Part shown: positions 1 to 64,000 of the stretch, piece after piece | How the letters are laid out: each line of letters begins with the position of its first letter | Numbering within the stretch: the first letter of the stretch is position 1 | Virus record (IMG/VR): IMGVR_UViG_3300032312_001355 | Coordinates: 1 to 64,000 of that record | From: a virus | Lineage: Duplodnaviria > Caudoviricetes | Direction: 5' to 3' (one strand) | Length of the DNA stretch: 64,000 nt | The notes under the pieces: generated by a model | The model's database searches: none | Told to the model about the DNA's origin: nothing | The model's input: only the letters and a program-made list of their open reading frames with translations | Program-made: the position numbers and the translations under genes

Positions 1-298
1 GGGGCAAGACCTAACTATCTCAATAACAGAAATCAAGGCGAGCAGTATGGAAGAAGCCGAAGCGGTTATACAGAGGTTCATAGATGAAATCGGCAAGGTG
101 ATGACGGACGAGGTTCGTTGGGACGAAGCGGATTGGACTATTCAAGAAAACACTATGAACGCAGAAGGAACAGGTTACGAAGTAACGGACGAGGGAGTTC
201 CAAATTACTACGAGATGAGTGATGTAGAAGCGGACGCCGATACTCTTGCGAGCGCAGGACACGGAACGGACGAGGACTACGGATACTACGGAGATTAG
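1..298 (+). CDS. Very acidic early hypothetical protein (probably 5'-truncated by the window edge)
   Basis: Frame is open from position 2 to TAG 298; the 47-298 part has 24 D/E against 3 K/R; followed by a hairpin terminator. Confidence 0.75.
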   Translation, partial: GQDLTISITEIKASSMEEAEAVIQRFIDEIGKVMTDEVRWDEADWTIQENTMNAEGTGYEVTDEGVPNYYEMSDVEADADTLASAGHGTDEDYGYYGD

Positions 299-466
299 AT
301 TGTTAGTTCCCGGCCCCGCAGATGGAAAACTATTTTCGTTTGCGGGGTTTTCCCCTATCTATGTATGAAGGGGAAAAAAGAAATACTTGAAAAAGGCAGG
401 GAAGTGGAGTATTATTATCTCAACGGCAAATCATTAGGGATAAGCCGATTGTTCTAGGGAGAACAA

Positions 467-847
467 ATGAATAACTCAGACAAAATGACGGTGGGCATTA
501 CTTTCACCGTTGGCGAGTTGTGGGAAGCCGTGTTCGGTTCAGACGGCGCAGGAATGGTTCATTGGTCTACCGAAATCAGAAATGAAAACGGCGAGGACAT
601 TGACCTATGGACTACCGATGAAAACGGTGAGTCAGTAACAAATCCACAAAACTTCCGAGTCTATGAAGATGAAGAAGAGAAGTGGCACGATGTATCTCTC
701 GAACAACTTCGTGTTGGTTTCGAGAAGGCTCTTATGGACAACGCTTCCCATTGTGGCGGTTATGCGTTGAAGCTTGACGACTACGATGCTTGCTTCGGCG
801 ATGTCGTAATTCAGTATGCGGTATTCGGAGAACTAATCTACGGATAA
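467..847 (+). CDS. Acidic phage hypothetical protein (C-terminal DxxIQxAxFGExxYG motif)
   Basis: Own promoter, TAGGGAG RBS at 455-461 and terminator. Confidence 0.85.
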   Translation: MNNSDKMTVGITFTVGELWEAVFGSDGAGMVHWSTEIRNENGEDIDLWTTDENGESVTNPQNFRVYEDEEEKWHDVSLEQLRVGFEKALMDNASHCGGYALKLDDYDACFGDVVIQYAVFGELIYG

Positions 848-998
848 CAGAAGTAGAAAGAAGCCCCTTGCTAAACGGCGAGGGGTTTCTTTTTTTCTCC
901 CTACTATGTATAAAGGGGAAAAAACAATTTACGACGAGCCGTTGAATTAAGCAGGGAAGTAGAATAGAATTAAGATACCAACTAGGGAAGGAAAAATT

Positions 999-1142
999 AT
1001 GGCGTGCGAAGATTATCCGTGTTGCGGACACGAGATGAATGATTGCGACGGAACACTTTACGGATCCGACGAATCCATTAAAGAGCGTGTAATGGCTAGA
1101 GGGGCATACGCCGATGACTACTATGAAACGGATAGGGGGTGA
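999..1142 (+). CDS. Small acidic Cys/His-containing protein, 47 aa (MACEDYPCCGHEMNDC...)
   Basis: Read by hand, below the ORF-track cut-off; RBS AGGGAAGG at 984-991 downstream of promoter 942-970. Confidence 0.7.
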   Translation: MACEDYPCCGHEMNDCDGTLYGSDESIKERVMARGAYADDYYETDRG

Positions 1143-1147
1143 GCAAG

Positions 1148-1291
1148 ATGAGCAAAGGGTATTTAGAAATACTTATGGAGTGGCATCCCGACGGTAACTT
1201 TACCGAGCAGGATATGTGGGACGCTATCGCTGAAGCGGAAGGCGTGGATGTGAATGAAATAAGTGATAGGGACTTAACGGAGTTTATTTAA
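1148..1291 (+). CDS. Small acidic protein, 47 aa (MSKGYLEILMEWHPDG...)
   Basis: Read by hand; follows the previous ORF and ends just before a terminator; 13 D/E. Confidence 0.7.
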   Translation: MSKGYLEILMEWHPDGNFTEQDMWDAIAEAEGVDVNEISDRDLTEFI

Positions 1292-1404
1292 GAGAAGCCC
1301 CCCGTGATGAACGGGGGGTTTTTCTCTCCCTATATATAAAGGGGAAAAAAGAAACACGGCAAGGGTTATTGAAAAAGTCATAGAAGTAAAGTAGAATAAT
1401 AACA

Positions 1405-1481
1405 ACTCGGTAGGGGTAGCCGTTGGTCACCTGAACGACCTGAAACCTAGGGGGTCGGAAACAATGCGGCACCTACCGAGT
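1405..1481 (+). ncRNA. Candidate structured RNA or 5' leader starting at the predicted TSS of promoter 1369-1397
   Basis: Perfect 10-bp closing stem ACTCGGTAGG (1405-1414)/CCTACCGAGT (1472-1481) enclosing GCCG/CGGC and CGACC/GGTCG stems; no family recognised. Confidence 0.4.
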
Positions 1482-1538
1482 CTTAACAACTAGGGAAACG
1501 GAAAGGGGGAAACCAAAATTCCAAAAGAATTTATCGGC

Positions 1539-1742
1539 GTGGATGCGCCAAAGTATCCAGATATAGTCGTGCCGTTGGTAGGAGAAGACGGCAACGCAGT
1601 CGCAATTATGGGACGAGTGTCTAACGCAATGCGTAAGGCAGGAGTTTCGCAGGAAGATATAAATCAATATCTCGATGAAAGTATGTCGGGAGATTACGAT
1701 AATCTTCTTCGCACCGCTATCAAATGGGTAGCAACTGAATAG
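1539..1742 (+). CDS. Conserved phage hypothetical protein (GEDGNA...SGDYDNLL motif)
   Basis: ORF track; the frame is open further upstream, so the true start may be near 1518. Confidence 0.8.
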   Translation: MDAPKYPDIVVPLVGEDGNAVAIMGRVSNAMRKAGVSQEDINQYLDESMSGDYDNLLRTAIKWVATE

Positions 1743-1874
1743 ATAGATGTGTTGGGGAGTAGGTTCCAGAAAAGCGTCGCGCCTACTCCCTAACCGCTAT
1801 ATATGAAGGGGAAAAAATTGAATAATAGAATTAAATAAATTACAATTAAGATACCAACTAGGGAAAGAGAAAAA

Positions 1875-2330
1875 ATGATTACCAAAGAAAAAGTAAATTA
1901 CTGGACGATTGAATTAACTAGCGATTGCCGTTGCTTCGATTGTAATGATTGTGGCGTGGGATACATCCGTAATGAGGACGGCGAGAAGTGCGAGCAATGC
2001 TATAAAGAATTAACGCCTTCAAACTCTTGCTTCGATTGCTGGAAAGATAGTAAAGAAAGTTTCTACGATGCGCTTGAAGCGTGGCGAGATAAAGTCGGCG
2101 TTACTTGGGACTTGGTCCGTATCGACGGCGTTGGGGTGGGTTGGAACAGAGACAGCGGATACGCAATAAAGAAGTTTGATGAAGCCTTGGACGCAATAAC
2201 TATTAGAGGAGACTTCCGTATCACAGCAACTTGGGACGGAGCAAACACTTTCACCGCAAGCCGAGCGAGTCACGATGAGCCAACAGGAAGCGCACAATTT
2301 ACTTTCACTTTAATAAAGGGCAGGGAATGA
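1875..2330 (+). CDS. Hypothetical protein with several CxxC motifs (Zn-binding)
   Basis: Promoter 1818-1846, RBS AGGGAA 1860-1865; CNDC, CEQC, CFDC motifs. Confidence 0.8.
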   Translation: MITKEKVNYWTIELTSDCRCFDCNDCGVGYIRNEDGEKCEQCYKELTPSNSCFDCWKDSKESFYDALEAWRDKVGVTWDLVRIDGVGVGWNRDSGYAIKKFDEALDAITIRGDFRITATWDGANTFTASRASHDEPTGSAQFTFTLIKGRE

Positions 2331-2451
2331 GCTGAGCAAAGTTTTCTCCCCTTTATAAATAGTTAGGGCGTGGCGTTGCGAAAAGTCAGGAAAGCGACTA
2401 CACTGAATCTACAACTTAATACCGATACCAAATTAACTAGGGAGAAGTTAA

Positions 2452-2700
2452 ATGACCACAGAAGTTAAAGACTTAGAGTTAATGCGTGCCGTGTGCCTTC
2501 ACTTGGATTACAACCTATACCCTGCCGTTCATAACGCTTGGGATAGTTTGGCCGTGAAAGCAATTCAAATCGTTCGCTCGTCTGATGAATGGATAGATGA
2601 GGAATTCCCTACCCCTGAGGGACACAACTATCAAGGCAGAAAGACGATAAAGGTTAGCGAGTTAATGGACGGCCTTTCCCTATGGCCACTCGTTGATTAA
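2452..2700 (+). CDS. Hypothetical protein
   Basis: Promoter 2376-2404, TAGGGAG RBS 2438-2444, terminator at 2715. Confidence 0.8.
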   Translation: MTTEVKDLELMRAVCLHLDYNLYPAVHNAWDSLAVKAIQIVRSSDEWIDEEFPTPEGHNYQGRKTIKVSELMDGLSLWPLVD

Positions 2701-2859
2701 ATCTCCATAAAGAAAAGCCCCGTCAGAAATGGCGGGGTTTTTTTCTCCCGCTATGTATAAAGGGGAAAAAAGAAAAGTAAATCAAATGTAGAGAAATGTC
2801 AGGAAAGTAGTGTAGAATAAAGTTACTCGCTAAGGGAGCGAGAGAATAGGGAAACAAAA

Positions 2860-3168
2860 ATGGAACTATTAACAAAAGAACTTCGCAAGAAGTTGCCACC
2901 GCTTTACGCTAATGAGAATGAGGGCGACCCCGTTCTAGTATGTAAATTCTTCGCACTAGCAAGCAACTGGACTTGGTATGCGATGGAGTTTGATGGAGAA
3001 GATATGTTCTTCGGTATCGTTCACGGCTTCGAGAAGGAGTTAGGCTACTTCAGCCTGAAAGAGTTACAAAGCCTAAAACTAACAATGGGCGGGATAGATA
3101 TTCCTGCCGTTGAAAGAGATATCAACTGGACACCCCGCCGACTATCAGAACTCAAGGAATACGCCTAG
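2860..3168 (+). CDS. DUF2958-family protein
   Basis: Motifs PxxxxKFF..WTWYxxE..D..FFGxV.G.E.ELGYFSLxEL..VERD recognised. Confidence 0.8.
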   Translation: MELLTKELRKKLPPLYANENEGDPVLVCKFFALASNWTWYAMEFDGEDMFFGIVHGFEKELGYFSLKELQSLKLTMGGIDIPAVERDINWTPRRLSELKEYA

Positions 3169-3267
3169 AGTATAGAAACGAAAGGGAGCCCCGCCGAAAG
3201 GTTGGGGCTCTTTCTATATAAGAAGGGGAAAAAATAAAACGGATCTAGGAAAGGGTAGGATAAGGGT

Positions 3268-3573
3268 ATGGATAATCTAATGAATATAAAAAATGTAATG
3301 TTTATCGGTGATTACTTTTCAATGATGGTCAGCGTTGCCGTATCGGAAGATGAATTACAAGATGGCGAGATATATGAGGACGCTTGCCTTAGGGCTGCGG
3401 GTAATCTTTTGAAGGAACAATATGGCTGGGATGTAGTCGCCGTTTCAAATCATATTGGCGTTCTTGATGAAGGAGACCCTAACTGCGAGACTTGCTACGG
3501 AGAGGGAAAAGTAAGAAGTGAAGTATCGGGGGAAATGAGACAGCTGGAGTGTCCCGATTGCTTCAACGGATAG
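3268..3573 (+). CDS. Hypothetical protein with C-terminal CxxCxGxG...CxxC zinc finger; probably leaderless
   Basis: CETCYGEG and CPDCFNG; -10 TAGGAT 3256-3261 ends 7 nt before ATG. Confidence 0.8.
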   Translation: MDNLMNIKNVMFIGDYFSMMVSVAVSEDELQDGEIYEDACLRAAGNLLKEQYGWDVVAVSNHIGVLDEGDPNCETCYGEGKVRSEVSGEMRQLECPDCFNG

Positions 3574-3617
3574 GGGAAAAAGTTTTTGAGGTAACTCAGT
3601 AATGATAGACTGGTAGT

Positions 3618-3724
3618 CCGGGTAGTAGCGAGGATTCCCTTCCTATCGCTCCCCGTTGAGATAGGCTTCCCTGCCTATCGCACCTCACCCCTGCCTCCCT
3701 AGCGGGGGTGAAGTGTCCCTTTTG
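3618..3724 (+). ncRNA. Candidate small RNA with three stem-loops carrying anti-AGGGA loops
   Basis: Intergenic; extended -10 TGaTAGACT at 3603-3611; hairpins 3619-3655 (loop TTCCCT 3635-3640), 3660-3679 (loop TTCCCT 3667-3672), 3680-3716 (loop CTCCCTA 3695-3701); T-run 3720-3723. Confidence 0.6.
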
Positions 3725-3779
3725 AAAAAGTCAGATAGGTAATGTAGAATAAAGACACTAACTCAGAAGGGAGAAAGTT

Positions 3780-4016
3780 ATGAGTTATGAAGGAAGTATG
3801 AAAGGTTCGGGTATCTATTCCGAAGATGTAACACTTGAAGTTGAGTGCGGAGAGTGCGGTAAGGCTTGGGAAGAAGATTTTATGACCGACGACTGGGGAA
3901 ATGTATCCTCAGAAGTAAAGTGCGAGTGCGGTAACGCTTGGACTTTCGAGAAGGAACAAGAGGAAATGGGCGACCCTAATCAGCCCGATACCTTGGAAGA
4001 GTTGTGGGGCGAATAG
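3780..4016 (+). CDS. Acidic zinc-ribbon protein
   Basis: CGECG and CECG motifs; promoter 3722-3750, RBS AGGGAG 3768-3773. Confidence 0.8.
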   Translation: MSYEGSMKGSGIYSEDVTLEVECGECGKAWEEDFMTDDWGNVSSEVKCECGNAWTFEKEQEEMGDPNQPDTLEELWGE

Positions 4017-4104
4017 TCCCGAAGCCCCTCACCGAAAGGTGGGGGGTTTTTCTATGTAAGAAGGGGAAAAATCAGGAAGGCCGGGTGAGGTTATTCTTTA
4101 GAGT

Positions 4105-4350
4105 ATGGAAATAGTTCAAAAGGTTTATCACCCAAATGGATCTAATGCTCCGTTTGTTGTGGCTATCGTTGATGACCCTGCCGAAGGAGATACAAAGATA
4201 GTAATAATGTTTGAAGATGATGAATACACTGCCGTTCTTTCGCTGGACAGACTTATTGAAAGTGAGGATATAGGAGAGAAAAATTCTCACCTTGCCGATA
4301 AATATGAGTATGCCTTGCGTGATGAATTGTGGAATGACTTTAACTACTAA
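4105..4350 (+). CDS. Acidic hypothetical protein, probably leaderless
   Basis: -10 TATTCT 4092-4097 just upstream of ATG. Confidence 0.75.
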   Translation: MEIVQKVYHPNGSNAPFVVAIVDDPAEGDTKIVIMFEDDEYTAVLSLDRLIESEDIGEKNSHLADKYEYALRDELWNDFNY

Positions 4351-4364
4351 GTAAGGAAAAAATC

Positions 4365-4934
4365 TTGACAACAATAGCTGCGGTTCAGGGTGAAGGCTGG
4401 GCGGTTATTGGCTATGACTCTAGGGTTTCAGAAGAAGATGGCAGGACTTATATTCTGCCGAAAGATAATGGAAAAGTTTTTAAGAATGGTAATTACATAA
4501 TTGCCGTGGCTGGGGATGTAAGAGCAATAAATATATTAGCCCACGTTTTTAAGCCACCAGTATGCACCGCAACTACTCTAGGTTTGAAGTTAGATAAGTT
4601 TATGACTGCCGTATTTATCCCGGAACTAAAAAAGTGTTTTGAGGAAGCCAGTTATTCAAAAGATGGAGAACACGAAAGCCAGTTAGTTATCTTGGTCAAT
4701 GGGACTATCTATGAGATAGGTGAGGACTTTTCTTGGTGCCACGATACAGTTGGGGCGTATGCCGTTGGTTCAGGTTCAGCCTATGCTCTAGGGGTTCTCA
4801 ATGCGTTATCAGAAGGAAAGAAAAGAACTCTCACTAACGCAAGGTCAGCTATCAAAACTGCGCTCGCCGTATCCTCAAAGTTTGATAATAAAACTGCCGA
4901 GCCTTTTTATCTTTTAACTCAATACCGAGATTAG
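4365..4934 (+). CDS. Ntn-hydrolase, proteasome beta-subunit/HslV-like threonine protease
   Basis: N-terminal M-T-T-I, DSR near residue 17-19, Lys in KVFK, AVAGD, AVGSGSxYALG; length 189 aa fits the fold. Confidence 0.8.
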   Translation: MTTIAAVQGEGWAVIGYDSRVSEEDGRTYILPKDNGKVFKNGNYIIAVAGDVRAINILAHVFKPPVCTATTLGLKLDKFMTAVFIPELKKCFEEASYSKDGEHESQLVILVNGTIYEIGEDFSWCHDTVGAYAVGSGSAYALGVLNALSEGKKRTLTNARSAIKTALAVSSKFDNKTAEPFYLLTQYRD

Positions 4935-4989
4935 TTTTTCCCCCCTATACATAGACAAAAAATAACCCCCGATTTCTCGGGGGCTACCT

Positions 4990-5106
4990 TTAGCACTTTT
5001 CGCAGATTATGTTGCGGTAGTAATCTATTTGCCTAATCTCAAATACCTCTCCGCACCGATAACAATTTATCCAAATCATTACCTCTCTTGCCTTTACTCT
5101 TGCCAC
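4990..5106 (-). CDS. 38-aa zinc-ribbon protein (MARVKAREVMIWINCYRC...IICEKC)
   Basis: Read by hand: minus-strand -10 TAGAAT (5134-5139), RBS AGGGAA (5112-5117), GTG start, terminator 4957-4985. Confidence 0.7.
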   Translation of the reverse strand: MARVKAREVMIWINCYRCGEVFEIRQIDYYRNIICEKC

Positions 5107-5301
5107 TTGAGTTCCCTTTCTCTTGGCTTGTATCTTAATTTTATTCTATGTGCCGTTGTAAGTGTGGGAACTTTTAGGTTCGTGTCGTGTATTTATTTAT
5201 TTATTTATTTTCCCCCGTTATATGTAGCAAAAGTCAGGAAGGTCGTGTAGAATAAAGCCATACACTCACCGAGGGAAGTGAGTGATTAGGGAGTAAGTGA
5301 A

Positions 5302-5952
5302 GTGCCAAAGAAAAAGACAAAAGTATGTCTAGGTTGCTTAACAGAGTTACCACTAGAAAAGTTTAATAAGTATGAGTCTGGTATTCAGGGAGTAAGAGCA
5401 AGATGTAAGAAGTGTTTTTCCGTCCACCGCAAAACTTCAGCACAAAGAACTAACAAGCGTTTATCTCTAGAAGCAAAAGGTAAAAGAAAATGTAGTAAGT
5501 GCGGAAAGGTAAAAGCCTTATCGTCTTTCCAAGAGGCATATCGCACAGAAAGAAAGCGTTGGTCAAGAGAAGGTGCGTGTAAGCCTTGCGTATCTATTCG
5601 CGGAAAAATTAAGCATAAGACAAAGAACCTAGATGTAAGAAAATATGTATTTGATTACCTAAAGAACCACCCTTGCGTGGACTGCGGTGAAAGTAATGTA
5701 TTAGCCCTAGAGTTTGACCACCTACACAGTAAGAAGTTTGATATTGGAACTGCGCTCGGTGGAAATACTAAACTTGCTAGCCGAGTTAAAGAGGAAATTA
5801 AAAAGTGTGTAGTTCGTTGCTCTACTTGCCACCGAATAAAAACTCATATGGAGATAAATAGTTGGAAGTTTGAGTTATCTTTACAAGATAAGGCAACAAG
5901 CACTAAAATAAAGAGAACAAAGCAATACAAAACACTAATGAAGGTGGGGTGA
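5302..5952 (+). CDS. HNH endonuclease with N-terminal zinc-finger repeats
   Basis: CVDCGE..LEFDH..C.VRCSTCHRIKT HNH core; KxCxxC repeats in the N-terminal half. Confidence 0.85.
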   Translation: MPKKKTKVCLGCLTELPLEKFNKYESGIQGVRARCKKCFSVHRKTSAQRTNKRLSLEAKGKRKCSKCGKVKALSSFQEAYRTERKRWSREGACKPCVSIRGKIKHKTKNLDVRKYVFDYLKNHPCVDCGESNVLALEFDHLHSKKFDIGTALGGNTKLASRVKEEIKKCVVRCSTCHRIKTHMEINSWKFELSLQDKATSTKIKRTKQYKTLMKVG

Positions 5953-5958
5953 TTACAA

Positions 5959-6081
5959 ATGGGATATGTAGAAATCTTTCGCTTAGATGAGGAAGGTGCT
6001 GGCTGGGTAGATTTATCAGAAGCGACACCTGCCGAACTCTCAGACCTAGAAAAAGGTTTAGCAGAGGAAGGCGCACTCTAA
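5959..6081 (+). CDS. 40-aa acidic protein (MGYVEIFRLDEEGAGW...)
   Basis: Read by hand; ends just before terminator 6087-6118. Confidence 0.65.
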   Translation: MGYVEIFRLDEEGAGWVDLSEATPAELSDLEKGLAEEGAL

Positions 6082-6184
6082 AAAGTAAGCCCCCACCGAA
6101 AGGTGGGGGTTATTTTTTCTCCGCTATATATAAGGGGGAAAAAATGTATTTGAGAAAAGTCAGGAAAGTTGCTAAAATAAAGAT

Positions 6185-6400
6185 ATGAAATTCTTACCTG
6201 ATAGTGCGGTGCTTGGGACACTTGGTCGCTTGAAGCACGCTGGAAAATCAAGCCGTAGAAAAGGCATTACTCAAAGAGAAAAGAAGGAAACAGTATTGGC
6301 ACAGAATTGGGACGCTTTTGAGCAAGACTTTAGAAGTTTTGATGAGTTGCTTGCCGAGGCTAAGCGACACGCTCTAGAGAAAGAAAAGGCAGAGAAGTAG
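6185..6400 (+). CDS. Hypothetical protein, leaderless
   Basis: ATG 7 nt after -10 TAAAAT of promoter 6150-6178. Confidence 0.75.
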   Translation: MKFLPDSAVLGTLGRLKHAGKSSRRKGITQREKKETVLAQNWDAFEQDFRSFDELLAEAKRHALEKEKAEK

Positions 6401-6433
6401 GAAAAGTCAGGAAAGTTTGGTAAAGTTCTACTA

Positions 6434-6622
6434 GTGGCTAAGGGAGTCACAGGAAGCAGGGACAAAGTGAAAACACAGGCAAAGTTTATTCGTCGCAGAA
6501 TTGCGGTTGGTCTTATCTTGTTGGCTTTATTCGCTTGGGCTATGGACGCTACAACACCTGAGATGTGTAAAGTTCCGACAGAGCAGATGAACCAATTCTG
6601 CCTAGACCTGATTTATCCATAA
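6434..6622 (+). CDS. Small membrane protein (one TM), probably leaderless
   Basis: Hydrophobic IAVGLILLALFAWAM; -10 TAAAGT 6421-6426. Confidence 0.7.
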   Translation: MAKGVTGSRDKVKTQAKFIRRRIAVGLILLALFAWAMDATTPEMCKVPTEQMNQFCLDLIYP

Positions 6623-6634
6623 GGGGGAGAGCAA

Positions 6635-6823
6635 ATGCCTATCTATCCAATGGAAGAAGTTTTAGAGTATGCGGAACTTTCAGCGTATGACCTTTATGAA
6701 GAACTATACGAACAGAAAGAGCAAGAGCGAGAAGGTTTGATTTATCTATTCAGAGAGTGGTTGGACTTGGTAAGCCCTACCGACTTTGGAAATGATGAAG
6801 GATTAGAAGGGGTTCTAGTATGA
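6635..6823 (+). CDS. Acidic hypothetical protein
   Basis: RBS AGGGGGAG; ORF track. Confidence 0.7.
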   Translation: MPIYPMEEVLEYAELSAYDLYEELYEQKEQEREGLIYLFREWLDLVSPTDFGNDEGLEGVLV

Positions 6824-6978
6824 CTACCGACTCACTATATATAGAGGGGAAAAAAGAGTGTGTGTTGTGCGGAGATGTCGCTACACATTTTCCCACAATG
6901 AGTTTTTTTGGAGAAGTAAAAGGTTATTGTTGTTTTGATTATGACTGCTCAGAGACAACAGAGGGGGCGTGTGCGTGA
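6820..6978 (+). CDS. 52-aa Cys-rich protein (CVLC...CC..DC)
   Basis: Read by hand; ATGA and GTGA overlaps with both neighbours. Confidence 0.6.
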   Translation: MTTDSLYIEGKKECVLCGDVATHFPTMSFFGEVKGYCCFDYDCSETTEGACA

Positions 6979-7208
6979 GCGACTTGACGAAATACTTAGA
7001 GAAAGAGTGGGGGTCGCTTGTAGGTGCGACTCTTGTGAAGGTTAGAAATGCTACTGCCGAAGAAGCGCAGGAGTTGGGGTGGGATATTTCAGACCACGAA
7101 CCAATTCCTTTTTTGGAGTTTGATAATGGCGAAGGGCTATGTCTATCTCAAGACCCTGAAGGTAATGGTCCGGGGTTTGCCTTCCTATTTACTAAAGACT
7201 ATATATAA
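6975..7208 (+). CDS. Hypothetical protein (SQDPEGNGPG motif)
   Basis: GTG start coupled to the previous stop. Confidence 0.75.
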   Translation: MSDLTKYLEKEWGSLVGATLVKVRNATAEEAQELGWDISDHEPIPFLEFDNGEGLCLSQDPEGNGPGFAFLFTKDYI

Positions 7209-7220
7209 GGGGGAAAAAAG

Positions 7221-7424
7221 ATGATGTTTGATATTGGCTTTGGGTTACCGACTTACTTAGCTCATATAACTATTGGGGTTGGTCGCTATACCCTTTGGCT
7301 CAATATCGTGGCTACTAACTGGAAGACCATTCACTTTGGGAAAAGGTGGGGGGACTGGGTTGGTTGTTTCTCCGTCTTTACTTTTGCCTATACAAGGAAG
7401 GAGGGTAAGAATGGTTCTAGATAA
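7221..7424 (+). CDS. Hypothetical protein
   Basis: ORF track; purine-rich RBS. Confidence 0.55.
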   Translation: MMFDIGFGLPTYLAHITIGVGRYTLWLNIVATNWKTIHFGKRWGDWVGCFSVFTFAYTRKEGKNGSR

Positions 7425-7602
7425 TGGAACAATGCTCGCAATAATTATTGCGCTCGCAGGTTCGTGTTTTGTTATGGTTGTTGGTATCAGAGCGCAAGGA
7501 CAGTTGCACCGAGTCATCAACCAAAAAAATGAAAAGATAAGATTTCTTGAAGCAGAAATCTCTAGACAGAAAAGGAAACAACTAACAAATGAAAGTCGCT
7601 AG
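7411..7602 (+). CDS. Small membrane protein (N-terminal TM plus coiled coil)
   Basis: RBS GGAGGG before ATG 7411; hydrophobic LAIIIALAGSCFVMVVGI. Confidence 0.65.
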   Translation: MVLDNGTMLAIIIALAGSCFVMVVGIRAQGQLHRVINQKNEKIRFLEAEISRQKRKQLTNESR

Positions 7603-7822
7603 TATCCAAGAAGAAGCAGTAAAACTCTATGAAGGAGGGCTGGCTATTGAGGCAGTCGCTAAGGAGTTGGGGGTTGCCTACCGAACTGCAAGAAAGGCTA
7701 TCTACTCAAATGGGGTAGAGGCTAGAGACCCTTCTGCAAGGCTAGTAGGTAGAACAAGCCCTACTGGAAAGAAAGCACAGAGCAAGACAAGCCCTACTAC
7801 AAAGAAGAAAAGGAAAAAGTAA
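7589..7822 (+). CDS. Helix-turn-helix DNA-binding protein
   Basis: AVKLYEGGLAIEAVAKELGVAYRTARKAI HTH pattern with basic tail. Confidence 0.8.
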   Translation: MKVASIQEEAVKLYEGGLAIEAVAKELGVAYRTARKAIYSNGVEARDPSARLVGRTSPTGKKAQSKTSPTTKKKRKK

Positions 7823-7987
7823 ATGGATCTAACAAAGGTGGTTTGGACTGCGGTTATCTCTATGGTGCTGGCAGTTGGTTCTATTATTGCTGGATTACAG
7901 AACAGTTCAGGGGGAGACAGTCTTGCCTTGTCTCTTGGACTGAGTTCTATCGCTCTTGCAACCCTTTCAGCAAGGGACAAGCGCTAG
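7823..7987 (+). CDS. 54-aa two-TM membrane protein (holin-like topology, function unproven)
   Basis: Read by hand (MDLTKVVWTAVISMVLAVGSIIAG...); abuts the previous stop; a better candidate than the 7843-8061 track ORF. Confidence 0.65.
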   Translation: MDLTKVVWTAVISMVLAVGSIIAGLQNSSGGDSLALSLGLSSIALATLSARDKR

Positions 7988-8132
7988 GCGCTCGCAAGTC
8001 TTCTAAAGTGTCGGGAAGGGCTGAAAACAGTCCTTCCTGCACTTTTTTTGAGGCATTTTAGGTTTTTTAGGTTTATGCAGGGGTGAGCAGGGGTTTTAGG
8101 GTAAAAAATTAAAATAAAAAACACGCTCACGC

Positions 8133-8167
8133 TTGACTTGACTAGAGGACTTCCCTGCACATATGCT
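8133..8167 (+). promoter_or_regulatory. sigmaA-type promoter for the transglycosylase operon
   Basis: TTGACT (8138-8143), 18 bp, TATGCT (8162-8167); the spacer holds a reverse copy of the early spacer motif (CTTCCCTGCA). Confidence 0.6.
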
Positions 8168-8174
8168 AGAGTTT

Positions 8175-8228
8175 ATGAACAGGAAGTTAACGACACAAGG
8201 AGATTTACGAATTAGACACTTGAAGTAA
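8175..8228 (+). CDS. Possible leaderless 17-aa uORF (MNRKLTTQGDLRIRHLK)
   Basis: ATG at the predicted TSS of promoter 8133-8167. Confidence 0.3.
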   Translation: MNRKLTTQGDLRIRHLK

Positions 8229-8306
8229 GGCTATCCCCTAAGAGGCGATGGTCGGGTTGGTGAAGTCTCCAACCCCGTCCCCGTAACCTAACAAAGGAAA
8301 AACCAA

Positions 8307-8906
8307 ATGAACCCATCTCTAAGCTCACCCGAAAAGGTGTTGGCACTACTATCACTCTTCATAGTTCTATCATCAGGAGCGGTTGCAGTAGCAGTAGAGA
8401 GTAAAGTCCAAGAGGTTGTCGCAACAGAGCAAGTGGCAACAGGATTAAAAGCAGTAGATGAAATAGAGCCAGTCAAGAAGACTAAGCCTTTTTCCTACTT
8501 TGAAAACAAGACCAACCTTTCCGACATCGAGTTGGTTTGGTTGTTAGAAGCCGTAGGCTTTGAAGGTCAAGACCTGAAAGAAGCTTGGGCAATAGCCAAG
8601 AAGGAAAGCAATGGTCGTCCCCTTGCCTTCAATGGCAACTCCCTAACTGGAGACAACTCTTACGGCATATTCCAAATCAATATGATAAACACTCTTGGAG
8701 AAGACAGACGAACCAAGTTTGATTTAGAGCATAATGCGGACTTGTTTAATCCAGTAAAGAACGCTCAAATCGCAATGCATATGAGCAATGGTGGAAGCGA
8801 CTGGACTTCTTGGCATATAGGCAAAGACGCTTATACTAGTACTAGTGGAAAGCACTACGCTAAGTTCAAAGAGTGGCTTAGCAAATTCCCCACAGAAAAG
8901 AAGTGA
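8307..8906 (+). CDS. Secreted or membrane-anchored lysozyme-like lytic transglycosylase (SLT_3-like)
   Basis: N-terminal hydrophobic segment; AIAKKES (catalytic Glu), GDNSYGIFQIN, LFNPVKNA, DWTSW motifs. Confidence 0.85.
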   Translation: MNPSLSSPEKVLALLSLFIVLSSGAVAVAVESKVQEVVATEQVATGLKAVDEIEPVKKTKPFSYFENKTNLSDIELVWLLEAVGFEGQDLKEAWAIAKKESNGRPLAFNGNSLTGDNSYGIFQINMINTLGEDRRTKFDLEHNADLFNPVKNAQIAMHMSNGGSDWTSWHIGKDAYTSTSGKHYAKFKEWLSKFPTEKK

Positions 8907-8910
8907 GACT

Positions 8911-9315
8911 ATGAGCGAGCAAGAAAACCTTATGCCGTTGCTTGGTTCTGTAGCACCTCCAACTAATGAGCAAGCGCTCGCCGTTGAGTCTGAGCCAGTA
9001 GCGATTAAAGAAGAGTCAAAGAAAGAGAAGAAAGTCCCAACTTTCCAAGCTAACCCTGATAAGTATGTTTATCTTTCTGCATTAAAAGTGAATGCTTATG
9101 AAGGAAACTCCGAGTCAGTCAAGACAGTTCAACTGCGTTTGAATGATTTGGGTTTCAGTTCAGTAATGAACGATAAGTTTGGTCGTCTAGAAGAAGGATC
9201 AGTAGAAGCAATTAACGCTTTTAGAAAGTCTAAAGGACTTGATGAGTGCGGTTGCTTTGATGAAGAAATTTTGGCTTATCTCTTTCAAGGTGAAAGTGTT
9301 GGAGTTCTTCCCTAA
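8911..9315 (+). CDS. Peptidoglycan-binding domain protein (PG_binding_1-like)
   Basis: VKTVQLRLNDLGF...G...EAINAFRKSKGL..G.FD pattern. Confidence 0.7.
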   Translation: MSEQENLMPLLGSVAPPTNEQALAVESEPVAIKEESKKEKKVPTFQANPDKYVYLSALKVNAYEGNSESVKTVQLRLNDLGFSSVMNDKFGRLEEGSVEAINAFRKSKGLDECGCFDEEILAYLFQGESVGVLP

Positions 9316-9371
9316 ATAAAGACAACAAAAAACCCCCTTCCTTTTAGGTCGGGGGTTCTTTGTTTTACTTC

Positions 9372-9713
9372 TTAGGACTGTGAAAGCGTTTCTAATAAAA
9401 CTTCAGCATATACAGACTCAAGACCTAGTTGCTCACCTTCATCATCATAACCCCCTGCAATAACTACATCACCGAGAATTACATCAGGAAAGTTTGGAAA
9501 GTTAGCCAACCAAATTTCAGTTGCTCTTTCATTTATTGGAAGACCCTGCAACTTTCCTTCTTCATTCATAATAAGGGTGTAACCATTTTCAAGAGTCTTT
9601 GCTTCAATAAGACCCCCAACTGCGGTTTGAAGTGTTAGTAGTTCGTTACTATCTGCCGTTAGGTCAATGATAGAAGCGTTTCCTTCTGCGGTTAGTTTAA
9701 TTGCTAGTTTCAT
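9372..9713 (-). CDS. DUF3846-family protein
   Basis: LQTAVGGLIE..NEEGKL.GLPINERAT..DVILGDVVI motif; own early promoter and TAGGGAG RBS. Confidence 0.8.
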   Translation of the reverse strand: MKLAIKLTAEGNASIIDLTADSNELLTLQTAVGGLIEAKTLENGYTLIMNEEGKLQGLPINERATEIWLANFPNFPDVILGDVVIAGGYDDEGEQLGLESVYAEVLLETLSQS

Positions 9714-9862
9714 TTGTTTTCTCCCTAGTGTGGTACTTGGTTTCCCACTACCAAAAGAATAGATTACTTTCCTGCACTTTGCAAGATTAAAGGGAAGCTT
9801 TTGTGCGGTGTGTCTTAGAAAAAGAAAAAGCCCCCCTTGGATAGGGGGGCTAATTCTTGCGG

Positions 9863-10123
9863 TTACTTGGTTAGGAGTAAGTCCAAGATTTCGCTATCTG
9901 AAAGGTTGCGGTAAGGGTTCTCATAAGAGTTTGGATTTTCTTCAGTTACCTTAACCTTTAGTACGGTTGCTCCCATTTCCTTTGCATTCTTTGCGGTTTC
10001 AGTAATTAAATCACAAGCATTGGTTGCGGTATCAACGTGGAAAGAATAATCTCTTTCTGTAGTAATAGTTCCATTTGAAGTTGTTTCTGTGTACTTAACT
10101 GTAATTTGAACTCCGTATGACAT
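9863..10123 (-). CDS. Hypothetical protein
   Basis: ATG at 10123 with RBS AGGGAG (10130-10135), promoter 10170-10198, terminator 9820-9857. Confidence 0.75.
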   Translation of the reverse strand: MSYGVQITVKYTETTSNGTITTERDYSFHVDTATNACDLITETAKNAKEMGATVLKVKVTEENPNSYENPYRNLSDSEILDLLLTK

Positions 10124-10204
10124 TTGTTTCTCCCTTTGTGTTATTGAAGCCCCTTGCTTCAATAAGTAAAAGATAACCTACCTTCCTGCACTTTGCAAGT
10201 CTAT

Positions 10205-10545
10205 AAGTAGTCATTTCGTGTATATGACTAGTCATAGTTTTTTAAGCCTGATAGTCATTAAGTTACTAAACAGTAAGTTACTAGTGAGTATCTACTAGTA
10301 AGTAAGTTACTAGTGAGTAGATAGTACTTAGTAAGTCATACTAAATCTTTATAGAATAAAAAAATATAAAAGAAAAAGAAAATAAAAAGAAAATAAAAAT
10401 AAAAATAGAATAAAAATACATATTCATAAATAGGCTTAAAAATCTGTAAAAATAAATAAAAAATAAAGAATGCCTTGCTTTTTATTTAAAGTTATGATAA
10501 GAAAAAATAAAAAATAAAAAGAAAATAATAAAAGATTTTTTAGGA
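10205..10545. other. Non-coding iteron-like repeats followed by an extremely A-rich tract; candidate replication origin or packaging site
   Basis: AGTAAGTTACTAGTGAGTA at 10272-10290 and 10301-10319; TAGTCAT x3; palindrome ATGACTAGTCAT; 10350-10545 is mostly A/T; lies between divergent early and late transcription. Confidence 0.5.
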
Positions 10546-10703
10546 AAAAAGCCCGGAACGATTTTGAAAAACCTGAAAAACACCCTCTTTCTTCTCCGGG
10601 GCCAAAAGCAAAATATGGAAAGGTTCATATATTTAGCTATTCCGTACAAGATTAGGTAGACTATCTTCTCGTACACCCTTTAAAAAGTCTGTACAATAGG
10701 ATC

Positions 10704-11201
10704 ATGCTGAATCCACCGAAGCTCCCCATAGAGGAGGTTGTGTTCCTTTCTACGCTTACACGCTCAGAGATGGAGTCACGCCTTCGAGGGCTATGGAAAG
10801 CTGGTTGGTCACTAGGAGTCATAGGAAGCTCTCTCAGCCCCGCTGTACCTAAAACGACTATCCACTTCTGGGTCCGTAGAGCACCAGACGTGAAGCAGTT
10901 AAGAGCACTTCCTCTACCCCCACCCAAGTCTCTTACAACCTCTGTGCCTACCAAGCATGCCCCTCGGCTTAGATCCGTTTCTCCGGGCGTCCCTCCAGAA
11001 CTAAGAACTCGACTTCGTGAGTTATCCGCGTTATCAAAACGTTATAGAGCAAAGACTTCCCCTGCTAGCCCACTAGCTCAGGCAAACAATGAGTTGACTC
11101 AGATTGCTAGACAGCTAAAGAATCGTGGCGTACCTACTGCAGCCATCGCAGAAGCTGCTGGAGTTACCTATCGAGCTATGGCAAGGCGTCTTAGCCAATG
11201 A
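10704..11201 (+). CDS. Protein with two HTH-like motifs, leaderless
   Basis: GWSLGVIG...PKTTIHFW and GVPTAAIAEAAGVTYRAMARRL; -10 TACAAT 10692-10697. Confidence 0.7.
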   Translation: MLNPPKLPIEEVVFLSTLTRSEMESRLRGLWKAGWSLGVIGSSLSPAVPKTTIHFWVRRAPDVKQLRALPLPPPKSLTTSVPTKHAPRLRSVSPGVPPELRTRLRELSALSKRYRAKTSPASPLAQANNELTQIARQLKNRGVPTAAIAEAAGVTYRAMARRLSQ

Positions 11202-11545
11202 GCCGCCTTTACAAGACAAAGAGCGGCACATACAAGGACACCGAACTGGTTGTGGTTGTTTGGAAGAACCCTAAAAAATCCAAAAGACCTCAGTCACGAT
11301 CCCTTGAAACTATGTCTGCCCCTAACTCAAGCTACCCTATGGCTTTCCCGCTGGTCTCCCTTAAAGATCACTATGCTTGGAAGAGCGCAAAGCATGTAAA
11401 AAGCTCAGAAGACTTTGACTCAAGCATTGAAGACAGTTCTAGAGAGGCTCCAGTAATGCTTGACCTACAACTAGCAGGTTATGCGTTGGGCTGGAATGAT
11501 TTCTATATCCCAGAGGAATACACAGAGTTTGGGTTAAATACTTGA
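11198..11545 (+). CDS. Hypothetical protein
   Basis: Overlapping start/stop with both neighbours. Confidence 0.7.
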   Translation: MSRLYKTKSGTYKDTELVVVVWKNPKKSKRPQSRSLETMSAPNSSYPMAFPLVSLKDHYAWKSAKHVKSSEDFDSSIEDSSREAPVMLDLQLAGYALGWNDFYIPEEYTEFGLNT

Positions 11546-11910
11546 GAGCAGTTTCGGATGTCTTCCCAGCCCTAGTCTGGATAGCTCCGCCCAACTCCGT
11601 TGGGTTAGATGAACTTTCAATACCTGGACCATCGCCTCAAGGCACTCGTAAGGTTGACAGAGTCCGAGTAGTGCTTCTTGGCGATAGCATTTTGATAGCT
11701 CAAGACACTCCAGAAGGCCCTACACTTGTGTTTAGAGAAAAATATTTGCATAGGCACGTTGATGGGAAGCTGCAAGCAGTTTTAACAGAGTCCGAGAAGG
11801 TTATAGCTTTTATAAAAGACGCTTCCTGCGGTTGTGGGTCTCGTCTTAGAGGCTGGAATCCATACGGGCAAAACAATTCGGTCTATTCAAGTGAGGATCC
11901 AATAGAATGA
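11542..11910 (+). CDS. Hypothetical protein (SCGCGSRLR motif)
   Basis: Overlapping start/stop with both neighbours. Confidence 0.7.
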   Translation: MRAVSDVFPALVWIAPPNSVGLDELSIPGPSPQGTRKVDRVRVVLLGDSILIAQDTPEGPTLVFREKYLHRHVDGKLQAVLTESEKVIAFIKDASCGCGSRLRGWNPYGQNNSVYSSEDPIE

Positions 11911-12203
11911 ATGATCTAACACTCCTACAATTTATCCTTTTAGGGCTAGCTACATATCGTGTGACTCGTTTAATGACTCGTGACATGATTACAGCCCCTA
12001 TCCGCAATGCCTTTTGGAAAAAGTTTCCGCCAGAGTCTTCCTATCTTGGCTACCTATCCACCTGTGAGTGGTGTTTTAGCGTTTGGATAGGATCAGGGTT
12101 CGTAATCTCGGCTATCATTATTCCATCAGTAACCTACATAGTTGCTACCGTTTATGCGGTATCTGCTATAGCAGGGCTGTTGACTGCATATGAAGATAAG
12201 TAA
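11907..12203 (+). CDS. DUF1360-like membrane protein
   Basis: LATYRVTRL..D.I..P.R....GYL..CEWCFSVW and hydrophobic C-terminus. Confidence 0.75.
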   Translation: MNDLTLLQFILLGLATYRVTRLMTRDMITAPIRNAFWKKFPPESSYLGYLSTCEWCFSVWIGSGFVISAIIIPSVTYIVATVYAVSAIAGLLTAYEDK

Positions 12204-12241
12204 TACTTCATATTCCGCAACTAGGATGACAAGGAGTTCCC

Positions 12242-13975
12242 GTGGGTTTATTTACTAATGACACACCTGATCAACCTACTCCACCATCCCAGCCGAAGCG
12301 CAAAAGAACTAAGTCAACATTTTCTCGTTCTACACAAGTAATTCAGACTCCAAAGCCTTCAACAATCTCATCTGTATTTACTAATACAGCGCAATCTGCA
12401 AGTTACTCCACTCCTAGAACTCTTACAGCTGCAGCAGCTCAAATTAAAGTTAATGACAAGGGTGAGTTTGAGCAATTTAGAATTCGTCGCTCTGCTGGAT
12501 CAAGTGCATGGCAAGCAGAAGCTTGGGAATACTACGACGCAATCGGTGAAATCAAGTATGCATTTAATTTAGTTGCATCAGTTGTTTCAAGAATCAGAAT
12601 TTATGCAGCAGTAATTGATGATCCATCAGAAACTCCAATCTCTGTTCGTCAATCAGAGCTAGTAGATGATCGTCTTGCTGCAGCAGCAGAACGTGCACTT
12701 GCACGATTAAATTCTGCATATGGTGGACAAGCAGGATTGCTTAGAGATGCCGCACTAAACCTTTCAGTAGCAGGTGAATGCTATCTAGTTCAGATGCCAG
12801 CTAAGCCATCACAAAAATTACCAGAGTCTTGGGATATTCGTTCTGTTGATGAAGTAACAACCGATCCTCGTGGCGGTTTTAATGTTATTGGACGACGTGA
12901 ACAGGCAACTACTTCACAAGGTGGCACAGATAAATCTTCTAAATTAGGTGGAAATGCATTTGTAGGACGAATTTGGCGTTCACATCCTCGTTACTCAGAT
13001 GAAGCAGACTCATCACTTCGTGGTTTGTTAGATCTCTGCGCCGAACTTCTTCTCCTCAACAGAACATTCCGTGCAACTGCACGTTCACGCCTAAATGCTG
13101 GTGCTCTTTACTTACCAGACGGACTTTCTGTTGCTGCACAAGCAGATGGTGATTTCCCTTATGACTCTGAAGACGGTATCGGTCCTAACTTTACTGCTGA
13201 AGAGGCAGAGGATGAGTTTGAAGAGCAGTTGATGGATGCTATGACAACTCCGATTCGTGACGAAGAGTCCGCATCAGCAGTTGTTCCTCTTATCATCCGT
13301 GGTCCTGCAGAACTTGGCGACAAGATTAAGCAATTCAAGTTTGAGCGTTCATTCGATCCACAACTTGCAGAGCGTTCAGACCGTGTATTAGAGCGCATCT
13401 TGCAAGGATTAGATGTTCCAAAGGATGTTGTAACAGGCCTTGCAAATGTTAAGTACTCAAATGCAATGCAGATTGATGAGTCACTTTACAAGGCACACAT
13501 CGAGCCACTTATGTTGCTCATTGCAGATGCTCTAACAGTTGTCTATCTTCGTCCATATCTTATCGCAAACGGTTATGAAGAAACACAAGTAAATAAAATT
13601 GTTGTTTGGTATGACCCATCAGCAATTGCAACTCGTAATGACCGTGCAACAGATGCTGACGCAGGATTTGACCGTATGGCAGTCTCTGCAAACACATGGC
13701 GTCGTGCTCACGGCTTCTCAGATGCAGATGCACCAACTCCAAAGGAACTTTCAATCAGACTTCTACAAGAGCGTGGTGTATTTACTCCAGAATTTACTGA
13801 AGCAATGCTTTCAGCAATTGCGCCAGAAGTTATTAACACAGTTCGCTCACAGCAACAGCAATCTTCAGTTGCCCCTATCCCGCCAGAACTTCAGCAAGCA
13901 CTTGATGCCGCAAGCGAAGGTGCAGAAGCTGCAGGTATTGCTACAGAAGCCCCAACAGAAGGGCAAGAGCAGTAA
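12242..13975 (+). CDS. Portal protein (cluster-B-like actinophage type)
   Basis: 577 aa; AWEYYDAIGEIKYA..ASVVSRIR, LSVAGECYLV, ERILQGLDVP..GLANVKYSNA motifs; first large gene of the head module. Confidence 0.8.
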   Translation: MGLFTNDTPDQPTPPSQPKRKRTKSTFSRSTQVIQTPKPSTISSVFTNTAQSASYSTPRTLTAAAAQIKVNDKGEFEQFRIRRSAGSSAWQAEAWEYYDAIGEIKYAFNLVASVVSRIRIYAAVIDDPSETPISVRQSELVDDRLAAAAERALARLNSAYGGQAGLLRDAALNLSVAGECYLVQMPAKPSQKLPESWDIRSVDEVTTDPRGGFNVIGRREQATTSQGGTDKSSKLGGNAFVGRIWRSHPRYSDEADSSLRGLLDLCAELLLLNRTFRATARSRLNAGALYLPDGLSVAAQADGDFPYDSEDGIGPNFTAEEAEDEFEEQLMDAMTTPIRDEESASAVVPLIIRGPAELGDKIKQFKFERSFDPQLAERSDRVLERILQGLDVPKDVVTGLANVKYSNAMQIDESLYKAHIEPLMLLIADALTVVYLRPYLIANGYEETQVNKIVVWYDPSAIATRNDRATDADAGFDRMAVSANTWRRAHGFSDADAPTPKELSIRLLQERGVFTPEFTEAMLSAIAPEVINTVRSQQQQSSVAPIPPELQQALDAASEGAEAAGIATEAPTEGQEQ

Positions 13976-15141
13976 TGTCTGATCAAGCAATTGACAAAGT
14001 TGTTACTTCACTTGTTTCTGCTGGAGATCCTTGCTGGGATGGTTACAAGCAAGTTGGAATGAAAGAAAAGAACGGCAAAATGGTTCCTAACTGCGTTCCT
14101 GTTGACGCTTCAGATGATTCAGAGGACTCAGAGTTTGCAGCAAAGAAAAAGAAGCGCACTATCTCTCAAACTCCTGCTCCTAAGAAAGACAGAATTAAAG
14201 GCTCTAGCAAAAACAAAAAAGGTTCTGCATCAGGAACTCGTAAAGTTAAATTTTCTGCAGCAGTAGAAAAGTCTTTGAAGAATAAAGTTGAACAGCACAA
14301 CGAAAAAGCAGGTAAGGGCCGTCGTGCAACTCTTGGAATGTTAAAAGCTGTTTATCGCAGAGGTGCAGGTGCTTACAGCGTCTCACATCGTCCAGGTATG
14401 ACACGCAATCAATGGGCGATGGGTCGTGTAAATGCATTTTTAAGATTGTTGAAGTCTGGAAAGCCATCAAACTCTGCATACACAACAGATAATGATCTAC
14501 TGCCTTCTGGTCACCCACGTTCAACTAAGAAATCAAACTCCATTGCAGCTTCAGCAGGTTTGGTTCCTGAAGAAAGCGATCTAGCAGAAGCGCTAGTCGA
14601 GATTGCAGATAAATATGGAAGATTCAATGAAGATGCCACAGGAATCTGGGCAGGATACACACCTCCAGCCGAAAACGATGTCAGAGGTATCGGAGTCAAA
14701 TGCTCTAACTGTGTTCTATACATGGGTAATGGCCAATGCCGAATCATCGAACTTGAAGTCGAAGACGAGGGTAAGTGTCGTTTCGCGGTTATCCCAGATG
14801 GCGTCGTTGATGTCGGAATTCTTGAAGGCGAAAAACTAGGAAACGATATTCAGTCACCACAAGAGCTAGCAAAGCTTGCTAATGAGTGGAGATATGAGCA
14901 AGAATTAAATATTGATCTTCTAAATGAAGAAGATTATTCATCTCCAGAAGAAGCAATCCTTGCTATGGCAGAGTATTCAGGTTATGGCTACGAAGCAGAG
15001 CATGCAATCCGTGCTTCTTGGCTTCGTGGTGTCCGTAATGGAGATAATCCTTTTAAAAGAGCATCATTACTGGCATCTCTTGGTTACGAAAGCTTAGATG
15101 GAGACCTTCTTCCAGTAAAGGCAGAAGAAGATGGAGAATAA
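13975..15141 (+). CDS. Multidomain head-associated protein
   Basis: CWDGYKQVGMK..VPNCVP motif; KAVYRRGAGA..HRPG..QWAMGRVNAFL..DLLP.GHP domain; CSNC..C..GxC Cys cluster. Confidence 0.7.
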   Translation: MSDQAIDKVVTSLVSAGDPCWDGYKQVGMKEKNGKMVPNCVPVDASDDSEDSEFAAKKKKRTISQTPAPKKDRIKGSSKNKKGSASGTRKVKFSAAVEKSLKNKVEQHNEKAGKGRRATLGMLKAVYRRGAGAYSVSHRPGMTRNQWAMGRVNAFLRLLKSGKPSNSAYTTDNDLLPSGHPRSTKKSNSIAASAGLVPEESDLAEALVEIADKYGRFNEDATGIWAGYTPPAENDVRGIGVKCSNCVLYMGNGQCRIIELEVEDEGKCRFAVIPDGVVDVGILEGEKLGNDIQSPQELAKLANEWRYEQELNIDLLNEEDYSSPEEAILAMAEYSGYGYEAEHAIRASWLRGVRNGDNPFKRASLLASLGYESLDGDLLPVKAEEDGE

Positions 15142-18100
15142 AATTGTTGTAAGCTCTTACAGAGCATATAGCAGTCGTGAACAGGCACGTTTTATTCGTC
15201 AAGAAGCAAATGTTTTACTTGAAAAAGCCAACGAATTTTCTACAACAAGTCGTCGAGTAAATCGTCGATCTGCATACAAGGTTCTTGCTCGTTCTCTACA
15301 AAAGACCAGAGGATTACCTTTCTCAATCCGTAAGCATCAAGCGCTTACAGAGCTTTCTAATTACATCTCTCTAGCTAAATACAACAAGGTTATCGGTTTA
15401 GAGGCATTTAATACAGACTTACTTCCAACATCACATCCAAGATCTACTCGAATGAACTCAATGAGTGCTTCTGCAATTGCAGAGGCTCAGATGCGTTGGA
15501 TTCTTGATGACCCACGAATTAAGGATGAGACAGTAAAGAGCCTTCTTGCTTCTGCAATGTTTTCTCCTATCGACTCTCCAGAGCATAAGTATTCAATGAT
15601 TCGGTTAGAGAACATGCCTCAGGGACAGGTTCCTGTTGAAGTTCTTCTAGCTGCAGCAAATCCTTTTGCTGGTAAGAACTCAGCTGCAGCTCGTCGTGCT
15701 CGTGAAGCTGTCCAGCTTTCTGACCGCTTTGAGCGCTGGATTAATATGGGAAGGTCTGCGGCTAAAAGAGCTACAGATGGTTTCCGTGTCTATGTTGCTA
15801 GAAACGATGGCTCTACAAGAAGTCTTTCTGGAGAACTACTAAACCAGAATATGTTTGATCCAAACCTTGTTGACATTGAAATGGGCAAGGGTAAAGTTGC
15901 AACAGTTCCTACAAAGCTCGGTGAAGGTCTTGAAGCTTTTATTAAAAGCAAGGACTCGCAAGATGGTTACTCTTCTGTAGAAGCAGAGGTGCCTAATGGT
16001 GCACAGGTACTTCCAGAAAACAGCATTGTTGTCTCAGATGCTCCAAGTATTTATCGCAAAGATGAGGGTAATAAATATACAGACGATAAATACGACATTG
16101 TTAAATTTGATAATCCTAAGGCTGCACAGACTGCTATTTCCGATGGACAAAAAAGAGCTGCAGAGCTAGATAAGCCAGAACCAAAGCTTCTTAAAAAGGG
16201 CGAAGTAGATGCAGACTCAGGTAAGCAGTTCTGGGATATCGAAGAACCAGTATTCGGTCTCTATCGTCGTGGAAAAAACACACCTCTTGCATTCGCTCAG
16301 TCTTGGAAAGATGTAAACAATGAGATCCTTCGTGACGAACCTTTCCTTGATGAAGATGAAGGTCGTGAATATACACGCCCTGAGCCTCAGACAGCAGACG
16401 ATAATGTCCCACTTCTAGATCAAGCAGATGAAATTTTTAAGCCAGCTAAAAAGAAATCTGAAAAGAAAGAAAAAGTTTCTTCATTCCCATATGAAGTTCC
16501 AGATAGAGCATACGAATTTAATCCAAACGAAGAGTACACACCAGAGTTTGAGTTTGATGATCCTGTATCAATTGCAAACGATCAGACACCAGAAGAACTA
16601 GAAGATGCTCTTCTTACATCAGTAGAACCTGTTAGTGATACTGAAAAAGCAACTGGCTACGCTCCAATTAACTTTACAGATGGCCGTGAAAGAGATGTTC
16701 CAGCAGAAGCTATCGCTGCAGCAATTCGTGAGCAAGGTGGAGATGCTGAAATGGCTCTTGCACAGGCTTACGACAAGATTGCAGGAGATAACAAGAACCA
16801 AGAAGCCCTTGATAAATCAAGAGGTGCTAAAGATGAGAAAAAATTAGAAGAAGAAACTAAAAAAGCAGATAAGATTCTTAAGGATGCAGAAAAAGAAGCT
16901 AAAAAGATTAAGAAGCCTACATCTGATGAAATTATTGAAGAAGAGATTCAAAAGCCAGAGCCAAAGGCAACTACTGCTGAGCCAGAAGATGCTCCTACAG
17001 AGGGCTTAGAAGATCTTGAAGATGTATCTGAAGACACATATGTTCCTCCTTTGCTTGAAGGTCTTTCAGAAGAAGAGTTAGCATCCTTTAAGGAAGATGG
17101 AGACTACCGACCATTCTTGCCAAAGAACGCGGATATAGATACACCTGAAGGACTTTACAAGTTAGATCCAAACCCAGTTGACCCTAAAGAAAACTACACT
17201 CCAAAAGATCTTCAAGGTGAAGTACCACCAACTACAGCTTTAGATTTGTCTGCAAATACAGTTAAAGATTTAACTAATGAACTGAGCAACGCTATTAATG
17301 GCACTGGTGAACACGGTGCTGGTTTTGGAGAGATGCTAACCGAAGACCCTAACGGTGAACTTGTAAACTCTCCTGTTCCTGCAGAAGCTCTTCGAGATGC
17401 TCTTCAACTTAAGGGTAAAGATACAGATGCAATTATTGAAAAGATTAATAAGAAGGCTGCAAAAGCAAAGGCAAAAATAAAGCCTCCAGTTTCTGAAGAA
17501 CCAGAAGTAGAGCCAGATACAAAAGAAGAAGAGCCTAAACCTAAAAAGGCAGTTACCTACAAGCGTTCAGGTAATCGCACTCTTCTTCGTGCTGGCAAGG
17601 GCGGAGCATTTAAGGATAAAGAAATTGCTGACTTCCTTGACGAGAATGGTTTTGAATGGACTGGAACTGTTGAAAGAGATGGACAAACTCTTCCAGTTAA
17701 TTCAGAGTCTGCTACACAGACTGATGAAGAATTTAAGGCTTTTGCTCGTGAACTTCGTGATCGCTTCGGTATTGATTTAGAGCCTCGTGCTGCAACTGCA
17801 AAGTCACCTGCTCAAGAACCAATTGATATTGATGCGCCAGCTCCTGAACCAGAGGTGCCAACTCCTGCACCTACTCCAGAACCAACTCCAGAAGAAGTTA
17901 CACCAGAAGAGCCAGTCGTAACTCCTGAAGAAACACCAAAACCTGTTGAAGATGAAAAAGATAATTGGATTAAGCAAGAAGATGGTACTTGGGTCAACAC
18001 CAGTACTGGAGAAATTGTAGAAGAGCTTCCTGAAGGTGCTACTGAAGGAAAACCTGCACCAGAAGAGCCAACAGTTCCTACACCAACTCCTGAAGAAGAA

Positions 18101-21100
18101 ACTCCAGTTGTTGAAGAAACTCCTAAGACAGAAGAAGAAAAGAACTTCATTAGAAAAATATCTGCCTTACTGTTTGATCAAGTAGGCAAGGCTCTCTCTG
18201 CGGCTAAAGCAGATAAGGGATTAAAAGCTCTTGAAGGATTAACAGATCGACAACTATATGACTTGTTCGGTCCTTTCAATGTATTAAAGCTCAATGAGCT
18301 TCTTAAGAGAGCTATGGAAAGCGATAAGGAAAGTGTCTACGGAAATCGCAAAGATATGATTTCCAAGATTATGTTCCTTAAGTATGGTGCTGGATTTAAG
18401 AGCAATGAAACTCCGTTTATGCGTAAGTCAATGGATGAGTTTGAAAATAGTTTAATGCGTAGCTCTACTAAAGAACTAGAACAGATTCTTGATCTTTACT
18501 ACGATGACATGGATGCAAGAGTAGCTGAACAGAACGAAGAAAAAGAAAAAGCAGATGAGCTAAAAAGAGCACGAGAGCGTCGCCGTAAAGCTGCTGAAGA
18601 TAAACTTCTTGAGAAGTATGGGGACGATGCAGATGCTGAAAAACCAGAAGAGGAAGTAGAGCCTGAGCCAGAAGTAGAGACTCCAGCTGAACCACCTCTA
18701 CCACCTCTTTCTGCTGACGCTAAAGAGATTCTTAAAGCTCTTATTGATAGACGCCGCAAGATTCAAAGAAAAATTGATAAAGCAGATCTTGATGAGACAA
18801 CTACTGCTGCAAAGAAAAAAGCTCTTAAAGATGAGCTTGATGAAGTAACTAGAATTATTGATTCTCTTGTCCTAGGTGAAAAACCAGCCGAGAAGCCAGA
18901 AGAAACTCCTACTGCAGAGGTTAAGGAAACAGAAAAGCCTCAAGAACCACAACCAAGTATTACTTCAGTTTTTGCACCTAACTTAAAAGCTGGAGATGTT
19001 TTCAAGGATGACTACTTTACAATTGTAAGTATTGAAACAGGTCTTACTAAAGAAAGAGATATGGAGATAGTTCCAGCAACTAGACTTACTGGATACTATC
19101 CAAACTCTGTAGAGCAGAGCACCAAACTTTGGGCAGATGATACAGAAGTAGATGTGTATCGTGGAGTTACACCTCCATCAAAGGGAGATCTACCAGTACT
19201 TAGCAAGCCAGAAATGAAATCCTTTAGTCCTACTGGAAAACTTCAAATAATTGGAACGTTTAAGAGAAAAGACGGCTCTGAAGGAAAGAAGTGGGGCCTA
19301 AAGAACCCAGCTGACGTAGAAAAATACAACGCAGCTATGGATGAGTATAAAGAAGAACGTAAACGTCGTATGGCGCTTTGGACTCCTCCAGAGGTTACAA
19401 CTGTCAATAACGATAATGCAAATACCCCTGTTAACCCACCCGAGAAATCATCTTATGTATCTAACGTCCCAGCATCTGACGTTCAAGTTGGCGATATTGC
19501 ATTTAGAAAGAACAAGTACGGGGCTAGAGAGTTCTTCACGGTTACCAAGGTTCTTGGAACTAAAGATGGAGTTACATCTCTTGAAGGACACTATGTTGGA
19601 CATCAAACACAGGTTAAGGAATGGCGTGAAGCTACTCCAATCGACATTATTCGTGGAGAAGTAAATCTTCCAGCATCAGGAGACAAAGAACCTCTAGATA
19701 GACCAGATAAATCTCTTCCTAACTATTCTCAACTTGAAAAAGAACGTCAAGAAAAAATTGCAGAGGCAGATAAGGGTTATACCTTTAATGCTGAAGGATC
19801 TATCGAAGCTACACCAAAAGTATCCAAACCAAGACTACCTGCATTCTATGGGTCAGCAGAAGAGCTTTTGGCTCTTGGAGATGGAGCTAATATTCAATCA
19901 GCTCTAGATGCTAGAGAAAATGGATATGTAGTTTTTGACTTTGAAACTTTAGGAAACGATGTACAGAATGTATTAAATCCAGACGCACCTATCCAAGCAG
20001 CTGCAGTTAGATATGTTGGTGGTGAAAAGGTAGAAGAGCTTAACATCTACATTAATCCTGAGAAGCCTTTGGGCGATTACTATTATGAAACAGATAGTGA
20101 AGGAAATAAAGTTCTTCGTGCAAATAGAATGAGAGATGCCGAAGGCAATCCAATAACAGATGAATGGTTAGCTACACAGCCAAGTATTCAAGAACAACTA
20201 CAAAAACTTGTTGACTTCTTTGGACCAGACCCTATTCTTGTTGGACAAAACATTGGCTTTGATTTAAACGTGCTACAACGCTGGTCTCAAAAAGTTGGAA
20301 TTGACTTCGAACTAAAGGGATCAATTGACACGCTACCAATTGCTCAAGCACTACAAAAAATTGAACGTGGAACAGTTACATTCCCAGAGAATCCTGCAGA
20401 AGGAGATGAAGCTCTCTCTGCTCTAGGAAATGCTTGGACATGGAGTGGAACAGCGTGGAAAGCACCTTCTAATGCTCTTAATCAATTAGCGGAGCGTCTA
20501 GGAGTAACTACTGACTCTTCTGATTTCCACAATGCATTATTCGATGTTGGAGTAACTGATCAAGTTTTAAGAAAGCTACTTGAAAATCTTAAAGCTGGCA
20601 ACATCCCTACTGGAGGAAGCGCAGCTTATGCAGAAGGATTTAAGAAGTGGGTACTTTCTCTAGCTGAAGAAAAGAAGAAAGCTTCTAAGAGAGAAGCTGA
20701 CAAGATTGTTTCTGAAGGACTTGCTGGAAAACCTGTAACTGGTGAAAATGTTGATGCAGCTGTAGATGAAGTAAATTCTGTAGTAGAAGAGCCTGTAACT
20801 ATTGTTGAAGGCGAAGAATCTTCAGACTCTCCAAAGGAATATGTTTCACCTCTATATGGAGATAAACTTAGTGAAGAATGGGTTAAAGATCCAGAAAACA
20901 CAGACTTTATCTCTAACGCAAGAATAAAAGACTTAAAAGTCTCAGACTTTATTACTGGCTCTGATGGAGAGCTTTACGAAATTATTAAACTTGAAGATGA
21001 TGAAGTACAGCCGGGCAACGCAGTAAGAATTATTAGAGCAAATCTTAATACTGGTCAGATTCTCGAAGAAAGACAATCAGAAAGAGATGATGGAGGAACT

Positions 21101-24100
21101 GGATTCTTCCTAGTTGGAAAAGTTGATGGTGGCTTCTATCGCAGAAAAGACAATGCCGATAAGAGCAATGCTCAAATAGAAACAGAAACTATCGAAGCTA
21201 TTCCAGATGTTGATCCAGTTGTTATCCCTGAAGTACAGCCTGTTAAGGGTGAGAATGTAACTCCTGAGCAGGTAGCAACAGTTGTTAACGATGCAATTGA
21301 TGCGATCACAACCTCTAAGCCAGATGCATCTATTGAAGAAGCTGTCAAGGGTCTTAATGTTGATGAAACCATTAAAGAGGCAGTAACTGCTAAGCCTGAA
21401 AACGCAGAAGGAGAAACAGGTTTCCATATCTCCTCTGACGGAGTTACTTTAATTAAGCCTGGAGACAAGGTTATCCACGCTAAGACTAAGAGAACTGGAA
21501 CTGTAAGCGTTCTCCTTCCTTCATATCAGGGTGGAAAATATAAGAATTATGTAAAAGTTAGATATGACGATTCTAATGAAAGAGAGCCTGTAGCATCTAA
21601 GAATCTTTCAATTGTTTTCCGACCTGAATTTGTACCAGTAGTTAAGCCTAAAGGTGAGACAACTGTTAAAGATATTTCAAACAAGATCAAGGATATTCAA
21701 GGAACAACACCTGCAGAAGGTTCAGTAAATCCTGATGAGCTTGCAGAGAAGTTTAAGTCTGCAGAAAAAGAACGAGATGACAAGGTAAAGGAAACTAACT
21801 TTGTAAAGACATCTACTTCTGTAGTTGCAAAGGTAAAAGAAAATCTTCCAGCACGAGGAACAACTGAAAGCTCTCTTCCAAGTCTTAAAACTGGAAATCT
21901 ATTCGATGTAACTTTTGCAATAGACAAACCAACTGAGAAAGAGCTTAAAGATAAAGGCGTAGACTTAAGCCTAGATTCAGCAGATGACTTAATTGTATTT
22001 AGAGCAACTAAAGATTTATTCCTCAGAAATCAACCTGTTGCAACTATTAAACCAGACGGATCAATTATCTGGCGTACCGAGAACGACAAGCGTTCATTCT
22101 CATTAGAGCTTGAAAGAGTTCTTCAAGATTTCATAGATCCAGTAACAAATCTTAACGCAATGATTGTTATCAATGAACCAGAAGATACTGAAGGAACAGA
22201 CGCCGATAACTTTGGCAACGGAACTCTTCTTGGTGAATCAGAGAGCTCATTTGACTATAACAACATCTCTAACTTCCCTCCAACAGAGGAGCAGAAGAAG
22301 ATTGTTGATGCAATTATGACTGGTGGGGATGTCATAGTTCAAGCTTTGGCTGGCACTGGAAAGACTTCTACTCTAGTTCTTGCTGCAAAGAGAATTTTGG
22401 CAGAAAATCCAGCTAAAAAACTTCTTTACATTGTATTTAATAAGGAAACTGCTGAAGAAGCTCAAGGCAGAATGCCTCAGAACGTAGATTCTAGAACTAT
22501 GGACAACATTGTCTACTCAATGCTTCCAGATAATCACAAGGAAAGAAATAAACTTAGCAGTGTCTTTAAGATAAATGAGAGAAGTCTTATCGATTACACT
22601 GACTATGTAAACCTATTTGAGTACTACCAGTACGAGCCAGTAACTGTATCTATCAGAGGCACAGAAACAACTCTAGGAAGAAACGATCTTGTTCAAGAAA
22701 TAAGAGAAGCAGTAGATAGATTTGCAATTTCAGCAGACGATGTTTTAACTGAAAAGCATTTCACTAAGAAAACTCCATTCTACGACACAGTTCCACCAAT
22801 TCTTGTCGAGTATGCAAAGAAAATGTGGAAAGATGTAAGTACTGAAGAAGGTTGGGACCCTTCCTCAAAGAAGCTGTCAAGAATTGATTATTCACATATG
22901 CTTAAAGCTTGGGCACTAACTAAGCCTCAATTTATAGATGGTTTAAACTCTGGATCAACTAGCACTAAGCAATTTAAAGATAGAAAGAACGATATGTTCT
23001 TCTTTGATGAAGCTCAGGATATGAACCCAGTAATTGTAAAACTTTTGGCTGACCAAGAAGGAATTCAAAAGGTATATGTTGGAGATAGTAATCAAGCTAT
23101 CTATGCATTCCGTGGAGCTGTAGATGAGCTTAATAACGTAAAGAATGCAAAAGAGCTATACCTAACTCAGACATTCCGTTTCGGTGCAAAGGTTGCAGGA
23201 ATAGGAAACAGATTCCTAACTCTACTTAACTCTAAAAATAAGGTAGTAGGAAAGCCTGGAGAAGACGACGGCGAAATTGTAGAGAATATGGAAGACCCTA
23301 CTGCAATTATTGCTAGATCAAACGGTGGAGTTATCGACAGTGTCTTTGACCTATTAGCTAAGGGAAAGAACCCAGGATTAAACTTAGAGACCTACTACAA
23401 GGCTATGTCATATGCAAAGTCTGCAGCATGGTTGATTGCAGCTAACAAGGGAACACCTGCATACAAGAAGCCAAAACTCCATGAAGATTTAGCAGGTTTC
23501 CAAAACTGGAACGAAGTCCTAAAGGCAGTTCAGGATGGCAAATCAGTAGGTGGAGCGATGTACATGGTTCGTCTTCTAAGAGATAGAAAGATGACTATAA
23601 AAGAGTTGGTAGATAAGCTCAACAGTATTACTCCTATCCGTGGTACAGGGTTTAGAACAGATGCATACGTTCCTGTAGGCAAGGAAGCACTCGCAGACGG
23701 AATTACTGGAGAGCTCGGTACTGGTAGAACTAATAGTGGGTTTAAAGGAAAGCTTACATACACAATTAAAGACGGAGTAATATCTTTCCAAAACTCAAAG
23801 TCATATAAAGATTTTCTTTTGAAGGACTTTACATATAACCCAGAAAAATTCTCTTTTGAAAAGGCTTTTGGAAAAGAGCAAGAAGAAGATATCCTTAATT
23901 TAATTAACGATGTTAGACGATGGGTACAAAACTATCCTCCAAGAATCCCTATTGACGCTGAAATTATTACAGCACATAAGTCAAAGGGTAAAGAATGGGA
24001 TCGCGTAAAGCTTTTTGATGATTTCAAGCAACCTGAGATCAATGATGAAGGAGAGATGCAACTTCCTGACCCAGAAGAACTCAGAATCTCATACGTTGCG

Positions 24101-25972
24101 GCTACTCGTGCAAAGAAGTCTATTGACATTGGAGAAAACCTAAAGTGGATTTACGATGTCACATCTGAAGATGATGAAAAGCCTCAGCTAACTGACGTCG
24201 AAAAACTTAGCGGAATGACCGTTACACCAGATCCAGAACCTGTAACTCCAGAAGAGGTTGGCAACGAGGTTGTCAAGGCTAGAAAGATTACAGATCAGAA
24301 GACTTTGGAAGTTGCTAACCGACTAATCGAACTTATTGAAAAGGGCGTTGTTCCTTGGACAAAGGGATGGTCTGGTGGAGGCTTCCTTCCAACAAACGGA
24401 AAAACAAACAAGAGTTATCAAGGAACTAACACACTTGCTCTCTGGGCAGCAATGCATCTAAATGATTGGACAGACCCTAGATTCTTAACCTTCAATCAAG
24501 GTAAATCACTAGGAGGCTTTGTTCGTAAGGGCGAGACAGGCACAAAGATTCTAAAGCCTAACGTTGTAACTAAAGAAGTAAAGCAGCCAGATGGAAGCAT
24601 TAAAAAAGAAGGATACATCTACTTTACAGAAGTTCCAGTATTTAACGTTTCTCAGTTTGAGAAACTAAACCTTCCACCTTTGGTAAAGAAGGATCCAGTA
24701 CCTGTATTAGATATTGAAACTCAAATACTAGAGTCATATAAAGATCACCCAGAGATTATTTACCGTCCTCAAGATAAGGCTTATTACTTACCTTCTGTAG
24801 ACAAGATTTACTTACCTTTAAGAGAGCAATTTGATACTAGTATCGGTTTCATAGAGACATTTTTCCACGAACTAGGTCACAGTACAGGACACGTTTCACG
24901 TCTAGGTAAAGAAGGAAAGCGCAAGGATCTTCAAGATAATTATGGCAACCATAAAGCAAGCCGTGGTGAAGAAGAACTTATTGCAGAAATTACAGTTGCA
25001 CTTATTGCTGCAGAGTTTGGTGTTGAAATTGACTGGGGAAATACAGCTTCATACGCACAAGGATGGTTAAAGCCTCTCAAGGATGATCCGGGAATGATTA
25101 TCATTGCTGCAAAGCAAGCTCAAGATGCAGTTAACTGGATGCTTGGAATTAAGCCAGAAGATAAGAACGCAACTCCAGAACCTGATGCACAAGCACCAGA
25201 AGCTGGCGAAGGCGTAGGCAGTGAAGGTCAGACTGGAGAGCAAATTGCTGATCAAAAACCTGAAACTCCAGAAGCAACTCCAGAACCTAATGTTGGAGAG
25301 CAAGGCCAAACTGGAGAAGAGATTGCTAAAAATACTCCAAAGAATAAAGATGCCTCTAAACAACCTACAAAACTTACTGTCAATGATGAAGAATACGATC
25401 TATGGGATGACATTAACTATGACCGTACTTCAGAAGAAGGAAAAGATAACGATAATTTAGAGTCTGCACACGGAATTTTTGCCTCAAGAATTCTAGAAGG
25501 ACAAGAGCTAATTAAAGATAGAAATGAAATTGGAAAATACATTGCCGACATATTGAAAAAATATGGTTACGGCAACAAGCTCTTCTATTTGGCTGGAGGA
25601 TCTGTAGCCGATAAGATGCTAGGAGATGACCCTTCATGGGAAGGTTCCGATGGAACTCCTTATGGTGGAGGAATTGAAGCTGGTATAGGTCTTGCAAATA
25701 GCGAAGCTTTCGCAGATGGAGATCCTTTAAAGGGTGTCGAGTTCCCTGTAGTTCTGGTTAGAAAAAGAGGAATTTCTAAGGTAGCTTTGCTTCACGAAAT
25801 AGCTCACCTTATGGAAGGTGGATGGAAGAGCAATACTGGAGGAGGCCATAATCAAGCATGGCACCAGACATTGCTGACATTGCTACGACAAGAGGGTTTT
25901 CAAAAAGAAGCTAATCTACTAGCATTAACCATAGGAGAAGTGAAAGGAGATACAGGTGTTATCAATCCCTGA
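15131..25972 (+). CDS. 3613-aa polyvalent protein: DEDDh 3'-5' exonuclease, UvrD-like SF1 helicase, ArdC (ssDNA-binding plus zincin), C-terminal HExxH domain
   Basis: Exo VFDFET/QNIGFD/HNALFD (~19922-20590); helicase ALAGTGKT, FFDEAQD, VGDSNQAIYAFRG, TAHKSKG, YVAATRAK (~22274-24150); ArdC GVVPW..YQGTN..FLTFNQ..GGFVRKGE and HELGH (~24290-25150); HEIAH..H..W (25793-25870). Confidence 0.9.
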   Translation: MENKIVVSSYRAYSSREQARFIRQEANVLLEKANEFSTTSRRVNRRSAYKVLARSLQKTRGLPFSIRKHQALTELSNYISLAKYNKVIGLEAFNTDLLPTSHPRSTRMNSMSASAIAEAQMRWILDDPRIKDETVKSLLASAMFSPIDSPEHKYSMIRLENMPQGQVPVEVLLAAANPFAGKNSAAARRAREAVQLSDRFERWINMGRSAAKRATDGFRVYVARNDGSTRSLSGELLNQNMFDPNLVDIEMGKGKVATVPTKLGEGLEAFIKSKDSQDGYSSVEAEVPNGAQVLPENSIVVSDAPSIYRKDEGNKYTDDKYDIVKFDNPKAAQTAISDGQKRAAELDKPEPKLLKKGEVDADSGKQFWDIEEPVFGLYRRGKNTPLAFAQSWKDVNNEILRDEPFLDEDEGREYTRPEPQTADDNVPLLDQADEIFKPAKKKSEKKEKVSSFPYEVPDRAYEFNPNEEYTPEFEFDDPVSIANDQTPEELEDALLTSVEPVSDTEKATGYAPINFTDGRERDVPAEAIAAAIREQGGDAEMALAQAYDKIAGDNKNQEALDKSRGAKDEKKLEEETKKADKILKDAEKEAKKIKKPTSDEIIEEEIQKPEPKATTAEPEDAPTEGLEDLEDVSEDTYVPPLLEGLSEEELASFKEDGDYRPFLPKNADIDTPEGLYKLDPNPVDPKENYTPKDLQGEVPPTTALDLSANTVKDLTNELSNAINGTGEHGAGFGEMLTEDPNGELVNSPVPAEALRDALQLKGKDTDAIIEKINKKAAKAKAKIKPPVSEEPEVEPDTKEEEPKPKKAVTYKRSGNRTLLRAGKGGAFKDKEIADFLDENGFEWTGTVERDGQTLPVNSESATQTDEEFKAFARELRDRFGIDLEPRAATAKSPAQEPIDIDAPAPEPEVPTPAPTPEPTPEEVTPEEPVVTPEETPKPVEDEKDNWIKQEDGTWVNTSTGEIVEELPEGATEGKPAPEEPTVPTPTPEEETPVVEETPKTEEEKNFIRKISALLFDQVGKALSAAKADKGLKALEGLTDRQLYDLFGPFNVLKLNELLKRAMESDKESVYGNRKDMISKIMFLKYGAGFKSNETPFMRKSMDEFENSLMRSSTKELEQILDLYYDDMDARVAEQNEEKEKADELKRARERRRKAAEDKLLEKYGDDADAEKPEEEVEPEPEVETPAEPPLPPLSADAKEILKALIDRRRKIQRKIDKADLDETTTAAKKKALKDELDEVTRIIDSLVLGEKPAEKPEETPTAEVKETEKPQEPQPSITSVFAPNLKAGDVFKDDYFTIVSIETGLTKERDMEIVPATRLTGYYPNSVEQSTKLWADDTEVDVYRGVTPPSKGDLPVLSKPEMKSFSPTGKLQIIGTFKRKDGSEGKKWGLKNPADVEKYNAAMDEYKEERKRRMALWTPPEVTTVNNDNANTPVNPPEKSSYVSNVPASDVQVGDIAFRKNKYGAREFFTVTKVLGTKDGVTSLEGHYVGHQTQVKEWREATPIDIIRGEVNLPASGDKEPLDRPDKSLPNYSQLEKERQEKIAEADKGYTFNAEGSIEATPKVSKPRLPAFYGSAEELLALGDGANIQSALDARENGYVVFDFETLGNDVQNVLNPDAPIQAAAVRYVGGEKVEELNIYINPEKPLGDYYYETDSEGNKVLRANRMRDAEGNPITDEWLATQPSIQEQLQKLVDFFGPDPILVGQNIGFDLNVLQRWSQKVGIDFELKGSIDTLPIAQALQKIERGTVTFPENPAEGDEALSALGNAWTWSGTAWKAPSNALNQLAERLGVTTDSSDFHNALFDVGVTDQVLRKLLENLKAGNIPTGGSAAYAEGFKKWVLSLAEEKKKASKREADKIVSEGLAGKPVTGENVDAAVDEVNSVVEEPVTIVEGEESSDSPKEYVSPLYGDKLSEEWVKDPENTDFISNARIKDLKVSDFITGSDGELYEIIKLEDDEVQPGNAVRIIRANLNTGQILEERQSERDDGGTGFFLVGKVDGGFYRRKDNADKSNAQIETETIEAIPDVDPVVIPEVQPVKGENVTPEQVATVVNDAIDAITTSKPDASIEEAVKGLNVDETIKEAVTAKPENAEGETGFHISSDGVTLIKPGDKVIHAKTKRTGTVSVLLPSYQGGKYKNYVKVRYDDSNEREPVASKNLSIVFRPEFVPVVKPKGETTVKDISNKIKDIQGTTPAEGSVNPDELAEKFKSAEKERDDKVKETNFVKTSTSVVAKVKENLPARGTTESSLPSLKTGNLFDVTFAIDKPTEKELKDKGVDLSLDSADDLIVFRATKDLFLRNQPVATIKPDGSIIWRTENDKRSFSLELERVLQDFIDPVTNLNAMIVINEPEDTEGTDADNFGNGTLLGESESSFDYNNISNFPPTEEQKKIVDAIMTGGDVIVQALAGTGKTSTLVLAAKRILAENPAKKLLYIVFNKETAEEAQGRMPQNVDSRTMDNIVYSMLPDNHKERNKLSSVFKINERSLIDYTDYVNLFEYYQYEPVTVSIRGTETTLGRNDLVQEIREAVDRFAISADDVLTEKHFTKKTPFYDTVPPILVEYAKKMWKDVSTEEGWDPSSKKLSRIDYSHMLKAWALTKPQFIDGLNSGSTSTKQFKDRKNDMFFFDEAQDMNPVIVKLLADQEGIQKVYVGDSNQAIYAFRGAVDELNNVKNAKELYLTQTFRFGAKVAGIGNRFLTLLNSKNKVVGKPGEDDGEIVENMEDPTAIIARSNGGVIDSVFDLLAKGKNPGLNLETYYKAMSYAKSAAWLIAANKGTPAYKKPKLHEDLAGFQNWNEVLKAVQDGKSVGGAMYMVRLLRDRKMTIKELVDKLNSITPIRGTGFRTDAYVPVGKEALADGITGELGTGRTNSGFKGKLTYTIKDGVISFQNSKSYKDFLLKDFTYNPEKFSFEKAFGKEQEEDILNLINDVRRWVQNYPPRIPIDAEIITAHKSKGKEWDRVKLFDDFKQPEINDEGEMQLPDPEELRISYVAATRAKKSIDIGENLKWIYDVTSEDDEKPQLTDVEKLSGMTVTPDPEPVTPEEVGNEVVKARKITDQKTLEVANRLIELIEKGVVPWTKGWSGGGFLPTNGKTNKSYQGTNTLALWAAMHLNDWTDPRFLTFNQGKSLGGFVRKGETGTKILKPNVVTKEVKQPDGSIKKEGYIYFTEVPVFNVSQFEKLNLPPLVKKDPVPVLDIETQILESYKDHPEIIYRPQDKAYYLPSVDKIYLPLREQFDTSIGFIETFFHELGHSTGHVSRLGKEGKRKDLQDNYGNHKASRGEEELIAEITVALIAAEFGVEIDWGNTASYAQGWLKPLKDDPGMIIIAAKQAQDAVNWMLGIKPEDKNATPEPDAQAPEAGEGVGSEGQTGEQIADQKPETPEATPEPNVGEQGQTGEEIAKNTPKNKDASKQPTKLTVNDEEYDLWDDINYDRTSEEGKDNDNLESAHGIFASRILEGQELIKDRNEIGKYIADILKKYGYGNKLFYLAGGSVADKMLGDDPSWEGSDGTPYGGGIEAGIGLANSEAFADGDPLKGVEFPVVLVRKRGISKVALLHEIAHLMEGGWKSNTGGGHNQAWHQTLLTLLRQEGFQKEANLLALTIGEVKGDTGVINP

Positions 25973-25976
25973 AGAT

Positions 25977-26078
25977 ATGGAAGAGGCTATTATGCCAAAA
26001 GCTTTATCTGACAATCAAAAGTCATTTCCAGCAATGAAAGAATCTGAAAAAGACTCTGAAAAAAAGGATAATGTATAA
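25977..26078 (+). CDS. Small hypothetical protein (33 aa, or 28 aa from ATG 25992)
   Basis: Read by hand; stop overlaps the next ATG (TAATG). Confidence 0.45.
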   Translation: MEEAIMPKALSDNQKSFPAMKESEKDSEKKDNV

Positions 26079-26215
26079 TGAGTCTTACAGATAAAGAACT
26101 TTACACAGAGGCAATGATTGCTGCATACAGAAGGCTTATGGATGTAGCTTTCTGGGACCCAGCAGCAGCCGATGATGACGAAGATGCTGAACCTAAAAAG
26201 GAAGAGGATAAATGA
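26078..26215 (+). CDS. 45-aa acidic hypothetical protein
   Basis: Read by hand; coupled to both neighbours (TAATG, ATGA). Confidence 0.6.
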   Translation: MSLTDKELYTEAMIAAYRRLMDVAFWDPAAADDDEDAEPKKEEDK

Positions 26216-26919
26216 AAACCGTAGTGGTTAAGTCTTATCCTGAAGAAGGAATGGCTCTTGCATACCTAAAAGGTGAAGATGTTGTAAAGCAACTAGTTTT
26301 TTATAGTGAACGATTTGGGATTTCTACTCTCATAGATGGCAAGTTTCGCTCATACGCAGAAGGCGATGTAAGTCTTGACGGTAAGTCATTTATCTACATT
26401 GAACCAGCTAACTACAAAGTTGTCCGTGAAATGTTTCAAAGAGCAGAGTCAATGGGTAAATATCTTACTTACAAAGATGTAGAAAAATACAGAGTAGATT
26501 ATGTACTTAAGAAAGCTATGACAGCAGCTGTAGAGACATCTGAAGGATGTCCTCCTGCAACCCAAGATATTGGTATTAATCTTGATAATCGTAAGAACGC
26601 TATTGACACCGCTATGTACGGACCTCTCAATCCTCTAGAACCTAACGATGAGTACTGGGAAGCGATTGCTGACGAATGGTCAGTTGATAAAGAGACTGCA
26701 AAGAAGCAACTTTGTGGCAATTGTGCTGTATTTATTCAGACTCCAAAGATGCTTGATTGTATTGCTTCTGGGCTTGGTAATGAAGAAGGAAATGATGCTT
26801 GGGGCTCAATTGATGCTGGAGATTTAGGGTATTGTGAAGCATTCGACTTTAAATGCGCTGCATCCCGCACATGTCGTGCATGGGTCGCTGGTGGACCAGT
26901 AACAGAGGAGAGCAAGTAA
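26212..26919 (+). CDS. Head-module protein with Cys-rich C-terminal domain
   Basis: CPPATQD..N..NR..A..YGP.NP..CGNC..GYC..FDFKCA..RTC.AW. Confidence 0.75.
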   Translation: MKTVVVKSYPEEGMALAYLKGEDVVKQLVFYSERFGISTLIDGKFRSYAEGDVSLDGKSFIYIEPANYKVVREMFQRAESMGKYLTYKDVEKYRVDYVLKKAMTAAVETSEGCPPATQDIGINLDNRKNAIDTAMYGPLNPLEPNDEYWEAIADEWSVDKETAKKQLCGNCAVFIQTPKMLDCIASGLGNEEGNDAWGSIDAGDLGYCEAFDFKCAASRTCRAWVAGGPVTEESK

Positions 26920-29900
26920 TGGACTATGTTGGCCGCAACGGTTCTAAGGTACTTTTCATCTCCGAAACATTGGGAACAGTTGTTGATGAGTTCCAAAATG
27001 TTGTGCTTGAGCTAGACCTTAAAGAACCTCTTATTGCAGCCACCTACTGGGATAGTAACTCTGAAAGACCTACTGGACCTGCAGTAGAGCTTGCAGCAGC
27101 AGCTCTAACAGATTTAGATATTAAAGTTTTTTCAAACAATGACCGTATGTACACAATTCCTGACTCCGTTGTTGCAGAAGCAAAACGCGGTCTTGAGTGG
27201 CGTAAAGAAGAAAATCGCGGTGGAACATCTGTTGGTCTTAATACTGCTCGCACACTAGCTCGTGGCGGTCAAATTGGTATTCGTAAACTTCGTCATATTG
27301 CTAAATACTTTCCACGTCACGAAGTAGATAAAAAGGGAACTGGCTACAAGCCGGGACAAAAAAATTATCCATCCAATGGTCGCATCGCTTGGGCTCTTTG
27401 GGGTGGAGACGCTGCTCGTTCATGGGCATCTGCAATTGTAGAACGTGAAAATAAGAAGGCTAAGTCAAACTCAATTCTTGCGGGTGGATTAGATCCTATG
27501 CAATATGAGATGCCAAAGAGAGTTAACTACGATTCTTTTATTACCTCAAAGACAATGCCTGAAGATAATGTAATTGAATTTTTTGCCCGTATTCGTTTAG
27601 ACGGATCTGGTATTGATCGCCTGTATCGTATTGAGCCAGCAGGTCACATTTATGTGTGGGATGACGGCGACTGGGATGACATGGGCATGACAGATGCTGA
27701 TATGTCTATGTATGACAAAATTCTTGACGACCCTAACGATAGAACACCTTGCGGACAAATTCCTGTAGATACTGAAACAGCACTTTTCATTGCAGCACTT
27801 CTAGATAACGAACCTTTTATTGCACATAAGGTAGATAAGTTATACCCAGAAGAAAGCAAGATTTATGAAGAAGCATATCCAGATCTTGATATGGATCTAC
27901 TAGATGATTTAGCTCTTCAAGATGAAATGTCTGACTCATGGGATTTTGTAGACGACAGTTTAACTGCTGCAGGAGAAGCTCCAAGTTCTGGATCTAGGGC
28001 AGACAAAGATGGAGATGGAAAGCTAGATAGTGATTTTCTATCCGAAAAGGCTTCTGCTCAACTTCGTGACAAATCAGGTAAATTTGCAAAAATGGGTGGA
28101 CGAGTAGTTATTGGCGGGAACGCAAAGTATCAAGGAAATATTCGTTCTTTAGATGCAACAACACAGACCGTTAAGGTAGAGCTTAATAACGGAAATATGA
28201 TAGATATTCCTGCATCAATGACAGAGCCTTTAGAGTCATATGTTCCTATCCCTAATGCAGTTGCAGAAGGAGAGTTAGATACTTCTGGAATTCTTGGTGA
28301 GCCTCGTACTCCAATGGATTCTCCAATTCGTATGCCAGGAACTCTTCCTCCACTTAACGCATCGAATCTTAATTTAATGCTTACAAACTATCCACAGTGG
28401 GTGTCAGAGCAAAGACTTTCTCCAGACCCACAACCAACTCAAGCTCCTGCAAGTTCTAATCTAAAAACATCAGCACCTCAGCAACCTCAAGGTGTTGAAA
28501 AAGATGTTGCTAAAGACAATCCTTTATATAAGTATTACCCAGAAAAGTTTACAAATTGGACTAAGGAAGTAAATGCTTACAATCTTCCTATCCTTAAGCC
28601 TTGGCTTGAGTCTGGACCAGACAGTCGTCGCAAATACAATCCATTTGTAGATCCAGAAAAAACAAAAAAATTTGTTGAAGAAAAAGGAATTAAATCCCCA
28701 AAGCTTGACTCTAAGGGTCGTCCTCTAAAGGCTTCTGCTGGTGAAGAAAAAGCTATGACACCAGAGACTTCTGATGTATCTATCTTGCATATGGCAATCG
28801 TTTCTCCTGATGATCCTCAGGCAGTAATGGATTTAGTTGCTTTAGTTCCAGCATCTAATAAAACAATTCAACCAACCACATATAGTCGTAAAGATAGTAA
28901 ATGGGTACACGATCCTCAAATCTTAAATGATCTTCAAAGTGCAACTCCTCCACCAGTAATTGTTTTAGATGATGCAACTTTAGTAGATGTACTAGAGCAA
29001 GTTGATAATAAAGCAATCACTGCTGCAGGTGGTGCAGACCGTAATCGTGGAAATGCTGAAAAGCTTCGTCGTTATTGGACCTATGGTAAGGGTGCAGCCA
29101 AGATTCGTTGGAAGACTCCAGGAGACTGGACTCGTTGCTATCGTCAGTTAGCTAAATATATGGGTCCTCGTGCCAAGGGCTATTGCGCCCTTCGTCACAG
29201 AGAGATGAATGGTTATTGGCCAGGAGATAAAAAGAATCAAGAGATGGGCGCTTTTAGTGTCAATACCTTGCACAATTACGATGAACTTTTGAGCACTTTT
29301 GTTATGCGTGCTAAAGCTGCAGATGCTAGAGCAAGAGTAATGACAGCTGGCGGAGATATGGAAAGCCAAGAAGGATCTGAATTCTTCATCCCTCTCGTTA
29401 TACCTGAAGAAGTCGAATCTGGAGACGGAAGAGTTATCGTTAAAGATGCTCTTTCTATTAGAGAGCTTCCACTACCTCTTTTATGGCAAATTCAAACAGG
29501 AGAAGGCCACAATGGGTCTGTCGTAGTTGGAAAAATTGTTTCAATGGAGAGAGTCGATGGCGGAATTGGAAACGCTAAAGGATTTTTCGACAAAGGCTCT
29601 TATGGGCAAGAAGCTGAACGACTAGTTCGTGGTGGCTTCATTCGTGGTGTTTCGGCAGATCTCGATCAATTTGAGGGTGACGAAGAGGTGCCAGAGGTTA
29701 AAGAAACATCTGACACTAAGGTAGAAAGCGGTAAAATAAAGATCAAGAAAGCACGAGTCATGGCTGTGACTTTGGTGCCGAAGCCAGCTTTCCAAGAATG
29801 CTCAATTCAACTCGCCAATGAGCTTGGCGGAGAAGAGGAAGAAGTGAATATCCCTGACGGCGTATATGTCGAAGGAGTAAACCCTCTCGATGCTTCGGCG

Positions 29901-31688
29901 CTTGTTGCTTGCGGAATGATCGCAGGTGCAATTCCAGTTAATCCACCAAAAGAGTGGTTTAACGATCCAAAATTAACAACTGCAACACCACTAACTGTTG
30001 ATGATGATGGTCGTGTATTCGGTCATATCGCAGCTTGGCATGTCGATCATATCGGTATGAGTATGGGAACCAAGCCTCCACGCAGTCGTAGCAAGTATGC
30101 ATATTTTCATACAGGTGTAGTTCGTACAGACGATGGTACAGATGTACCAGTAGGGCAACTAACTCTTGCGGGGGGACACGCATCACTAGAAGCATCTGCC
30201 TCTGAAGCAGTTCGTCACTACGACGACACAGCATCTGCAATTGCAGATGTACATGCTGGAGAAGATGCCTATGGTATTTGGGTAGCTGGATCAGTTCGCC
30301 CAGGATCTACACCAGAACAAATTCGTGCACTTCGTGCATCAGCACCTTCAGGTGACTGGCGCCCAATTAAAAATTCTCTAGAACTAGTTGCTGTATGTCA
30401 AGTAAATGTTCCAGGATTCCCAATCGCTCGTGCTCGTGTTGCATCAGGTTCAGTTATGGCACTCGTTGCTGCTGGTGCAAGTGTTCTTGCACAGATGAAG
30501 AGCGATCCACTTTCAGAAATGAAGGGTCGTATTGAAGCTCTTGAGAAGCCACAAAAGGAAGCTTTAGTTGCCTCAGCAAATGATGCCCGTGCTCGCATTC
30601 AAGCTTTTCAAAACGAACAGCTGAATCAGAAGAAGGCTTTAATTGCTGCAAAGGTAGCAAAAGTAAAACAAGATTCAGATCTTGATTATGACTACATGAA
30701 CGAAATGTTTGATGATAACCCAGAAAATGAAATGGCTGTTATTTCTCGTAAGACTCGTATGCGTCTTGCTGAAGAAGGAAAAGCACTTCCAGATGGTTCG
30801 TACCCAATCCGTAATGCTCAAGATCTAAAGAACGCTATCCGTGCCTATGGCCGCTCAAAGCCAGGAAGCCGTGGAAAGGTAAAGCGCCATATTATGAAAC
30901 GTGCTATTGGACTAAATAAAGAAGAAATCATTCCAGAAAATTGGAAGGGTGCAGCTTCTAATCTAGATGAAATTGTTGCCACTATGAAAACCAGAGCAAC
31001 TTTTGCAGCAGCTTCTATGAATTCAGAAGCAGTTTTTTCAACACAAGAATTTGCTGAAGAACCTGCACCAGAAGAGATTGCTGATCTTACAGATGAAGAA
31101 ATTGAAGTCTTAAGGCAAGAAGCAAAGACTCGTAAGTCACAAGAAAATGATGGTGTCTCAAGAGATCAAGATGGTCGTGTTAAGTACACTCCAGAGACCC
31201 AACCTCGTGATGCCTCAGGAAAGTTCCGTCAGGTGCTAGCCCGTATCAAGCAGGATCTTGGAACCTCTGGTTTGGACCGTGTTCTAGATAAGATTGAAGA
31301 GGCTGAGAACTTTGATAGCACTGGCGATTACGCTGGAGCAGCCAAAGCAGCAGGAGATTTACTCGGAATTATTGACCGATTGGACTCTGGAGCACTAAAT
31401 GCTGAAGCTTTAGAGAACGTTAGAATCAGCGCTGGAGAGCTTGGAAAGGTTATCGCTAACCTACCTTTTGCCTTCGGTGAAGAGTCTCAAAAGATCCGCT
31501 TCTCAGATGTCCCACCAGCACTACGCGACCTCATGGAAGACATGATTACCCGTGTAGAAGACAAGATTGGCCAAGAAGATGCCGATATTGCCACAGAAGA
31601 TTTGAAGAAGTTTATTTCAGGAAGCGAGCTCTACAACCAGTCAGAGATTTCCTCTCAGATGGCTAAGCTCCTTCGCTTACTTACCTAA
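26919..31688 (+). CDS. Multidomain capsid maturation protease (1589 aa)
   Basis: Start at ATG 26919 (TAATG overlap). Prohead serine protease core ESGDGR..LPLPL..GHNG..VVG..GVSAD..VTLV..PAF (~29380-29810); cluster-B-like second domain GRVFGHIA.W..YAYFHTG..HYDDT..GIWVAG..SGDWR..ELVAV..VNVPGFP. Confidence 0.85.
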   Translation: MDYVGRNGSKVLFISETLGTVVDEFQNVVLELDLKEPLIAATYWDSNSERPTGPAVELAAAALTDLDIKVFSNNDRMYTIPDSVVAEAKRGLEWRKEENRGGTSVGLNTARTLARGGQIGIRKLRHIAKYFPRHEVDKKGTGYKPGQKNYPSNGRIAWALWGGDAARSWASAIVERENKKAKSNSILAGGLDPMQYEMPKRVNYDSFITSKTMPEDNVIEFFARIRLDGSGIDRLYRIEPAGHIYVWDDGDWDDMGMTDADMSMYDKILDDPNDRTPCGQIPVDTETALFIAALLDNEPFIAHKVDKLYPEESKIYEEAYPDLDMDLLDDLALQDEMSDSWDFVDDSLTAAGEAPSSGSRADKDGDGKLDSDFLSEKASAQLRDKSGKFAKMGGRVVIGGNAKYQGNIRSLDATTQTVKVELNNGNMIDIPASMTEPLESYVPIPNAVAEGELDTSGILGEPRTPMDSPIRMPGTLPPLNASNLNLMLTNYPQWVSEQRLSPDPQPTQAPASSNLKTSAPQQPQGVEKDVAKDNPLYKYYPEKFTNWTKEVNAYNLPILKPWLESGPDSRRKYNPFVDPEKTKKFVEEKGIKSPKLDSKGRPLKASAGEEKAMTPETSDVSILHMAIVSPDDPQAVMDLVALVPASNKTIQPTTYSRKDSKWVHDPQILNDLQSATPPPVIVLDDATLVDVLEQVDNKAITAAGGADRNRGNAEKLRRYWTYGKGAAKIRWKTPGDWTRCYRQLAKYMGPRAKGYCALRHREMNGYWPGDKKNQEMGAFSVNTLHNYDELLSTFVMRAKAADARARVMTAGGDMESQEGSEFFIPLVIPEEVESGDGRVIVKDALSIRELPLPLLWQIQTGEGHNGSVVVGKIVSMERVDGGIGNAKGFFDKGSYGQEAERLVRGGFIRGVSADLDQFEGDEEVPEVKETSDTKVESGKIKIKKARVMAVTLVPKPAFQECSIQLANELGGEEEEVNIPDGVYVEGVNPLDASALVACGMIAGAIPVNPPKEWFNDPKLTTATPLTVDDDGRVFGHIAAWHVDHIGMSMGTKPPRSRSKYAYFHTGVVRTDDGTDVPVGQLTLAGGHASLEASASEAVRHYDDTASAIADVHAGEDAYGIWVAGSVRPGSTPEQIRALRASAPSGDWRPIKNSLELVAVCQVNVPGFPIARARVASGSVMALVAAGASVLAQMKSDPLSEMKGRIEALEKPQKEALVASANDARARIQAFQNEQLNQKKALIAAKVAKVKQDSDLDYDYMNEMFDDNPENEMAVISRKTRMRLAEEGKALPDGSYPIRNAQDLKNAIRAYGRSKPGSRGKVKRHIMKRAIGLNKEEIIPENWKGAASNLDEIVATMKTRATFAAASMNSEAVFSTQEFAEEPAPEEIADLTDEEIEVLRQEAKTRKSQENDGVSRDQDGRVKYTPETQPRDASGKFRQVLARIKQDLGTSGLDRVLDKIEEAENFDSTGDYAGAAKAAGDLLGIIDRLDSGALNAEALENVRISAGELGKVIANLPFAFGEESQKIRFSDVPPALRDLMEDMITRVEDKIGQEDADIATEDLKKFISGSELYNQSEISSQMAKLLRLLT

Positions 31689-31740
31689 GTAACTAATAAT
31701 CGTACAAATAACCATATAAAAGATAATGTACTATATAAAT

Positions 31741-31850
31741 CAGGTGGAGTGCCTCCACGCATCTAATGCGTCTGAGAGTCCCTCGGCCTCGACTGATAAG
31801 CGAGACGAGAAGCATTAACGCCTTCTTGTCGTAACTGGCCCGGAAAAGGA
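31741..31850 (+). promoter_or_regulatory. Structured 5' leader of the major capsid gene
   Basis: AT-rich -10 region at 31727-31740, then stems GTGGAG/CTCCAC, ACGCAT/ATGCGT, CTCG/CGAG, GACGAGAAG/CTTCTTGTC before RBS AAGGA. Confidence 0.45.
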
Positions 31851-31856
31851 ACAGTA

Positions 31857-33932
31857 ATGGACCAAATTAAAGAATCATTTGATTCCTTGTCTGAACTCTC
31901 TGACGATCAAGTCACTGAACTTCAAAACAAGATCATCAAAGAATTTGAGTCTGTAGAAAAAGAAGATCCTACTCCGCAATCAGTTGACGCAATGTCGTCA
32001 TTAGCCGACATGCTTGACACCGTTCGTGGTGAATTCAAGCGACGCGAGGCCGCGGTTCAAGAGCTCGCACAGCGGGCAGCAGAAGCAGCCTCTCGTGTGT
32101 ACGGCGAAGACAAAGAAAAGGACATGGAGTCCGATTCCTCAGAGGAAATGAAAGAAGAGATGACATCTGAATCAGAAGCTGCAATGGCTGAAGATAAGAA
32201 AGATGAAATGCCTTCTGAAGAAGTTCCTGCAGCCGAAGCTCCTATGGCAGAAGAAATGCCAGTAGAAGAAGAAGCACCAACTCCAGTGATGGATGAGGAA
32301 AAGAAAAAGGAAGAGGAAAAAATGTCCGAAGCGTCAATCGATGCAGATAAGACCGTCGAACTTTCGACAGAATCAAATGAAGTTGTTACCGAAGCAGCTG
32401 CCGCTGTAGAGGCAACCGCTGTTGTTGCAGATGGTGCAGAAGCATCAGAAGCAGAAGCAGCACCTGCAGAAGCAGCACCTGCTGCTGAAGCAGTTGTAAC
32501 AGAAGCAGAGGTAGTAGTTGAAGATGCAGCAGTAGTTGCAGATTCAGAAGCTGCAGTTGCAGAAGTTACAGAAGATGCAGAAGCATCAACCCAAACACAA
32601 ACAGAACCTACAGAGGTTCAAGAAAAGATGGAGGCACCTGTGACCGCCGCTGCAAATGCAGATAACCTCAATATCGAGGTCCCGGCTGACCGTCGCCCTG
32701 TTGCACAGGCATCTGTAGCTCCCGTGGCAATCACTGCGGGTGCTGACATTCCTGGCTACACAGCTGGCAGCCCAATGAACGACATGTATGATGTCGCTTC
32801 AGCGTTCGAAAAGCGTATCCACGCTCTACGTCGCGTTAATGGTGGAGATGGAGAACAACACATTGTTGCATCTGTCGCCACTGTATACCCAGAGTCTCGC
32901 ACCCTTACACAGGATGCAGAGTCAAACTGGGCAAAAGTACAAGCTGTAACTGGCCCAGAAGCACTTGTTGCATCTGGTGGCCACTCAGCACCATTCGAAG
33001 TTAAGTACGACATCTTCGGTCTAGGAACAACAGATCGTCCACTACGCGACGCTCTACCTAAGTTCCAAGCTGATCGTGGCGGTATTCGCTTCGTAACCCC
33101 ACCAGTTCTTAGCTCATATGCTAACGCTGTTGGTATTTGGACCGCAGCAAATGACTCAGCACAGACACCAAACCCAGCTGCAAAGCTTAGTTTGACAGTT
33201 TCTGCTGCAGCAGAAGAGACAGTTGCAACTGATGCTGTAACACTACAGCTACAGTTCGGTAACTTGATGTCTCGTGCGTATCCTGAATTGATCGCTCGCC
33301 ACAATGAGCTTGGTCTTATTCAGCACGCTCGTGAAGCAGAAGGTCAAATCTTGACCCGTCTAACTGCACTTTCAACTGCAGTTACTTCAACTTCACTAAT
33401 CGGTGTAGCTCGTGACTTCCTAGTAACACTAGGTCGCGCAGCAGCTAACTACCGTGGCCGTCACCGTCTAGGTGCAGATGCTCCACTTCGCGTTATTGCT
33501 CCAGCTTGGATCAAGGACGCAATGGCAGCAGATCTAGCTCTACAGATGCCAGGAGATGCAAGTCTCAACGCAGCTTCAGAGATTGATGGCTACATTGCAT
33601 CACGCAACATCAACATCACATACCACATCGATGATTTCACAGGCGCTCAGGGTGCATCAGCACTTAACGAGTTTGCTGATACATTCGTTTGGTACATGTT
33701 CGCTGAAGGAACATTCTTGTTCCTAGATGGCGGTACATTGGATCTTGGTGTTATCCGTGACTCAACCCTCGTTGGCACAAACGACTACAAGATGTTCGTT
33801 GAAACCTTCGAAGGTGTTGCAAAGATTGGTGTTGAAGGACTTGTCGTCACATCAACCATCTCAGTGAACGGTGTAGCAGCAGCTCTCCGTGACACAACAG
33901 GTGGCGCAACAGCCGCGGCAATCGAATACTAA
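31857..33932 (+). CDS. Major capsid (hexamer) protein with N-terminal acidic scaffold-like region
   Basis: 691 aa; E/A-rich N-terminal third, then ITAGADIPG..GG..PFEVKYD..RPLRDALP.FQADRGGIRF..LFLDGGTLDLGVIRDSTL.GTNDYKMFVETFEG. Confidence 0.85.
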   Translation: MDQIKESFDSLSELSDDQVTELQNKIIKEFESVEKEDPTPQSVDAMSSLADMLDTVRGEFKRREAAVQELAQRAAEAASRVYGEDKEKDMESDSSEEMKEEMTSESEAAMAEDKKDEMPSEEVPAAEAPMAEEMPVEEEAPTPVMDEEKKKEEEKMSEASIDADKTVELSTESNEVVTEAAAAVEATAVVADGAEASEAEAAPAEAAPAAEAVVTEAEVVVEDAAVVADSEAAVAEVTEDAEASTQTQTEPTEVQEKMEAPVTAAANADNLNIEVPADRRPVAQASVAPVAITAGADIPGYTAGSPMNDMYDVASAFEKRIHALRRVNGGDGEQHIVASVATVYPESRTLTQDAESNWAKVQAVTGPEALVASGGHSAPFEVKYDIFGLGTTDRPLRDALPKFQADRGGIRFVTPPVLSSYANAVGIWTAANDSAQTPNPAAKLSLTVSAAAEETVATDAVTLQLQFGNLMSRAYPELIARHNELGLIQHAREAEGQILTRLTALSTAVTSTSLIGVARDFLVTLGRAAANYRGRHRLGADAPLRVIAPAWIKDAMAADLALQMPGDASLNAASEIDGYIASRNINITYHIDDFTGAQGASALNEFADTFVWYMFAEGTFLFLDGGTLDLGVIRDSTLVGTNDYKMFVETFEGVAKIGVEGLVVTSTISVNGVAAALRDTTGGATAAAIEY

Positions 33933-34006
33933 AAAGTAAGCGATAGCTAAAAAGTAGTAAGTCAAACCCGAGCAGACACTTAGAAAGAAACAGGAGAAAA
34001 CTAGAA

Positions 34007-34885
34007 ATGGCGTTTAGAGGAATCTATCCAGCACCAGATTTGGTTCACGCACCTTGCGGACTTCTAAGTGTCGCTCGGGTTATGACACACACCACCGCAA
34101 ATTACGATGAGCGTTGGGTTCGTGGCTTTAGTTACGAATTTGATTCACAACCAGAAGTAGAAGTATTTACAGTAAACGATGCAGCTGCTAGTGCAGTTGT
34201 AGGAACATCAACTCTTCCTCAGTTTAAAGAATACGATCCTTTCTTTATTCAAGTAACAGATACCCGTTCATATTTTGGTATTAATGGTGAAGATCGTTTT
34301 GCAATTGCTAGAAAGCAGTTAGAAGCAGCTACACAGAAAGCAATCGAGCTTGAACTTTGGGAAGGTAAAGCTGCAATTGCTGAAACAAATGGGAATGACT
34401 TTTTAAGGGAAACAGGAGTAGCAACCGTTGTAAATAGCGGTGCATTAGCTCCAGCAACAGCACTTATGCTGTTAGAACAAGCAGTTTCTTCATCACCAGC
34501 AGGTACAAACGGAGTCATTCACATGACCCGCGATGTTGCGTCGATTCTTGGATCACGTCTCATCTACTCTCCTGCAGATGGAGGAAAGACAGGTAAAGCA
34601 ATGACACGCTTAGGTACAGAAGTAGTCATTGGTTCTGGTTACACAGGAGCTGGTCGTCTTAGTGACGCCAACACCTCAGCATCTGCTTCAAACAAGTGGA
34701 TGTTTGCAACTGGTCCTGTAGATGTACATCTAAGCAAAATTGAAATTGTGAACGAAAATCTTGGTCAAGGTGCAACTGTAAGTACGAACACAAATGACTT
34801 AACAGTCAGAGCGGTTCGTTCAGCTGCGGTATACTTTGATCCAAGTATCTTCTACACAGTTCGTCTAGCACTACCCACAACCTAG
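34007..34885 (+). CDS. Major capsid pentamer protein (cluster-B-like)
   Basis: 292 aa directly after the hexamer gene; GLLSVA..RWVRG..LEAATQKAIE.ELW.G..GVIHM..TRLGT.VVIGSGY. Confidence 0.7.
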   Translation: MAFRGIYPAPDLVHAPCGLLSVARVMTHTTANYDERWVRGFSYEFDSQPEVEVFTVNDAAASAVVGTSTLPQFKEYDPFFIQVTDTRSYFGINGEDRFAIARKQLEAATQKAIELELWEGKAAIAETNGNDFLRETGVATVVNSGALAPATALMLLEQAVSSSPAGTNGVIHMTRDVASILGSRLIYSPADGGKTGKAMTRLGTEVVIGSGYTGAGRLSDANTSASASNKWMFATGPVDVHLSKIEIVNENLGQGATVSTNTNDLTVRAVRSAAVYFDPSIFYTVRLALPTT

Positions 34886-34912
34886 TAAGAAAAAACAAAG
34901 GAGAACACTGGA

Positions 34913-35959
34913 ATGGCCACTCAGGACTATGCGGCTAGCGTCCAAGGTGTGGCGATCCGAGTCACGAGACTGGACGCCGCTGGCAATCTGCTCAATGGAG
35001 CAGGAGACAGCTACACCACCTCGGCGTTCCTTCGCACATCTTTCACCCCTGAATATGAAGAGGGTGACGAAATCGTTGAGAAGTCAGCAGACGGTACTGT
35101 ATGCGTGTCATACAAGGCCCCTGACACACTCAAGCGCATCACAATGGAACTCGCAATTTGCGAACCAGATACAGAACTTTCACAACTAATCTCTGGCGGT
35201 TTGTTGCTTCGTAAGAACTTCGGTTCTTTTGCATCACCAGATAACAAGTCAGTCGGTTGGGCCGCACCTTCCGTCGGCGATGACCCATCAGGCAACGGTG
35301 TTGCTCTTGAATGCTGGTCTTTTGCTGTCGCAGATGGCCGCCGTGCTTCAACTAACCCATACTTCCACTGGGTATTCCCATACGCAAAGCTTCGCCAAAG
35401 CGGAGACCGCGTTATTGAAAACGGAATGCTTGCCACAACTTTTGAAGGTTATGGACTTGGAAATGTTAACTTTGGTTCAGGTCTAGATGGCCGTTGGGAA
35501 TATCCAGTAGCAACTGAGCGCTCATATTCATATGCTCGCACAAACTACTCACCAACAGGTCTAAAGGGCTTCTATCGCTGGTTTAATAACTCAACAAAGA
35601 CCGTCACAAACAAAGCTCTAACATCAAACATTGCAACACTTACAACAGGTGCTGCACACGGATTTGAAGTTGGTCAGAGCGTAACAGTGAGCTCAGTTGA
35701 TTCAACATTCAACGGTACTTACACAATTACCGCTGTGCCTACAACAACAACCTTCCGCTATGCAAAGACTGCAACAGATGTTGCATCTACAGCAGTTAGC
35801 CCAGCAGGTTCAGTACTCCGCAATCGTGGATACCTTGCAGTATCAGATTTCGCCTCACAAGGGTCAACATCTACATACAACGTTCCAGGTAGCGAAGAAT
35901 ACAACGCAGATCTACCAGTTGACTTTATTATTGCGTCAACCGAGGATCCAACCGCTTAA
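34913..35959 (+). CDS. Major tail (tube) protein with a C-terminal beta-rich accessory module
   Basis: SVQG.AIRVTRLDA.G..FTPEYEEGDEIVEKSADG.VC..LAICEPD; module ATLTT..AHGFEVGQSVTV..FNGTYTITAVP.TTTF.Y. Confidence 0.85.
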   Translation: MATQDYAASVQGVAIRVTRLDAAGNLLNGAGDSYTTSAFLRTSFTPEYEEGDEIVEKSADGTVCVSYKAPDTLKRITMELAICEPDTELSQLISGGLLLRKNFGSFASPDNKSVGWAAPSVGDDPSGNGVALECWSFAVADGRRASTNPYFHWVFPYAKLRQSGDRVIENGMLATTFEGYGLGNVNFGSGLDGRWEYPVATERSYSYARTNYSPTGLKGFYRWFNNSTKTVTNKALTSNIATLTTGAAHGFEVGQSVTVSSVDSTFNGTYTITAVPTTTTFRYAKTATDVASTAVSPAGSVLRNRGYLAVSDFASQGSTSTYNVPGSEEYNADLPVDFIIASTEDPTA

Positions 35960-35966
35960 TTCATTA

Positions 35967-36025
35967 GGAAAGGCGGGCATCGAGCCGATGGTTTTTAAAC
36001 TACGGTTTGTGCCCGCCTTCTTACT
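35967..36025 (+). terminator. Hairpin or terminator after the tail tube gene
   Basis: AAGGCGGGCA...TGCCCGCCTT stem followed by CTTACTT. Confidence 0.6.
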
Positions 36026-36043
36026 TAGAGACGAGGTGAGAGT

Positions 36044-37177
36044 ATGAGTAATCTTTGGGTAACACCAGAAGAGCTAGGTACATACGCTAATTCAGATTAT
36101 GCCTACGAAGCTTGTAAATCAGCCTCTTATTTACTTTGGGGAATGTCAGGCCGCAAATTTAGCGGTGTAACAACAGTAACAGAACGATATGTATCTTCTT
36201 ACGATCCATACCTTCGATCAGGTGGATCTAGTCTTGTTTACAGCCCAATTTTAATAAATGGAGATGTTGTAAATATGGCCTCTGGTGGTCGATACGCAGA
36301 GGATGATTTTCAAGGTGATGGTACATCTTCAAACTCCCGTGTCCGCCTTCGTGGTCGCAAGGTAGTTAAAATACATACTCTTCGTGACCTTGATGGAAAT
36401 ATTATAGAACCAAGTAAGTATTATCTTTCTGACCACTCAACAATTTTTGGAGTTGCAGGATCAGGATGGTCACCTTCTCAAGTAGAGGTTACCTACACAT
36501 ATGGAAGCCCTGCACCTTCAGCAGGTCGTGCAGCAGCTCGTGTTTTGGCTACAGAACTTGTTAAGCTTTACGAAGATGACGACACATGTGCCCTTCCTCA
36601 GAGAGTTACATCTATAAGTCGTCAAGGTGTTTCATATACTCTTCTTGATAATCAAGATTTTATTGATGAACTTAAAACAGGCATATATGCTATTGATCTT
36701 TTTCTAAAAACAGTAAACCCAGACAAGGCTCGTGCTCGTTCTCGTGTATTTAGCCCAGACCAGCCGCGAGCTCGTCGTATCACGGGGGCATCTCCTCTTT
36801 ACCCACTTAGCGCATTTGACCTATATTCGACTGCAGATGGGGCATCTAACATCTATTATTTCTCAGAGATTAATGCAGATTTTATTGATGGAAGTAATGC
36901 TTGGACTATTCAAATAGATTTTTCTGATATTAATAGCAACACAACGACAACTATTCCTAATGCTGCTGTTATTGATAGAGTAGAAAATACAATAAGAGTG
37001 AGTGCAACTTACAAACAAGTATTAGATGTAATAGGACCTCGTGATCCAGGTATTTTAGATATGTACGCTGTACGACCAAGTCTTGCAAATCCAGCTGTTT
37101 CCGAGATTGTTCATTTAATTTCTAGTAACATTATCATGCAACTAGGCGAACGAACAATTCCAATCTATACTGTATAA
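36044..37177 (+). CDS. Head-to-tail adaptor
   Basis: ASYLLW.MSGRKF.G..EVTYTYG..GRAAA..LA.E..CALPQRVTSISRQGVS pattern; position. Confidence 0.75.
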   Translation: MSNLWVTPEELGTYANSDYAYEACKSASYLLWGMSGRKFSGVTTVTERYVSSYDPYLRSGGSSLVYSPILINGDVVNMASGGRYAEDDFQGDGTSSNSRVRLRGRKVVKIHTLRDLDGNIIEPSKYYLSDHSTIFGVAGSGWSPSQVEVTYTYGSPAPSAGRAAARVLATELVKLYEDDDTCALPQRVTSISRQGVSYTLLDNQDFIDELKTGIYAIDLFLKTVNPDKARARSRVFSPDQPRARRITGASPLYPLSAFDLYSTADGASNIYYFSEINADFIDGSNAWTIQIDFSDINSNTTTTIPNAAVIDRVENTIRVSATYKQVLDVIGPRDPGILDMYAVRPSLANPAVSEIVHLISSNIIMQLGERTIPIYTV

Positions 37178-37205
37178 CTAGAGAAACTAAAAGACAAGAG
37201 GACAT

Positions 37206-37712
37206 ATGGGATTAAATGTAGATCCAGCAACAGTATCTAGCGATGCTAAGAATTTAGCTAACCTTATGCAAAATGTGCTTAATGCTGTAATTGATACATA
37301 TACTTCCTATACGATGCCATTACCGGGTCGTCGCTATTGGACACTAGGTTCTCCAGCTGTTGACTGCGAGCAAGTAGTTGTTTCTATGTTGCAGATGTAT
37401 ATTGGATCTCCAGGAGATGAAGCAACATCTCCACGCAGATGTAATGATCCTCGCTCAGTGACCCTTCTGGTTCAAGTTTCTCGTGAAGTTCCTACAGTAG
37501 GAGCAAATGGCAGATCACCATCTGCAGATGCAATTCAAGATGGGTCAGAGATTTCTGCATACGATGCATGGATTCTGTTGGATAGCTCAAGACTATTAGA
37601 CCGCTGGGATCCAGCTAACTTTGGTCTTGGTGTTATTGCAACAGTAGAAACCAACGCTCCTGAGGGCGGGTTTCAAACAGTAAGTATGACTATAACTATG
37701 GCGGTTCCGTAA
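37206..37712 (+). CDS. Tail terminator or neck protein
   Basis: PAVDCEQVVV and EGG..T motifs; position. Confidence 0.55.
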   Translation: MGLNVDPATVSSDAKNLANLMQNVLNAVIDTYTSYTMPLPGRRYWTLGSPAVDCEQVVVSMLQMYIGSPGDEATSPRRCNDPRSVTLLVQVSREVPTVGANGRSPSADAIQDGSEISAYDAWILLDSSRLLDRWDPANFGLGVIATVETNAPEGGFQTVSMTITMAVP

Positions 37713-38095
37713 TGGCTAGAGTTAAGTTTTACGATTCAGTTTTAGATAACTTCCTAAACAATCCAAATGGAGAAGTAGGTAGATTTCTAAATGAAAAAGG
37801 AGAAGAAATAATTACAGCTGCCAGAGCAATGGTAGGTGTAAGAACTGGAAGTCTTCGTAGTTCTATTCATATGAGACATATGAGAGATCCACGAGGTCAA
37901 CGTATCTGGGTTGGGTCAACCTTAGATTACGCATTAGCACACCATGAAGGAACTGCTCCTCGATTAGTAGCCTCAAAAAGCGGAAAAATGCTTAGGTTTG
38001 TTTCTAGAGGACAAATTGTTTATGCACATGCAGTTCTACATCCAGGTAATGAAGCTAATCGTTATCTAAGTAAAGCTCTTAAAGCCAAGATATAA
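37712..38095 (+). CDS. HK97 gp10-like tail completion protein
   Basis: VRTGSLRSSI..YAL.HHEGT..LRF..V.HPG. Confidence 0.7.
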   Translation: MARVKFYDSVLDNFLNNPNGEVGRFLNEKGEEIITAARAMVGVRTGSLRSSIHMRHMRDPRGQRIWVGSTLDYALAHHEGTAPRLVASKSGKMLRFVSRGQIVYAHAVLHPGNEANRYLSKALKAKI

Positions 38096-38123
38096 TTACT
38101 ACAACGACAGATAAGGAAAACTG

Positions 38124-38492
38124 ATGACAACACGATTTAAAGATTTTGGGTCTGGTGGAGATCAAAACACCGAGCCAATTCTGTTTAAGCTTCATGGAGA
38201 AGAGTTTGAATGCGTAAAAAACCTTCAAGGAAACGCTCTTCTTAATCTTGTTGCAAAGGCTGGCAGTGGAGAGCCAGGCGATGCAGCAGAGACAATTAAA
38301 GACATCTTCTCACGAGCTCTTGTGGAAGAAAGCTACACAAGATTCGTCAAACTCATTGACGATAAGGAAAAGATTGTAACTGTGGAAACACTAGGCGCTA
38401 TCACCGCTTGGTTAGTAGAACAGTACTCAGGCCGTCCTACGCAGGGGCCAGAGCAATCGCAGAGTGGGCAGTCGACCTCTGGCCTTATGTAA
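38124..38492 (+). CDS. Tail assembly chaperone
   Basis: Size and position two genes before the tape measure. Confidence 0.7.
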   Translation: MTTRFKDFGSGGDQNTEPILFKLHGEEFECVKNLQGNALLNLVAKAGSGEPGDAAETIKDIFSRALVEESYTRFVKLIDDKEKIVTVETLGAITAWLVEQYSGRPTQGPEQSQSGQSTSGLM

Positions 38493-38842
38493 ATGGTAAA
38501 GCTCTAACAAACGGATTGAAATTGGCAAATATGGATATGGCAGACATGCTAGATGTGATGCACTATTACATGGAAACCGATTTTAATGTGTCAAATGCTG
38601 AACAAGCGGAAGCTCGTGATAAAGCAAGGAGCATTATCTACACAAGTTTATATAACAAACAATATAAACTTACTGTAAAAAGCAATAACCATTCTCAGAC
38701 TAACGCAAGTGGTTTTGAGGAAAATTTTGCTGACAACGACCCCTTAAAAGGTCCTACGAAGTCATATGTCCCACCGACAGACTTCAATGCAGACTCCGAA
38801 AAACCTTTCGGAGACATTTTAGATTCACCATTAGGTAGCTAG
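38408..38842 (+). CDS. Second tail assembly chaperone segment (possible -1 frameshift product)
   Basis: Overlaps the first chaperone in the -1 frame; protein-like WAVDLWPYVNGKAL..DMLDV.HYY.E.D begins inside the overlap. Confidence 0.6.
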   Translation: MVSRTVLRPSYAGARAIAEWAVDLWPYVNGKALTNGLKLANMDMADMLDVMHYYMETDFNVSNAEQAEARDKARSIIYTSLYNKQYKLTVKSNNHSQTNASGFEENFADNDPLKGPTKSYVPPTDFNADSEKPFGDILDSPLGS

Positions 38843-38853
38843 GAGGTGATGGC

Positions 38854-41800
38854 ATGGCAGTTGTAGGCGAGGCATCGGTAATTGTTCGTGCCGTCACCAC
38901 TAGCGTAAAAAATGATATTCAAAAAGCTTTTGACGGAGCTGGTCGAGTAGGTGAACGTGCTGGAGCTGATGCAGGTTCTAGCTTTAGTAGAGGGTTTAAA
39001 AGCAACAACAATGTTGGAGCTCTCTTTGGCAAAAACTTATCTCAAAGAGATATAAATGTATTTAAACAAGCAAGAGAGCAATTTCTTTCTCTTGCAAGAG
39101 TTGGTTACACCTTAGGTGCTTCTCTTACAGCTCTAGGCGGAATTATTGGTGGTGTAATTGGTGGTTTAGGTACTTTAGTAGCAGTTGTTGGTGGAGCTAC
39201 TCCAGCTTTATTAGGTTTATCTGGTGCATTTTTAGCCGTTGCTGCCTCGGCAGCTGTACTTAGGGCAACTTTTGGCGGTGTAGGGGAAGCTATTAGCGCA
39301 GGTGCAAAGGTAGGACAAAATGCAGCTGCAGATGCAGATAGACTTGCTGCAGCAAACGATAGATTAGCAGATGCTTATTACAATTTAGATGAAACTGCTC
39401 GAGACAATGCTAAAAGAAAAGCAGATGCTGTAGAGGCAGAGTCTGATGCAGCTATTGCAGTTGCAGATGCAGCTATTGCTGTTGAAAGAGCTGAACGATC
39501 TTATCAAGGCGCTGTTAAAAATACTCAAAAAGCTCTTGAAGAAGTTACAGAAGCTCGTGAAGAAGCTAAAGAAGCAATCCAACAGCTTCGCTTTGAGCTT
39601 GAAGGCGGAGTTATTTCTGAAAAGAAAGCACGCCTTGAGTTTGAAAAAGCTCGTGATTCTTTGCAACGCGTTCAAGATCTTCCACCTAACTCTCGTGCTC
39701 GTCGTGAAGCAGAACTTGCTTTTGCTGAAGCCGATCTTAATCTTCGCCGTGCAATTGATAAAAATAACGATCTCCGTAAATCAACTGCAAAGGCAAATCG
39801 TGAAGGTGTAGATGGAAATAAGGTAGTAATTGCCGCACAGGAGAAATTAGCAGAAGCTAAAACATCTGAAAGCGATGCTCAGATAGATGCTGCACGATCA
39901 ACTATTACTTATAGAGAAGCTCTAGAAGACCTCAAAAAAGCACAAGATGCTTTAACAGATGGAGGAGAAGTAGATCGTCAAAATCTTCGTGCTCTAGAGC
40001 TTGCTAATAGAGAGCTTGAATCTGCAATTAAAGCTCAGGCTGCAGCTGCTAAGGGCTCTGGTTTTGATGAATATAAAGCTGCTTTAGATAAACTTTCACC
40101 AGCTGCACAAGACTTTGTAAAATATATTCTTAGCCTAAAAGATGCATTTGAAGAGCTTAGAAAGAAACTTCAAGAAGCTTTTTTCCCTAAATTTACTGAG
40201 GCAGTTAAGCTTCTTGTAGAAACTCTTTTACCTGCTTTAGAGCAGTCTTTAATAACACTTGCAGCAAAACTTGGAGAATTATCTTTACTTTTTGCACAAG
40301 CATTTACAACTCCTAAAAAAGTAGAAGAATTAAAAACTATTTTTGACTCTTTTACCCCCATAATTGATGCTTTAGGTAAGGCATTTATTGCTCTTGCTTC
40401 AGCATTTGTAACTCTTCAAGCAGCATTTACTCCTTACACAATCGAGTTTGCTCAGTTTATTCAAAAGAAAGCAGAAGCTTTCCAAAAGACTGTAGAGTTA
40501 AAAGAGGCTACTGGCGAGCTAGCCACAATCTACAAAAATGCAACAGACATTGTTAGAGGCTTTGGAGAAGCCTTTGGCAATGCATTTAGTGCTTTTGGAA
40601 CTATTATTGCTGCTGCTGTTGGGCCAGGAAGTGCTGGAGAGTTCTTTACTAACTGGCTAATTGGTATTACTGAAAAATGGGAAACAGCTACAAAAGCATT
40701 AAGTGAGTCTGGAGAGCTTCAGACATTTCTTTTAGGTTTAACTGAAAACTTCACAAAGATACTTGAAATTATTGGCCTTATTGGTCTAGGAATGATTAAG
40801 ATTGCAGCAACAGAAGGCTTTGGCTATTTCCTAGATAGATTAAAAGAGTCGGTTATAGAGTTTAATAAACTAGGTGTAAGTATTGCAGATAAAGCTTTAC
40901 CTGCATTTGGTGATTTTATTCTTGCATTTACAAGATTTATTGTTTTATTTGCTGATGCTGGCGCCATTGCAGTTTTCTTTAATACTCTTGCTGCAATTCT
41001 TAACACCATAGTTGCATTACTAGATAATGAAGTAGGAAGAGCTGTACTTGCAGTAACTGGCTCTATGCTTGCTTTCTCTGCAGCTACAGGACTGGCAAGT
41101 AAAGCTGCATTGTTCTATGCAAACTCACTAAAGGGAGCTGTAATAGGCGGAGTAGCATTTGGACAAAATCTTGCACTACTACTACAGAAAGTTCCTTTGT
41201 TAGGCGGTTTTGCCACACAGCTAGGAGTTAGGATGGCAGGACTTACTGGAATTATTGCAGCAGGTGGAGCGCCTCTCTGGGCCCTTGTAGCGGCAGTTGT
41301 AGCTGTTCTTGCAATATTTAAACTTGCTTACGATGCTAGCGAGAATTTAAGAAATGCTGTATCTGGTTTAACTGCAGGTATAAAAAATGCTTTAAGTAAA
41401 GCTTTTGAAGATATCAAAAGAACTATTCAAGAAGTTTTTCCTGTGTTTAAAGGAACTTCAGACTTCTTTAAAGACATAGGAGATATCCTTGCTATAACTT
41501 TGGTACCTATTCTTGGGCGCTTAGCTGGTATCTTGATTGGAACTGTGTCTGGAGCTTTCCAAAGAGTTATTTACTTTATTGGAGCTGCAAAAGACTTTAT
41601 AATGATTTTTGCTAATATATTCCAAGGAGTGTTTAAACTTCTCACTGGAGATGTTTCAGGTGCTGTAGATGAAATGAAGCAAGTATTTACAAGTTTAGGT
41701 AACTTTATAAAAAATATTCTTAAGGGTGTTGCAGCACCATTTGTAGGAGCTCTTAACGGAGTTATCGATGTATGGAATGGCGCAGCTGGTAAGTTTAAGG

Positions 41801-42138
41801 TAAACATTCCAAAGTGGGTACCTATTATTGGAGGAAATGTATACAGTCTTCCTCAAATACCAAGAATTAACCTAGCAAATCTTGCAGAAGGCGGAATTGT
41901 TATGCCATCTATGGGTGGAACAATTGCCCGTATTGGTGAAGCTGGTCGTCCAGAGCGTGTAGAGCCTCTTGATCCAAGCGGGCTATCAAAGCGTGATAGA
42001 GCATTAATTGAAATGCTTGCTGGTCCTGCTGGCGGTATTAATATCACTGTAAATCCATCTGCTGGTATGGACGAGCGTGAGCTTGCTGCTCTTGTTTCTC
42101 GTCAACTTGCATTCCAAATGCGTAAAGGTGCTGCATAA
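38854..42138 (+). CDS. Tape measure protein
   Basis: 1094 aa, Ala/Gly-rich helical, coiled-coil middle; N-terminal VVGEASVIVRA; C-terminal LAEGGIV..IGEAGRPE.V.PL. Confidence 0.9.
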   Translation: MAVVGEASVIVRAVTTSVKNDIQKAFDGAGRVGERAGADAGSSFSRGFKSNNNVGALFGKNLSQRDINVFKQAREQFLSLARVGYTLGASLTALGGIIGGVIGGLGTLVAVVGGATPALLGLSGAFLAVAASAAVLRATFGGVGEAISAGAKVGQNAAADADRLAAANDRLADAYYNLDETARDNAKRKADAVEAESDAAIAVADAAIAVERAERSYQGAVKNTQKALEEVTEAREEAKEAIQQLRFELEGGVISEKKARLEFEKARDSLQRVQDLPPNSRARREAELAFAEADLNLRRAIDKNNDLRKSTAKANREGVDGNKVVIAAQEKLAEAKTSESDAQIDAARSTITYREALEDLKKAQDALTDGGEVDRQNLRALELANRELESAIKAQAAAAKGSGFDEYKAALDKLSPAAQDFVKYILSLKDAFEELRKKLQEAFFPKFTEAVKLLVETLLPALEQSLITLAAKLGELSLLFAQAFTTPKKVEELKTIFDSFTPIIDALGKAFIALASAFVTLQAAFTPYTIEFAQFIQKKAEAFQKTVELKEATGELATIYKNATDIVRGFGEAFGNAFSAFGTIIAAAVGPGSAGEFFTNWLIGITEKWETATKALSESGELQTFLLGLTENFTKILEIIGLIGLGMIKIAATEGFGYFLDRLKESVIEFNKLGVSIADKALPAFGDFILAFTRFIVLFADAGAIAVFFNTLAAILNTIVALLDNEVGRAVLAVTGSMLAFSAATGLASKAALFYANSLKGAVIGGVAFGQNLALLLQKVPLLGGFATQLGVRMAGLTGIIAAGGAPLWALVAAVVAVLAIFKLAYDASENLRNAVSGLTAGIKNALSKAFEDIKRTIQEVFPVFKGTSDFFKDIGDILAITLVPILGRLAGILIGTVSGAFQRVIYFIGAAKDFIMIFANIFQGVFKLLTGDVSGAVDEMKQVFTSLGNFIKNILKGVAAPFVGALNGVIDVWNGAAGKFKVNIPKWVPIIGGNVYSLPQIPRINLANLAEGGIVMPSMGGTIARIGEAGRPERVEPLDPSGLSKRDRALIEMLAGPAGGINITVNPSAGMDERELAALVSRQLAFQMRKGAA

Positions 42139-44762
42139 TGGCTGAAGTATTTAATCAAAGAGAAGAAAACAGCACGGTAGATCGTTCTTTAATTCCGCTT
42201 CAACAGCCTCATTTGACTGGAATGAAGCTACAAGGCGATATTGCCTTGGGTGAATTTCTTTTTAACACAATTGACCAGTACGGCGTTGTTTGGGTCATTA
42301 CAGAAATTGAAGGTTGGTGGCAACACCCAGAACCAGACATGCCAGACATTCCTCGTGGTTTTGGCGACGGTTCTTACGACATTAAAGGTCGCTACCAAGC
42401 AAGAATTCTTAACCTACAAGGAAGCTTCTTAACTCCTGACCCATCTTTAGTTGAAGCAGCTCGTGACCGTCTTATTGCCGCCACAAACCTTGTATACAGA
42501 GGTGCTTGGCTTAAGACAGGTATTGAGTCTGACAACAAACGTTCATCTTTTGTAAGACTTAGCGGTGCACCAAACATTCAAACTGTTACAGCAAGAGGTC
42601 GCACAGACTTTTCTATTGGACTAAAAGCAGCAGACCCAATTAAATATGCGTGGAATGACTCCGACCCAGATGGCTATGAAAGAGTTGAAATTCCAGCTAC
42701 TAATAGAACTACTGGTGCTACTGGAGTAGAGACTATTACCAACATCGGAAATGTTGATGTTCCAGTTAATTTTGAAATTTCTGGACCTATTACAGGACCT
42801 GCTCGTATTTACAATAGAACTACAGATAAGCTTCTTTATATTGTCTCTAACCTTAGAGGACGTTTAACATCTTCAATTGTTAATAAGCAATTAGACTTTG
42901 ATGAAGATATCTTAGAAGATATTGTAACTCTAACCACTACTACAGCTCACGGGTACTTGCAAGGAGATACAGTAGAAATTAGTGGACTTGCAGAGTCTGA
43001 TCTTAATGGAGACTTTACTATTACAGAGGTTCCTACAGCTACAACATTTAAATACAGCCTCTTCCCTCTTAATGCAGCTATTACAAAAGCCGTTGTTGCA
43101 AAAAAGTTAGTAAGCAATGTAGCTACAATTTTTACAAAAGAAGCGCATGGTTTTGCTGTAGGAAATACTGTTTTTCTAAAAGATATAGACTCTGTTTTTG
43201 ACGGTAATTATAGAATTGACACTGTGCCAACACCTACAACTTTTACTTATGCAAAAAATCGTAGTACCGCTAGAACTGTCACTGGAGCAATTTTAGTTTC
43301 TAATACAGCTACTTTGACTACTACCGAGCCTCACGGTGTTGTTGAAGGTGAAGATGTAACTATTTCAGGTTTAGATCAAAATTATAACGGAACCTACACT
43401 GTAACATCTGTCCCATCTACAACAACATTTAGCTATACAAAAACAAGAACAGACGCTAGAGCTATATCTTCAAGGTCTATGACTAATGATGTTGCAACAA
43501 TTACAATGGATGCAACTCACGGTTTTGTTCAAAATGAACTAGTTGAGGTCTCTGGTATGGATAGAACCGCTACTCAGACTGCCATAGGTTTTGAAAATGC
43601 ATTTAATGGAACATTTACAATTAAAAGTATCCCTTCTGCTTCTTCCTTTACATACGATGTCCCTAGACTTTTTAGCTCTACAATAACTACAACTTCACGT
43701 TCTGCAAATGTTGCATCTGTTACTGTTGCAGAAAGTATCTCGGCATTTGTTGGAGACACGGTAGTTATTCAAGATTTAGCAAATAACTCTTATAACGGAA
43801 CATTCACTGTCACAGCTGTTCTTAGCAGTACTACTTATGTATTTGCATCTGTTGGAACAGATGAGGCACCTATTGGCGTATCTACAGGAAAAATAACTTT
43901 ACTTTCTGCAGAACCCGTAGTTGCTGTTGTTGCTGGTGGAAATTTTGATCTTGTTTTCCCAAGAGAGCACAGCTTTATTGTTGGAGAGTCTGTGGTTGTT
44001 TCTGGGCTAGGATCTGATTACAACGGAACATATACGGTATTAGATACTCCGCAGTTTAACGTTATCCGTTTAAATGGAGTTGGTAAGCCAGCAACAAGTT
44101 CAAGTACATTAAACCCTCCTATTTCTTTGAGGGCAAGAACAGGTAATACTGTAACAATTACTACATCTACTCCACATAATTTAGTTAATGGTCAATATGT
44201 TAGAGTAAATTTGTCAGATGTTGGTTTAGGTGGAACATGGGTTGCTACTGTAACTGGAGCAAATACATTTACATACACAACGCCAACTTCTGGAACTATT
44301 GCATCGGCAGCGCCAAGTGCAGGATCTGGTATTGCTGGAGCTAAGATTACACGTTTGCGATCTGTAGCTAGCACTGTAGATGCAGGAGAAGCTAGAGTAG
44401 GTGGTGGTCTTCCATTTGCATCATACACTTCTGGAACTGCATCAATTGGTGGAAACATAGTAAATTCTGATGGAAGCGAATTAGAAGCATCTGGCATTGC
44501 CGTTAAAAAAGCTAATATACCTTTTACTCCAGGCCTAACTGGTGCATTGGCAGACTTTGGCCCCGATGTTTTGGAAGTTGATACATTAACTAGAGATGTC
44601 GCTCTAAATGGAAACTATGAAGGTGCTAGAGCAAAGCTTGATGTCCTTACTGATTTTTTCTTCTTACAACCGGGAAACAATGAGATAGAGTTTGCTGATG
44701 ATAAAAACTCTGTAAGTACTGGATTACTAAAGGTGTTTTATAGGTCTGGTTGGCTAGGTTAA
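42138..44762 (+). CDS. Distal tail (Dit)-like protein with 7 inserted beta-rich repeats
   Basis: N-terminal GWW..P..RGFGDG..L.A.DP.KY..NIGNV.VP..I.GP and C-terminal FF.L.PGNNEI.F..YRSGW flank the repeats. Confidence 0.8.
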   Translation: MAEVFNQREENSTVDRSLIPLQQPHLTGMKLQGDIALGEFLFNTIDQYGVVWVITEIEGWWQHPEPDMPDIPRGFGDGSYDIKGRYQARILNLQGSFLTPDPSLVEAARDRLIAATNLVYRGAWLKTGIESDNKRSSFVRLSGAPNIQTVTARGRTDFSIGLKAADPIKYAWNDSDPDGYERVEIPATNRTTGATGVETITNIGNVDVPVNFEISGPITGPARIYNRTTDKLLYIVSNLRGRLTSSIVNKQLDFDEDILEDIVTLTTTTAHGYLQGDTVEISGLAESDLNGDFTITEVPTATTFKYSLFPLNAAITKAVVAKKLVSNVATIFTKEAHGFAVGNTVFLKDIDSVFDGNYRIDTVPTPTTFTYAKNRSTARTVTGAILVSNTATLTTTEPHGVVEGEDVTISGLDQNYNGTYTVTSVPSTTTFSYTKTRTDARAISSRSMTNDVATITMDATHGFVQNELVEVSGMDRTATQTAIGFENAFNGTFTIKSIPSASSFTYDVPRLFSSTITTTSRSANVASVTVAESISAFVGDTVVIQDLANNSYNGTFTVTAVLSSTTYVFASVGTDEAPIGVSTGKITLLSAEPVVAVVAGGNFDLVFPREHSFIVGESVVVSGLGSDYNGTYTVLDTPQFNVIRLNGVGKPATSSSTLNPPISLRARTGNTVTITTSTPHNLVNGQYVRVNLSDVGLGGTWVATVTGANTFTYTTPTSGTIASAAPSAGSGIAGAKITRLRSVASTVDAGEARVGGGLPFASYTSGTASIGGNIVNSDGSELEASGIAVKKANIPFTPGLTGALADFGPDVLEVDTLTRDVALNGNYEGARAKLDVLTDFFFLQPGNNEIEFADDKNSVSTGLLKVFYRSGWLG

Positions 44763-44774
44763 AAAAGGATAAAA

Positions 44775-46838
44775 ATGACATCAATAGACGCAACACTAAC
44801 AGACGTTAATTATCGATACTTTCTTACAGACTTAGTCTCTAACGAAGTTTTAGCAGAAGTTCCTTTTTCTGGGGTTAACTATGAAAGACAGCTTCGTAAA
44901 GCTGGTGCTTTTAGTGGAACCATCCCTGTAATTGCTGCTACCAATAAGTTAAATTTGTATGAGGCAACTATGCCAGGCCGAACTGGTCTATATGTTATGC
45001 GTAATGATGTTTGCGTATGGGGAGGAATTGTCTGGGCTAGAAAATATGATGAGTCTAGTAAAAGTCTGACAGTTGATGCTTCAGAGTTTACAAGCTATTT
45101 CTATCATAGACACATTTGGCAAACTTTAGTTTATGGATCTGAATATATTGGAGTTTCTTCTTTTTCTGTAAGTAATGGGGTTGCCTCAATTGTTACTGGA
45201 GAAGCTCATGGATTTAAGCAAGACGATTTTGTAAAAGTAACTTTTACTAACCCTTCTGTAGATGGAACTCATCAGATAACTGCTGTGACAAGTCCTACAA
45301 GTTTTAACTATATTGTTGCAGCTCCTAATGTTGGCTCGACTGCTATAAACGGCGGCGCTGCAAGAAAGCTTATAGATACCTACGACTTTGTAAGAGATCT
45401 TCTTTTCCAAGTTGCCACCGATATTTCTGTAACAACAGATGCTCGTCCAGGATTTTTTGCTAATGATGTTATAGAGCCAGGAAAAACTATAGAGGCCTCG
45501 GTTATCTCTAAGAAAAGAGATGAAGGGCTTGTTACTATTAAAACTCTTGAAGACCATGAAGTAGTTCCTGGTCAACAGTTTGAGTTAGTTGAAGTAGATT
45601 CAACGTTTAATGGTTATCATATAGCTAGCCAAGTTCCTGACAGTAAAACTGTAATTTTTGAGGATAGAGGAGGAAATATTCCTTTAACCACAGTGCCAGG
45701 TATAAGAACTTTCTTTGTTACAAACAAGGTTCTTACTAGTAATATAGCCACAGTAACCACTCATATTCCTCACGGGATAACTGTTGGTCAAAGCTTTACT
45801 TTGTCTGATGTAGATTCTTTCTTCAATCAACGTCTAGATGAAAACTTTAACGGAACTTATATCGCTACAGCTACAACCTCCAACACTATAAGTTATGCAA
45901 AAGAGAATATTAGAAATATTGCATCTTCTGTAGTATCTGGTGGAACTGTCAGTGTAGGAAGTAAGCTAGTTTATGGGACTTATGGCCCGTATGCTTCAAA
46001 CTCAGATTTAGGCATTGAAGTTGGAACTAACGAGACAAGTAATCTATATCAAGATACTCAATATTTAAGAGGTTTTGAGCTTAAAAGTGTTGGAGAGATT
46101 TTAGAAGACTACTCTAATAATCTTAATGGTTTTGAGTATCGAATTGATTGCGATTATGATTTAACTACTGCATCTTTTACTAGAACTCTTACTTTACTTA
46201 ATATTGAAAATCCTAATCCTATAGCGGATACTTTAGTAGGTATTACAGATGCAGAAAGACTTGGATATAATCAAATTATCTTTGAGTACCCCGGAAGTAT
46301 TTCAACATTTAGCATTGAAGAAAGTGCTGAAGATGCGGCCACTCGTTTCTTTGTAGAGGGAAACATTTCAGATTTATCAGATGCTGCAAGTCAGCCATAC
46401 GCTGTAGCTGCAGATATATCTCTACTTAACAATCCTGTTGGTAAAAGTTGGCCGCTACTAGATCAAGTTGAAGTAGTAAATAACACAGGAGATGAAGAGG
46501 TTTTATATGAATACGCTAAAGAGTATTTATATGAGTCAAAGCCTCCGATGGGAGAGTTTAGTTTGACAGTAAACGGATCTTTGACTCCTGTACTTGGAAC
46601 ATACAACCCAGGAGATTGGTGCTCACTTATCATTGATGATCCATTTGTTTTAGCTCGTCTTGCAGATGATCAAGAACCAAGAGATGACATTATTGTTAGA
46701 AAAATTGCATCATATAAAGTTTCAGTTCCAGATAATCCTGCTTTCCCAGAAACTGTAACCCTAGAGCTAATTACAGACTGGAAAGTTGACACGGCTGGAG
46801 AAGAAGCTGGTCTTAGTAGAAATATAGAAGGAGACTAA
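44775..46838 (+). CDS. Tail tip or baseplate hub minor tail protein with 3 inserted repeats
   Basis: LAEVP..V.Y...L.KAG.FSG..VWGGIVW; GFEYRID; FEYPG.I; follows Dit. Confidence 0.75.
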   Translation: MTSIDATLTDVNYRYFLTDLVSNEVLAEVPFSGVNYERQLRKAGAFSGTIPVIAATNKLNLYEATMPGRTGLYVMRNDVCVWGGIVWARKYDESSKSLTVDASEFTSYFYHRHIWQTLVYGSEYIGVSSFSVSNGVASIVTGEAHGFKQDDFVKVTFTNPSVDGTHQITAVTSPTSFNYIVAAPNVGSTAINGGAARKLIDTYDFVRDLLFQVATDISVTTDARPGFFANDVIEPGKTIEASVISKKRDEGLVTIKTLEDHEVVPGQQFELVEVDSTFNGYHIASQVPDSKTVIFEDRGGNIPLTTVPGIRTFFVTNKVLTSNIATVTTHIPHGITVGQSFTLSDVDSFFNQRLDENFNGTYIATATTSNTISYAKENIRNIASSVVSGGTVSVGSKLVYGTYGPYASNSDLGIEVGTNETSNLYQDTQYLRGFELKSVGEILEDYSNNLNGFEYRIDCDYDLTTASFTRTLTLLNIENPNPIADTLVGITDAERLGYNQIIFEYPGSISTFSIEESAEDAATRFFVEGNISDLSDAASQPYAVAADISLLNNPVGKSWPLLDQVEVVNNTGDEEVLYEYAKEYLYESKPPMGEFSLTVNGSLTPVLGTYNPGDWCSLIIDDPFVLARLADDQEPRDDIIVRKIASYKVSVPDNPAFPETVTLELITDWKVDTAGEEAGLSRNIEGD

Positions 46839-46840
46839 AA

Positions 46841-48457
46841 ATGGCAACTCGTCGTAGATCCCGTAGAAAAACTATCTCTGGAAATCTTACAGATATCCAA
46901 AAGAGAGTTAGATACCTAGAAACACGCCCTGCCCCCTCCAAGCTGGCAAATAAAGTAGTCGCAACTAAAAACATTGCTATAGAATCAATTGTTGATGATT
47001 TAGTAGCAACTCAAGCATTAACTCGTCGTACAATAGCAGATAGTGCTATCGGCACTAATCAGATTGAACCAGATTCAATTACAAATAGTCTTATTGCAAC
47101 AGATGCTGTAAACACAGATTCTATAGCTGGTGGCGCTGTAACGACAAACGAGCTTGGAACAGATGCTGTTACAACAGACAAAATTGCAACAGATGCTATT
47201 ACAAATAATGAACTTGCCACCAACTCAGTAAATGCTGACTCTATTGCACCCGGATCTGTAGGTGAAAATGAACTAGCAAGTTTAGCTGTTGCAACAGATA
47301 AAATTCAAAATTCAGCAGTTACTGACGATAAAATTTCTGGGATCTCTGGCTCTAAAATTATTGGCGGTGTTGACGGTGATTTAATTATAAACAACTCAAT
47401 TGAGGCAATTAAAATTGCTGGTGTAAATGCAACTGTACTTATTGGTCAGATCCAAGATGCTCAGATTGAAGAACTTGATGGCTCAAAAATTATTACAGGG
47501 AGTCTTCCTCCAACTGCAATAGAACCTGACTCAATTACTGAGGATCAAATGGCTACAAACTCTATTGGCTTTGATGAACTACAAGTTGACTCCGTAGGCA
47601 CGGCTCAATTACAAGTAAATTCTGTAGTAGAAGCGATCATTGATGATCTTGCAGTTTCAAGACGTACTATTCAAGACAACGCAATTATTGCAAGAATGAT
47701 TAATGCTGGTGCCGTTACAACAACAGGCATTCAAAATCTTGCAGTTACCAATGCCAAAATCGCAGATGGAACAATTAGTGGTGGAAAAATACAAGATTCA
47801 ACTATTACAACTAATAAAATTTTTGGCGGGACAAACATTGCTACATCAGTTAATTCTACTGGAACAGGTATATCTGTAAGTAGCGTTGGAAACGCAAATG
47901 GAAGAGGGTACACAGTAGCTCTATCTGTAGGGTCTGGATCTACTCAGTTAGCTCTAGGAAGCCACGTTCATGGTCAGGGTGGTTATTCTGCAGCAGGTTC
48001 TTCAGGAGTCCCTTCTCACACACACCCTATTTCTTTCAGCACTACCGCTACTGGTGGTACACACGCTGGACACTCAATTCCAAACAATGGAAACCACTCG
48101 CACACCGTTTCAGCTTCTGGAAACTCTGGAACTCCATCAACTATAAAACTGAAAAAGGAAGTTACAGATTACTCAATAGTAGATGTAAAAAATTTACTTA
48201 ATTTAAACCTTAAAAGATATAAATATAAAAATCAGGTAAGACATCTTCAAGAAGGTAGAGAGTGGATGTATGGCTATATTGCAGAAGAGGTGCAAGAGCT
48301 AGGTATTGAAGAAATTATTGGGTATGATGAAAACAAAGAACCTAATGCAATCAATTACGGTCTTCTTTCTACCCTTGTTCTTGAGCTAGTCAAAGTACAA
48401 CAAACTGAGATAGACTCTCTTAAAGAAGAGATTCAGAGACTGAAGGAAAAAATATGA
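46841..48457 (+). CDS. Tail fibre or spike with C-terminal intramolecular chaperone (peptidase S74-like)
   Basis: 10-aa periodic (A/S)VTxxKI repeats, HxH motifs, S..KLKK..GYIAEEVQ..INYGLL..LVK.QQ.EI. Confidence 0.8.
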   Translation: MATRRRSRRKTISGNLTDIQKRVRYLETRPAPSKLANKVVATKNIAIESIVDDLVATQALTRRTIADSAIGTNQIEPDSITNSLIATDAVNTDSIAGGAVTTNELGTDAVTTDKIATDAITNNELATNSVNADSIAPGSVGENELASLAVATDKIQNSAVTDDKISGISGSKIIGGVDGDLIINNSIEAIKIAGVNATVLIGQIQDAQIEELDGSKIITGSLPPTAIEPDSITEDQMATNSIGFDELQVDSVGTAQLQVNSVVEAIIDDLAVSRRTIQDNAIIARMINAGAVTTTGIQNLAVTNAKIADGTISGGKIQDSTITTNKIFGGTNIATSVNSTGTGISVSSVGNANGRGYTVALSVGSGSTQLALGSHVHGQGGYSAAGSSGVPSHTHPISFSTTATGGTHAGHSIPNNGNHSHTVSASGNSGTPSTIKLKKEVTDYSIVDVKNLLNLNLKRYKYKNQVRHLQEGREWMYGYIAEEVQELGIEEIIGYDENKEPNAINYGLLSTLVLELVKVQQTEIDSLKEEIQRLKEKI

Positions 48458-48873
48458 TAACTTATGAAGCAAACTATGAGCCAGTAAATAGACCATATAT
48501 TTGTAAAGTTTTTACTGCATCTTCTGGTGAAGAGTCTCACACAGCTATAAACTATGAGAACCAAGCTGAACGACTAGAAGTTTCTGCAGAATTAATATTT
48601 CAACACTTAGACAACTGTGTTACATATATGGAAGATAAGTCTAAAGAAATAAAAATAGTTCAACTTGATGAACCAATTGGATCGGAGCCTTGGCCAGCCG
48701 TTGGGTGGAACGAGCTCCTCTGGGCAAATAACGAAATTAATCTTTGGTGGAGTTATATCTATTACAAAGATGAAGAATCTGGCGTAACTGTAACAATGAG
48801 CGACGAGCACTCCCATGAAGGCTCTGACCATACTCACGACCCAGCAACAGGAGACGAAATTCCTAATGCATGA
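48454..48873 (+). CDS. Hypothetical protein with His-rich C-terminus
   Basis: Coupled to the fibre gene. Confidence 0.7.
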   Translation: MITYEANYEPVNRPYICKVFTASSGEESHTAINYENQAERLEVSAELIFQHLDNCVTYMEDKSKEIKIVQLDEPIGSEPWPAVGWNELLWANNEINLWWSYIYYKDEESGVTVTMSDEHSHEGSDHTHDPATGDEIPNA

Positions 48874-49336
48874 AGTCAAAGACGGATCTCGAACTCTCCA
48901 ATTTAATGGGCGTCTCTTAGGAGAATCTTCCTCGTGGAGACGTGGCTCAACACGCTGGATTGAGTTCAAACTTTACAAAACAGAGAATGGGTCGTATATT
49001 CTTTCTAGAATCGGAGTGTCAATAGTTTTTCACTCCCCGACATGCTCTCTTGTTAAAAGATACGGACTAAAAGAAGGGTCAGTAGATGAGCTTAGAGATG
49101 AGTCCTTACCTTGTGAAGAGTGCAACCCTTCATATGACATGCCTATTGTCTTCCCTGAAACAGACCGCAACTGGGCACAAGTAAGTGAAGAGCCAGAGCC
49201 AGTTTTAGATGCCCTTTACAAATACGATGCAGGTGGTGCAAGATACCTTACTAACGTAGCTCAAAGGCTACTGGAAAGGGCAGCACTAAACGATGAAAAG
49301 ATAGATTCTATTTATAGAATTGAGATGATCCCTTAA
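48866..49336 (+). CDS. Conserved phage hypothetical protein
   Basis: Start at ATG 48866; LQFNGRLLG.SSS..RW.EF.LY.T..G.Y. Confidence 0.7.
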   Translation: MHEVKDGSRTLQFNGRLLGESSSWRRGSTRWIEFKLYKTENGSYILSRIGVSIVFHSPTCSLVKRYGLKEGSVDELRDESLPCEECNPSYDMPIVFPETDRNWAQVSEEPEPVLDALYKYDAGGARYLTNVAQRLLERAALNDEKIDSIYRIEMIP

Positions 49337-49350
49337 AAAGTTAGGAAAAA

Positions 49351-51189
49351 ATGAGCGACAACCAAGTGACGAACGGACTGGGAGATGTAAAGCTACACCT
49401 TGTAGATTCTGCAGAAAAGGCGCAGCAATTCATTTCATGGCTAAGTCAAAAAAGACCTTACAACGCAATTGCAATTGACACTGAAACAGGTGAATTACCT
49501 GGCGGTAAAAGAGAGCATGCGTTATCTCCTTGGCATGGAAAATTACGTCTTGTCCAAGTAGGAGACGGTATGACTGGCTGGTCTATTCCTTGGGATGAAT
49601 GGGGCGGTGTTTTCTACGAAGCAATGAATAAGTTTGATGGACCTGTTGTCTGTCACAACATTGCCTTTGAAGCACGATGGTTTGATATCCAATCTAAATG
49701 GAAAATTCCTTGGGAACGTGCACATGACACGATGATTATGGCTCACATCATTAATCCTCTAGGTTCTGGTGCATTAAAGCCTTTATCTGCTCTTTATGTT
49801 GATGGCAAAGCCGTTGCAATGCAAGAAAGTCTTGACCAAGGGCTTATTGAAAATGGTTGGACTTGGGGAACTGTTCCAACTAACTATGAGCCTTACTGGG
49901 TTTATGGTGCTCTAGATACAGTTTTAACTATGCGTTTGTGGGAGCAGTTCTATGAAAAGTGTGGTCCACAAGGTCCATACAATCGTGCTTACGAACTAGA
50001 GATGGCTACTCGCAAGATTGTTACTCGTATGGAGCTTAACGGTGCTCGTATTGATCTTGATTATTCAAAAAAGAAATTTGATGAACTTATTCAGTACTCA
50101 GACTCTGTAAAGAGTTGGGCTTCAAGTACTTACAATGGAGTAAGCATTACAAGTAATATCCAACTTGTGCGTCTACTAGAAGGTCTTGGCGCAGAGATTA
50201 CAGAAACAACTCCGTCTGGAGCTAAGTCTGCCAGCAAAGACCAACTGCAGCTTTTGATGATTAATGGAAACAATGATGTTAAAAACCTTGCAGAAAATGT
50301 TCTTAAGCAACGAAAGGCTGATAAGTTAGCTAATACTTACTTTTCTAACTTTATGGAAAAGTCTATTGACGGAATAGTTCACCCTTCTGTAAAAACATTA
50401 GGAGCTCGCACATCTCGTATGTCTATTACAGATCCAGCTCTACAAACTCTTCCTAAAGGAGATGACACTGTTCGCACAGCTTTTATCCCTAGAGAAGAAG
50501 GCAATGTAATCATTACCTCTGACTTAGATCAGGTTGAGTTCCGTATGTTTGCATCTTTATCTGAAGATGAAAACCTTATTTCGCTATTTCACAAGGCAGA
50601 TGCAACTGGTTCAGATCCGTTTACTGAGATTGGTCGTCAGGTTTATCAAGAACCAGATATGCAAAAGTCTGACAAGCGTCGTAATCTAATTAAGGGCGTT
50701 GTTTACGGACGACTATACGGGGCAGGAGTTGCTAAGCAAGCTCTTACTGCTGGAGTGCCAGAAGCGCAGATGCGTTCTGTATCTGACTCTTTTGATGCTA
50801 ACTATCCGGGTATGTCAATCTTCCAAAGACAAATTGACCATATTGGGCAAACTAGACTTCGTAATGAAGGTCAAGGATATGTTCACACTTGGACTGGTCG
50901 TCGTATTCCTTGCGATGAAGATCGCACCTATACTCTTGTTAACTATCTAATCCAAGGTGGAGCAGCAGAAGTTTTTAAATCTAATCTTGTAAAGCTCGAT
51001 CAAGCAGATTTAACAGACAACCTTATTGTTCCAGTACACGATGAAATTGTTCTTGAAGCTCCACGCAAAGATGCTGAAGAGATTAAGCATTTAGTTCGTC
51101 AGTGTATGACTACAACTGAAGGATGGGCAGTTCCATTAACAGCAGATGTTGATGGTCCACTAGAAAATTGGGGGCAAAAGTATCGATGA
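49351..51189 (+). CDS. polA: Family A DNA polymerase (3'-5' exonuclease plus polymerase, no 5'-3' exonuclease)
   Basis: DTETG, HNIAFE, YGALD; motif A SDLDQVEFR, motif B RNLIKGVVYGRLYG, motif C VHDEI. Confidence 0.95.
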   Translation: MSDNQVTNGLGDVKLHLVDSAEKAQQFISWLSQKRPYNAIAIDTETGELPGGKREHALSPWHGKLRLVQVGDGMTGWSIPWDEWGGVFYEAMNKFDGPVVCHNIAFEARWFDIQSKWKIPWERAHDTMIMAHIINPLGSGALKPLSALYVDGKAVAMQESLDQGLIENGWTWGTVPTNYEPYWVYGALDTVLTMRLWEQFYEKCGPQGPYNRAYELEMATRKIVTRMELNGARIDLDYSKKKFDELIQYSDSVKSWASSTYNGVSITSNIQLVRLLEGLGAEITETTPSGAKSASKDQLQLLMINGNNDVKNLAENVLKQRKADKLANTYFSNFMEKSIDGIVHPSVKTLGARTSRMSITDPALQTLPKGDDTVRTAFIPREEGNVIITSDLDQVEFRMFASLSEDENLISLFHKADATGSDPFTEIGRQVYQEPDMQKSDKRRNLIKGVVYGRLYGAGVAKQALTAGVPEAQMRSVSDSFDANYPGMSIFQRQIDHIGQTRLRNEGQGYVHTWTGRRIPCDEDRTYTLVNYLIQGGAAEVFKSNLVKLDQADLTDNLIVPVHDEIVLEAPRKDAEEIKHLVRQCMTTTEGWAVPLTADVDGPLENWGQKYR

Positions 51190-51650
51190 AACATGTATTA
51201 GCAGTTGATCCTGGCAAAGCAAGCGGAATTATTTTTATGTCCTTAGCTGGACCTGAAGAAACTCCAACAATTATCTACGCTAGCGAATCTCAGCCAGAAG
51301 AGTATGGAATGGCATTAAATACATTTATAAATGGCTGGAACACCTATGAAGACTTTACTGTTGTCTGCGAAAGATTCACCATCAACGCTCAGACAGTTCG
51401 TAACTCTCAAGCTCCTTATAGCCTAGAGCAAATAGGGGTTCTAAAACATATTTGTAGAGAAAATGGATACAATCCAGAAAAGATTGCTATGCAATCTCCA
51501 GCTGACGCCAAGGCTATGTTCCCGAATGAGGCTCTTAGGAAGATAGGAACTTGGCATGTAGGCGGGGAAGGGCACGCAAATGATGCAATACGACACGCCT
51601 TACTTAGGCTGGTTAAAACTGGCTGGAAACCAAGAGTTCTGCTAGACTAA
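51186..51650 (+). CDS. RuvC-like Holliday junction resolvase
   Basis: LAVDPGK..VVCERF..HANDAIRHAL. Confidence 0.8.
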   Translation: MKHVLAVDPGKASGIIFMSLAGPEETPTIIYASESQPEEYGMALNTFINGWNTYEDFTVVCERFTINAQTVRNSQAPYSLEQIGVLKHICRENGYNPEKIAMQSPADAKAMFPNEALRKIGTWHVGGEGHANDAIRHALLRLVKTGWKPRVLLD

Positions 51651-51724
51651 TATGCGGTAAGATAAATGTATTCAAAAAAGTTTTAGAACCGCATGTGACA
51701 TAATGACAGGGAAAAGAGGGTAAG

Positions 51725-53524
51725 TTGTCCGTAATAGCCGAAGTAGATGCCGATAAGAAGCATATCCTTCTAACTACCGACTGGCGTTATAAAGAGCTCT
51801 GTAAGAGCCTTCCAGGGGCTTCTTGGAGCCCTAAGGAGCAGGTTTGGAGAGCTCCACTTAGTTGGACAACCTGTCTTGCTTTACGCTCTACATTCCGTGA
51901 TGGATTGACTGTTGGCCCGAACTTAACCGAATGGGCTACAAACGAGCTAAACACTCGTATTAACCCATCTAACGCCTTTAGAGAGCTTGAGACAGCCGAT
52001 GGAGACGAAGACCTATTCCCACACCAAAGAGCAGGGGTTCAGTTCCTTAAAACGGCTCGTAGGGCTTTATTGGCTGATGAGCCCGGTTTAGGTAAAACCG
52101 CTCAAGCCATTCGTGCTCTTAAGGCTATTCAAGATTCTGGAGAAGAAGTTTTTCCAGCCCTAATTGTTTGCCCTAACACTTTAAAAAAGAACTGGGCTCG
52201 TGAGTTTTCTAGATGGTGGCCGGGCGTAAAGACTCAAGTAATCAAAGGAAGTTCTGCTCAAAGGAAGAAACAATTTGAGTCTGGTGCAGATATTTATATT
52301 ATTAATTGGGAGTCTTTGCGCTCTCACTCACGCCTGTCTGGGTACGGTTCTATTGCTTTAGTTCATTGTAAAGCCTGTGGAGGTCTTAATGAGGCTGTCA
52401 CAGAAACTCGTTGCGAAGTGCACCCAAGAGAGTTAAATGAAATTGATTTTAAAGCTGTAGTTGCTGATGAAATTCACAGATCTAAGGATCCTAAATCAAA
52501 ACAAAGTCGTGCTTTGTGGTCTGCAACAGGAGATGCTGAGATTCGTTTTGCATTAACTGGTACGCCAATTGCTAACAATGTTGTAGACCTTTGGTCTATT
52601 CTTCACTGGCTATCACCTAAAGATTGGCCATCAAAGACAAAGTGGATTGATCGAATGATTGACATTATGCTCAACGCATTTGGTGGAATGATGGTTATTG
52701 GCGTTAAACCAATGATGCAAGACGAGTTTTATAAATCTGTAAACCCTGTTATGCGTCGTATGCTTAAAAAGGTTGTGCTTCCACACTTGCCTCCAGTTAT
52801 GAATGAGCGTAGAGATGTAGAAATGTCACCTAAGCAAAGAAAAGCTTACGAGCAGATGCGTGACACAATGATTGCTGAGCTTGAGTCTGGTGATGCATTA
52901 ACCGCTCCAAGTATTTTGACTCAGACAACTCGTCTGCTTCAGTTTGCAAGTTCGTATGCCGATATGGTTGTTGATGAATCAAGTGGTGAGTTGAAGACGG
53001 TTTTGACAGAGCCTTCCTGTAAAGTTGATTCGCTGATGGATGACATCAGTAACGGGGACTTTGGAGATGATTCAGTTGCAGTTTGCGCCGTATCTCGTCA
53101 ACTTATTGAAATTTTAAGTGCTGCTATGACAAAGGCAAAAATCCCTCACGGACTTATTACTGGAGCTCAAAATGAAGATGAGCGTCAAAAGGCAGTAGAT
53201 GATTTTCAAGAAGGTCGTGTTAAGTGGATTCTATTTACGGCACAGGCTGGTGGTGTTGGTATTACCTTGACTGCAGCTCGACGTTTAGTTATGCTACAAC
53301 GACCTTGGTCACTAGTTGATCATAAGCAAGCGCTAGACCGTGTACATCGTATTGGAAGTGAAATTCACGACTCAATATTGATTATGGATTATGTAACAGA
53401 AGGAACAATTGAAGAAAGAGTTCTACAAGTACTAGAAACAAAGTCAGATAACTTCGAACAAATTGTTCGAGACAAAGATCAACTGATGAAGTTGCTCAAG
53501 GATGATAAGGCAGGGGCGCTATGA
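51725..53524 (+). CDS. SNF2-family DNA helicase
   Basis: LFPHQ..LLADEPGLGKT, DEIHR, LTGTP, AGGVGITLTAA, QALDRVHRIG. Confidence 0.92.
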   Translation: MSVIAEVDADKKHILLTTDWRYKELCKSLPGASWSPKEQVWRAPLSWTTCLALRSTFRDGLTVGPNLTEWATNELNTRINPSNAFRELETADGDEDLFPHQRAGVQFLKTARRALLADEPGLGKTAQAIRALKAIQDSGEEVFPALIVCPNTLKKNWAREFSRWWPGVKTQVIKGSSAQRKKQFESGADIYIINWESLRSHSRLSGYGSIALVHCKACGGLNEAVTETRCEVHPRELNEIDFKAVVADEIHRSKDPKSKQSRALWSATGDAEIRFALTGTPIANNVVDLWSILHWLSPKDWPSKTKWIDRMIDIMLNAFGGMMVIGVKPMMQDEFYKSVNPVMRRMLKKVVLPHLPPVMNERRDVEMSPKQRKAYEQMRDTMIAELESGDALTAPSILTQTTRLLQFASSYADMVVDESSGELKTVLTEPSCKVDSLMDDISNGDFGDDSVAVCAVSRQLIEILSAAMTKAKIPHGLITGAQNEDERQKAVDDFQEGRVKWILFTAQAGGVGITLTAARRLVMLQRPWSLVDHKQALDRVHRIGSEIHDSILIMDYVTEGTIEERVLQVLETKSDNFEQIVRDKDQLMKLLKDDKAGAL

Positions 53525-54450
53525 GCGATGTAGTAAGACTTTCAAATTCTGAACTACAAACATTTAAAGATTGTCGTCGCCGATGGTGGCTTACCTATTA
53601 TCGTCGTCTTCAACCAAAGAACAGGGATATGACTGGTGCTCTCGCATTTGGTAGTCGTATTCACGCAGCTTTAGATGCTCACTACGCTCAAGGTCTTCCA
53701 CTTCTACAAGCTCATTCTGAATTAGTTGAGACAGATCGCAAATTACTTCTTGCAGACTTTCAAGACACATACCAGTTGGAACAAGAAGCCGAAATGGGAC
53801 GCATCATGCTTGAAGGCTATGAGCAATGGGTTGAAGAAGAAGGCATTGATGCTGAACTGGAAATGATTTCTACAGAAGAAACTGTAATCGTTCCTTTGTT
53901 TAATGGAGATGTCGAACTTCAAGGAAAGCTTGATATGCGTGTTCGTCGCAAAGCTGACGGAGTTCGTATGTTCCGTGACTTTAAAACTGTTGGTGGCTCT
54001 CTTAGCGACTTTGCCAACCTTGCTCCTATGAACGAGCAGGTACTTACATACATGCTTTTGGAGTCTACTAAAGCAGATGAAGCAGAACGTTCTGAAGGTG
54101 GAATCTTTACATTGTTGAAAAAGGTAAAGCGCACAGCAAATGCACGCCCACCTTTCTACGATCAAATTGAAATTCGTCATAATGTTTTTACAATGCGTTC
54201 TTTTTGGAATCGCATCCACGGAACTATCTCTGATTTAATGAATACCCGTAAAGCTCTTGATACAGGAGCAGACCACGCTTATGTTGCATATCCTCACCCA
54301 ACTAGGGACTGTAAATGGAAATGCCAATTTTTCGCTATATGCCCAATGTTTGACGACGGAAGCGCCGTTGAACAAGCACTTAGCGATTCATATGAGGTCG
54401 CAGACCCATATGCGTACTACGAAACAACTGACAAAAAAGGAAGTGAGTGA
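53521..54450 (+). CDS. Cas4-like PD-(D/E)XK exonuclease
   Basis: S.SEL.TF..CRRRW..FGSRIH..GKLD..DFKT..Q..TY..C.WKCQF..IC. Confidence 0.85.
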   Translation: MSDVVRLSNSELQTFKDCRRRWWLTYYRRLQPKNRDMTGALAFGSRIHAALDAHYAQGLPLLQAHSELVETDRKLLLADFQDTYQLEQEAEMGRIMLEGYEQWVEEEGIDAELEMISTEETVIVPLFNGDVELQGKLDMRVRRKADGVRMFRDFKTVGGSLSDFANLAPMNEQVLTYMLLESTKADEAERSEGGIFTLLKKVKRTANARPPFYDQIEIRHNVFTMRSFWNRIHGTISDLMNTRKALDTGADHAYVAYPHPTRDCKWKCQFFAICPMFDDGSAVEQALSDSYEVADPYAYYETTDKKGSE

Positions 54451-54452
54451 CG

Positions 54453-55235
54453 ATGAGCGAAATTCAACGCTCTCTTACTGTAATGGTGTACGGAGAGAGC
54501 AAGGTTGGTAAATCAAGTCTTGCTGTCACTGCACCTTACCCACGGCTCATGCTTGACGTAGAAGGCGGTCACAGGTTTTTGCCTATCATCGTCAAGTACT
54601 GGGATCCACTGCGAGAGGAACCACCTATTGCAGATGGCACATGGGACACTGTTGTAGTCACAGTTCGTGATTACGATACTGTTCTAAAAACATACCAATG
54701 GCTTCAACTTGGAAAGCATCATTTCAAGAGTCTGATTATTGACTCTGTATCTGAGCTTCAAGTGAAGTGTTTGGAAAACATTGCTGGTGTCAATCAAATG
54801 ACACAGCAGCAGTGGGGAGAGTTGTTGCGTCATATGGGCGGTCTTTTGCGAGATCTCCGTGACCTAACAATGCATCCAACAAATCCGTTAGAAGCAGTAG
54901 TTCTAACTGCAATGGCTCGTCTTGATAAGGATGGTCGTTATCGTCCATACCTACAAGGTCAGCTTGCAATTCAGGCTCCTTACTTCTACGACATTCTGGG
55001 GGCAATTACTGTTGAAGAACGTATGAACCCAGATCCAACTCAGCAACCATACAAAGTTCGTCGTATGTATGTTGAACGCACTAATCACTACGAAGCTGGC
55101 GAGCGTGTCCAAGGACGCCTTGGTAAAGTCGTAGAACAAGAAAACATGTCAATTGAAAAAATGCTAGACATTGTTTTTGGACCAAAACAAGCAGCGGCAG
55201 CTGAAACAACTACAAAGGAAGAAGGCACTCAGTGA
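54453..55235 (+). CDS. AAA ATPase (AAA_24/Sak4-like recombination protein)
   Basis: VYGESKVGKS, LDVEGG, IIDSVSELQ. Confidence 0.8.
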   Translation: MSEIQRSLTVMVYGESKVGKSSLAVTAPYPRLMLDVEGGHRFLPIIVKYWDPLREEPPIADGTWDTVVVTVRDYDTVLKTYQWLQLGKHHFKSLIIDSVSELQVKCLENIAGVNQMTQQQWGELLRHMGGLLRDLRDLTMHPTNPLEAVVLTAMARLDKDGRYRPYLQGQLAIQAPYFYDILGAITVEERMNPDPTQQPYKVRRMYVERTNHYEAGERVQGRLGKVVEQENMSIEKMLDIVFGPKQAAAAETTTKEEGTQ

Positions 55236-55765
55236 GTTCACGCAATTGGGCAGACCTCATTAAAGACGCTGGTGATTCGGGTAATTACGAACCTCTACCA
55301 GACGGCGATTACGATCTCGTAGTCGTTGAAGCCACTGCGACAACATCGCAATCTGGCAAAACCATGTTCAAAGTAAAGGCGCAGGTTGAGGGCGGAGCCC
55401 ACAATAAGCGTCTTGTATGGGACAACTTAGTTGTCTCACCAGATTCACCAGCAGCGCTGGGAATCTTGTTTAAGAAGTTCCACGCAATGGGAATTGGCCG
55501 TGGGTATTTCGACAACAACCCAACTAATGCTCAGATTGAGCAAGCAATCATGGGTCGTCGATTCCGTGCTCAGATTGGTAGCCGTTTGTATAACGGAGCT
55601 AAAAAGAACGAAATCAAGAACTACTACCCAAGCGCACAGACAGTTGCTGCAATGAATGGCGAGACAGCCTCTCCAGCACCTGTTGCAGCTGCTCCAGCTC
55701 CTGCTCCAGCGCCAGCACCTGCTGCCGCTCCTGCACCTGCTGCAGCCCCAGCCTCACCGTTCTAA
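55232..55765 (+). CDS. DUF669-family ssDNA-binding protein with Pro/Ala tail
   Basis: PLPDGDY..V..SQSGK.M..WDN..Y.G..KNEIK; C-terminal (PA)n ending in PF. Confidence 0.8.
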   Translation: MSSRNWADLIKDAGDSGNYEPLPDGDYDLVVVEATATTSQSGKTMFKVKAQVEGGAHNKRLVWDNLVVSPDSPAALGILFKKFHAMGIGRGYFDNNPTNAQIEQAIMGRRFRAQIGSRLYNGAKKNEIKNYYPSAQTVAAMNGETASPAPVAAAPAPAPAPAPAAAPAPAAAPASPF

Positions 55766-55780
55766 GCTGGTTTTGCTAGG

Positions 55781-55809
55781 TTGCTACCCAACGATTTGTT
55801 GGGTAGCAA
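55781..55809. terminator. Perfect 12-bp hairpin between the SSB and GT-like genes
   Basis: TTGCTACCCAAC/GTTGGGTAGCAA with 5-nt loop. Confidence 0.6.
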
Positions 55810-55834
55810 TTTAGTAATCCAAGATAAGGAAATT

Positions 55835-56863
55835 ATGAAGATACTAGTTACTGGATGCACAGCATCTCAGTCGTCCCAAAACGCGATAAGTCGTTATCCG
55901 ACTTTTACTGGTCTTCTGCACAATGCTTTTATTGAATTAGGGCATGAAGTTGTTCTTACAAAGCCACACTTTACATATACAAAAGAGTATTTAGATCAAT
56001 ACGATGCTATTTTTGTAGGGCTAGCGTCTCCATCAAATATATCAGCGCATTATGCTCACGGAGCTTTTGCCTTAGGAAATAAAGCAAGGGAGCTTGGCAA
56101 GCTTCGTTTGATTTTAGATATGCCAGAGCCGCAAAAGATTAAGACAACTATTAGAGATTTTTATACAGGGACTGATGATTTTTATAAAGATTTTTACTCA
56201 AAAAGACTTCAATACGATAATGCAGTAAAGCCAGAAAACAAAGAACAAATTAGTTCTTTTGTAGACTACTTGCACAACAGTAAATGGGACCAGACATACG
56301 TTCCTAGCATGCCTTGGTTTTCTAAAAAAATAGTAACTGATAGCGTCCCGAGCTTAAGTGAAGAAAATATAGTATCTCTTTGCTTTGATAGAGTTCTGAT
56401 AGACGACTCTGCAGATAGAGTTTCTCCTGTATATAAAACATATTGGTGTGCAGATAACCCTAAATCAGCATGGACAAAAAAAGTATCTTCAAACTTAACT
56501 GTTCCTATCGAGTCTATTAGATATAATAATTACACCAAAAAAAATGTAGTTCAAGAAAAGATGCAGAGATCAATAGGTACTTTGGTAAGTACTTATCAGG
56601 GTGGAGATCCTTGGTGGTCTGTTGCAATATCACAATCACTTGTAGCAGGTGTTCCTGTTGTTACTGAATGGCGTCATACCGCCGAGCTGGGAGCAGAATG
56701 GGCGTATTTACCTTCGACAATAGAGGAAATGAGTCCAGAGGAAAGACTGGTAGTGGCTCAAACACAGAAAGATTTTTACAGAGAGGCAGTGCCTTCATAC
56801 ACCGACTCTCTGGAAAAAACAGCGAGAGCTCTGGACAACCAGAGCCAGTTGTTGTTAGTCTAG
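55835..56863 (+). CDS. GT-B-fold glycosyltransferase-like protein (possible DNA-modifying)
   Basis: MKILVTG..L..LGHEV..YDAIFVG Rossmann-like start; C-terminal WWS..QSL.AGVPV. Confidence 0.5.
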   Translation: MKILVTGCTASQSSQNAISRYPTFTGLLHNAFIELGHEVVLTKPHFTYTKEYLDQYDAIFVGLASPSNISAHYAHGAFALGNKARELGKLRLILDMPEPQKIKTTIRDFYTGTDDFYKDFYSKRLQYDNAVKPENKEQISSFVDYLHNSKWDQTYVPSMPWFSKKIVTDSVPSLSEENIVSLCFDRVLIDDSADRVSPVYKTYWCADNPKSAWTKKVSSNLTVPIESIRYNNYTKKNVVQEKMQRSIGTLVSTYQGGDPWWSVAISQSLVAGVPVVTEWRHTAELGAEWAYLPSTIEEMSPEERLVVAQTQKDFYREAVPSYTDSLEKTARALDNQSQLLLV

Positions 56864-56889
56864 GCAAAACTGTACGAAAGGACAGCGAG

Positions 56890-57330
56890 ATGGCCAAAGT
56901 AGATATGCCGTGGGTCAAAGAACAATTGACCAACAATCGCACTAAACGGATTGTTGGCGATCATGTTATTGCCCTACTAGAAAAGTGGGAAGAACTAAAA
57001 AATACAGATCCAGACCCACAAAAGAACGAAGCAAACCTAAGTCAAATTATTGAAATATTTGGTAAATTGGCACTAGGTCATGCGATTATTGCAGAAAACA
57101 AAAATGAACGCTGGGTACCAGCTCAGTCTGGTCAGATTGTTGTTGCCGATGAAGTCAGAGTTAAATGGAATGCATTTGATGGCGAGATGGGCAAACTACA
57201 CAATGGTCGTCGTGGCAAAGTAGTAAGTATTCGCTACGGAGACATTATTGTAAAGACAACTGATGGCAGAGAGCCTGTACTTGAAGGTTATCACTACACA
57301 CCTCAGCAGCTTGAAAAACGAGTTCCATAG
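56890..57330 (+). CDS. Hypothetical protein with C-terminal SH3/KOW-like barrel
   Basis: Start at ATG 56890; VRV..NGRRGKVVSIRYGDIIV. Confidence 0.7.
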   Translation: MAKVDMPWVKEQLTNNRTKRIVGDHVIALLEKWEELKNTDPDPQKNEANLSQIIEIFGKLALGHAIIAENKNERWVPAQSGQIVVADEVRVKWNAFDGEMGKLHNGRRGKVVSIRYGDIIVKTTDGREPVLEGYHYTPQQLEKRVP

Positions 57331-57542
57331 TGAATTCAGCAGTTTTTAAGTTTAGAGTTGATGGCAGTGATTATCAAAACATACAAGAAAAAGCTAAAAA
57401 AGAACTTTCTGGATTTATTGAGGTAGATCTTGAAGAGCTTAACAAGTATGTTAGCTATGAATTAGAGATTGAACCAAATACAAAAACAACTAGTACCTAC
57501 TCATATACCGCTTTAGTGACTGCGAGGTTGAAGAATGTCTGA
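57330..57542 (+). CDS. Hypothetical protein
   Basis: Coupled to both neighbours. Confidence 0.65.
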   Translation: MNSAVFKFRVDGSDYQNIQEKAKKELSGFIEVDLEELNKYVSYELEIEPNTKTTSTYSYTALVTARLKNV

Positions 57543-57885
57543 TAATGTAAATAACACAGTTCCCCCTGTTAATGAATATATGAAACAGACTTCTGATACC
57601 CCGCATCGAGTAGAGGCTCTTCGTGAAGCTGCTCGAATTACTACACAAGACAGAAATGCTAACTATGGCGGACCAGAAGAAAACTTTACAAGAACTGCAA
57701 AAATCTGGTCTGTAATTCTTGGACAAGAGATTACAAACGAGCAGGTTGCAATGATGATGGTTGGTTTAAAGATGGCACGTTTTGCCCATGGGTCTGGCTT
57801 CCAACCAGATACTTGGATAGACATTGCTGGATATGCAGGATGCGGATATGAAGTAGGAAAGATAGAGTCAGAAAAACTTAAATAG
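57535..57885 (+). CDS. DUF6378-family protein
   Basis: L.EAA....DRNANYG.PEENF..A..WS..V..MM..LK.AR..D.W.DIAGYA. Confidence 0.8.
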   Translation: MSDNVNNTVPPVNEYMKQTSDTPHRVEALREAARITTQDRNANYGGPEENFTRTAKIWSVILGQEITNEQVAMMMVGLKMARFAHGSGFQPDTWIDIAGYAGCGYEVGKIESEKLK

Positions 57886-57901
57886 TTTCTTGGAGGGGAA
57901 C

Positions 57902-58198
57902 ATGTCCGAGCTTGTGCCACCTTGGAAATATGAACAACCGCTCTGTGCTGAGATAGGCGCAGAGCTGTTTTATATTGAAGATAAAGATGAAATAGTTGTT
58001 GGCCAAAGACTTAATGCTTATGTTGAAGCTAAAAAAATATGTTCATCATGTGCTCACATAGTTGAGTGCGGTCAATGGGCTATAAAAAATGAAAAGCATG
58101 GGTTTTGGGGAGGATATTCTCCAGAAGAAAGAAAACAAATAAGAGGTAAATTAAATATAATACTTACAGAAGATATGACGTTTGCTTTAAAAGAGTAG
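57902..58198 (+). CDS. whiB: WhiB-family transcription factor
   Basis: LCAE..LFY..AKKICSSC..EC..A..GFWGG....ER. Confidence 0.9.
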   Translation: MSELVPPWKYEQPLCAEIGAELFYIEDKDEIVVGQRLNAYVEAKKICSSCAHIVECGQWAIKNEKHGFWGGYSPEERKQIRGKLNIILTEDMTFALKE

Positions 58199-58207
58199 AC
58201 TGTTGTC

Positions 58208-58501
58208 ATGGCTGCTGAACCAGTAATTAGTCCCGTGCCCATTTGTGAGGCATGTTGGATGGAAAACCATGCTCGGTGGGAGCCAGAAAGTATGGACAAG
58301 ACTGGTCGCATAATAATGCGTCTTAAAGGCGTAGATGTGCCTAATAAAGTTAACAACGGGTCTGTTGAAGTCTGTGCTATGTGCGGAGCTGTAACAATAG
58401 CTGGAATATTTGAAATGAAACTTACTAGCGAAATGTATTTTTTGGATCAGCAGAGTCCAGATTTTGAGCTTAATATTAACCCTGAAGATGATCAAATATA
58501 A
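58208..58501 (+). CDS. Zinc-binding hypothetical protein, leaderless
   Basis: ICEACW and CAMCG; -10 TAGACT 58196-58201. Confidence 0.7.
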   Translation: MAAEPVISPVPICEACWMENHARWEPESMDKTGRIIMRLKGVDVPNKVNNGSVEVCAMCGAVTIAGIFEMKLTSEMYFLDQQSPDFELNINPEDDQI

Positions 58502-58510
58502 GGTAGGTAT

Positions 58511-58846
58511 ATGAGAAGCGATAGACCAGGAGACTTTCTTTGGGAAGAATGGGAAGGATCTGGATATGACCCACAGGTAGATTGCTCAGTTATTTATTAC
58601 ACCTTTGAACATATTGATTTAGAGAATGACTTAGTAAGAAGAGCTTTAGCTTCTGCTCTACAAAGAGATGGGGTAGCAATCTCTCTTGGAGATGGGTTTA
58701 ATTTAATTGACAAGTGCTCCCCAAATTATGGGTGGACTGGAATAATAGAAGATGAAGAAGATTATGTAGTTTGCGATGAATTAGGTGAAACAGAGTATGG
58801 GGAGTTTGTAGATTCCATCCTTCCTGCAACTTGGATAGAGATATAA
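58511..58846 (+). CDS. Acidic hypothetical protein
   Basis: RBS AGGTAGG; ORF track. Confidence 0.7.
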   Translation: MRSDRPGDFLWEEWEGSGYDPQVDCSVIYYTFEHIDLENDLVRRALASALQRDGVAISLGDGFNLIDKCSPNYGWTGIIEDEEDYVVCDELGETEYGEFVDSILPATWIEI

Positions 58847-58907
58847 TTTTTTAATAAATATAGTGTCATAGACGATATTTTTATAATTTATAGTCTACTA
58901 TAGTTAT

Positions 58908-59432
58908 GTGTGGAAACCAGCGGAAAATCTTAATTGGCAGTCAGAGGCTACTTGCGCCAAGCCTTCTAATAGATACGCTTTAGACTGGTTTTTCTCTAAA
59001 GACTTTAAAGAAAAATATGCGGCTAAGAACATGTGCTTTACCTGTCCTGTGCGCTCAGAATGCCTTCAGTGGGCTCTAGAGCATCGGCAAATCTGGGGTA
59101 TCTGGGGCGGTAGAGATGAAGTTGATATTCGTAGAGCTCTATCTGTGTCTTATAACGGTGAAGAAACAAGGCGCCGCAGATTTCCTAACTGTCCTTACTG
59201 CACAGCTAGACCTTCAAAACTAGAAACATCTATTGAGCAACTTCCTAATGGAGGACGATGGACAACAGCAAAAGTTGTTACATGCACAGAGTGTGGTTTT
59301 GCTTGGAGAAGTCGTACTAGTGCAAATGCAGTTGAAGCTTACAAAGCAGATCGTGTAGAAAAGACTAGTAAGAAAACTAAATCTAAAAAATCTTCCTCGT
59401 CCAAACTTGCAACCCCTGCTCAAGAACAGTAA
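58908..59432 (+). CDS. whiB: WhiB-family factor fused to a C-terminal zinc ribbon
   Basis: ATC..WFFS..AK.MCFTCPVR.ECL.WAL..GIWGG, then CPYC...CTECGF.W. Confidence 0.88.
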   Translation: MWKPAENLNWQSEATCAKPSNRYALDWFFSKDFKEKYAAKNMCFTCPVRSECLQWALEHRQIWGIWGGRDEVDIRRALSVSYNGEETRRRRFPNCPYCTARPSKLETSIEQLPNGGRWTTAKVVTCTECGFAWRSRTSANAVEAYKADRVEKTSKKTKSKKSSSSKLATPAQEQ

Positions 59433-59958
59433 CTTTATTTGCATAAGAAATTAAAAATGCATCAACTCCTGTTTTAGGTTGATCCATTATAGGTAGAGAA
59501 GCTCCCCACATATAATCATCAAAGGCAAGTATTCCTCCGTTATTTAGACAGGAGTACCCGTCTAAGCCATCTCTAAGAGCCCAGATTGCATGATGATCTG
59601 CATCTACATAGACAAACTCATATCTTTTATCATTTGACTTAAAGAATTCTTTAGTTGTCATTTTCTTTTTTATTAGTTGACCTGAAGCAAGATAAGGTCT
59701 TAATTTTTGATCATAAGTATCTTCTACGCTTTTCCAGTCCATATCCATATGCTCTTCTTCTTCAGAGCCTTCCCATGTATCAACATCTGTCAAAGTTGAT
59801 TCTGGATGAGTGAGAACATTGTCAAAAAGCCAAGCAGAAGCGTCTCCTGTATATGCTCCTAGCTGAAGAAAATCTACTTTTACATCTTTATACTTAGGTA
59901 GAAATTTAGAAAAGTTGTGGATTGCTCCACCCTCGATAAACCAATTAGGGTATGTCAT
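59383..59958 (-). CDS. Class I SAM-dependent methyltransferase (Methyltransf_24-like)
   Basis: FLQLGAYTG.S..DVDTW..FVYVDADH..GGILAFDDY. Confidence 0.85.
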   Translation of the reverse strand: MTYPNWFIEGGAIHNFSKFLPKYKDVKVDFLQLGAYTGDASAWLFDNVLTHPESTLTDVDTWEGSEEEEHMDMDWKSVEDTYDQKLRPYLASGQLIKKKMTTKEFFKSNDKRYEFVYVDADHHAIWALRDGLDGYSCLNNGGILAFDDYMWGASLPIMDQPKTGVDAFLISYANKVTVLEQGLQVWTRKIF

Positions 59959-61016
59959 GCTTTCTGCTCACAGAAGGCCAAGTTATTAGCAAGTCTTTCC
60001 TTGTGCTCTGGAGTAGCAATTTCTAAGGCGTTTCTAGCATGAACAACTGCATCTTGATATCTACCTAAATTGTAAGCAGCAATGGCTGCCATATCGTGTG
60101 GTGTGTAGCCCCAAGCCTCTGCTTCGCAGAGATACTCCATAGGCTTAACAGTAATAGCTAAAGCTTGAGTTGCTATGTCATAACACTCTTCCCACTTACC
60201 GACTGAGTAGTAGTACTGAGCTAGATCGACATATGCTTCTCTGCGTTCTGGAGCTTCCTTTATTGCCATAGTAAACCACAGCTCTGCATCTTCTTTAGAT
60301 ATCTTTCCAATAAAACGCATTGATGCTGAACGCTCTGGTGCCCACTTTGCGGTGTGTAATTGTAAGTGACGCTTAAACTCTTCTTTTGCTTCATCAAATC
60401 TGTTGTAGAAATATAGCTCTCTTGCATAGTAAAAAGCATTTCTATCATCGTATGGATCTTCTTCTACAGAAATTTTTAGCAAATCTAAATACTGTCCTCT
60501 TGACTTTGTGTTATCTGCGTGGTGCTCCATAACTGCTTGAGTCCAGTATTGAACTTCTTGCATGCGGTCAGGAACTAAAACTTCATGTACTGGGTGCTTC
60601 CAACGGTATCCATGACGAGCATGGATTTTGTCTCCACCAAAGGTAAGTCCTGGAGTTCCGTCTTCATTCCAATTCCAAGTGTAGTTATATCTAGGACGAG
60701 TTGCTCCCGAGTCAAAAGCTTTTTGAAGTTCTGCTTTCCATCCCGGCAACATGATCTCGTCCATATCTAAAGGGATGCAGTAATCAATATCGGCTGGAAG
60801 TAGTCCTAAAGAAACGTTTCTTGCTTGATCAAAACGCCAAGGTCTTACACAGATAGACACAACATTAATTCCTAAAGCAAGAGCTTTTTCAACAGTCTTA
60901 TCTGTTGACCCTGTGTCGGCAATTAGTAAGTAGTCTGCCTCATCTTTGACAGAGTTGTACCAAGTCTCAACAAATTTTTCCTCGTTGAGGGCTATTGTGT
61001 AAACTGCTACTTTCAT
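59955..61016 (-). CDS. Family 2 glycosyltransferase with C-terminal TPRs
   Basis: YTIALNEE..ADTGSTD.T..WRFD.ARN..LDMDE; TPR-like D.R..FYYARE..P.RREA. Confidence 0.88.
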   Translation of the reverse strand: MKVAVYTIALNEEKFVETWYNSVKDEADYLLIADTGSTDKTVEKALALGINVVSICVRPWRFDQARNVSLGLLPADIDYCIPLDMDEIMLPGWKAELQKAFDSGATRPRYNYTWNWNEDGTPGLTFGGDKIHARHGYRWKHPVHEVLVPDRMQEVQYWTQAVMEHHADNTKSRGQYLDLLKISVEEDPYDDRNAFYYARELYFYNRFDEAKEEFKRHLQLHTAKWAPERSASMRFIGKISKEDAELWFTMAIKEAPERREAYVDLAQYYYSVGKWEECYDIATQALAITVKPMEYLCEAEAWGYTPHDMAAIAAYNLGRYQDAVVHARNALEIATPEHKERLANNLAFCEQKA

Positions 61017-61216
61017 ATAGTTTCCTTTTCTACAGTTGAACCGTTGTATAAAGGAAATACATCTTTCAATAACACTTGTCTTTTAGTGACGTATCCTCCT
61101 TCTTTATCTAGTTTTTCTTCAGCAGATTCTCTGTTTTCAGCTAGAACTTGAACAACCATTAGGACCTCGTATGAGTAGCATGAGGTTTCTTTAGCGTTTG
61201 ATACGTCTTTTGTCAT
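61013..61216 (-). CDS. Hypothetical protein
   Basis: RBS AGGAG; coupled to the GT gene. Confidence 0.65.
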   Translation of the reverse strand: MTKDVSNAKETSCYSYEVLMVVQVLAENRESAEEKLDKEGGYVTKRQVLLKDVFPLYNGSTVEKETI

Positions 61217-61339
61217 AAATTCTCCTAAAAAGTCTTTCTACATTAGCAGTTATGGTATTTCAGGAATAATCCTATCCTATCCTTACAGAAAATGCTAGAT
61301 ACTTCAATAGATATCTTTGACTTCTTTAGAGGACCTTGT

Positions 61340-61636
61340 CTATAAATTGATTAAATATTCAGATTCTTCTTGCGTGATTGCGATGTTGTTTAGCACTTTT
61401 ATTCTAGCTTTTTCGATTGCTCGTTGTCTTAGCTCTTCGGGTGTGAACTCACGCACTGACCAAACAGTGGCCCAAACGCCTTCAACCAATTCGGGTGCGA
61501 GTTCAAATGCAACTTCATTTTCGCCCGCAACTGGCGCTTCAGTTTGCACGACTTCTGCCCAATTTGCACTCGGGTCCAAATCCACATCGCCTTGATAGCG
61601 TGGGTACTCAAGCGTGTCTGTGTTAATGAATAGCAT
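61340..61636 (-). CDS. Small fibre-associated protein
   Basis: YPRY.GD..P..W.EV..W..VW.VR..T.EE; follows the propeller gene. Confidence 0.7.
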   Translation of the reverse strand: MLFINTDTLEYPRYQGDVDLDPSANWAEVVQTEAPVAGENEVAFELAPELVEGVWATVWSVREFTPEELRQRAIEKARIKVLNNIAITQEESEYLINL

Positions 61637-61644
61637 GCCAGCTC

Positions 61645-62943
61645 CTAGATTAGTGTTCGTGCTGTGGTTAGTGTTTCGGCAGTGTTGCTGTATGAGTAAC
61701 TTGTTGTACCATAATTAAATGCAGAGTCTGCGTACGAGATTGTTGCTCTAGACAGAGTTCCAGCGGATTCTGTTGCTGAAGAAGCTGCGTAGGCGTTCGT
61801 CAAAGAGCCAACTGTGTATGTTCCAGTCTTTGAACCATCATCTGGCAACTTTGCGATGTGTGGTGCTTCGTACGTGCTAACAATAGCCGACGAGCTGATG
61901 TACATGCAGTTGTTTTTTAAAGCACCAATATTGGACGCTGTCACATTTGTTAATGAACGCTGCCATTGAATGTTGCCAGACGAATCAAACCTTGCAATAA
62001 AACCTCGGTCGCTGTTTGTAGTTCCAGCAACAAACACATTGCCGCCGCTGTGCAAAGCTACTGACACAAGGCGTGTGTCACTCGCTATTTTTCTCTGCCA
62101 TGTAATGTTGCCACTGGAATCAAGCTTTACAACGTGTGATGTGTAGCTGCCAGAAGAACCACCGCTAAGCACTGCGTACACGTTTCCACTCGAGTCAACT
62201 ACACATTCATGGCAGGTGGTTGTGTTTCCGCTGTCTGTGAAACCCCATTGGCTTTGAATGGTGCCAGATGTGTTGTACTTTATAATAAGCGGCAGATATG
62301 CGCCCGTTGCATTGGTGTCGCCACAAACGAAAACATTCGAAGACGAGTCAGTAGTAATATGGCCAGCGTTTGACCAAGCACTTGTGCTGCCGTAACGCCT
62401 CTGCCATTGTAGAACACCAGACGAGTTACTTTTTGATGTTACGATACCGAACCCAGTACCGTTGTATCCGCTAAGGGCTGATATGTAGATGTTTCCAGAT
62501 GAATCAACCGTTGCTGATCTTGGGTACGAGTTGCCACCATCATTCCAACGCAACCAACTCGTTGAATTAAAAGTGCCGTCTGTATTTAACAATGACATGG
62601 CGATTGACTGAGCACCAGAGATGTCTGGTGCGCTAATTAAACGGACGTTGTTGCTTGTGTCAATAGCGAAAGTGACACCGAACTCATACGCAGCACTAAC
62701 AGTCTCGGCACCATACCTTGACCATTGAACCACGCCGTTATTGTCATACTTTGAGAAGCCAGTGTTCAGAGCGCCACTTACATCTCTCTGGTACGTTCTA
62801 TAGAGGTAGTCGTTTCCGTCAATTTTAAGTGCTTCGAATTGATTGCCCATATTGCTAGAGCCAGTCGTGGTGTAAGCCAAGAAAAGTTTCTGTGCATTCG
62901 GACCGCTTTGTTGAGAAGCAATAATTCCAATGATTGGTGTCAT
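61645..62943 (-). CDS. Beta-propeller virion protein (repeated DSSGNxY..G..K....G..QW)
   Basis: About 6 repeats; N-terminal IIGIIAS. Confidence 0.8.
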   Translation of the reverse strand: MTPIIGIIASQQSGPNAQKLFLAYTTTGSSNMGNQFEALKIDGNDYLYRTYQRDVSGALNTGFSKYDNNGVVQWSRYGAETVSAAYEFGVTFAIDTSNNVRLISAPDISGAQSIAMSLLNTDGTFNSTSWLRWNDGGNSYPRSATVDSSGNIYISALSGYNGTGFGIVTSKSNSSGVLQWQRRYGSTSAWSNAGHITTDSSSNVFVCGDTNATGAYLPLIIKYNTSGTIQSQWGFTDSGNTTTCHECVVDSSGNVYAVLSGGSSGSYTSHVVKLDSSGNITWQRKIASDTRLVSVALHSGGNVFVAGTTNSDRGFIARFDSSGNIQWQRSLTNVTASNIGALKNNCMYISSSAIVSTYEAPHIAKLPDDGSKTGTYTVGSLTNAYAASSATESAGTLSRATISYADSAFNYGTTSYSYSNTAETLTTARTLI

Positions 62944-64000
62944 TAAGAAACATCTCCGCTTGCGTACCAGAGATCCGTTCCCGCTTTGATCAAAGTCATA
63001 GCAGAGTAGCGAACTCTTGTTTTAGGAGTAGCAGCTGTTCCACCTGTTGATAGAATAGTAACTCCAGAATCACCTTGCACGGTTACTTGTCCTGTACCAA
63101 TTTGAATAAGGTTAATTAAACTTCCAATTGGATATGCAACGCTTGAGTTCAAAGGAATTGTGTATGTCTGAGCACTTGCATTCGATGCAGTAACTAGATC
63201 ATCACGATCTGCTAAAACAAAAGTATATGTTGTTCCTGTTTGTGCATTGATTGCTTCAATACCGCCAGCACCAGTTGGTCCTGTTACACCAGTGGCTCCA
63301 GTAGGTCCAGTTGCACCCGTAGGTCCTGTAACACTTGGACCTGTAGGTCCTGTAGGTCCCGTAACTGTTGACGCCGCTCCTGTAGGACCTGTAACACTTG
63401 CACCAGTTGGACCTGTTGGTCCTGTTGGCCCAGTAGGGCCTCCCGATGGACCAGTTGGTCCTGTAATGGATGCACCAGTAGGACCTGTTGGTCCCGTAGC
63501 TCCCACTGCACCAGTAGGTCCTGTAACAAATGAAGCTGCACCTGTTGGTCCTGTTGGCCCAGTAGGGCCAGTGACAGTTGAAGCAGGACCCGTAGGTCCC
63601 GTTGGGCCTCCCGATGGACCAGTTGGTCCTGTCGCACCAGTAGGTCCAGTTACTGAAGCGCCAGTCGCGCCTGTAGCACCTACAGGTCCTGTAGGCCCTG
63701 AAGGACCAACAAAAGGTCCAGAGCTTACCCACGCTGAGTTTTGAGCATCCCAGATATAAAGATTTGGTGAAACTAAATACGCTTGTCCTGCTGTACCAGT
63801 TGGATTATCTGCTTGAAGTAGTTCAAGAGTTGCATATGAACCTAAAACAGAGATTCCAGAACCAGCAGGTCCAGTAGTGCCAGTAGGACCAGTAGGCCCT
63901 GCACCGCCAGTAGGACCTGTAGGTCCTGTAGCAGCAATAGTAGATACAGTTCTAAATCCACTTCCTGTGTATACACCTACTGCATCAGAGGAACTGTTAA
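62943..64000 (-). CDS. Collagen-like (GPT)n fibre protein, 5'-truncated by the window edge
   Basis: Frame is open from 63998 to the stop at 62943; long GPT/GAT runs; C-terminal [14 protein letters not shown]...Q.G.GQVT domain. Confidence 0.9.

Follow-up and report, generated by a model that had tools for sequence, protein, structure and literature searches.

The locus considered here, an ORF-free stretch of about 105 nt among the small early genes of an uncultured freshwater actinophage, raises the question of what a short piece of DNA that codes for no protein does when the loops of its predicted hairpins are complementary to the ribosome-binding sites (RBSs) of the surrounding genes. The original prediction had read it as an RNA that switches the early genes off, and all the features that it listed were recovered where it had placed them in the window, which is the whole 64-kb stretch of DNA analysed, part of a 72.9-kb viral record. 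On comparative sequence evidence, the locus is an independently promoted, plus-strand structured RNA gene of a freshwater actinophage, and we give a probability of roughly 45% to the reading in which it encodes a trans-acting small RNA (sRNA) that would repress early phage mRNAs by base-pairing at their RBSs. Little is known about the structured regulatory RNAs that lytic phages encode and, to our knowledge, no such RNA has been described for actinophages of uncultured freshwater Actinobacteria. The coordinates of the RNA, its parts and its candidate targets are collected in Table 1.

Table 1. Positions of the predicted RNA, its control elements, its hairpins and the candidate target sites in the window
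Feature	Position	Strand	Remarks
Predicted sRNA, ~105 nt	3616..3724	+	Covariance model R1 126.3 bits, E 3.7e-26; both ends approximate
Upstream promoter element ATAGGGGAAAAAG	3570..3582	+	Half-copy of 21-bp AAGGGGAAAAAA repeat (family D1)
RNA promoter	3583..3611	+	−35-like TTTTTG 3583-3588, 17-nt spacer, extended −10 TGaTAGACT 3603-3611
Hairpin 1, bulged 13-bp stem	3619..3655	+	Loop UUCCCU 3635-3640
Hairpin 2, 7-bp stem	3660..3679	+	Loop UUCCCU 3667-3672
Hairpin 3, 15-bp G+C-rich stem	3680..3716	+	Loop CUCCCUA 3695-3701
Pyrimidine-rich tail CCCTTTTG	3717..3724	+	Weak U-tract; overlaps −35 of next promoter
Promoter of next gene, sigma-70-type	3722..3750	+	TTGAAA-17-TAGAAT, 10/12 consensus positions; kept in relatives
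Candidate target UAGGGAG, RBS of ORF 467	455..461	+	In loop of hairpin 449-466
Candidate target UAGGGAA, RBS of ORF 999	983..989	+
Candidate target UAGGGAA, RBS of ORF 1875	1859..1865	+
Candidate target UAGGGAG, RBS of ORF 2452	2438..2444	+	In loop of hairpin 2433-2451
Candidate target pair, ORF 2860 leader	2833..2853	+	AGGGA in loop of hairpin 2826-2842; UAGGGAA = RBS
Candidate target AGGGAG, RBS of ORF 3780	3768..3773	+
Candidate target pair, ORF 5302 leader	5272..5293	+	AGGGA in 7-bp hairpin loop (5263-5284); UAGGGAG = RBS
Candidate target UAGGGAG, RBS of ORF 9372-9713	9721..9727	−
Candidate target AGGGAG, RBS of ORF starting 10123	10130..10135	−

An RNA gene with its own conserved promoter

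The RNA occurs as a single copy in the 72.9-kb record searched with model R1, and the element carries no ORF of at least 30 aa on its plus strand and one 30-aa frame on its minus strand, in keeping with its earlier description as ORF-free. The extended −10, which had also been proposed from the sequence, reads TGATAGACT and is retained as TGnTAnnnT at 6–7 nt upstream of the first stem in 20/20 distinct homologues, and the spacer of the RNA promoter is non-conserved and without the GTCAGGnAAGT motif of the early-gene promoters. Further upstream, the element ATAGGGGAAAAAG overlaps the stop codon of a 101-aa ORF, the full AAGGGGAAAAAA repeat is found ahead of the other early promoters, and the GGGG(T)AAAAA motif occupies the same spot upstream of the RNA promoter in all clades. 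The flanking genes vary by clade, with the promoter and the RNA remaining linked.

At the other border, hairpin 3 is probably the terminator hairpin of the RNA; its stem is G+C-rich, its U-tract is poor and the consensus scan omitted it. The tail past this hairpin is CCCUUUUG here and CCCUAUUG, CUCCCUUG or GUCUAAUUG in the relatives, where it is less U-rich, so that the point at which the RNA terminates is uncertain. The next gene is a 78-aa ORF (3780–4016) whose own promoter does not belong to the RNA. The remaining terminators of the region are single hairpins with T-runs and, like the element, follow a stop codon and precede a promoter.

No Rfam family accounts for the element. A search of the 64-kb window at the gathering score gave no match, and with the limit relaxed to E 10 the element and seven homologous loci gave noise only; the outcome of the proposed Rfam check is thus that the RNA matches none of its families, 6C and RsaE included. 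The 6C model (RF01066) gave none at E up to 10 on 3400–3900, on the seven homologous loci or on the whole 72.9-kb record; its gathering score is 47 bits, and the same model recovers 6C-like RNAs at the sub-gathering scores of 41–46 bits in 3/5 Actinomycetes genomes. The RsaE model (RF01820) did not match the element and gave its sole match (22 bits, E 6) away from it, in one of the homologous loci (L092), the Rfam C4 model did not match the RNA, and a tRNA/tmRNA scan found no genes. Three other identities were considered. N4-like hairpin promoters, prompted by a 3613-aa ORF, were rejected because this is an ArdC/UvrD/exonuclease polyvalent protein and no virion RNA polymerase; a hammerhead ribozyme, prompted by CUGAUGAG after hairpin 1 in five relatives, was rejected because the window has CCGUUGAG there, with no GAAA past hairpin 2 and no Rfam match; and an anticodon-loop mimic (Gly CCC) fits poorly with loop 3, CUCCCUA, which has U at position 37, where tRNAs have a purine.

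Conserved fold, strand and accessible loops

The plus strand of the element folds at −52.0 kcal/mol (z = −4.98), a value that none of 200 shuffles equalled, and the fold of the minus strand is also good (−51.5 kcal/mol, z −3.6). The covariance model retrieved 94 full-length matches scoring 61–129 bits, which represent 24 distinct sequences, with exactly one copy per retrieved related contig from IMG/VR and metagenomes; two of these are complete genomes of 134–135 kb with terminal repeats, each with a single copy. Standard pairs occupy 97.6% of the 798 pair cells, against 42–54% when the partners were slid, compensatory (double) changes occur in 15/35 pairs, the observed covariation score was reached by 0/500 shuffles, and all 23 distinct full-length homologues self-fold into the same three hairpins. 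Judged by these compensatory changes across 24 distinct homologues, the feature is far beyond chance.

Differential patterns of change were observed for the three hairpins. Hairpin 1 has compensatory changes in 6/13 pairs and 97.9% of its cells paired, and the UCCCU of its loop is invariant among the homologues while the stems vary. Hairpin 2 has them in 5/7 pairs, with GAUAGGC, GGUGAG, GGUGGGA, GAUAAGCAC and GGUAUGC as stem variants. Hairpin 3 shows four pairs with compensatory changes and five with one-sided changes, largely G-U wobbles, and its G-U closing pair (3680/3716) is invariant in 23/23 sequences, as is its loop UCCCUAGC, which includes UCCCUAG, in the 23 full-length distinct sequences. 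In loops 1 and 3, the probability that CCC is unpaired is 0.77–1.0 across the 23 homologues, and at least two unpaired UCCC motifs in hairpin loops, the mark of the UCCC-motif sRNAs, are thus present in loops 1 and 3 of the 23 distinct homologues. Loop 2 of this phage also has UCCC, but CCCU is found there in two clades only; one further clade has ACUUGU or CUUGU at this place, and another has UUCCAA. The earlier claim of three anti-RBS loops therefore stands for loops 1 and 3, which are invariant, unpaired and complementary to AGGGR, and falls for the clade-variable loop 2, whose CCC is lost in one whole clade, so that three such loops are not required. The stems covary and the two loops are constant, as had been anticipated for a functional RNA.

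The transcribed strand is best read as the plus strand, because 61 strand-specific G-U cells pair on plus only and become A-C mismatches on minus, against four in the other direction, and because the invariant G-U closing pair and the conserved promoter belong to the plus strand. The promoter, strand and conservation of the fold thus support the earlier reading of a real structured RNA in a freshwater actinophage.

The distribution of the RNA was narrow. Model R1, run on a sample of 151 Actinomycetes genomes, matched none of them; a pattern searched in 185,579 prokaryote species genomes returned 19 matches, all in unrelated coding DNA and attributable to chance; and the true matches all lie in phage or metagenome contigs. 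Among cultured or named phages, the locus had no relatives at the DNA or protein level, and DSL-LC01, the closest named phage by capsid, has no copy of the RNA and no AGGGR cluster, an absence that fits the co-occurrence of RNA and AGGGR, yet is confounded by its differing composition (53.6% G+C) and probably different host. By these comparisons, the RNA is a new family found only in one group of uncultured freshwater actinophages, whose genomes measure about 105–135 kb, and the comparative support for it is unusually clean: the promoter is conserved, 15 pairs covary and the loops are invariant.

Bias of the early-gene ribosome-binding sites and its possible readings

UCCCU and CUCCCUA are the exact complements of AGGGA and UAGGGAG, which stand 5–9 nt ahead of 11 early starts, and the sites cited originally (AGGGAA, UAGGGAG and AGGGAG) all exist at this distance upstream of the start codons of real ORFs, so that the loops are complementary to phage mRNA RBS regions as in c4-type RNAs. 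Among the TAGGGAR sites of the 64 kb, 16/17 fall within the first 10 kb. Over three genomes, AGGGR is at the RBS position of 50/128 early-region genes as against 28/298 others (odds ratio 6.2, Fisher p 4.8e-12), although only about 40–50% of the early genes carry it, and both AGGGR and AGGGG(A/T)AAA are clustered near the RNA gene in all three. The late-gene RBSs are AAGGA, AGGAG, GGAG or AGGAGG, with AGGGR nearly absent, as had been described for the late genes of this phage. In each of the three genomes, early genes have the lower best duplex energies between loop and RBS (p 0.027, 0.012 and 0.0055); the predicted difference is modest, and late genes are among the best predicted sites. In loop 3, UCCCU is preceded by C, A or U without a matching change in the RBS flank, and no co-variation of the two flanks was found across the clades. 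Several early RBSs or leader AGGGA motifs lie within hairpin loops, and an AGGGA in a leader hairpin followed by an AGGGR RBS was counted 3, 4 and 1 times in the three genomes, where shuffles gave about 0.8–1.0 with maxima of 3–5; the arrangement is real in individual conserved leaders, but statistically it is not a strong genome-wide rule. The pairing seed is short, 5–8 nt. The RNA family comes with a concrete, falsifiable class of targets.

In the model that we infer for the transcription of the RNA, its timing, 3′ end, pairing and repressive direction, host RNA polymerase would transcribe it from its own extended −10 promoter and would probably stop at the G+C-rich third hairpin; the transcript would fold into the three consecutive hairpins and expose UCCCU in loops 1 and 3 at least, with loop 2 and the 3′ tail supplying further UCCCU in this phage. 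The C-rich loops may then pair over 5–8 bp, as loop-to-single-strand or kissing loop-loop contacts, with the AGGGA/AGGGG RBSs and leader loops of early mRNAs, and such pairing would occlude the Shine-Dalgarno sequence and lower early-protein synthesis. Repression of early mRNAs is plausible because AGGGR marks early RBSs where late genes use AGGAG-type sites, and the late genes would be expected to escape because the latter mismatch UCCCU. The GGGG(T)AAAAA element is shared with early promoters, which suggests that the RNA is made together with its proposed targets, and an off-switch would thus need an argument on timing that is still inferential. The early-gene off-switch of the original prediction consequently keeps its structured RNA, its invariant loops 1 and 3 and the early AGGGR bias, with loop 2, the modest energies and the want of flank co-variation standing against it.

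A wider claim, which we regard as tentative and somewhat doubtful, is that of a phage-wide translational class switch, in which a single RNA of about 105 nt, acting without a chaperone, would turn off all genes of one temporal class after their transcription. Variant Shine-Dalgarno sequences, AGGGA/AGGGG, often in a hairpin loop, would identify the early genes and would pair better with the UCCCU loops, of which the RNA has redundant copies, than with the 16S tail, and the late AGGAG genes would be invisible to the RNA. If early mRNAs are repressed as proposed, the phage splits early from late translation by a Shine-Dalgarno dialect and one sRNA. UCCCU loops together with AGGGR RBSs could also be used as a small orthogonal repressor of translation in high-GC Gram-positive hosts.

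The same RNA anatomy might instead be directed mainly at host mRNAs, as a functional analogue of the actinobacterial 6C RNA that arrests host growth or replication, with the phage AGGGR sites incidental or secondary, a reading that we consider unlikely but far from negligible. 6C acts in this way in Actinobacteria and its overexpression leads to growth arrest (PMC6486639). The genes around the phage RNA are small early genes without known families, of the kind that serves host takeover, and hairpin 3 of the RNA (CCCCUGC/GCGGGGG stem, loop CUCCCUA) is similar to the 3′ hairpin of 6C RNAs from Actinomycetes genomes, e.g., a CCCCCGC/GCGGGGG stem with the loop UCCUCCCA; however, the 6C model is without a match on the element or in the record at E up to 10, the loops have three C's as against six or more, and the strong enrichment of the complementary motif in phage early genes would make self-repression hard to avoid.

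Conservation beyond what the structure needs (CCGGGU, GCUCCCYGWUGAG, CGCAC, UCCCUAGC and the G-U closing pair, 23/23), together with the zero co-variation of loop flank and RBS flank, could also be explained if the UCCCU loops and the invariant G-U pair were protein recognition sites and the RNA a decoy, scaffold or sponge for an RNA-binding protein or nuclease of host or phage. The flanking ORFs encode small zinc-ribbon proteins and the 101-aa ORF has a weak, sub-threshold Anti-TRAP match, but RNA-binding domains were found in 0/28 early ORFs, the loops would be complementary to a class-specific RBS motif by coincidence, and we know of no bacterial regulator defined by the recognition of UCCCU loops; we regard this explanation as improbable.

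It is very improbable that the element acts in cis, either as a compound terminator/insulator of the upstream 101-aa gene or as the 5′ leader of the downstream gene. Its position after a stop codon and ahead of the next promoter, like that of the single-hairpin terminators of the region, and the terminator-like look of hairpin 3 would suit such a role, but those other terminators are single hairpins with T-runs, and the element has its own extended −10 in 20/20 homologues, remains an intact unit while its upstream and downstream neighbours differ among clades, precedes a gene with a conserved promoter of its own and is under selection in its loop sequences.

Scarcely credible, lastly, are the two alternatives that accompanied the original prediction, a minus-strand CsrB/RsmZ-like sponge with AGGGA loops, which is rejected despite the good minus-strand fold as the G-U cells, the closing pair and the promoter all indicate the plus strand, no CsrA-like ORF was found by Pfam domains among the 28 early-region ORFs, and the plus-strand loops hold UCCCU and not the GGA of CsrB/RsmZ loops, and a DNA operator in hairpin 2, where 3666–3675 is indeed the reverse complement of the promoter-spacer motif GGCAGGGAAG at 395–404, but the stem covaries, the loop changes and the 10-nt match is not conserved, which makes it specific to this subclade.

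Comparison with known RNA systems

The sRNA reading places the phage RNA beside several known systems with pyrimidine-rich loops. The alphaproteobacterial cuckoo/CcsR RNAs have repeated hairpins with the anti-SD-like pyrimidine loops CCUCCUCCC, but they differ in motif, phylum and context (tandem chromosomal copies), and the RNA here has no Rfam match to them. The Firmicutes UCCC sRNAs, such as hairpins 7/13/14 of S. aureus RNAIII, RsaE/RoxS (RF01820) and Listeria LhrC, similarly possess several redundant unpaired UCCC loops that bind Shine-Dalgarno regions, and the pairing of RNAIII with rot mRNA involves two loop-loop contacts, an arrangement that the early leaders here, with AGGGA in both the leader hairpin loop and the RBS, resemble. 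These RNAs belong to another phylum, however, they are chromosomal regulators of host regulons, and their models give no match on the phage RNA.

Among phages, the c4 antisense RNA of P1/P7, as well as sar of P22 and OOP of lambda, are structured RNAs that repress the translation of phage mRNAs through loops pairing in the region of the RBS (PMC12197685). c4 is processed from the operon of its single target, serves lysogenic immunity and has long, specific complementarity, whereas the RNA described here is a stand-alone gene with its own promoter in a probably lytic large actinophage, has short generic seeds for a whole RBS class and has no Rfam match.

The proposed mode of action also resembles that of the 6C sRNA of Actinobacteria (RF01066; B11 in mycobacteria), whose C-rich loops pair with G-rich RBSs, e.g., AGGGGGG, and repress mRNAs without a chaperone, with dnaB and panD as targets in mycobacteria (PMC6486639). 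The 6C RNA differs in that it is chromosomal and conserved across Actinobacteria, whereas the phage RNA is absent from the 151 sampled Actinomycetes genomes; it has two C-rich hairpins instead of three and at least six C's in the loops retrieved (e.g., CACCCCCCCAA and CUCCUCCCA) in place of the CCC of UUCCCU, UUCCCU and CUCCCUA; no similarity to its model is detectable in the phage RNA; and the proposed main targets of the latter are its own early mRNAs. The likeness lies in the phylum, which is that of the likely host of the phage, in a short RNA of consecutive hairpins with C-rich loops, the functional seeds in 6C, in a long, G+C-rich, terminator-like last hairpin with a C-rich loop, and in the proposed loop-loop or loop-single-strand contacts with G-rich RBSs. 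If the repression of early mRNAs proposed here is true, viruses too would make use of the way in which the C-rich loops of 6C pair with G-rich RBSs without a chaperone.

Structure, strand and conservation of the three-hairpin RNA

The intergenic stretch 3574-3779, which begins after the 101-aa ORF's stop codon and extends to the 78-aa ORF's start, is overlapped by no plus-strand ORF of at least 30 aa and holds the three-hairpin RNA and its promoter, as shown in the table, and all coordinates and motifs of the original prediction were correct when checked against the sequence. With a probability of about 0.9, this element is judged to be a conserved, independently promoted structured RNA of the plus strand.

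Hairpin 2, as an exact 20-mer, was present in 8 IMG/VR contigs, relatives of the two flanking ORFs led to 24 and 21 loci, and degenerate patterns returned 25 viral and 25 metagenome loci; the same degenerate pattern gave 19 matches in 185,579 prokaryote genomes, fewer than expected by chance and all in unrelated coding DNA. The covariance model of the RNA, built on 12 sequences with the structure set by hand, gave one full-length match per related locus (94 matches, 61-129 bits, 24 distinct sequences); where the flanking genes served to orient a locus, the match always lay on their strand. Exactly one copy was found in the phage's own 72.9-kb record, and one each in two complete 134-135 kb genomes with terminal repeats and two partial 105-106 kb genomes. 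No copy was found in DSL-LC01, the closest named phage by capsid, no match in 151 sampled Actinomycetes genomes, and no DNA or protein relative of the locus among the cultured or named phages of the phage collection. The neighbours differ among clades and the unit of promoter and RNA remains whole: an additional gene separates the 101-aa ORF from the RNA in one clade, the downstream element is replaced by a different one in others, and TGnTAnnnT lies 6-7 nt 5' of the first stem in 20 of 20 distinct upstream flanks. The two flanking ORFs each encode a small zinc-ribbon protein of the double-CxxC type, neither with a family, and travel with the RNA in most clades, not all; the 101-aa ORF carries a CxxCxGxG motif, with a sub-threshold match only to Anti-TRAP (E 0.003).

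Applied to 13 sequences, RNAalifold predicted the outer stem of hairpin 1 together with hairpins 2 and 3; of the pairs, 9 were compensatory. In the model-based alignment, which is fitted to the model, standard pairs made up 97.6% of 798 pair cells (35 pairs) versus 42-54% after sliding the partners by 1-3 columns. The stems covary in the homologues, the check proposed with the original fold, with both-sided changes at 15 pairs and 82 cells (about 25 cells in shuffles) and a covariation score matched by 0 of 500 shuffles; separate folding of 23 distinct full-length homologues, independent of the model alignment, gave the same three hairpins in all. Stem variants include GAUAGGC/GCCUAUC, GGUGAG/CUCACC, GGUGGGA/UCCCACC, GGUAUGC/GCAUACC and GAUAAGCAC/GUGCUUAUC in hairpin 2; CGGG/CCCG and CAGG/CCUG in the outer stem of hairpin 1; and GCGA/UCGC, GCGC/GCGC, GAGCC/GGCUC and GAGCG/UGCUC in its inner stem.

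The strand had originally been left unsettled, with a CsrB/RsmZ-like protein sponge, its loops reading AGGGA, as the minus-strand alternative. The folding energy was -52.0 kcal/mol (z -4.98) for the plus strand and -51.5 kcal/mol (z -3.6) for the minus strand. The plus strand is settled by the G-U cells, which become A-C mismatches if read on the minus strand (61, versus 4 in the opposite direction), by the closing G-U pair of hairpin 3 in 23 of 23 sequences and by the 20 of 20 promoters; this evidence, together with the lack of any CsrA-like protein among 28 early ORFs, is the ground for rejecting the sponge. That hairpin 2, which matches the promoter-spacer motif, doubles as a DNA site is likewise rejected, as the match is not kept among homologues. 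On strong comparative support, the predicted RNA is a real, stand-alone plus-strand gene, new as a family; the Rfam search that had been suggested matched no family.

UCCCU in loop 1 and UCCCUAG in loop 3 are always present in all clades, and UCCCUAGC is invariant across homologues, two stem positions included. Two clades, that of the window and the GGUGAG clade, have CCCU in loop 2; another has UUCCAA there, and the short clade has ACUUGU, CUUGU or ACUUAU. Of the three near-identical loops first noted, loops 1 and 3 are thus conserved and loop 2 is not, and the conserved core, as read from the alignment, is two C-rich loops, not three. In the computed folds of every homologue, the CCC of loops 1 and 3 is unpaired with a probability of 0.77-1.0; a fourth CCCU of the window's phage lies in the single-stranded tail.

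Features of the window, with strand where assigned
Feature	Position	Strand	Remarks
101-aa ORF	3268-3573	+	upstream neighbour of the RNA
Upstream element ATAGGGGAAAAAG	3570-3582	+	5' of the RNA promoter
-35-like TTTTTG	3583-3588	+	followed by 17-nt spacer
Extended -10 TGATAGACT	3603-3611	+	RNA promoter
Hairpin 1	3619-3655	+	loop UUCCCU, 3635-3640
Hairpin 2	3660-3679	+	loop UUCCCU, 3667-3672
Hairpin 3	3680-3716	+	loop CUCCCUA, 3695-3701
Tail CCCTTTTG	3' of hairpin 3	+	overlaps -35 of next promoter
Next sigma-70-type promoter	3722-3750	+	TTGAAA-17-TAGAAT; -35 entered by RNA tail
78-aa ORF	3780-4016	+	downstream neighbour of the RNA
Second conserved structured RNA (leader, ~78 nt)	1405-1483	+	directly 3' of promoter 1369-1397
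Early sigma-70-type promoters	387-415, 942-970, 1369-1397, 2789-2818, 3722-3750, 5225-5253, 6150-6178
~21-bp repeat (examples)	891-927, 1317-1353, 2738-2774, 6111-6147
HslV/proteasome-beta-like peptidase	4365-4934	+	early gene; PHROG 1040, E 4e-24; Pfam Proteasome at threshold
3613-aa polyvalent protein	15131-25972	+	DEDD exonuclease, UvrD-type helicase, ArdC-N, zincin (MPTase-PolyVal) domains; between head genes

The phage and its early region

The window covers positions 1 to 64,000 of the 72.9-kb record (completeness estimate 55%) and encodes a portal, major capsid protein, major tail protein, DNA polymerase and helicase. In its capsid protein the phage is nearest to Actinomycetia phage DSL-LC01, which was assembled from a Dishui Lake metagenome (PMC10611076), followed by large Microbacterium, Arthrobacter and Gordonia phages, so that "freshwater actinophage" is a fair description by these affinities. 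The domain set of the 3613-aa protein is typical for injected anti-defence or DNA-processing proteins, and no partner ATPase lies near the peptidase gene.

The first ~10 kb form an early-type region of small genes without known families, in which every gene has a cassette to itself, made up of a terminator, a repeat, a promoter and a leader. The repeat, CTAT(A/G)TATAAAGGGGAAAAAA, has at least 9-13 copies between 346 and 7222, usually lies between terminator and next promoter, and forms an imperfect palindrome with the terminator T-run; a half-copy lies 5' of the three-hairpin RNA promoter. In related complete genomes, the AGGGGTAAAAA motif has two places: it lies 5' of promoters and also, immediately before ATG, serves as an RBS. 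The spacer AAAAGTCAGGnAAGTnnnGTAGAAT, missing from the three-hairpin RNA promoter, is conserved among the early sigma-70-type promoters, which is unusual for spacers, and may be an operator or phage-factor site.

The leader at 1405-1483 has homologues at L017:1902-2020, L020:3482-3600 and L021:5447-5565, among other related loci, and in some clades directly after the three-hairpin RNA. Its three nested stems (outer, middle, inner hairpin) covary in 18 distinct homologues, such as CUCGGUGGGGGG/CUCCCCACCGAG versus CUUAGUAGGGGC/CACCCUACUAAG in the outer and GCCG/CGGC versus GUCG/CGAC in the middle stem, with CACCUGAACG and GGAAACAAU as invariant single-stranded stretches. Rfam gave no match, and the element is a candidate riboswitch-like leader or second sRNA.

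Ribosome-binding sites as proposed targets

TAGGGAR occurs 17 times in the 64 kb, 16 of them within the first 10 kb, and 34 of 50 AGGGAR sites fall within the first 11.4 kb. The eleven early RBS sites proposed originally lie 5-9 nt 5' of ORF start codons, except that at 1492, which has no obvious start. In two complete genomes, AGGGAR and AGGGG(A/T)AAA are concentrated about the RNA gene, over 15-20 kb, and many early genes read AGGGGUAAAAAUG. With a crude, motif-neutral gene caller applied to three genomes, AGGGR at 20 nt or less from the start marked 50 of 128 early-region genes versus 28 of 298 others (odds ratio 6.2, Fisher p 4.8e-12), a bias significant in each genome singly; AGGGR is absent from about half of early genes. 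The use of AGGA/AGGAG-type sites by late genes was borne out in the window, where 18 genes of the late or replication type have AAGGA, AGGAG, GGAG or AGGAGG. UCCCU is a perfect complement of AGGGA, needs one wobble with AGGGG and meets a central mismatch in AGGAG, so the motif discriminates.

UAGGGAG, the Shine-Dalgarno sequence of ORFs 467 and 2452, lies in the loops of small hairpins (449-466, 2433-2451) that end right at the start codon, and in three further leaders (ORFs 2860, 5302 and 6434) an AGGGA loop precedes an AGGGR RBS; 5' of ORF 6434 the stem covaries between genomes and the loop UAAGGGA is constant. The genome-wide frequency of this leader-loop-plus-RBS architecture was not significantly above shuffles. 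Predicted duplexes between the loops and the -22 to +3 regions had lower energies for early genes, with a modest difference (medians early/others -11.3/-8.6, -9.6/-7.6 and -9.4/-8.1 kcal/mol; p 0.027, 0.012 and 0.0055), and some of the top-ranked sites belong to late genes. Loop 3 varies at the nucleotide 5' of UCCCU, with no co-variation of the RBS flank.

A GGGG(T)AAAAA element lies 5' of both the RNA promoter and the early promoters, so the RNA is probably made together with the early genes; lack of the GTCAGGnAAGT spacer conserved in early-gene promoters would allow its differential control. Given the anatomy of the RNA, the precedent of 6C and the strong bias of the complementary RBS motif towards one gene class, it is rather likely that the C-rich loops pair with G-rich RBSs of some target, and that phage early mRNAs are the main targets, as an early-gene off-switch would imply, is put tentatively, at slightly under even odds.

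Comparison with known systems

The nearest known system in mode of action would be the actinobacterial 6C sRNA (RF01066), whose C-rich loops bind G-rich RBSs, e.g., AGGGGGG, chaperone-free (PMC6486639). The 6C RNAs of three Actinomycetes genomes consist of two hairpins whose loops have six or more C's, and their 3' hairpin (CCCCCGC, loop UCCUCCCA, GCGGGGG) locally resembles hairpin 3 (CCCCUGC, CUCCCUA, GCGGGGG). Even at E up to 10, the 6C model matched nothing in the phage record; membership in 6C is therefore rejected, and the likeness is taken as analogy or, at most, as a distant kinship beyond proof. The fetched 6C RNAs (L145:1501-1574, L146:1501-1577, L147:1501-1574) scored 41-46 bits against a gathering score of 47, and no 6C was found in the sampled 1.4-Mb and 2.7-Mb Actinomycetes genomes. 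The logic of multiple UCCC loops is shared with the staphylococcal RNAIII/RsaE class, and the proposed block of a phage RBS by a phage-encoded RNA with the c4 RNA of phages P1/P7.

Follow-up and report, generated by a model that had tools for sequence, protein, structure and literature searches.

A cysteine-free 3613-residue polyvalent protein with a sequence-defined N-terminal header, encoded beside the portal gene of an uncultured phage and probably delivered with its DNA

The window analysed here comprises 64,000 nucleotides (positions 1 to 64,000 of the virus record IMGVR_UViG_3300032312_001355) and contains, on the + strand, a single intact open reading frame for a giant protein of 3613 amino acids. 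The frame begins with ATG and has no internal stop codons, with an 11-nt overlap between its start and the stop of the preceding gene. The genes around it follow the order portal, DUF5824 protein, giant, 235-aa protein, protease fusion and major capsid protein, in agreement with the first-pass annotation of this DNA, which had placed the giant between portal and maturation protease:

12242..13975, +, portal protein (phrog_776, E 1e-109)
13975..15141, +, 388-aa DUF5824 protein with a C-terminal 4-Cys cluster, sharing the first segment of the giant's header (Pfam, blastp, hhalign)
15131..25972, +, whole gene of the 3613-aa Cys-free polyvalent protein (ORF, Cys count, Pfam, 49 colinear homologues)
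26853..31688, +, prohead-protease fusion, true start likely near 26919, RDxxGKF motif at nt 28065 and 31206
31857..33932, +, major capsid protein, Cys-free (sequence searches, Cys count)

This arrangement is conserved. The order portal, (ferritin), DUF5824 protein, giant, protease fusion and capsid is kept in relatives at 37-38% identity, and the same head order was found for distant header-bearing giants with other cargo, in DSL-LC01 and in Arthrobacter phage Mimi. TerL was found in DSL-LC01 and the relative L043 only, and none in the window. Downstream of the head genes lies a replication module with PolA, an SNF2 helicase, a PD-(D/E)XK nuclease, AAA_24 and DUF669, bearing out the earlier statement that the phage has separate replication genes. 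Across positions 10000-29999, predicted promoters and terminators were less numerous than in shuffled sequence, and on the + strand none bordered the gene, so that the scan gave no evidence for a separate transcription unit of the giant.

Given the metagenomic source and the extreme length, an assembly chimera or mis-called ORF had to be considered, and the first-pass annotation had itself named a chimera as an outcome against its reading. We found about 49 colinear homologues at 95-34% identity in independent metagenomes, with every catalytic motif kept, lying on contigs as long as 139 kb in assemblies from JGI, ENA, NCBI and Logan and accompanied by 29 IMG/VR loci; these rule out a chimera. 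In addition, the frame is open over 10.8 kb and conservation spans the whole length of the protein, so that an artefact of either kind now has a negligible probability. A megablast search of deposited phages with the giant's gene returned no DNA match.

The giant carries a string of enzyme domains:

19916..20560, +, DEDDh 3'-5' exonuclease, residues ~1596-1810 (Pfam RNase_T; 2p1j; invariant D, E, D, H, D)
22280..24130, +, UvrD/FBH1-like SF1 helicase, residues ~2384-3000 (Pfam; phrog_1967, E 9e-76; 9xzj)
24308..24640, +, ArdC-N ssDNA-binding domain, residues 3060-3170 (Pfam, 87.5 bits; ArdC 6i89)
24764..25117, +, MPTase-PolyVal zincin of the ArdC module, residues 3212-3329 (Pfam; 6i89; HELGH at 3246-3250)
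25448..25969, +, C-terminal HEIAH...H domain, residues ~3440-3613 (AF2 pLDDT 80; predicted minimal zincin-like fold)

Pfam matches on the whole giant, all above gathering cut-offs, were RNase_T (PF00929, residues 1600-1807), UvrD-helicase (PF00580, 2386-2665, 68.7 bits), UvrD_C (PF13361, 2944-2998, 32.6 bits), ArdcN (PF08401, 3060-3170, 87.5 bits against a cut-off of 22.6) and MPTase-PolyVal (PF18818, 3212-3329, 87.4 bits against 27.5). Sequence matches in the PDB were ArdC 6i89 (E 3e-31, covering its residues 12-282 of 297), FBH1 9xzj (E 8e-26) and the PolC-type exonuclease 2p1j (E 4.5e-7). Exo I (DxE), Exo II (D) and Exo III (HxxxxD) are represented by D1603, E1605, D1711, H1800 and D1805, which are invariant in 24/24 diverse homologues; an insert separates Exo II from Exo III. 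The helicase has motifs I, II, III, V and VI and both RecA-like halves, as expected of an SF1 member, and its Walker A (2407-2414), DEAQD (2626-2630) and motifs III, V and VI are invariant in 24 diverse homologues, as are H3246, E3247, H3250 and the downstream E3280-3282 of the zincin. The domain calls made at first pass (DEDDh, UvrD/FBH1-like, ArdC-N and HELGH) are therefore secure, supported by Pfam scores above cut-off, PDB matches and invariant motifs. Pfam searches with the pieces 1-450, 451-1150, 1151-1600, 1951-2380 and 3361-3613 gave nothing significant, and no RNAP family appeared in the Pfam or PHROG results for the giant, which sets it outside the class of N4-like virion RNAPs.

The terminal HEIAH..H domain was also correctly noticed: HEIAH (3555-3559) and H3573 are invariant in the 20 of 24 homologues that have the domain. 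In VIA-align 2 the top rows for its model were almost all zincins, including minigluzincins, SPRTN and Wss1, at Z scores of only 5.4-4.1, and comparison with a structure atlas gave TM 0.63-0.80 to three unannotated families; the best Foldseek match in the PDB had E 0.76. As modelled, the domain looks like a minimal zincin. A duplication of the ArdC MPTase was rejected as its origin, hhalign pairing just the HExxH helix at 20% probability.

Consistent with the first-pass count, no TGT or TGC codon occurs in frame and Cys number 0 in 3613 residues. The probability of this is ~1e-12 given the mean of 0.75% Cys in the window's other 31 ORFs and, by our own arithmetic, still ~2e-4 given the ~0.24% of its tail and head structural proteins alone. 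The accompanying description of the flanking head proteins as Cys-rich applies only to the two immediate neighbours (6/388 and 7/235, in CxxC-type clusters) and not to the capsid protein, which is Cys-free, as are the tape measure and the large downstream ORFs at 42138-44762 and 46841-48457 (both unannotated here). Cys poverty is thus a virion-wide trend in the window that becomes absolute in the giant. It extends to 46 of the 49 colinear homologues, each with 0 Cys. The cited precedent of a Cys-free N4 virion RNA polymerase proved accurate (gp50, 0/3500), and two other known ejected proteins, T7 gp15 (0/747) and gp16 (0/1318), are also Cys-free. Replication enzymes of N4 and T7 contain 1.1-2.7% Cys, and free-standing helicases homologous to that of the giant 13/622 and 4/495 (0.8-2%); plasmid ArdC regions sampled (n=2) are Cys-free as well. 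Since capsid and tape measure proteins are not ejected and are also Cys-poor, Cys poverty points to "virion" more than to "ejected".

Outside the enzyme domains, we delimited an N-terminal header, two pairs of repeats, linkers and a conserved region:

15131..15775, +, header part A, residues 1-215 (profile search, model)
15212..15481, +, residues 28-117, homologous to the DUF5824 region of the upstream 388-aa protein (blastp, hhalign)
15665..15757, +, residues 179-209, degenerate copy of the motif A(R/K)xxxxQ(L/R)RD(K/R)xG(K/R)(F/W)AxMGG (hhalign, motif census)
15773..16360, +, header part B, residues 215-410, predicted beta-rich, pLDDT 75-89, in 71/121 header-bearing giants
16448..16810, +, repeat a1, residues 440-560, predicted alpha/beta, pLDDT 82-92, in 111/121 header-bearing giants
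17048..17410, +, repeat a2, residues 640-760, homologous to residues 440-560 (hhalign 95.5%, E 1.5e-8)
17819..18370, +, Pro/Glu-rich linker and variable region, residues ~897-1080, an indel hot spot among close relatives
18962..19255, +, repeat b1, residues 1278-1375 (hhalign with b2 98%, E 2e-13; no Pfam match)
19436..19735, +, repeat b2, residues 1436-1535 (hhalign with b1)
20828..21640, +, conserved region without assigned fold, residues ~1900-2170 (sequence conservation)
25199..25336, +, linker with the twin motif G(S/E)(E/Q)GQTGE(E/Q)IA at residues 3363 and 3389, insertion site of extra domains in close relatives

The repeats were revealed by profile comparison, BLAST self-comparison of the giant having returned none, and an ESM Atlas feature search with residues 1270-1590 gave no usable match. 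Part A of the header comprises three helices (15-84) followed by a highly conserved stretch of low pLDDT (85-214). Its residues 28-117, which include DLLPxSHPRST (96-106), match the DUF5824 region at E 2e-5 in blastp and at 80% (E 1.4e-5) in hhalign. The motif at residues 179-209 is common to the prohead-protease fusion, Mimi gp77 and gp79 and a 466-aa protein of DSL-LC01 (hhalign 94.5%, E 8e-8; census); in gp77, which has 0 Cys in 2709 aa, it lies at residues 6-30.

In a profile search 319 protein clusters, mostly giants of 1.9-7 kaa, began with the header (residues ~1-415; E<=1e-30 for 166 clusters), and part A was present in all 147 further representatives (P0055-P0201) among the matches listed. 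Header-bearing representatives contain 102 Cys in 394,640 residues (0.026%). On this sequence evidence the header is a new N-terminal module that marks hundreds of Cys-poor giants beside the portal gene of uncultured actinophages. No structural match was found for part B; the header model (pLDDT 66) had no Foldseek match at E<=0.001 in PDB and BFVD, and VIA wide returned just generic three-helix bundles covering residues 8-88, with the beta domain and residues 450-560 barely probed. Neither MuF/SPP1 gp7 nor any solved fold shows detectable similarity to the header, so its proposed docking role is drawn from context. Among deposited phages, tblastn with residues 1-1700 matched DSL-LC01 only, and tblastn with the distant member P0060 again found the header in DSL-LC01 alone. 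DSL-LC01, the sole deposited phage bearing it, is a metagenome-assembled genome. Our literature search found no description of the header family or of a general Cys rule for ejected proteins.

The cargo behind the header varies. Among 121 header-bearing giants, 58 have the exonuclease, 27 the helicase and 12 ArdC, and 59 none of the three; NUDIX, GNAT, kinase-like and ART domains occur in other relatives, ART domains lying within the giants of P0002 and P0124. These counts bear on the view that the giant is an ordinary late replication, recombination or repair enzyme that happens to be encoded in the head operon and never enters the particle. An exonuclease with an SF1 helicase is a normal repair and recombination pairing, and the closest cultured-phage helicases are annotated "DNA helicase", some of them in replication modules. 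However, the header also leads giants without any DNA enzyme and shares motifs with the prohead protease, and the giant keeps its portal-protease position across deep divergence; Cys is excluded family-wide, unlike in the free-standing helicase homologues, and the phage has a replication module of its own. We therefore consider this explanation improbable.

The giant also evolves differently from its neighbours. In a comparison in which flanking head genes are 87-95% identical, it is 38% identical, and only its first 100 residues keep up (71%), a pattern that fits a constant docking end with arms-race cargo. In one related helicase giant, a Peptidase_S78 prohead protease forms part of the same polypeptide. 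Association with the head would be equally expected of a protein that stays inside the capsid, as an internal body or spacer or as a factor that processes the DNA end or retains it at the portal while the genome is packaged, and is left behind or discarded at infection. The evidence for head association is identical in both cases, Cys poverty also marks non-ejected virion proteins in the window, and packaged DNA is a conceivable ligand of ArdC-N and of the basic RDxxGRF motif. The effector-like variable cargo (ART, GNAT, NUDIX, kinase-like, ArdC) and the 38% versus 87-95% contrast, however, fit host conflict rather than a structural job, and an ATP-dependent helicase would find no fuel within the capsid. 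An undelivered protein is thus an unlikely explanation, if the least unlikely of the alternatives weighed here.

Known systems offer several points of comparison. The giant resembles the polyvalent proteins of phages and conjugative elements (Iyer, Burroughs, Anand, de Souza and Aravind 2017; PMC5512222) in joining many effector-type domains, with MPTase and ArdC-N hubs, in one polypeptide, and its relatives carry ART, GNAT and NUDIX domains as those proteins do. It has at least two conflict-type domains (four Pfam-significant and a fifth, zincin-like), both hub domains above cut-off, and a place among the late virion genes of a portal/terminase phage. Polyvalent proteins with these hubs have been predicted to be packaged; in the passages searched, that paper names UvrD-type helicases for giants of actinomycete plasmids alone and places ArdC-N mostly at the N-terminus and characteristically in conjugative elements (PMC5512222). 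In the giant, by contrast, ArdC-N lies near the C-terminus of a phage protein, no MuF or LPD Pfam domain matched, and the new header occupies the leading position. The word "cysteine" is absent from the polyvalent-protein paper (PMC5512222). Residues 3060-3335 align over nearly the full length of plasmid ArdC (R388, pSa; PDB 6i89/6sna; E 3e-31), with HExxH and the downstream Glu conserved, although ArdC is here one module among 3613 residues in a phage head operon. The ArdC region matched 3118 plasmid records, 1746 of them conjugative. Expression of R388 ArdC is reported to be needed in the recipient and not the donor (PMC7213743), so transfer with DNA is not a general rule and ArdC modules need not travel.

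Other likenesses are positional or functional. The giant's near-portal position recalls SPP1 gp7 and Mu F minor head proteins, whose gene directly follows the portal gene; the relationship is positional only, as Pfam gave no Phage_Mu_F match at E<=0.1 (whole protein) or E<=1 (pieces) and fold searches with residues 1-560 returned nothing specific. T7 gp15 and gp16 are likewise Cys-free and are ejected through the tail, but share no homology and no enzyme string with the giant. The same two differences separate it from T4 gp2 and Mu N, which are DNA-end protectors, T4 gp2 being an established case of a packaged protein that protects incoming DNA ends. P1 DarB, a methyltransferase with an SF2-type helicase, resembles the giant as a very large head-packaged anti-restriction protein with a helicase; the giant differs in its SF1 UvrD-type helicase, its lack of a methylase and its non-homologous header, and P1 is a myovirus. 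MuF domains are known to come with a changing set of effector domains (PMC5512222), and DarB loading depends on the head-associated proteins DarA and Hdf (PMC12810830, PMC9024508).

N4 gp50 resembles the giant in size, at about 3500 aa with 0 Cys, and is packaged in the virion and injected; its cargo is an RNA polymerase in place of an exonuclease, helicase or ArdC, N4 is a podovirus, and we found no sequence similarity, making it an analogue and not a relative. Transcription by N4 vRNAP and T7 RNAP draws the genome into the cell, and the giant could in principle be a comparable entry motor or pilot, sitting on the leading DNA end and pulling the genome in by its helicase or translocase while the exonuclease and ArdC-N hold the 3' end. 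Its strictly conserved helicase motifs would suit such a role, as would the match in size and Cys absence to N4 vRNAP, which contains an MPTase region needed for encapsidation (PMC5512222). Yet only 27/121 header-bearing giants have the helicase, so genome entry cannot depend on it in general, and we regard a motor as quite doubtful.

Taken together, we favour, at a probability of roughly 0.6, the reading that the giant belongs to the known polyvalent class, is loaded into the prohead by its header and is delivered with the DNA to protect or process it. A packaged, ejected DNA-processing and anti-defence protein had been suggested at first pass; the idea is strengthened by a header common to hundreds of Cys-poor giants with varied cargo, by header motifs common to the prohead-protease fusion and other head-module proteins, by strict synteny after the portal gene and by the relative fused to the prohead protease. 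Header-marked giants are most likely capsid-loaded enzymes delivered with DNA; we infer their packaging and ejection and, for the giant of the window, its substrates and anti-defence effect.

Under this favoured reading, the protein would consist of a constant header (residues ~1-415) and a repeated 120-aa domain, followed by a changeable enzyme string. It would be made alongside the head proteins and taken up into the prohead through the header motifs common to the prohead-protease fusion and the DUF5824 protein, would stay in the capsid and would then pass down the tail in extended form together with the DNA, which we propose as the reason for the exclusion of Cys. In a siphovirus the tape measure protein fills the tail lumen, and we assume, by analogy only, that a chain of ~400 kDa can pass. 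In the cell, ArdC-N and the 3'-5' SF1 helicase would act on the ends or single-stranded parts of the arriving genome, the DEDDh exonuclease would trim 3' ends, and the two zincins would either split the polyprotein into functional parts or target restriction or defence proteins of the host, leaving the incoming DNA protected and processed.

A more far-reaching version, which we offer tentatively, is that the header represents a previously unrecognised actinophage capsid-loading and ejection system. Acting as a docking module, with linear motifs in common with the prohead protease and the DUF5824 protein, it would allow exchangeable enzyme strings of 2-7 kaa to be packed at the portal and then to pass down the tail, near-exclusion of Cys being the physical requirement; in the window, the helicase, exonuclease and ArdC could then form a self-contained genome-end escort, perhaps a DNA-drawing motor. 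If so, absence of Cys would be a sequence signature for ejected proteins in any phage.

The first-pass annotation did not recognise the domain combination, which holds for the architecture and not for the category, polyvalent proteins having already been described (PMC5512222). What is new is the header, the motifs common to neighbouring head proteins, the divergence hot spot and the Cys comparison with N4 and T7 ejected proteins and free-standing helicases. ADP-ribosyltransferases of freshwater phages have been reported as anti-grazer "Trojan horse" toxins (PMC6802176); at least some relatives have such ARTs inside giants, which favours the bacterial host as the target. Joining a 3'-5' exonuclease with a 3'-5' type helicase and ArdC points to a specific means of shielding the end of the arriving genome. 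The Cys rule is easily computed and could be tried out generally to predict which proteins must cross a tail or secretion channel. Should the header prove to be a loading signal, it would help to explain how tailed phages infecting abundant freshwater Actinobacteria equip their particles with large enzymes, and would supply hundreds of candidate counter-defence cargos, most of them without a known domain.

The giant polyvalent protein is encoded by one uninterrupted frame of 3613 codons (15131-25972, + strand), which has an ATG start and shares its first 11 nt with the end of the preceding gene. Since a scan of 10000-29999 additionally revealed no promoter- or terminator-like sites delimiting the gene on the + strand, it reads as part of a single late operon. 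Counting matches above the curated cut-offs, we found the following Pfam domains.

Pfam domains of the giant (residues; gene on the + strand)
1600-1807: RNase_T, interrupted by an insert
2386-2665: UvrD-helicase
2944-2998: UvrD_C
3060-3170: ArdcN
3212-3329: MPTase-PolyVal

In agreement with Pfam, the giant matched the PHROGs families phrog_1967 (helicase, E 9e-76) and phrog_7245 (anti-restriction, E 1e-58). Among PDB sequences, the respective parts matched best to ArdC (6i89, E 3e-31, almost full length), to FBH1, a helicase of the UvrD family (9xzj, E 8e-26), and to an exonuclease of the PolC type (2p1j, E 4.5e-7). Across 24 diverse aligned homologues no catalytic residue varied, be it in the DEDDh pentad, in helicase motifs I, II, III, V and VI, or in the HELGH of the ArdC protease with its downstream Glu run; HEIAH and H3573 were likewise invariant in every aligned homologue that has the terminal domain. 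These results bear out the exonuclease, helicase, ArdC-N and HELGH metallopeptidase calls of the first-pass annotation. Profile comparison within the giant also revealed two internal duplications (residues 440-560 with 640-760, and 1278-1375 with 1436-1535), and about 1500 residues fall into no known family.

The terminal HEIAH domain (residues ~3440-3613) is likely a zincin fold. Its AF2 model was confident (pLDDT 80, pTM 0.79), and a structural search against representatives returned nearly exclusively zincins, headed by the minimal zincins jannalysin (Z 5.4), abylysin (5.3) and selecase (5.1) and followed by SPRTN (Z 4.7) and Wss1 (Z 4.1); these Z values are modest, and a Foldseek search of the model against the PDB gave no significant match. 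Structural similarity also extends to three families of small proteins from Actinomycetota and phages, none of them annotated (TM 0.63-0.80, by target). Profile comparison, in which the HExxH helix alone aligned, led us to reject the idea that it is a copy of the ArdC protease. The preceding linker (window 25199-25336, residues 3357-3402) contains a twin, nearly invariant motif, G(S/E)(E/Q)GQTGE(E/Q)IA. In P0002, a metagenomic homologue 89% identical to the giant, a ~240-aa ADP-ribosyltransferase (ART)-like insert (P0002 residues 3310-3550) lies directly before this twin motif, a possible site of cleavage or junction.

A whole-length search recovered about 49 colinear giants of 2.1-4.2 kaa, at 95-34% identity, that share the four Pfam domains; they stem from JGI, ENA, NCBI and Logan assemblies with contigs of up to 139 kb, and IMG/VR contributed 29 further loci. 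Because the arrangement recurs in independent assemblies, we reject the alternative that the ORF is an assembly chimera. A related helicase giant, P0052 (3352 aa, locus L035), starts with a Peptidase_S78 prohead protease domain (residues 23-168), carries a related UvrD-type helicase at residues 1586-2347 and contains 7 Cys.

For the N-terminal header (residues ~1-415), we searched 1.84 billion representatives with a profile of residues 1-560. It matched 319 clusters, of which 166 reached E<=1e-30. Among the matches listed, nearly all proteins begin to match within their first 40 residues, and most of these proteins are 1.9-7.0 kaa long. HMMs cut from the giant family were run on 147 further representatives (P0055-P0201), 121 of which are giants. 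Header part A (residues 1-215) was found in 147/147, while the exonuclease occurred in 58 of the 121 giants, the helicase in 27, ArdC-N plus MPTase in 12 and the terminal zincin in two. The remaining 59 had none of these domains; in a sample of these, the only domains that Pfam recognised were NUDIX, GNAT, WYL and one resembling PI3/PI4 kinases. Other relatives carry an ADP-ribosyltransferase, GNAT or a second ArdC. With the header present throughout and the domains differing among giants, the family combines a constant head end with exchangeable cargo.

The header shares motifs with head proteins. Residues 28-117, including DLLPxSHPRST, align to the upstream protein in its DUF5824 region (blastp E 2e-5; profile-profile 80%, E 1.4e-5), and residues 179-209 match, in degenerate form, the motif A(R/K)xxxxQ(L/R)RD(K/R)xG(K/R)(F/W)AxMGG; profile-profile comparison for this second header motif gave 94.5% (E 8e-8). 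In a regex census of five genomes, all 13 copies of the RDxxG-type motif lay in portal-to-capsid genes, including the giants and the protease fusions, each of which has a second variant close to its C-terminus. The 13 also include copies in a 466-aa protein of the Actinomycetia phage DSL-LC01 and at the extreme N-termini of gp77 and gp79 of Arthrobacter phage Mimi. Residues 85-214 are the best conserved yet lowest-confidence part of the AF2 header model, a pattern that would be expected of segments folding on a partner. No recognisable fold emerged for the header from Foldseek against PDB and BFVD (E<=0.001), and another structure search returned only generic three-helix bundles, which cover residues 8-88.

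The genes around the giant follow a siphovirus layout. The portal (phrog_776) and a DUF5824 protein are encoded upstream of it. On its downstream side are a 235-aa protein with a Cys cluster, a prohead-protease fusion of ~1600 aa, and the capsid, major tail, adaptor and tape measure proteins; beyond the head and tail genes is a separate replication set (PolA, SNF2 helicase, PD-(D/E)XK nuclease, AAA_24, DUF669). Relatives of 37-38% identity keep the gene order portal, (ferritin), DUF5824, giant, protease fusion, capsid, and it also recurs around distant header-bearing giants with other cargo. Judged by the capsid protein, the closest deposited genomes are those of metagenome-assembled DSL-LC01 (75%) and of Microbacterium and Arthrobacter phages of ~190 kb. 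In the same slot, DSL-LC01 has a 3289-aa 'hypothetical protein' with 2 Cys, and Mimi has gp77 (2709 aa, 0 Cys), annotated 'DNA helicase'.

Several features of the neighbouring genes are also recorded here. For the 1611-aa ORF of the protease fusion, the start given (26853) is probably too early: the first 22 codons look non-coding-like (MRCIPHMSCMGRWW...), and an ATG at ~26919 overlaps the upstream gene's stop. The capsid protein (31857-33932, 691 aa) has an N-terminal extension of ~260 residues, most other phage capsid proteins matching from ~residue 260. The extension is Glu- and Met-rich, as judged on the segment in one local alignment, and may represent a delta-like scaffold domain built into the protein, as well as a candidate partner of the basic RDxxGRF motif. 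Among related loci, the L042 portal gene (2399-5359) contains an intein (Intein_splicing, Hint_2), and L043 has, after its header-bearing giant, a second giant ORF (20978-28051, over 3356 aa) that weakly matches Zeta_toxin; some phages may have two such giants.

Compared with the related locus L034, the portal (95%), DUF5824 protein (87%), protease fusion (90%) and capsid protein (93%) are highly similar, whereas the giant is only 38% identical and lacks the terminal zincin in L034. Its first 100 residues alone keep pace with the neighbours (71%); the rest ranges from 15 to 64% in 100-residue bins, mostly 35-45%. Across positions 12242-33932, the giant gene forms a divergence island against both L034 and L033, with the DUF5824 protein and portal among the best conserved. 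In addition, close relatives differ by entire inserted domains at residues ~900-1160 and ~3359, the latter just ahead of the twin motif and the site of the P0002 insert. This pattern of divergence and insertion fits a host-conflict gene whose product docks to a conserved structure.

The first-pass annotation had reported no cysteine in the giant, and the codon count (0) confirms this. Against the remaining 31 ORFs of the window (Cys 0.75%) the chance of such a protein is ~1e-12, and against the structural proteins alone (~0.24%) it is ~2e-4. The latter baseline is relevant since Cys is also missing from the capsid protein (691 aa), from the tape measure (1094 aa) and, further downstream, from two large ORFs without annotation here (42138-44762 and 46841-48457); low Cys is a mark of virion proteins generally. 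The accompanying claim of Cys-rich flanking head proteins holds for the 388-aa and 235-aa neighbours, which have CxxC-type clusters, but not for others such as the capsid protein. The two flanking genes (13975-15141 and 26212-26919) each encode a 4-Cys cluster of the form CxxC...C...C. In DSL-LC01 the protein corresponding to the second carries the annotation high-potential iron-sulfur protein, and in more distant relatives (L041, L042, L043) the DUF5824 gene has a Ferritin-family (PF00210) gene or domain next to it or fused with it. The head operon would accordingly contain metal- or redox-type proteins.

The Cys rule extends to the family. Forty-six of the 49 colinear homologues have none, P0051 has one, and P0032 and P0038 have exactly two each, with an N-terminal 'DPCWxGYK' extension, a motif of the upstream DUF5824 gene. 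The 147 header-bearing representatives contain 102 Cys in 394,640 residues (0.026%), with none in 66/121 giants and at most two in 117/121. Many two-Cys giants (P0134, P0143, P0145, P0155, P0159, P0169, P0172, others) have one conserved pair in common, in a motif like AAAWNCGG...GPCSVPSVD that is absent from the window's giant; this pair may form the one disulfide or metal site that is tolerated. As controls, free-standing helicase homologues from phage replication regions had 13/622 and 4/495 Cys, and two plasmid ArdC regions (~280 aa) had none. Like the giant, the known ejected proteins N4 vRNAP (0/3500), T7 gp15 (0/747) and T7 gp16 (0/1318) are Cys-free, compared to 1.1-2.7% Cys in the replication enzymes of N4 and T7.

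The direct functions of the giant's parts follow from those known for their families. UvrD-type helicases travel 3'-5' along ssDNA, and DEDDh enzymes take off 3' nucleotides. ArdC-N binds ssDNA and ArdC relieves restriction (PMC7213743). The assembled giant could capture a DNA end, shield incoming DNA from nucleases and restriction, and proteolytically release its parts or attack host restriction or defence proteins.

The giant belongs to the polyvalent proteins of Iyer et al. (PMC5512222). Excerpts of that study describe MPTase and ArdC-N as their commonest hubs, predict phage versions to be capsid-packed, report that N4 vRNAP contains an MPTase region needed for encapsidation, and mention UvrD-type helicases for actinomycete plasmid giants only. 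Unlike described polyvalent proteins, the giant combines a DEDDh exonuclease, a UvrD-type helicase, a C-terminal ArdC and a second zincin, lacks MuF and LPD Pfam domains, and has a new header and the cysteine rule. We also observed an ADP-ribosyltransferase (PF03496) inside header-bearing giants of freshwater phages (P0002, P0054 and P0124, the last from L042). Freshwater phage ARTs have been interpreted as toxins against eukaryotic grazers (PMC6802176); their location within head-module polyvalent proteins suggests instead an Alt-like role against the bacterial host.

The earlier proposal of a packaged, ejected DNA-processing and anti-defence protein is therefore partly supported: the header, shared motifs, synteny, Cys rule and the relative fused to a prohead protease favour it, whereas Cys poverty is virion-wide, R388 ArdC is active when the recipient expresses it (PMC7213743) and the header has no recognisable fold. 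Based on its polyvalent class membership together with its differing architecture, header and cysteine rule, we read the giant as a predicted head-loaded, DNA-accompanying enzyme string, and the superfamily behind it is unexpectedly large and uniform.
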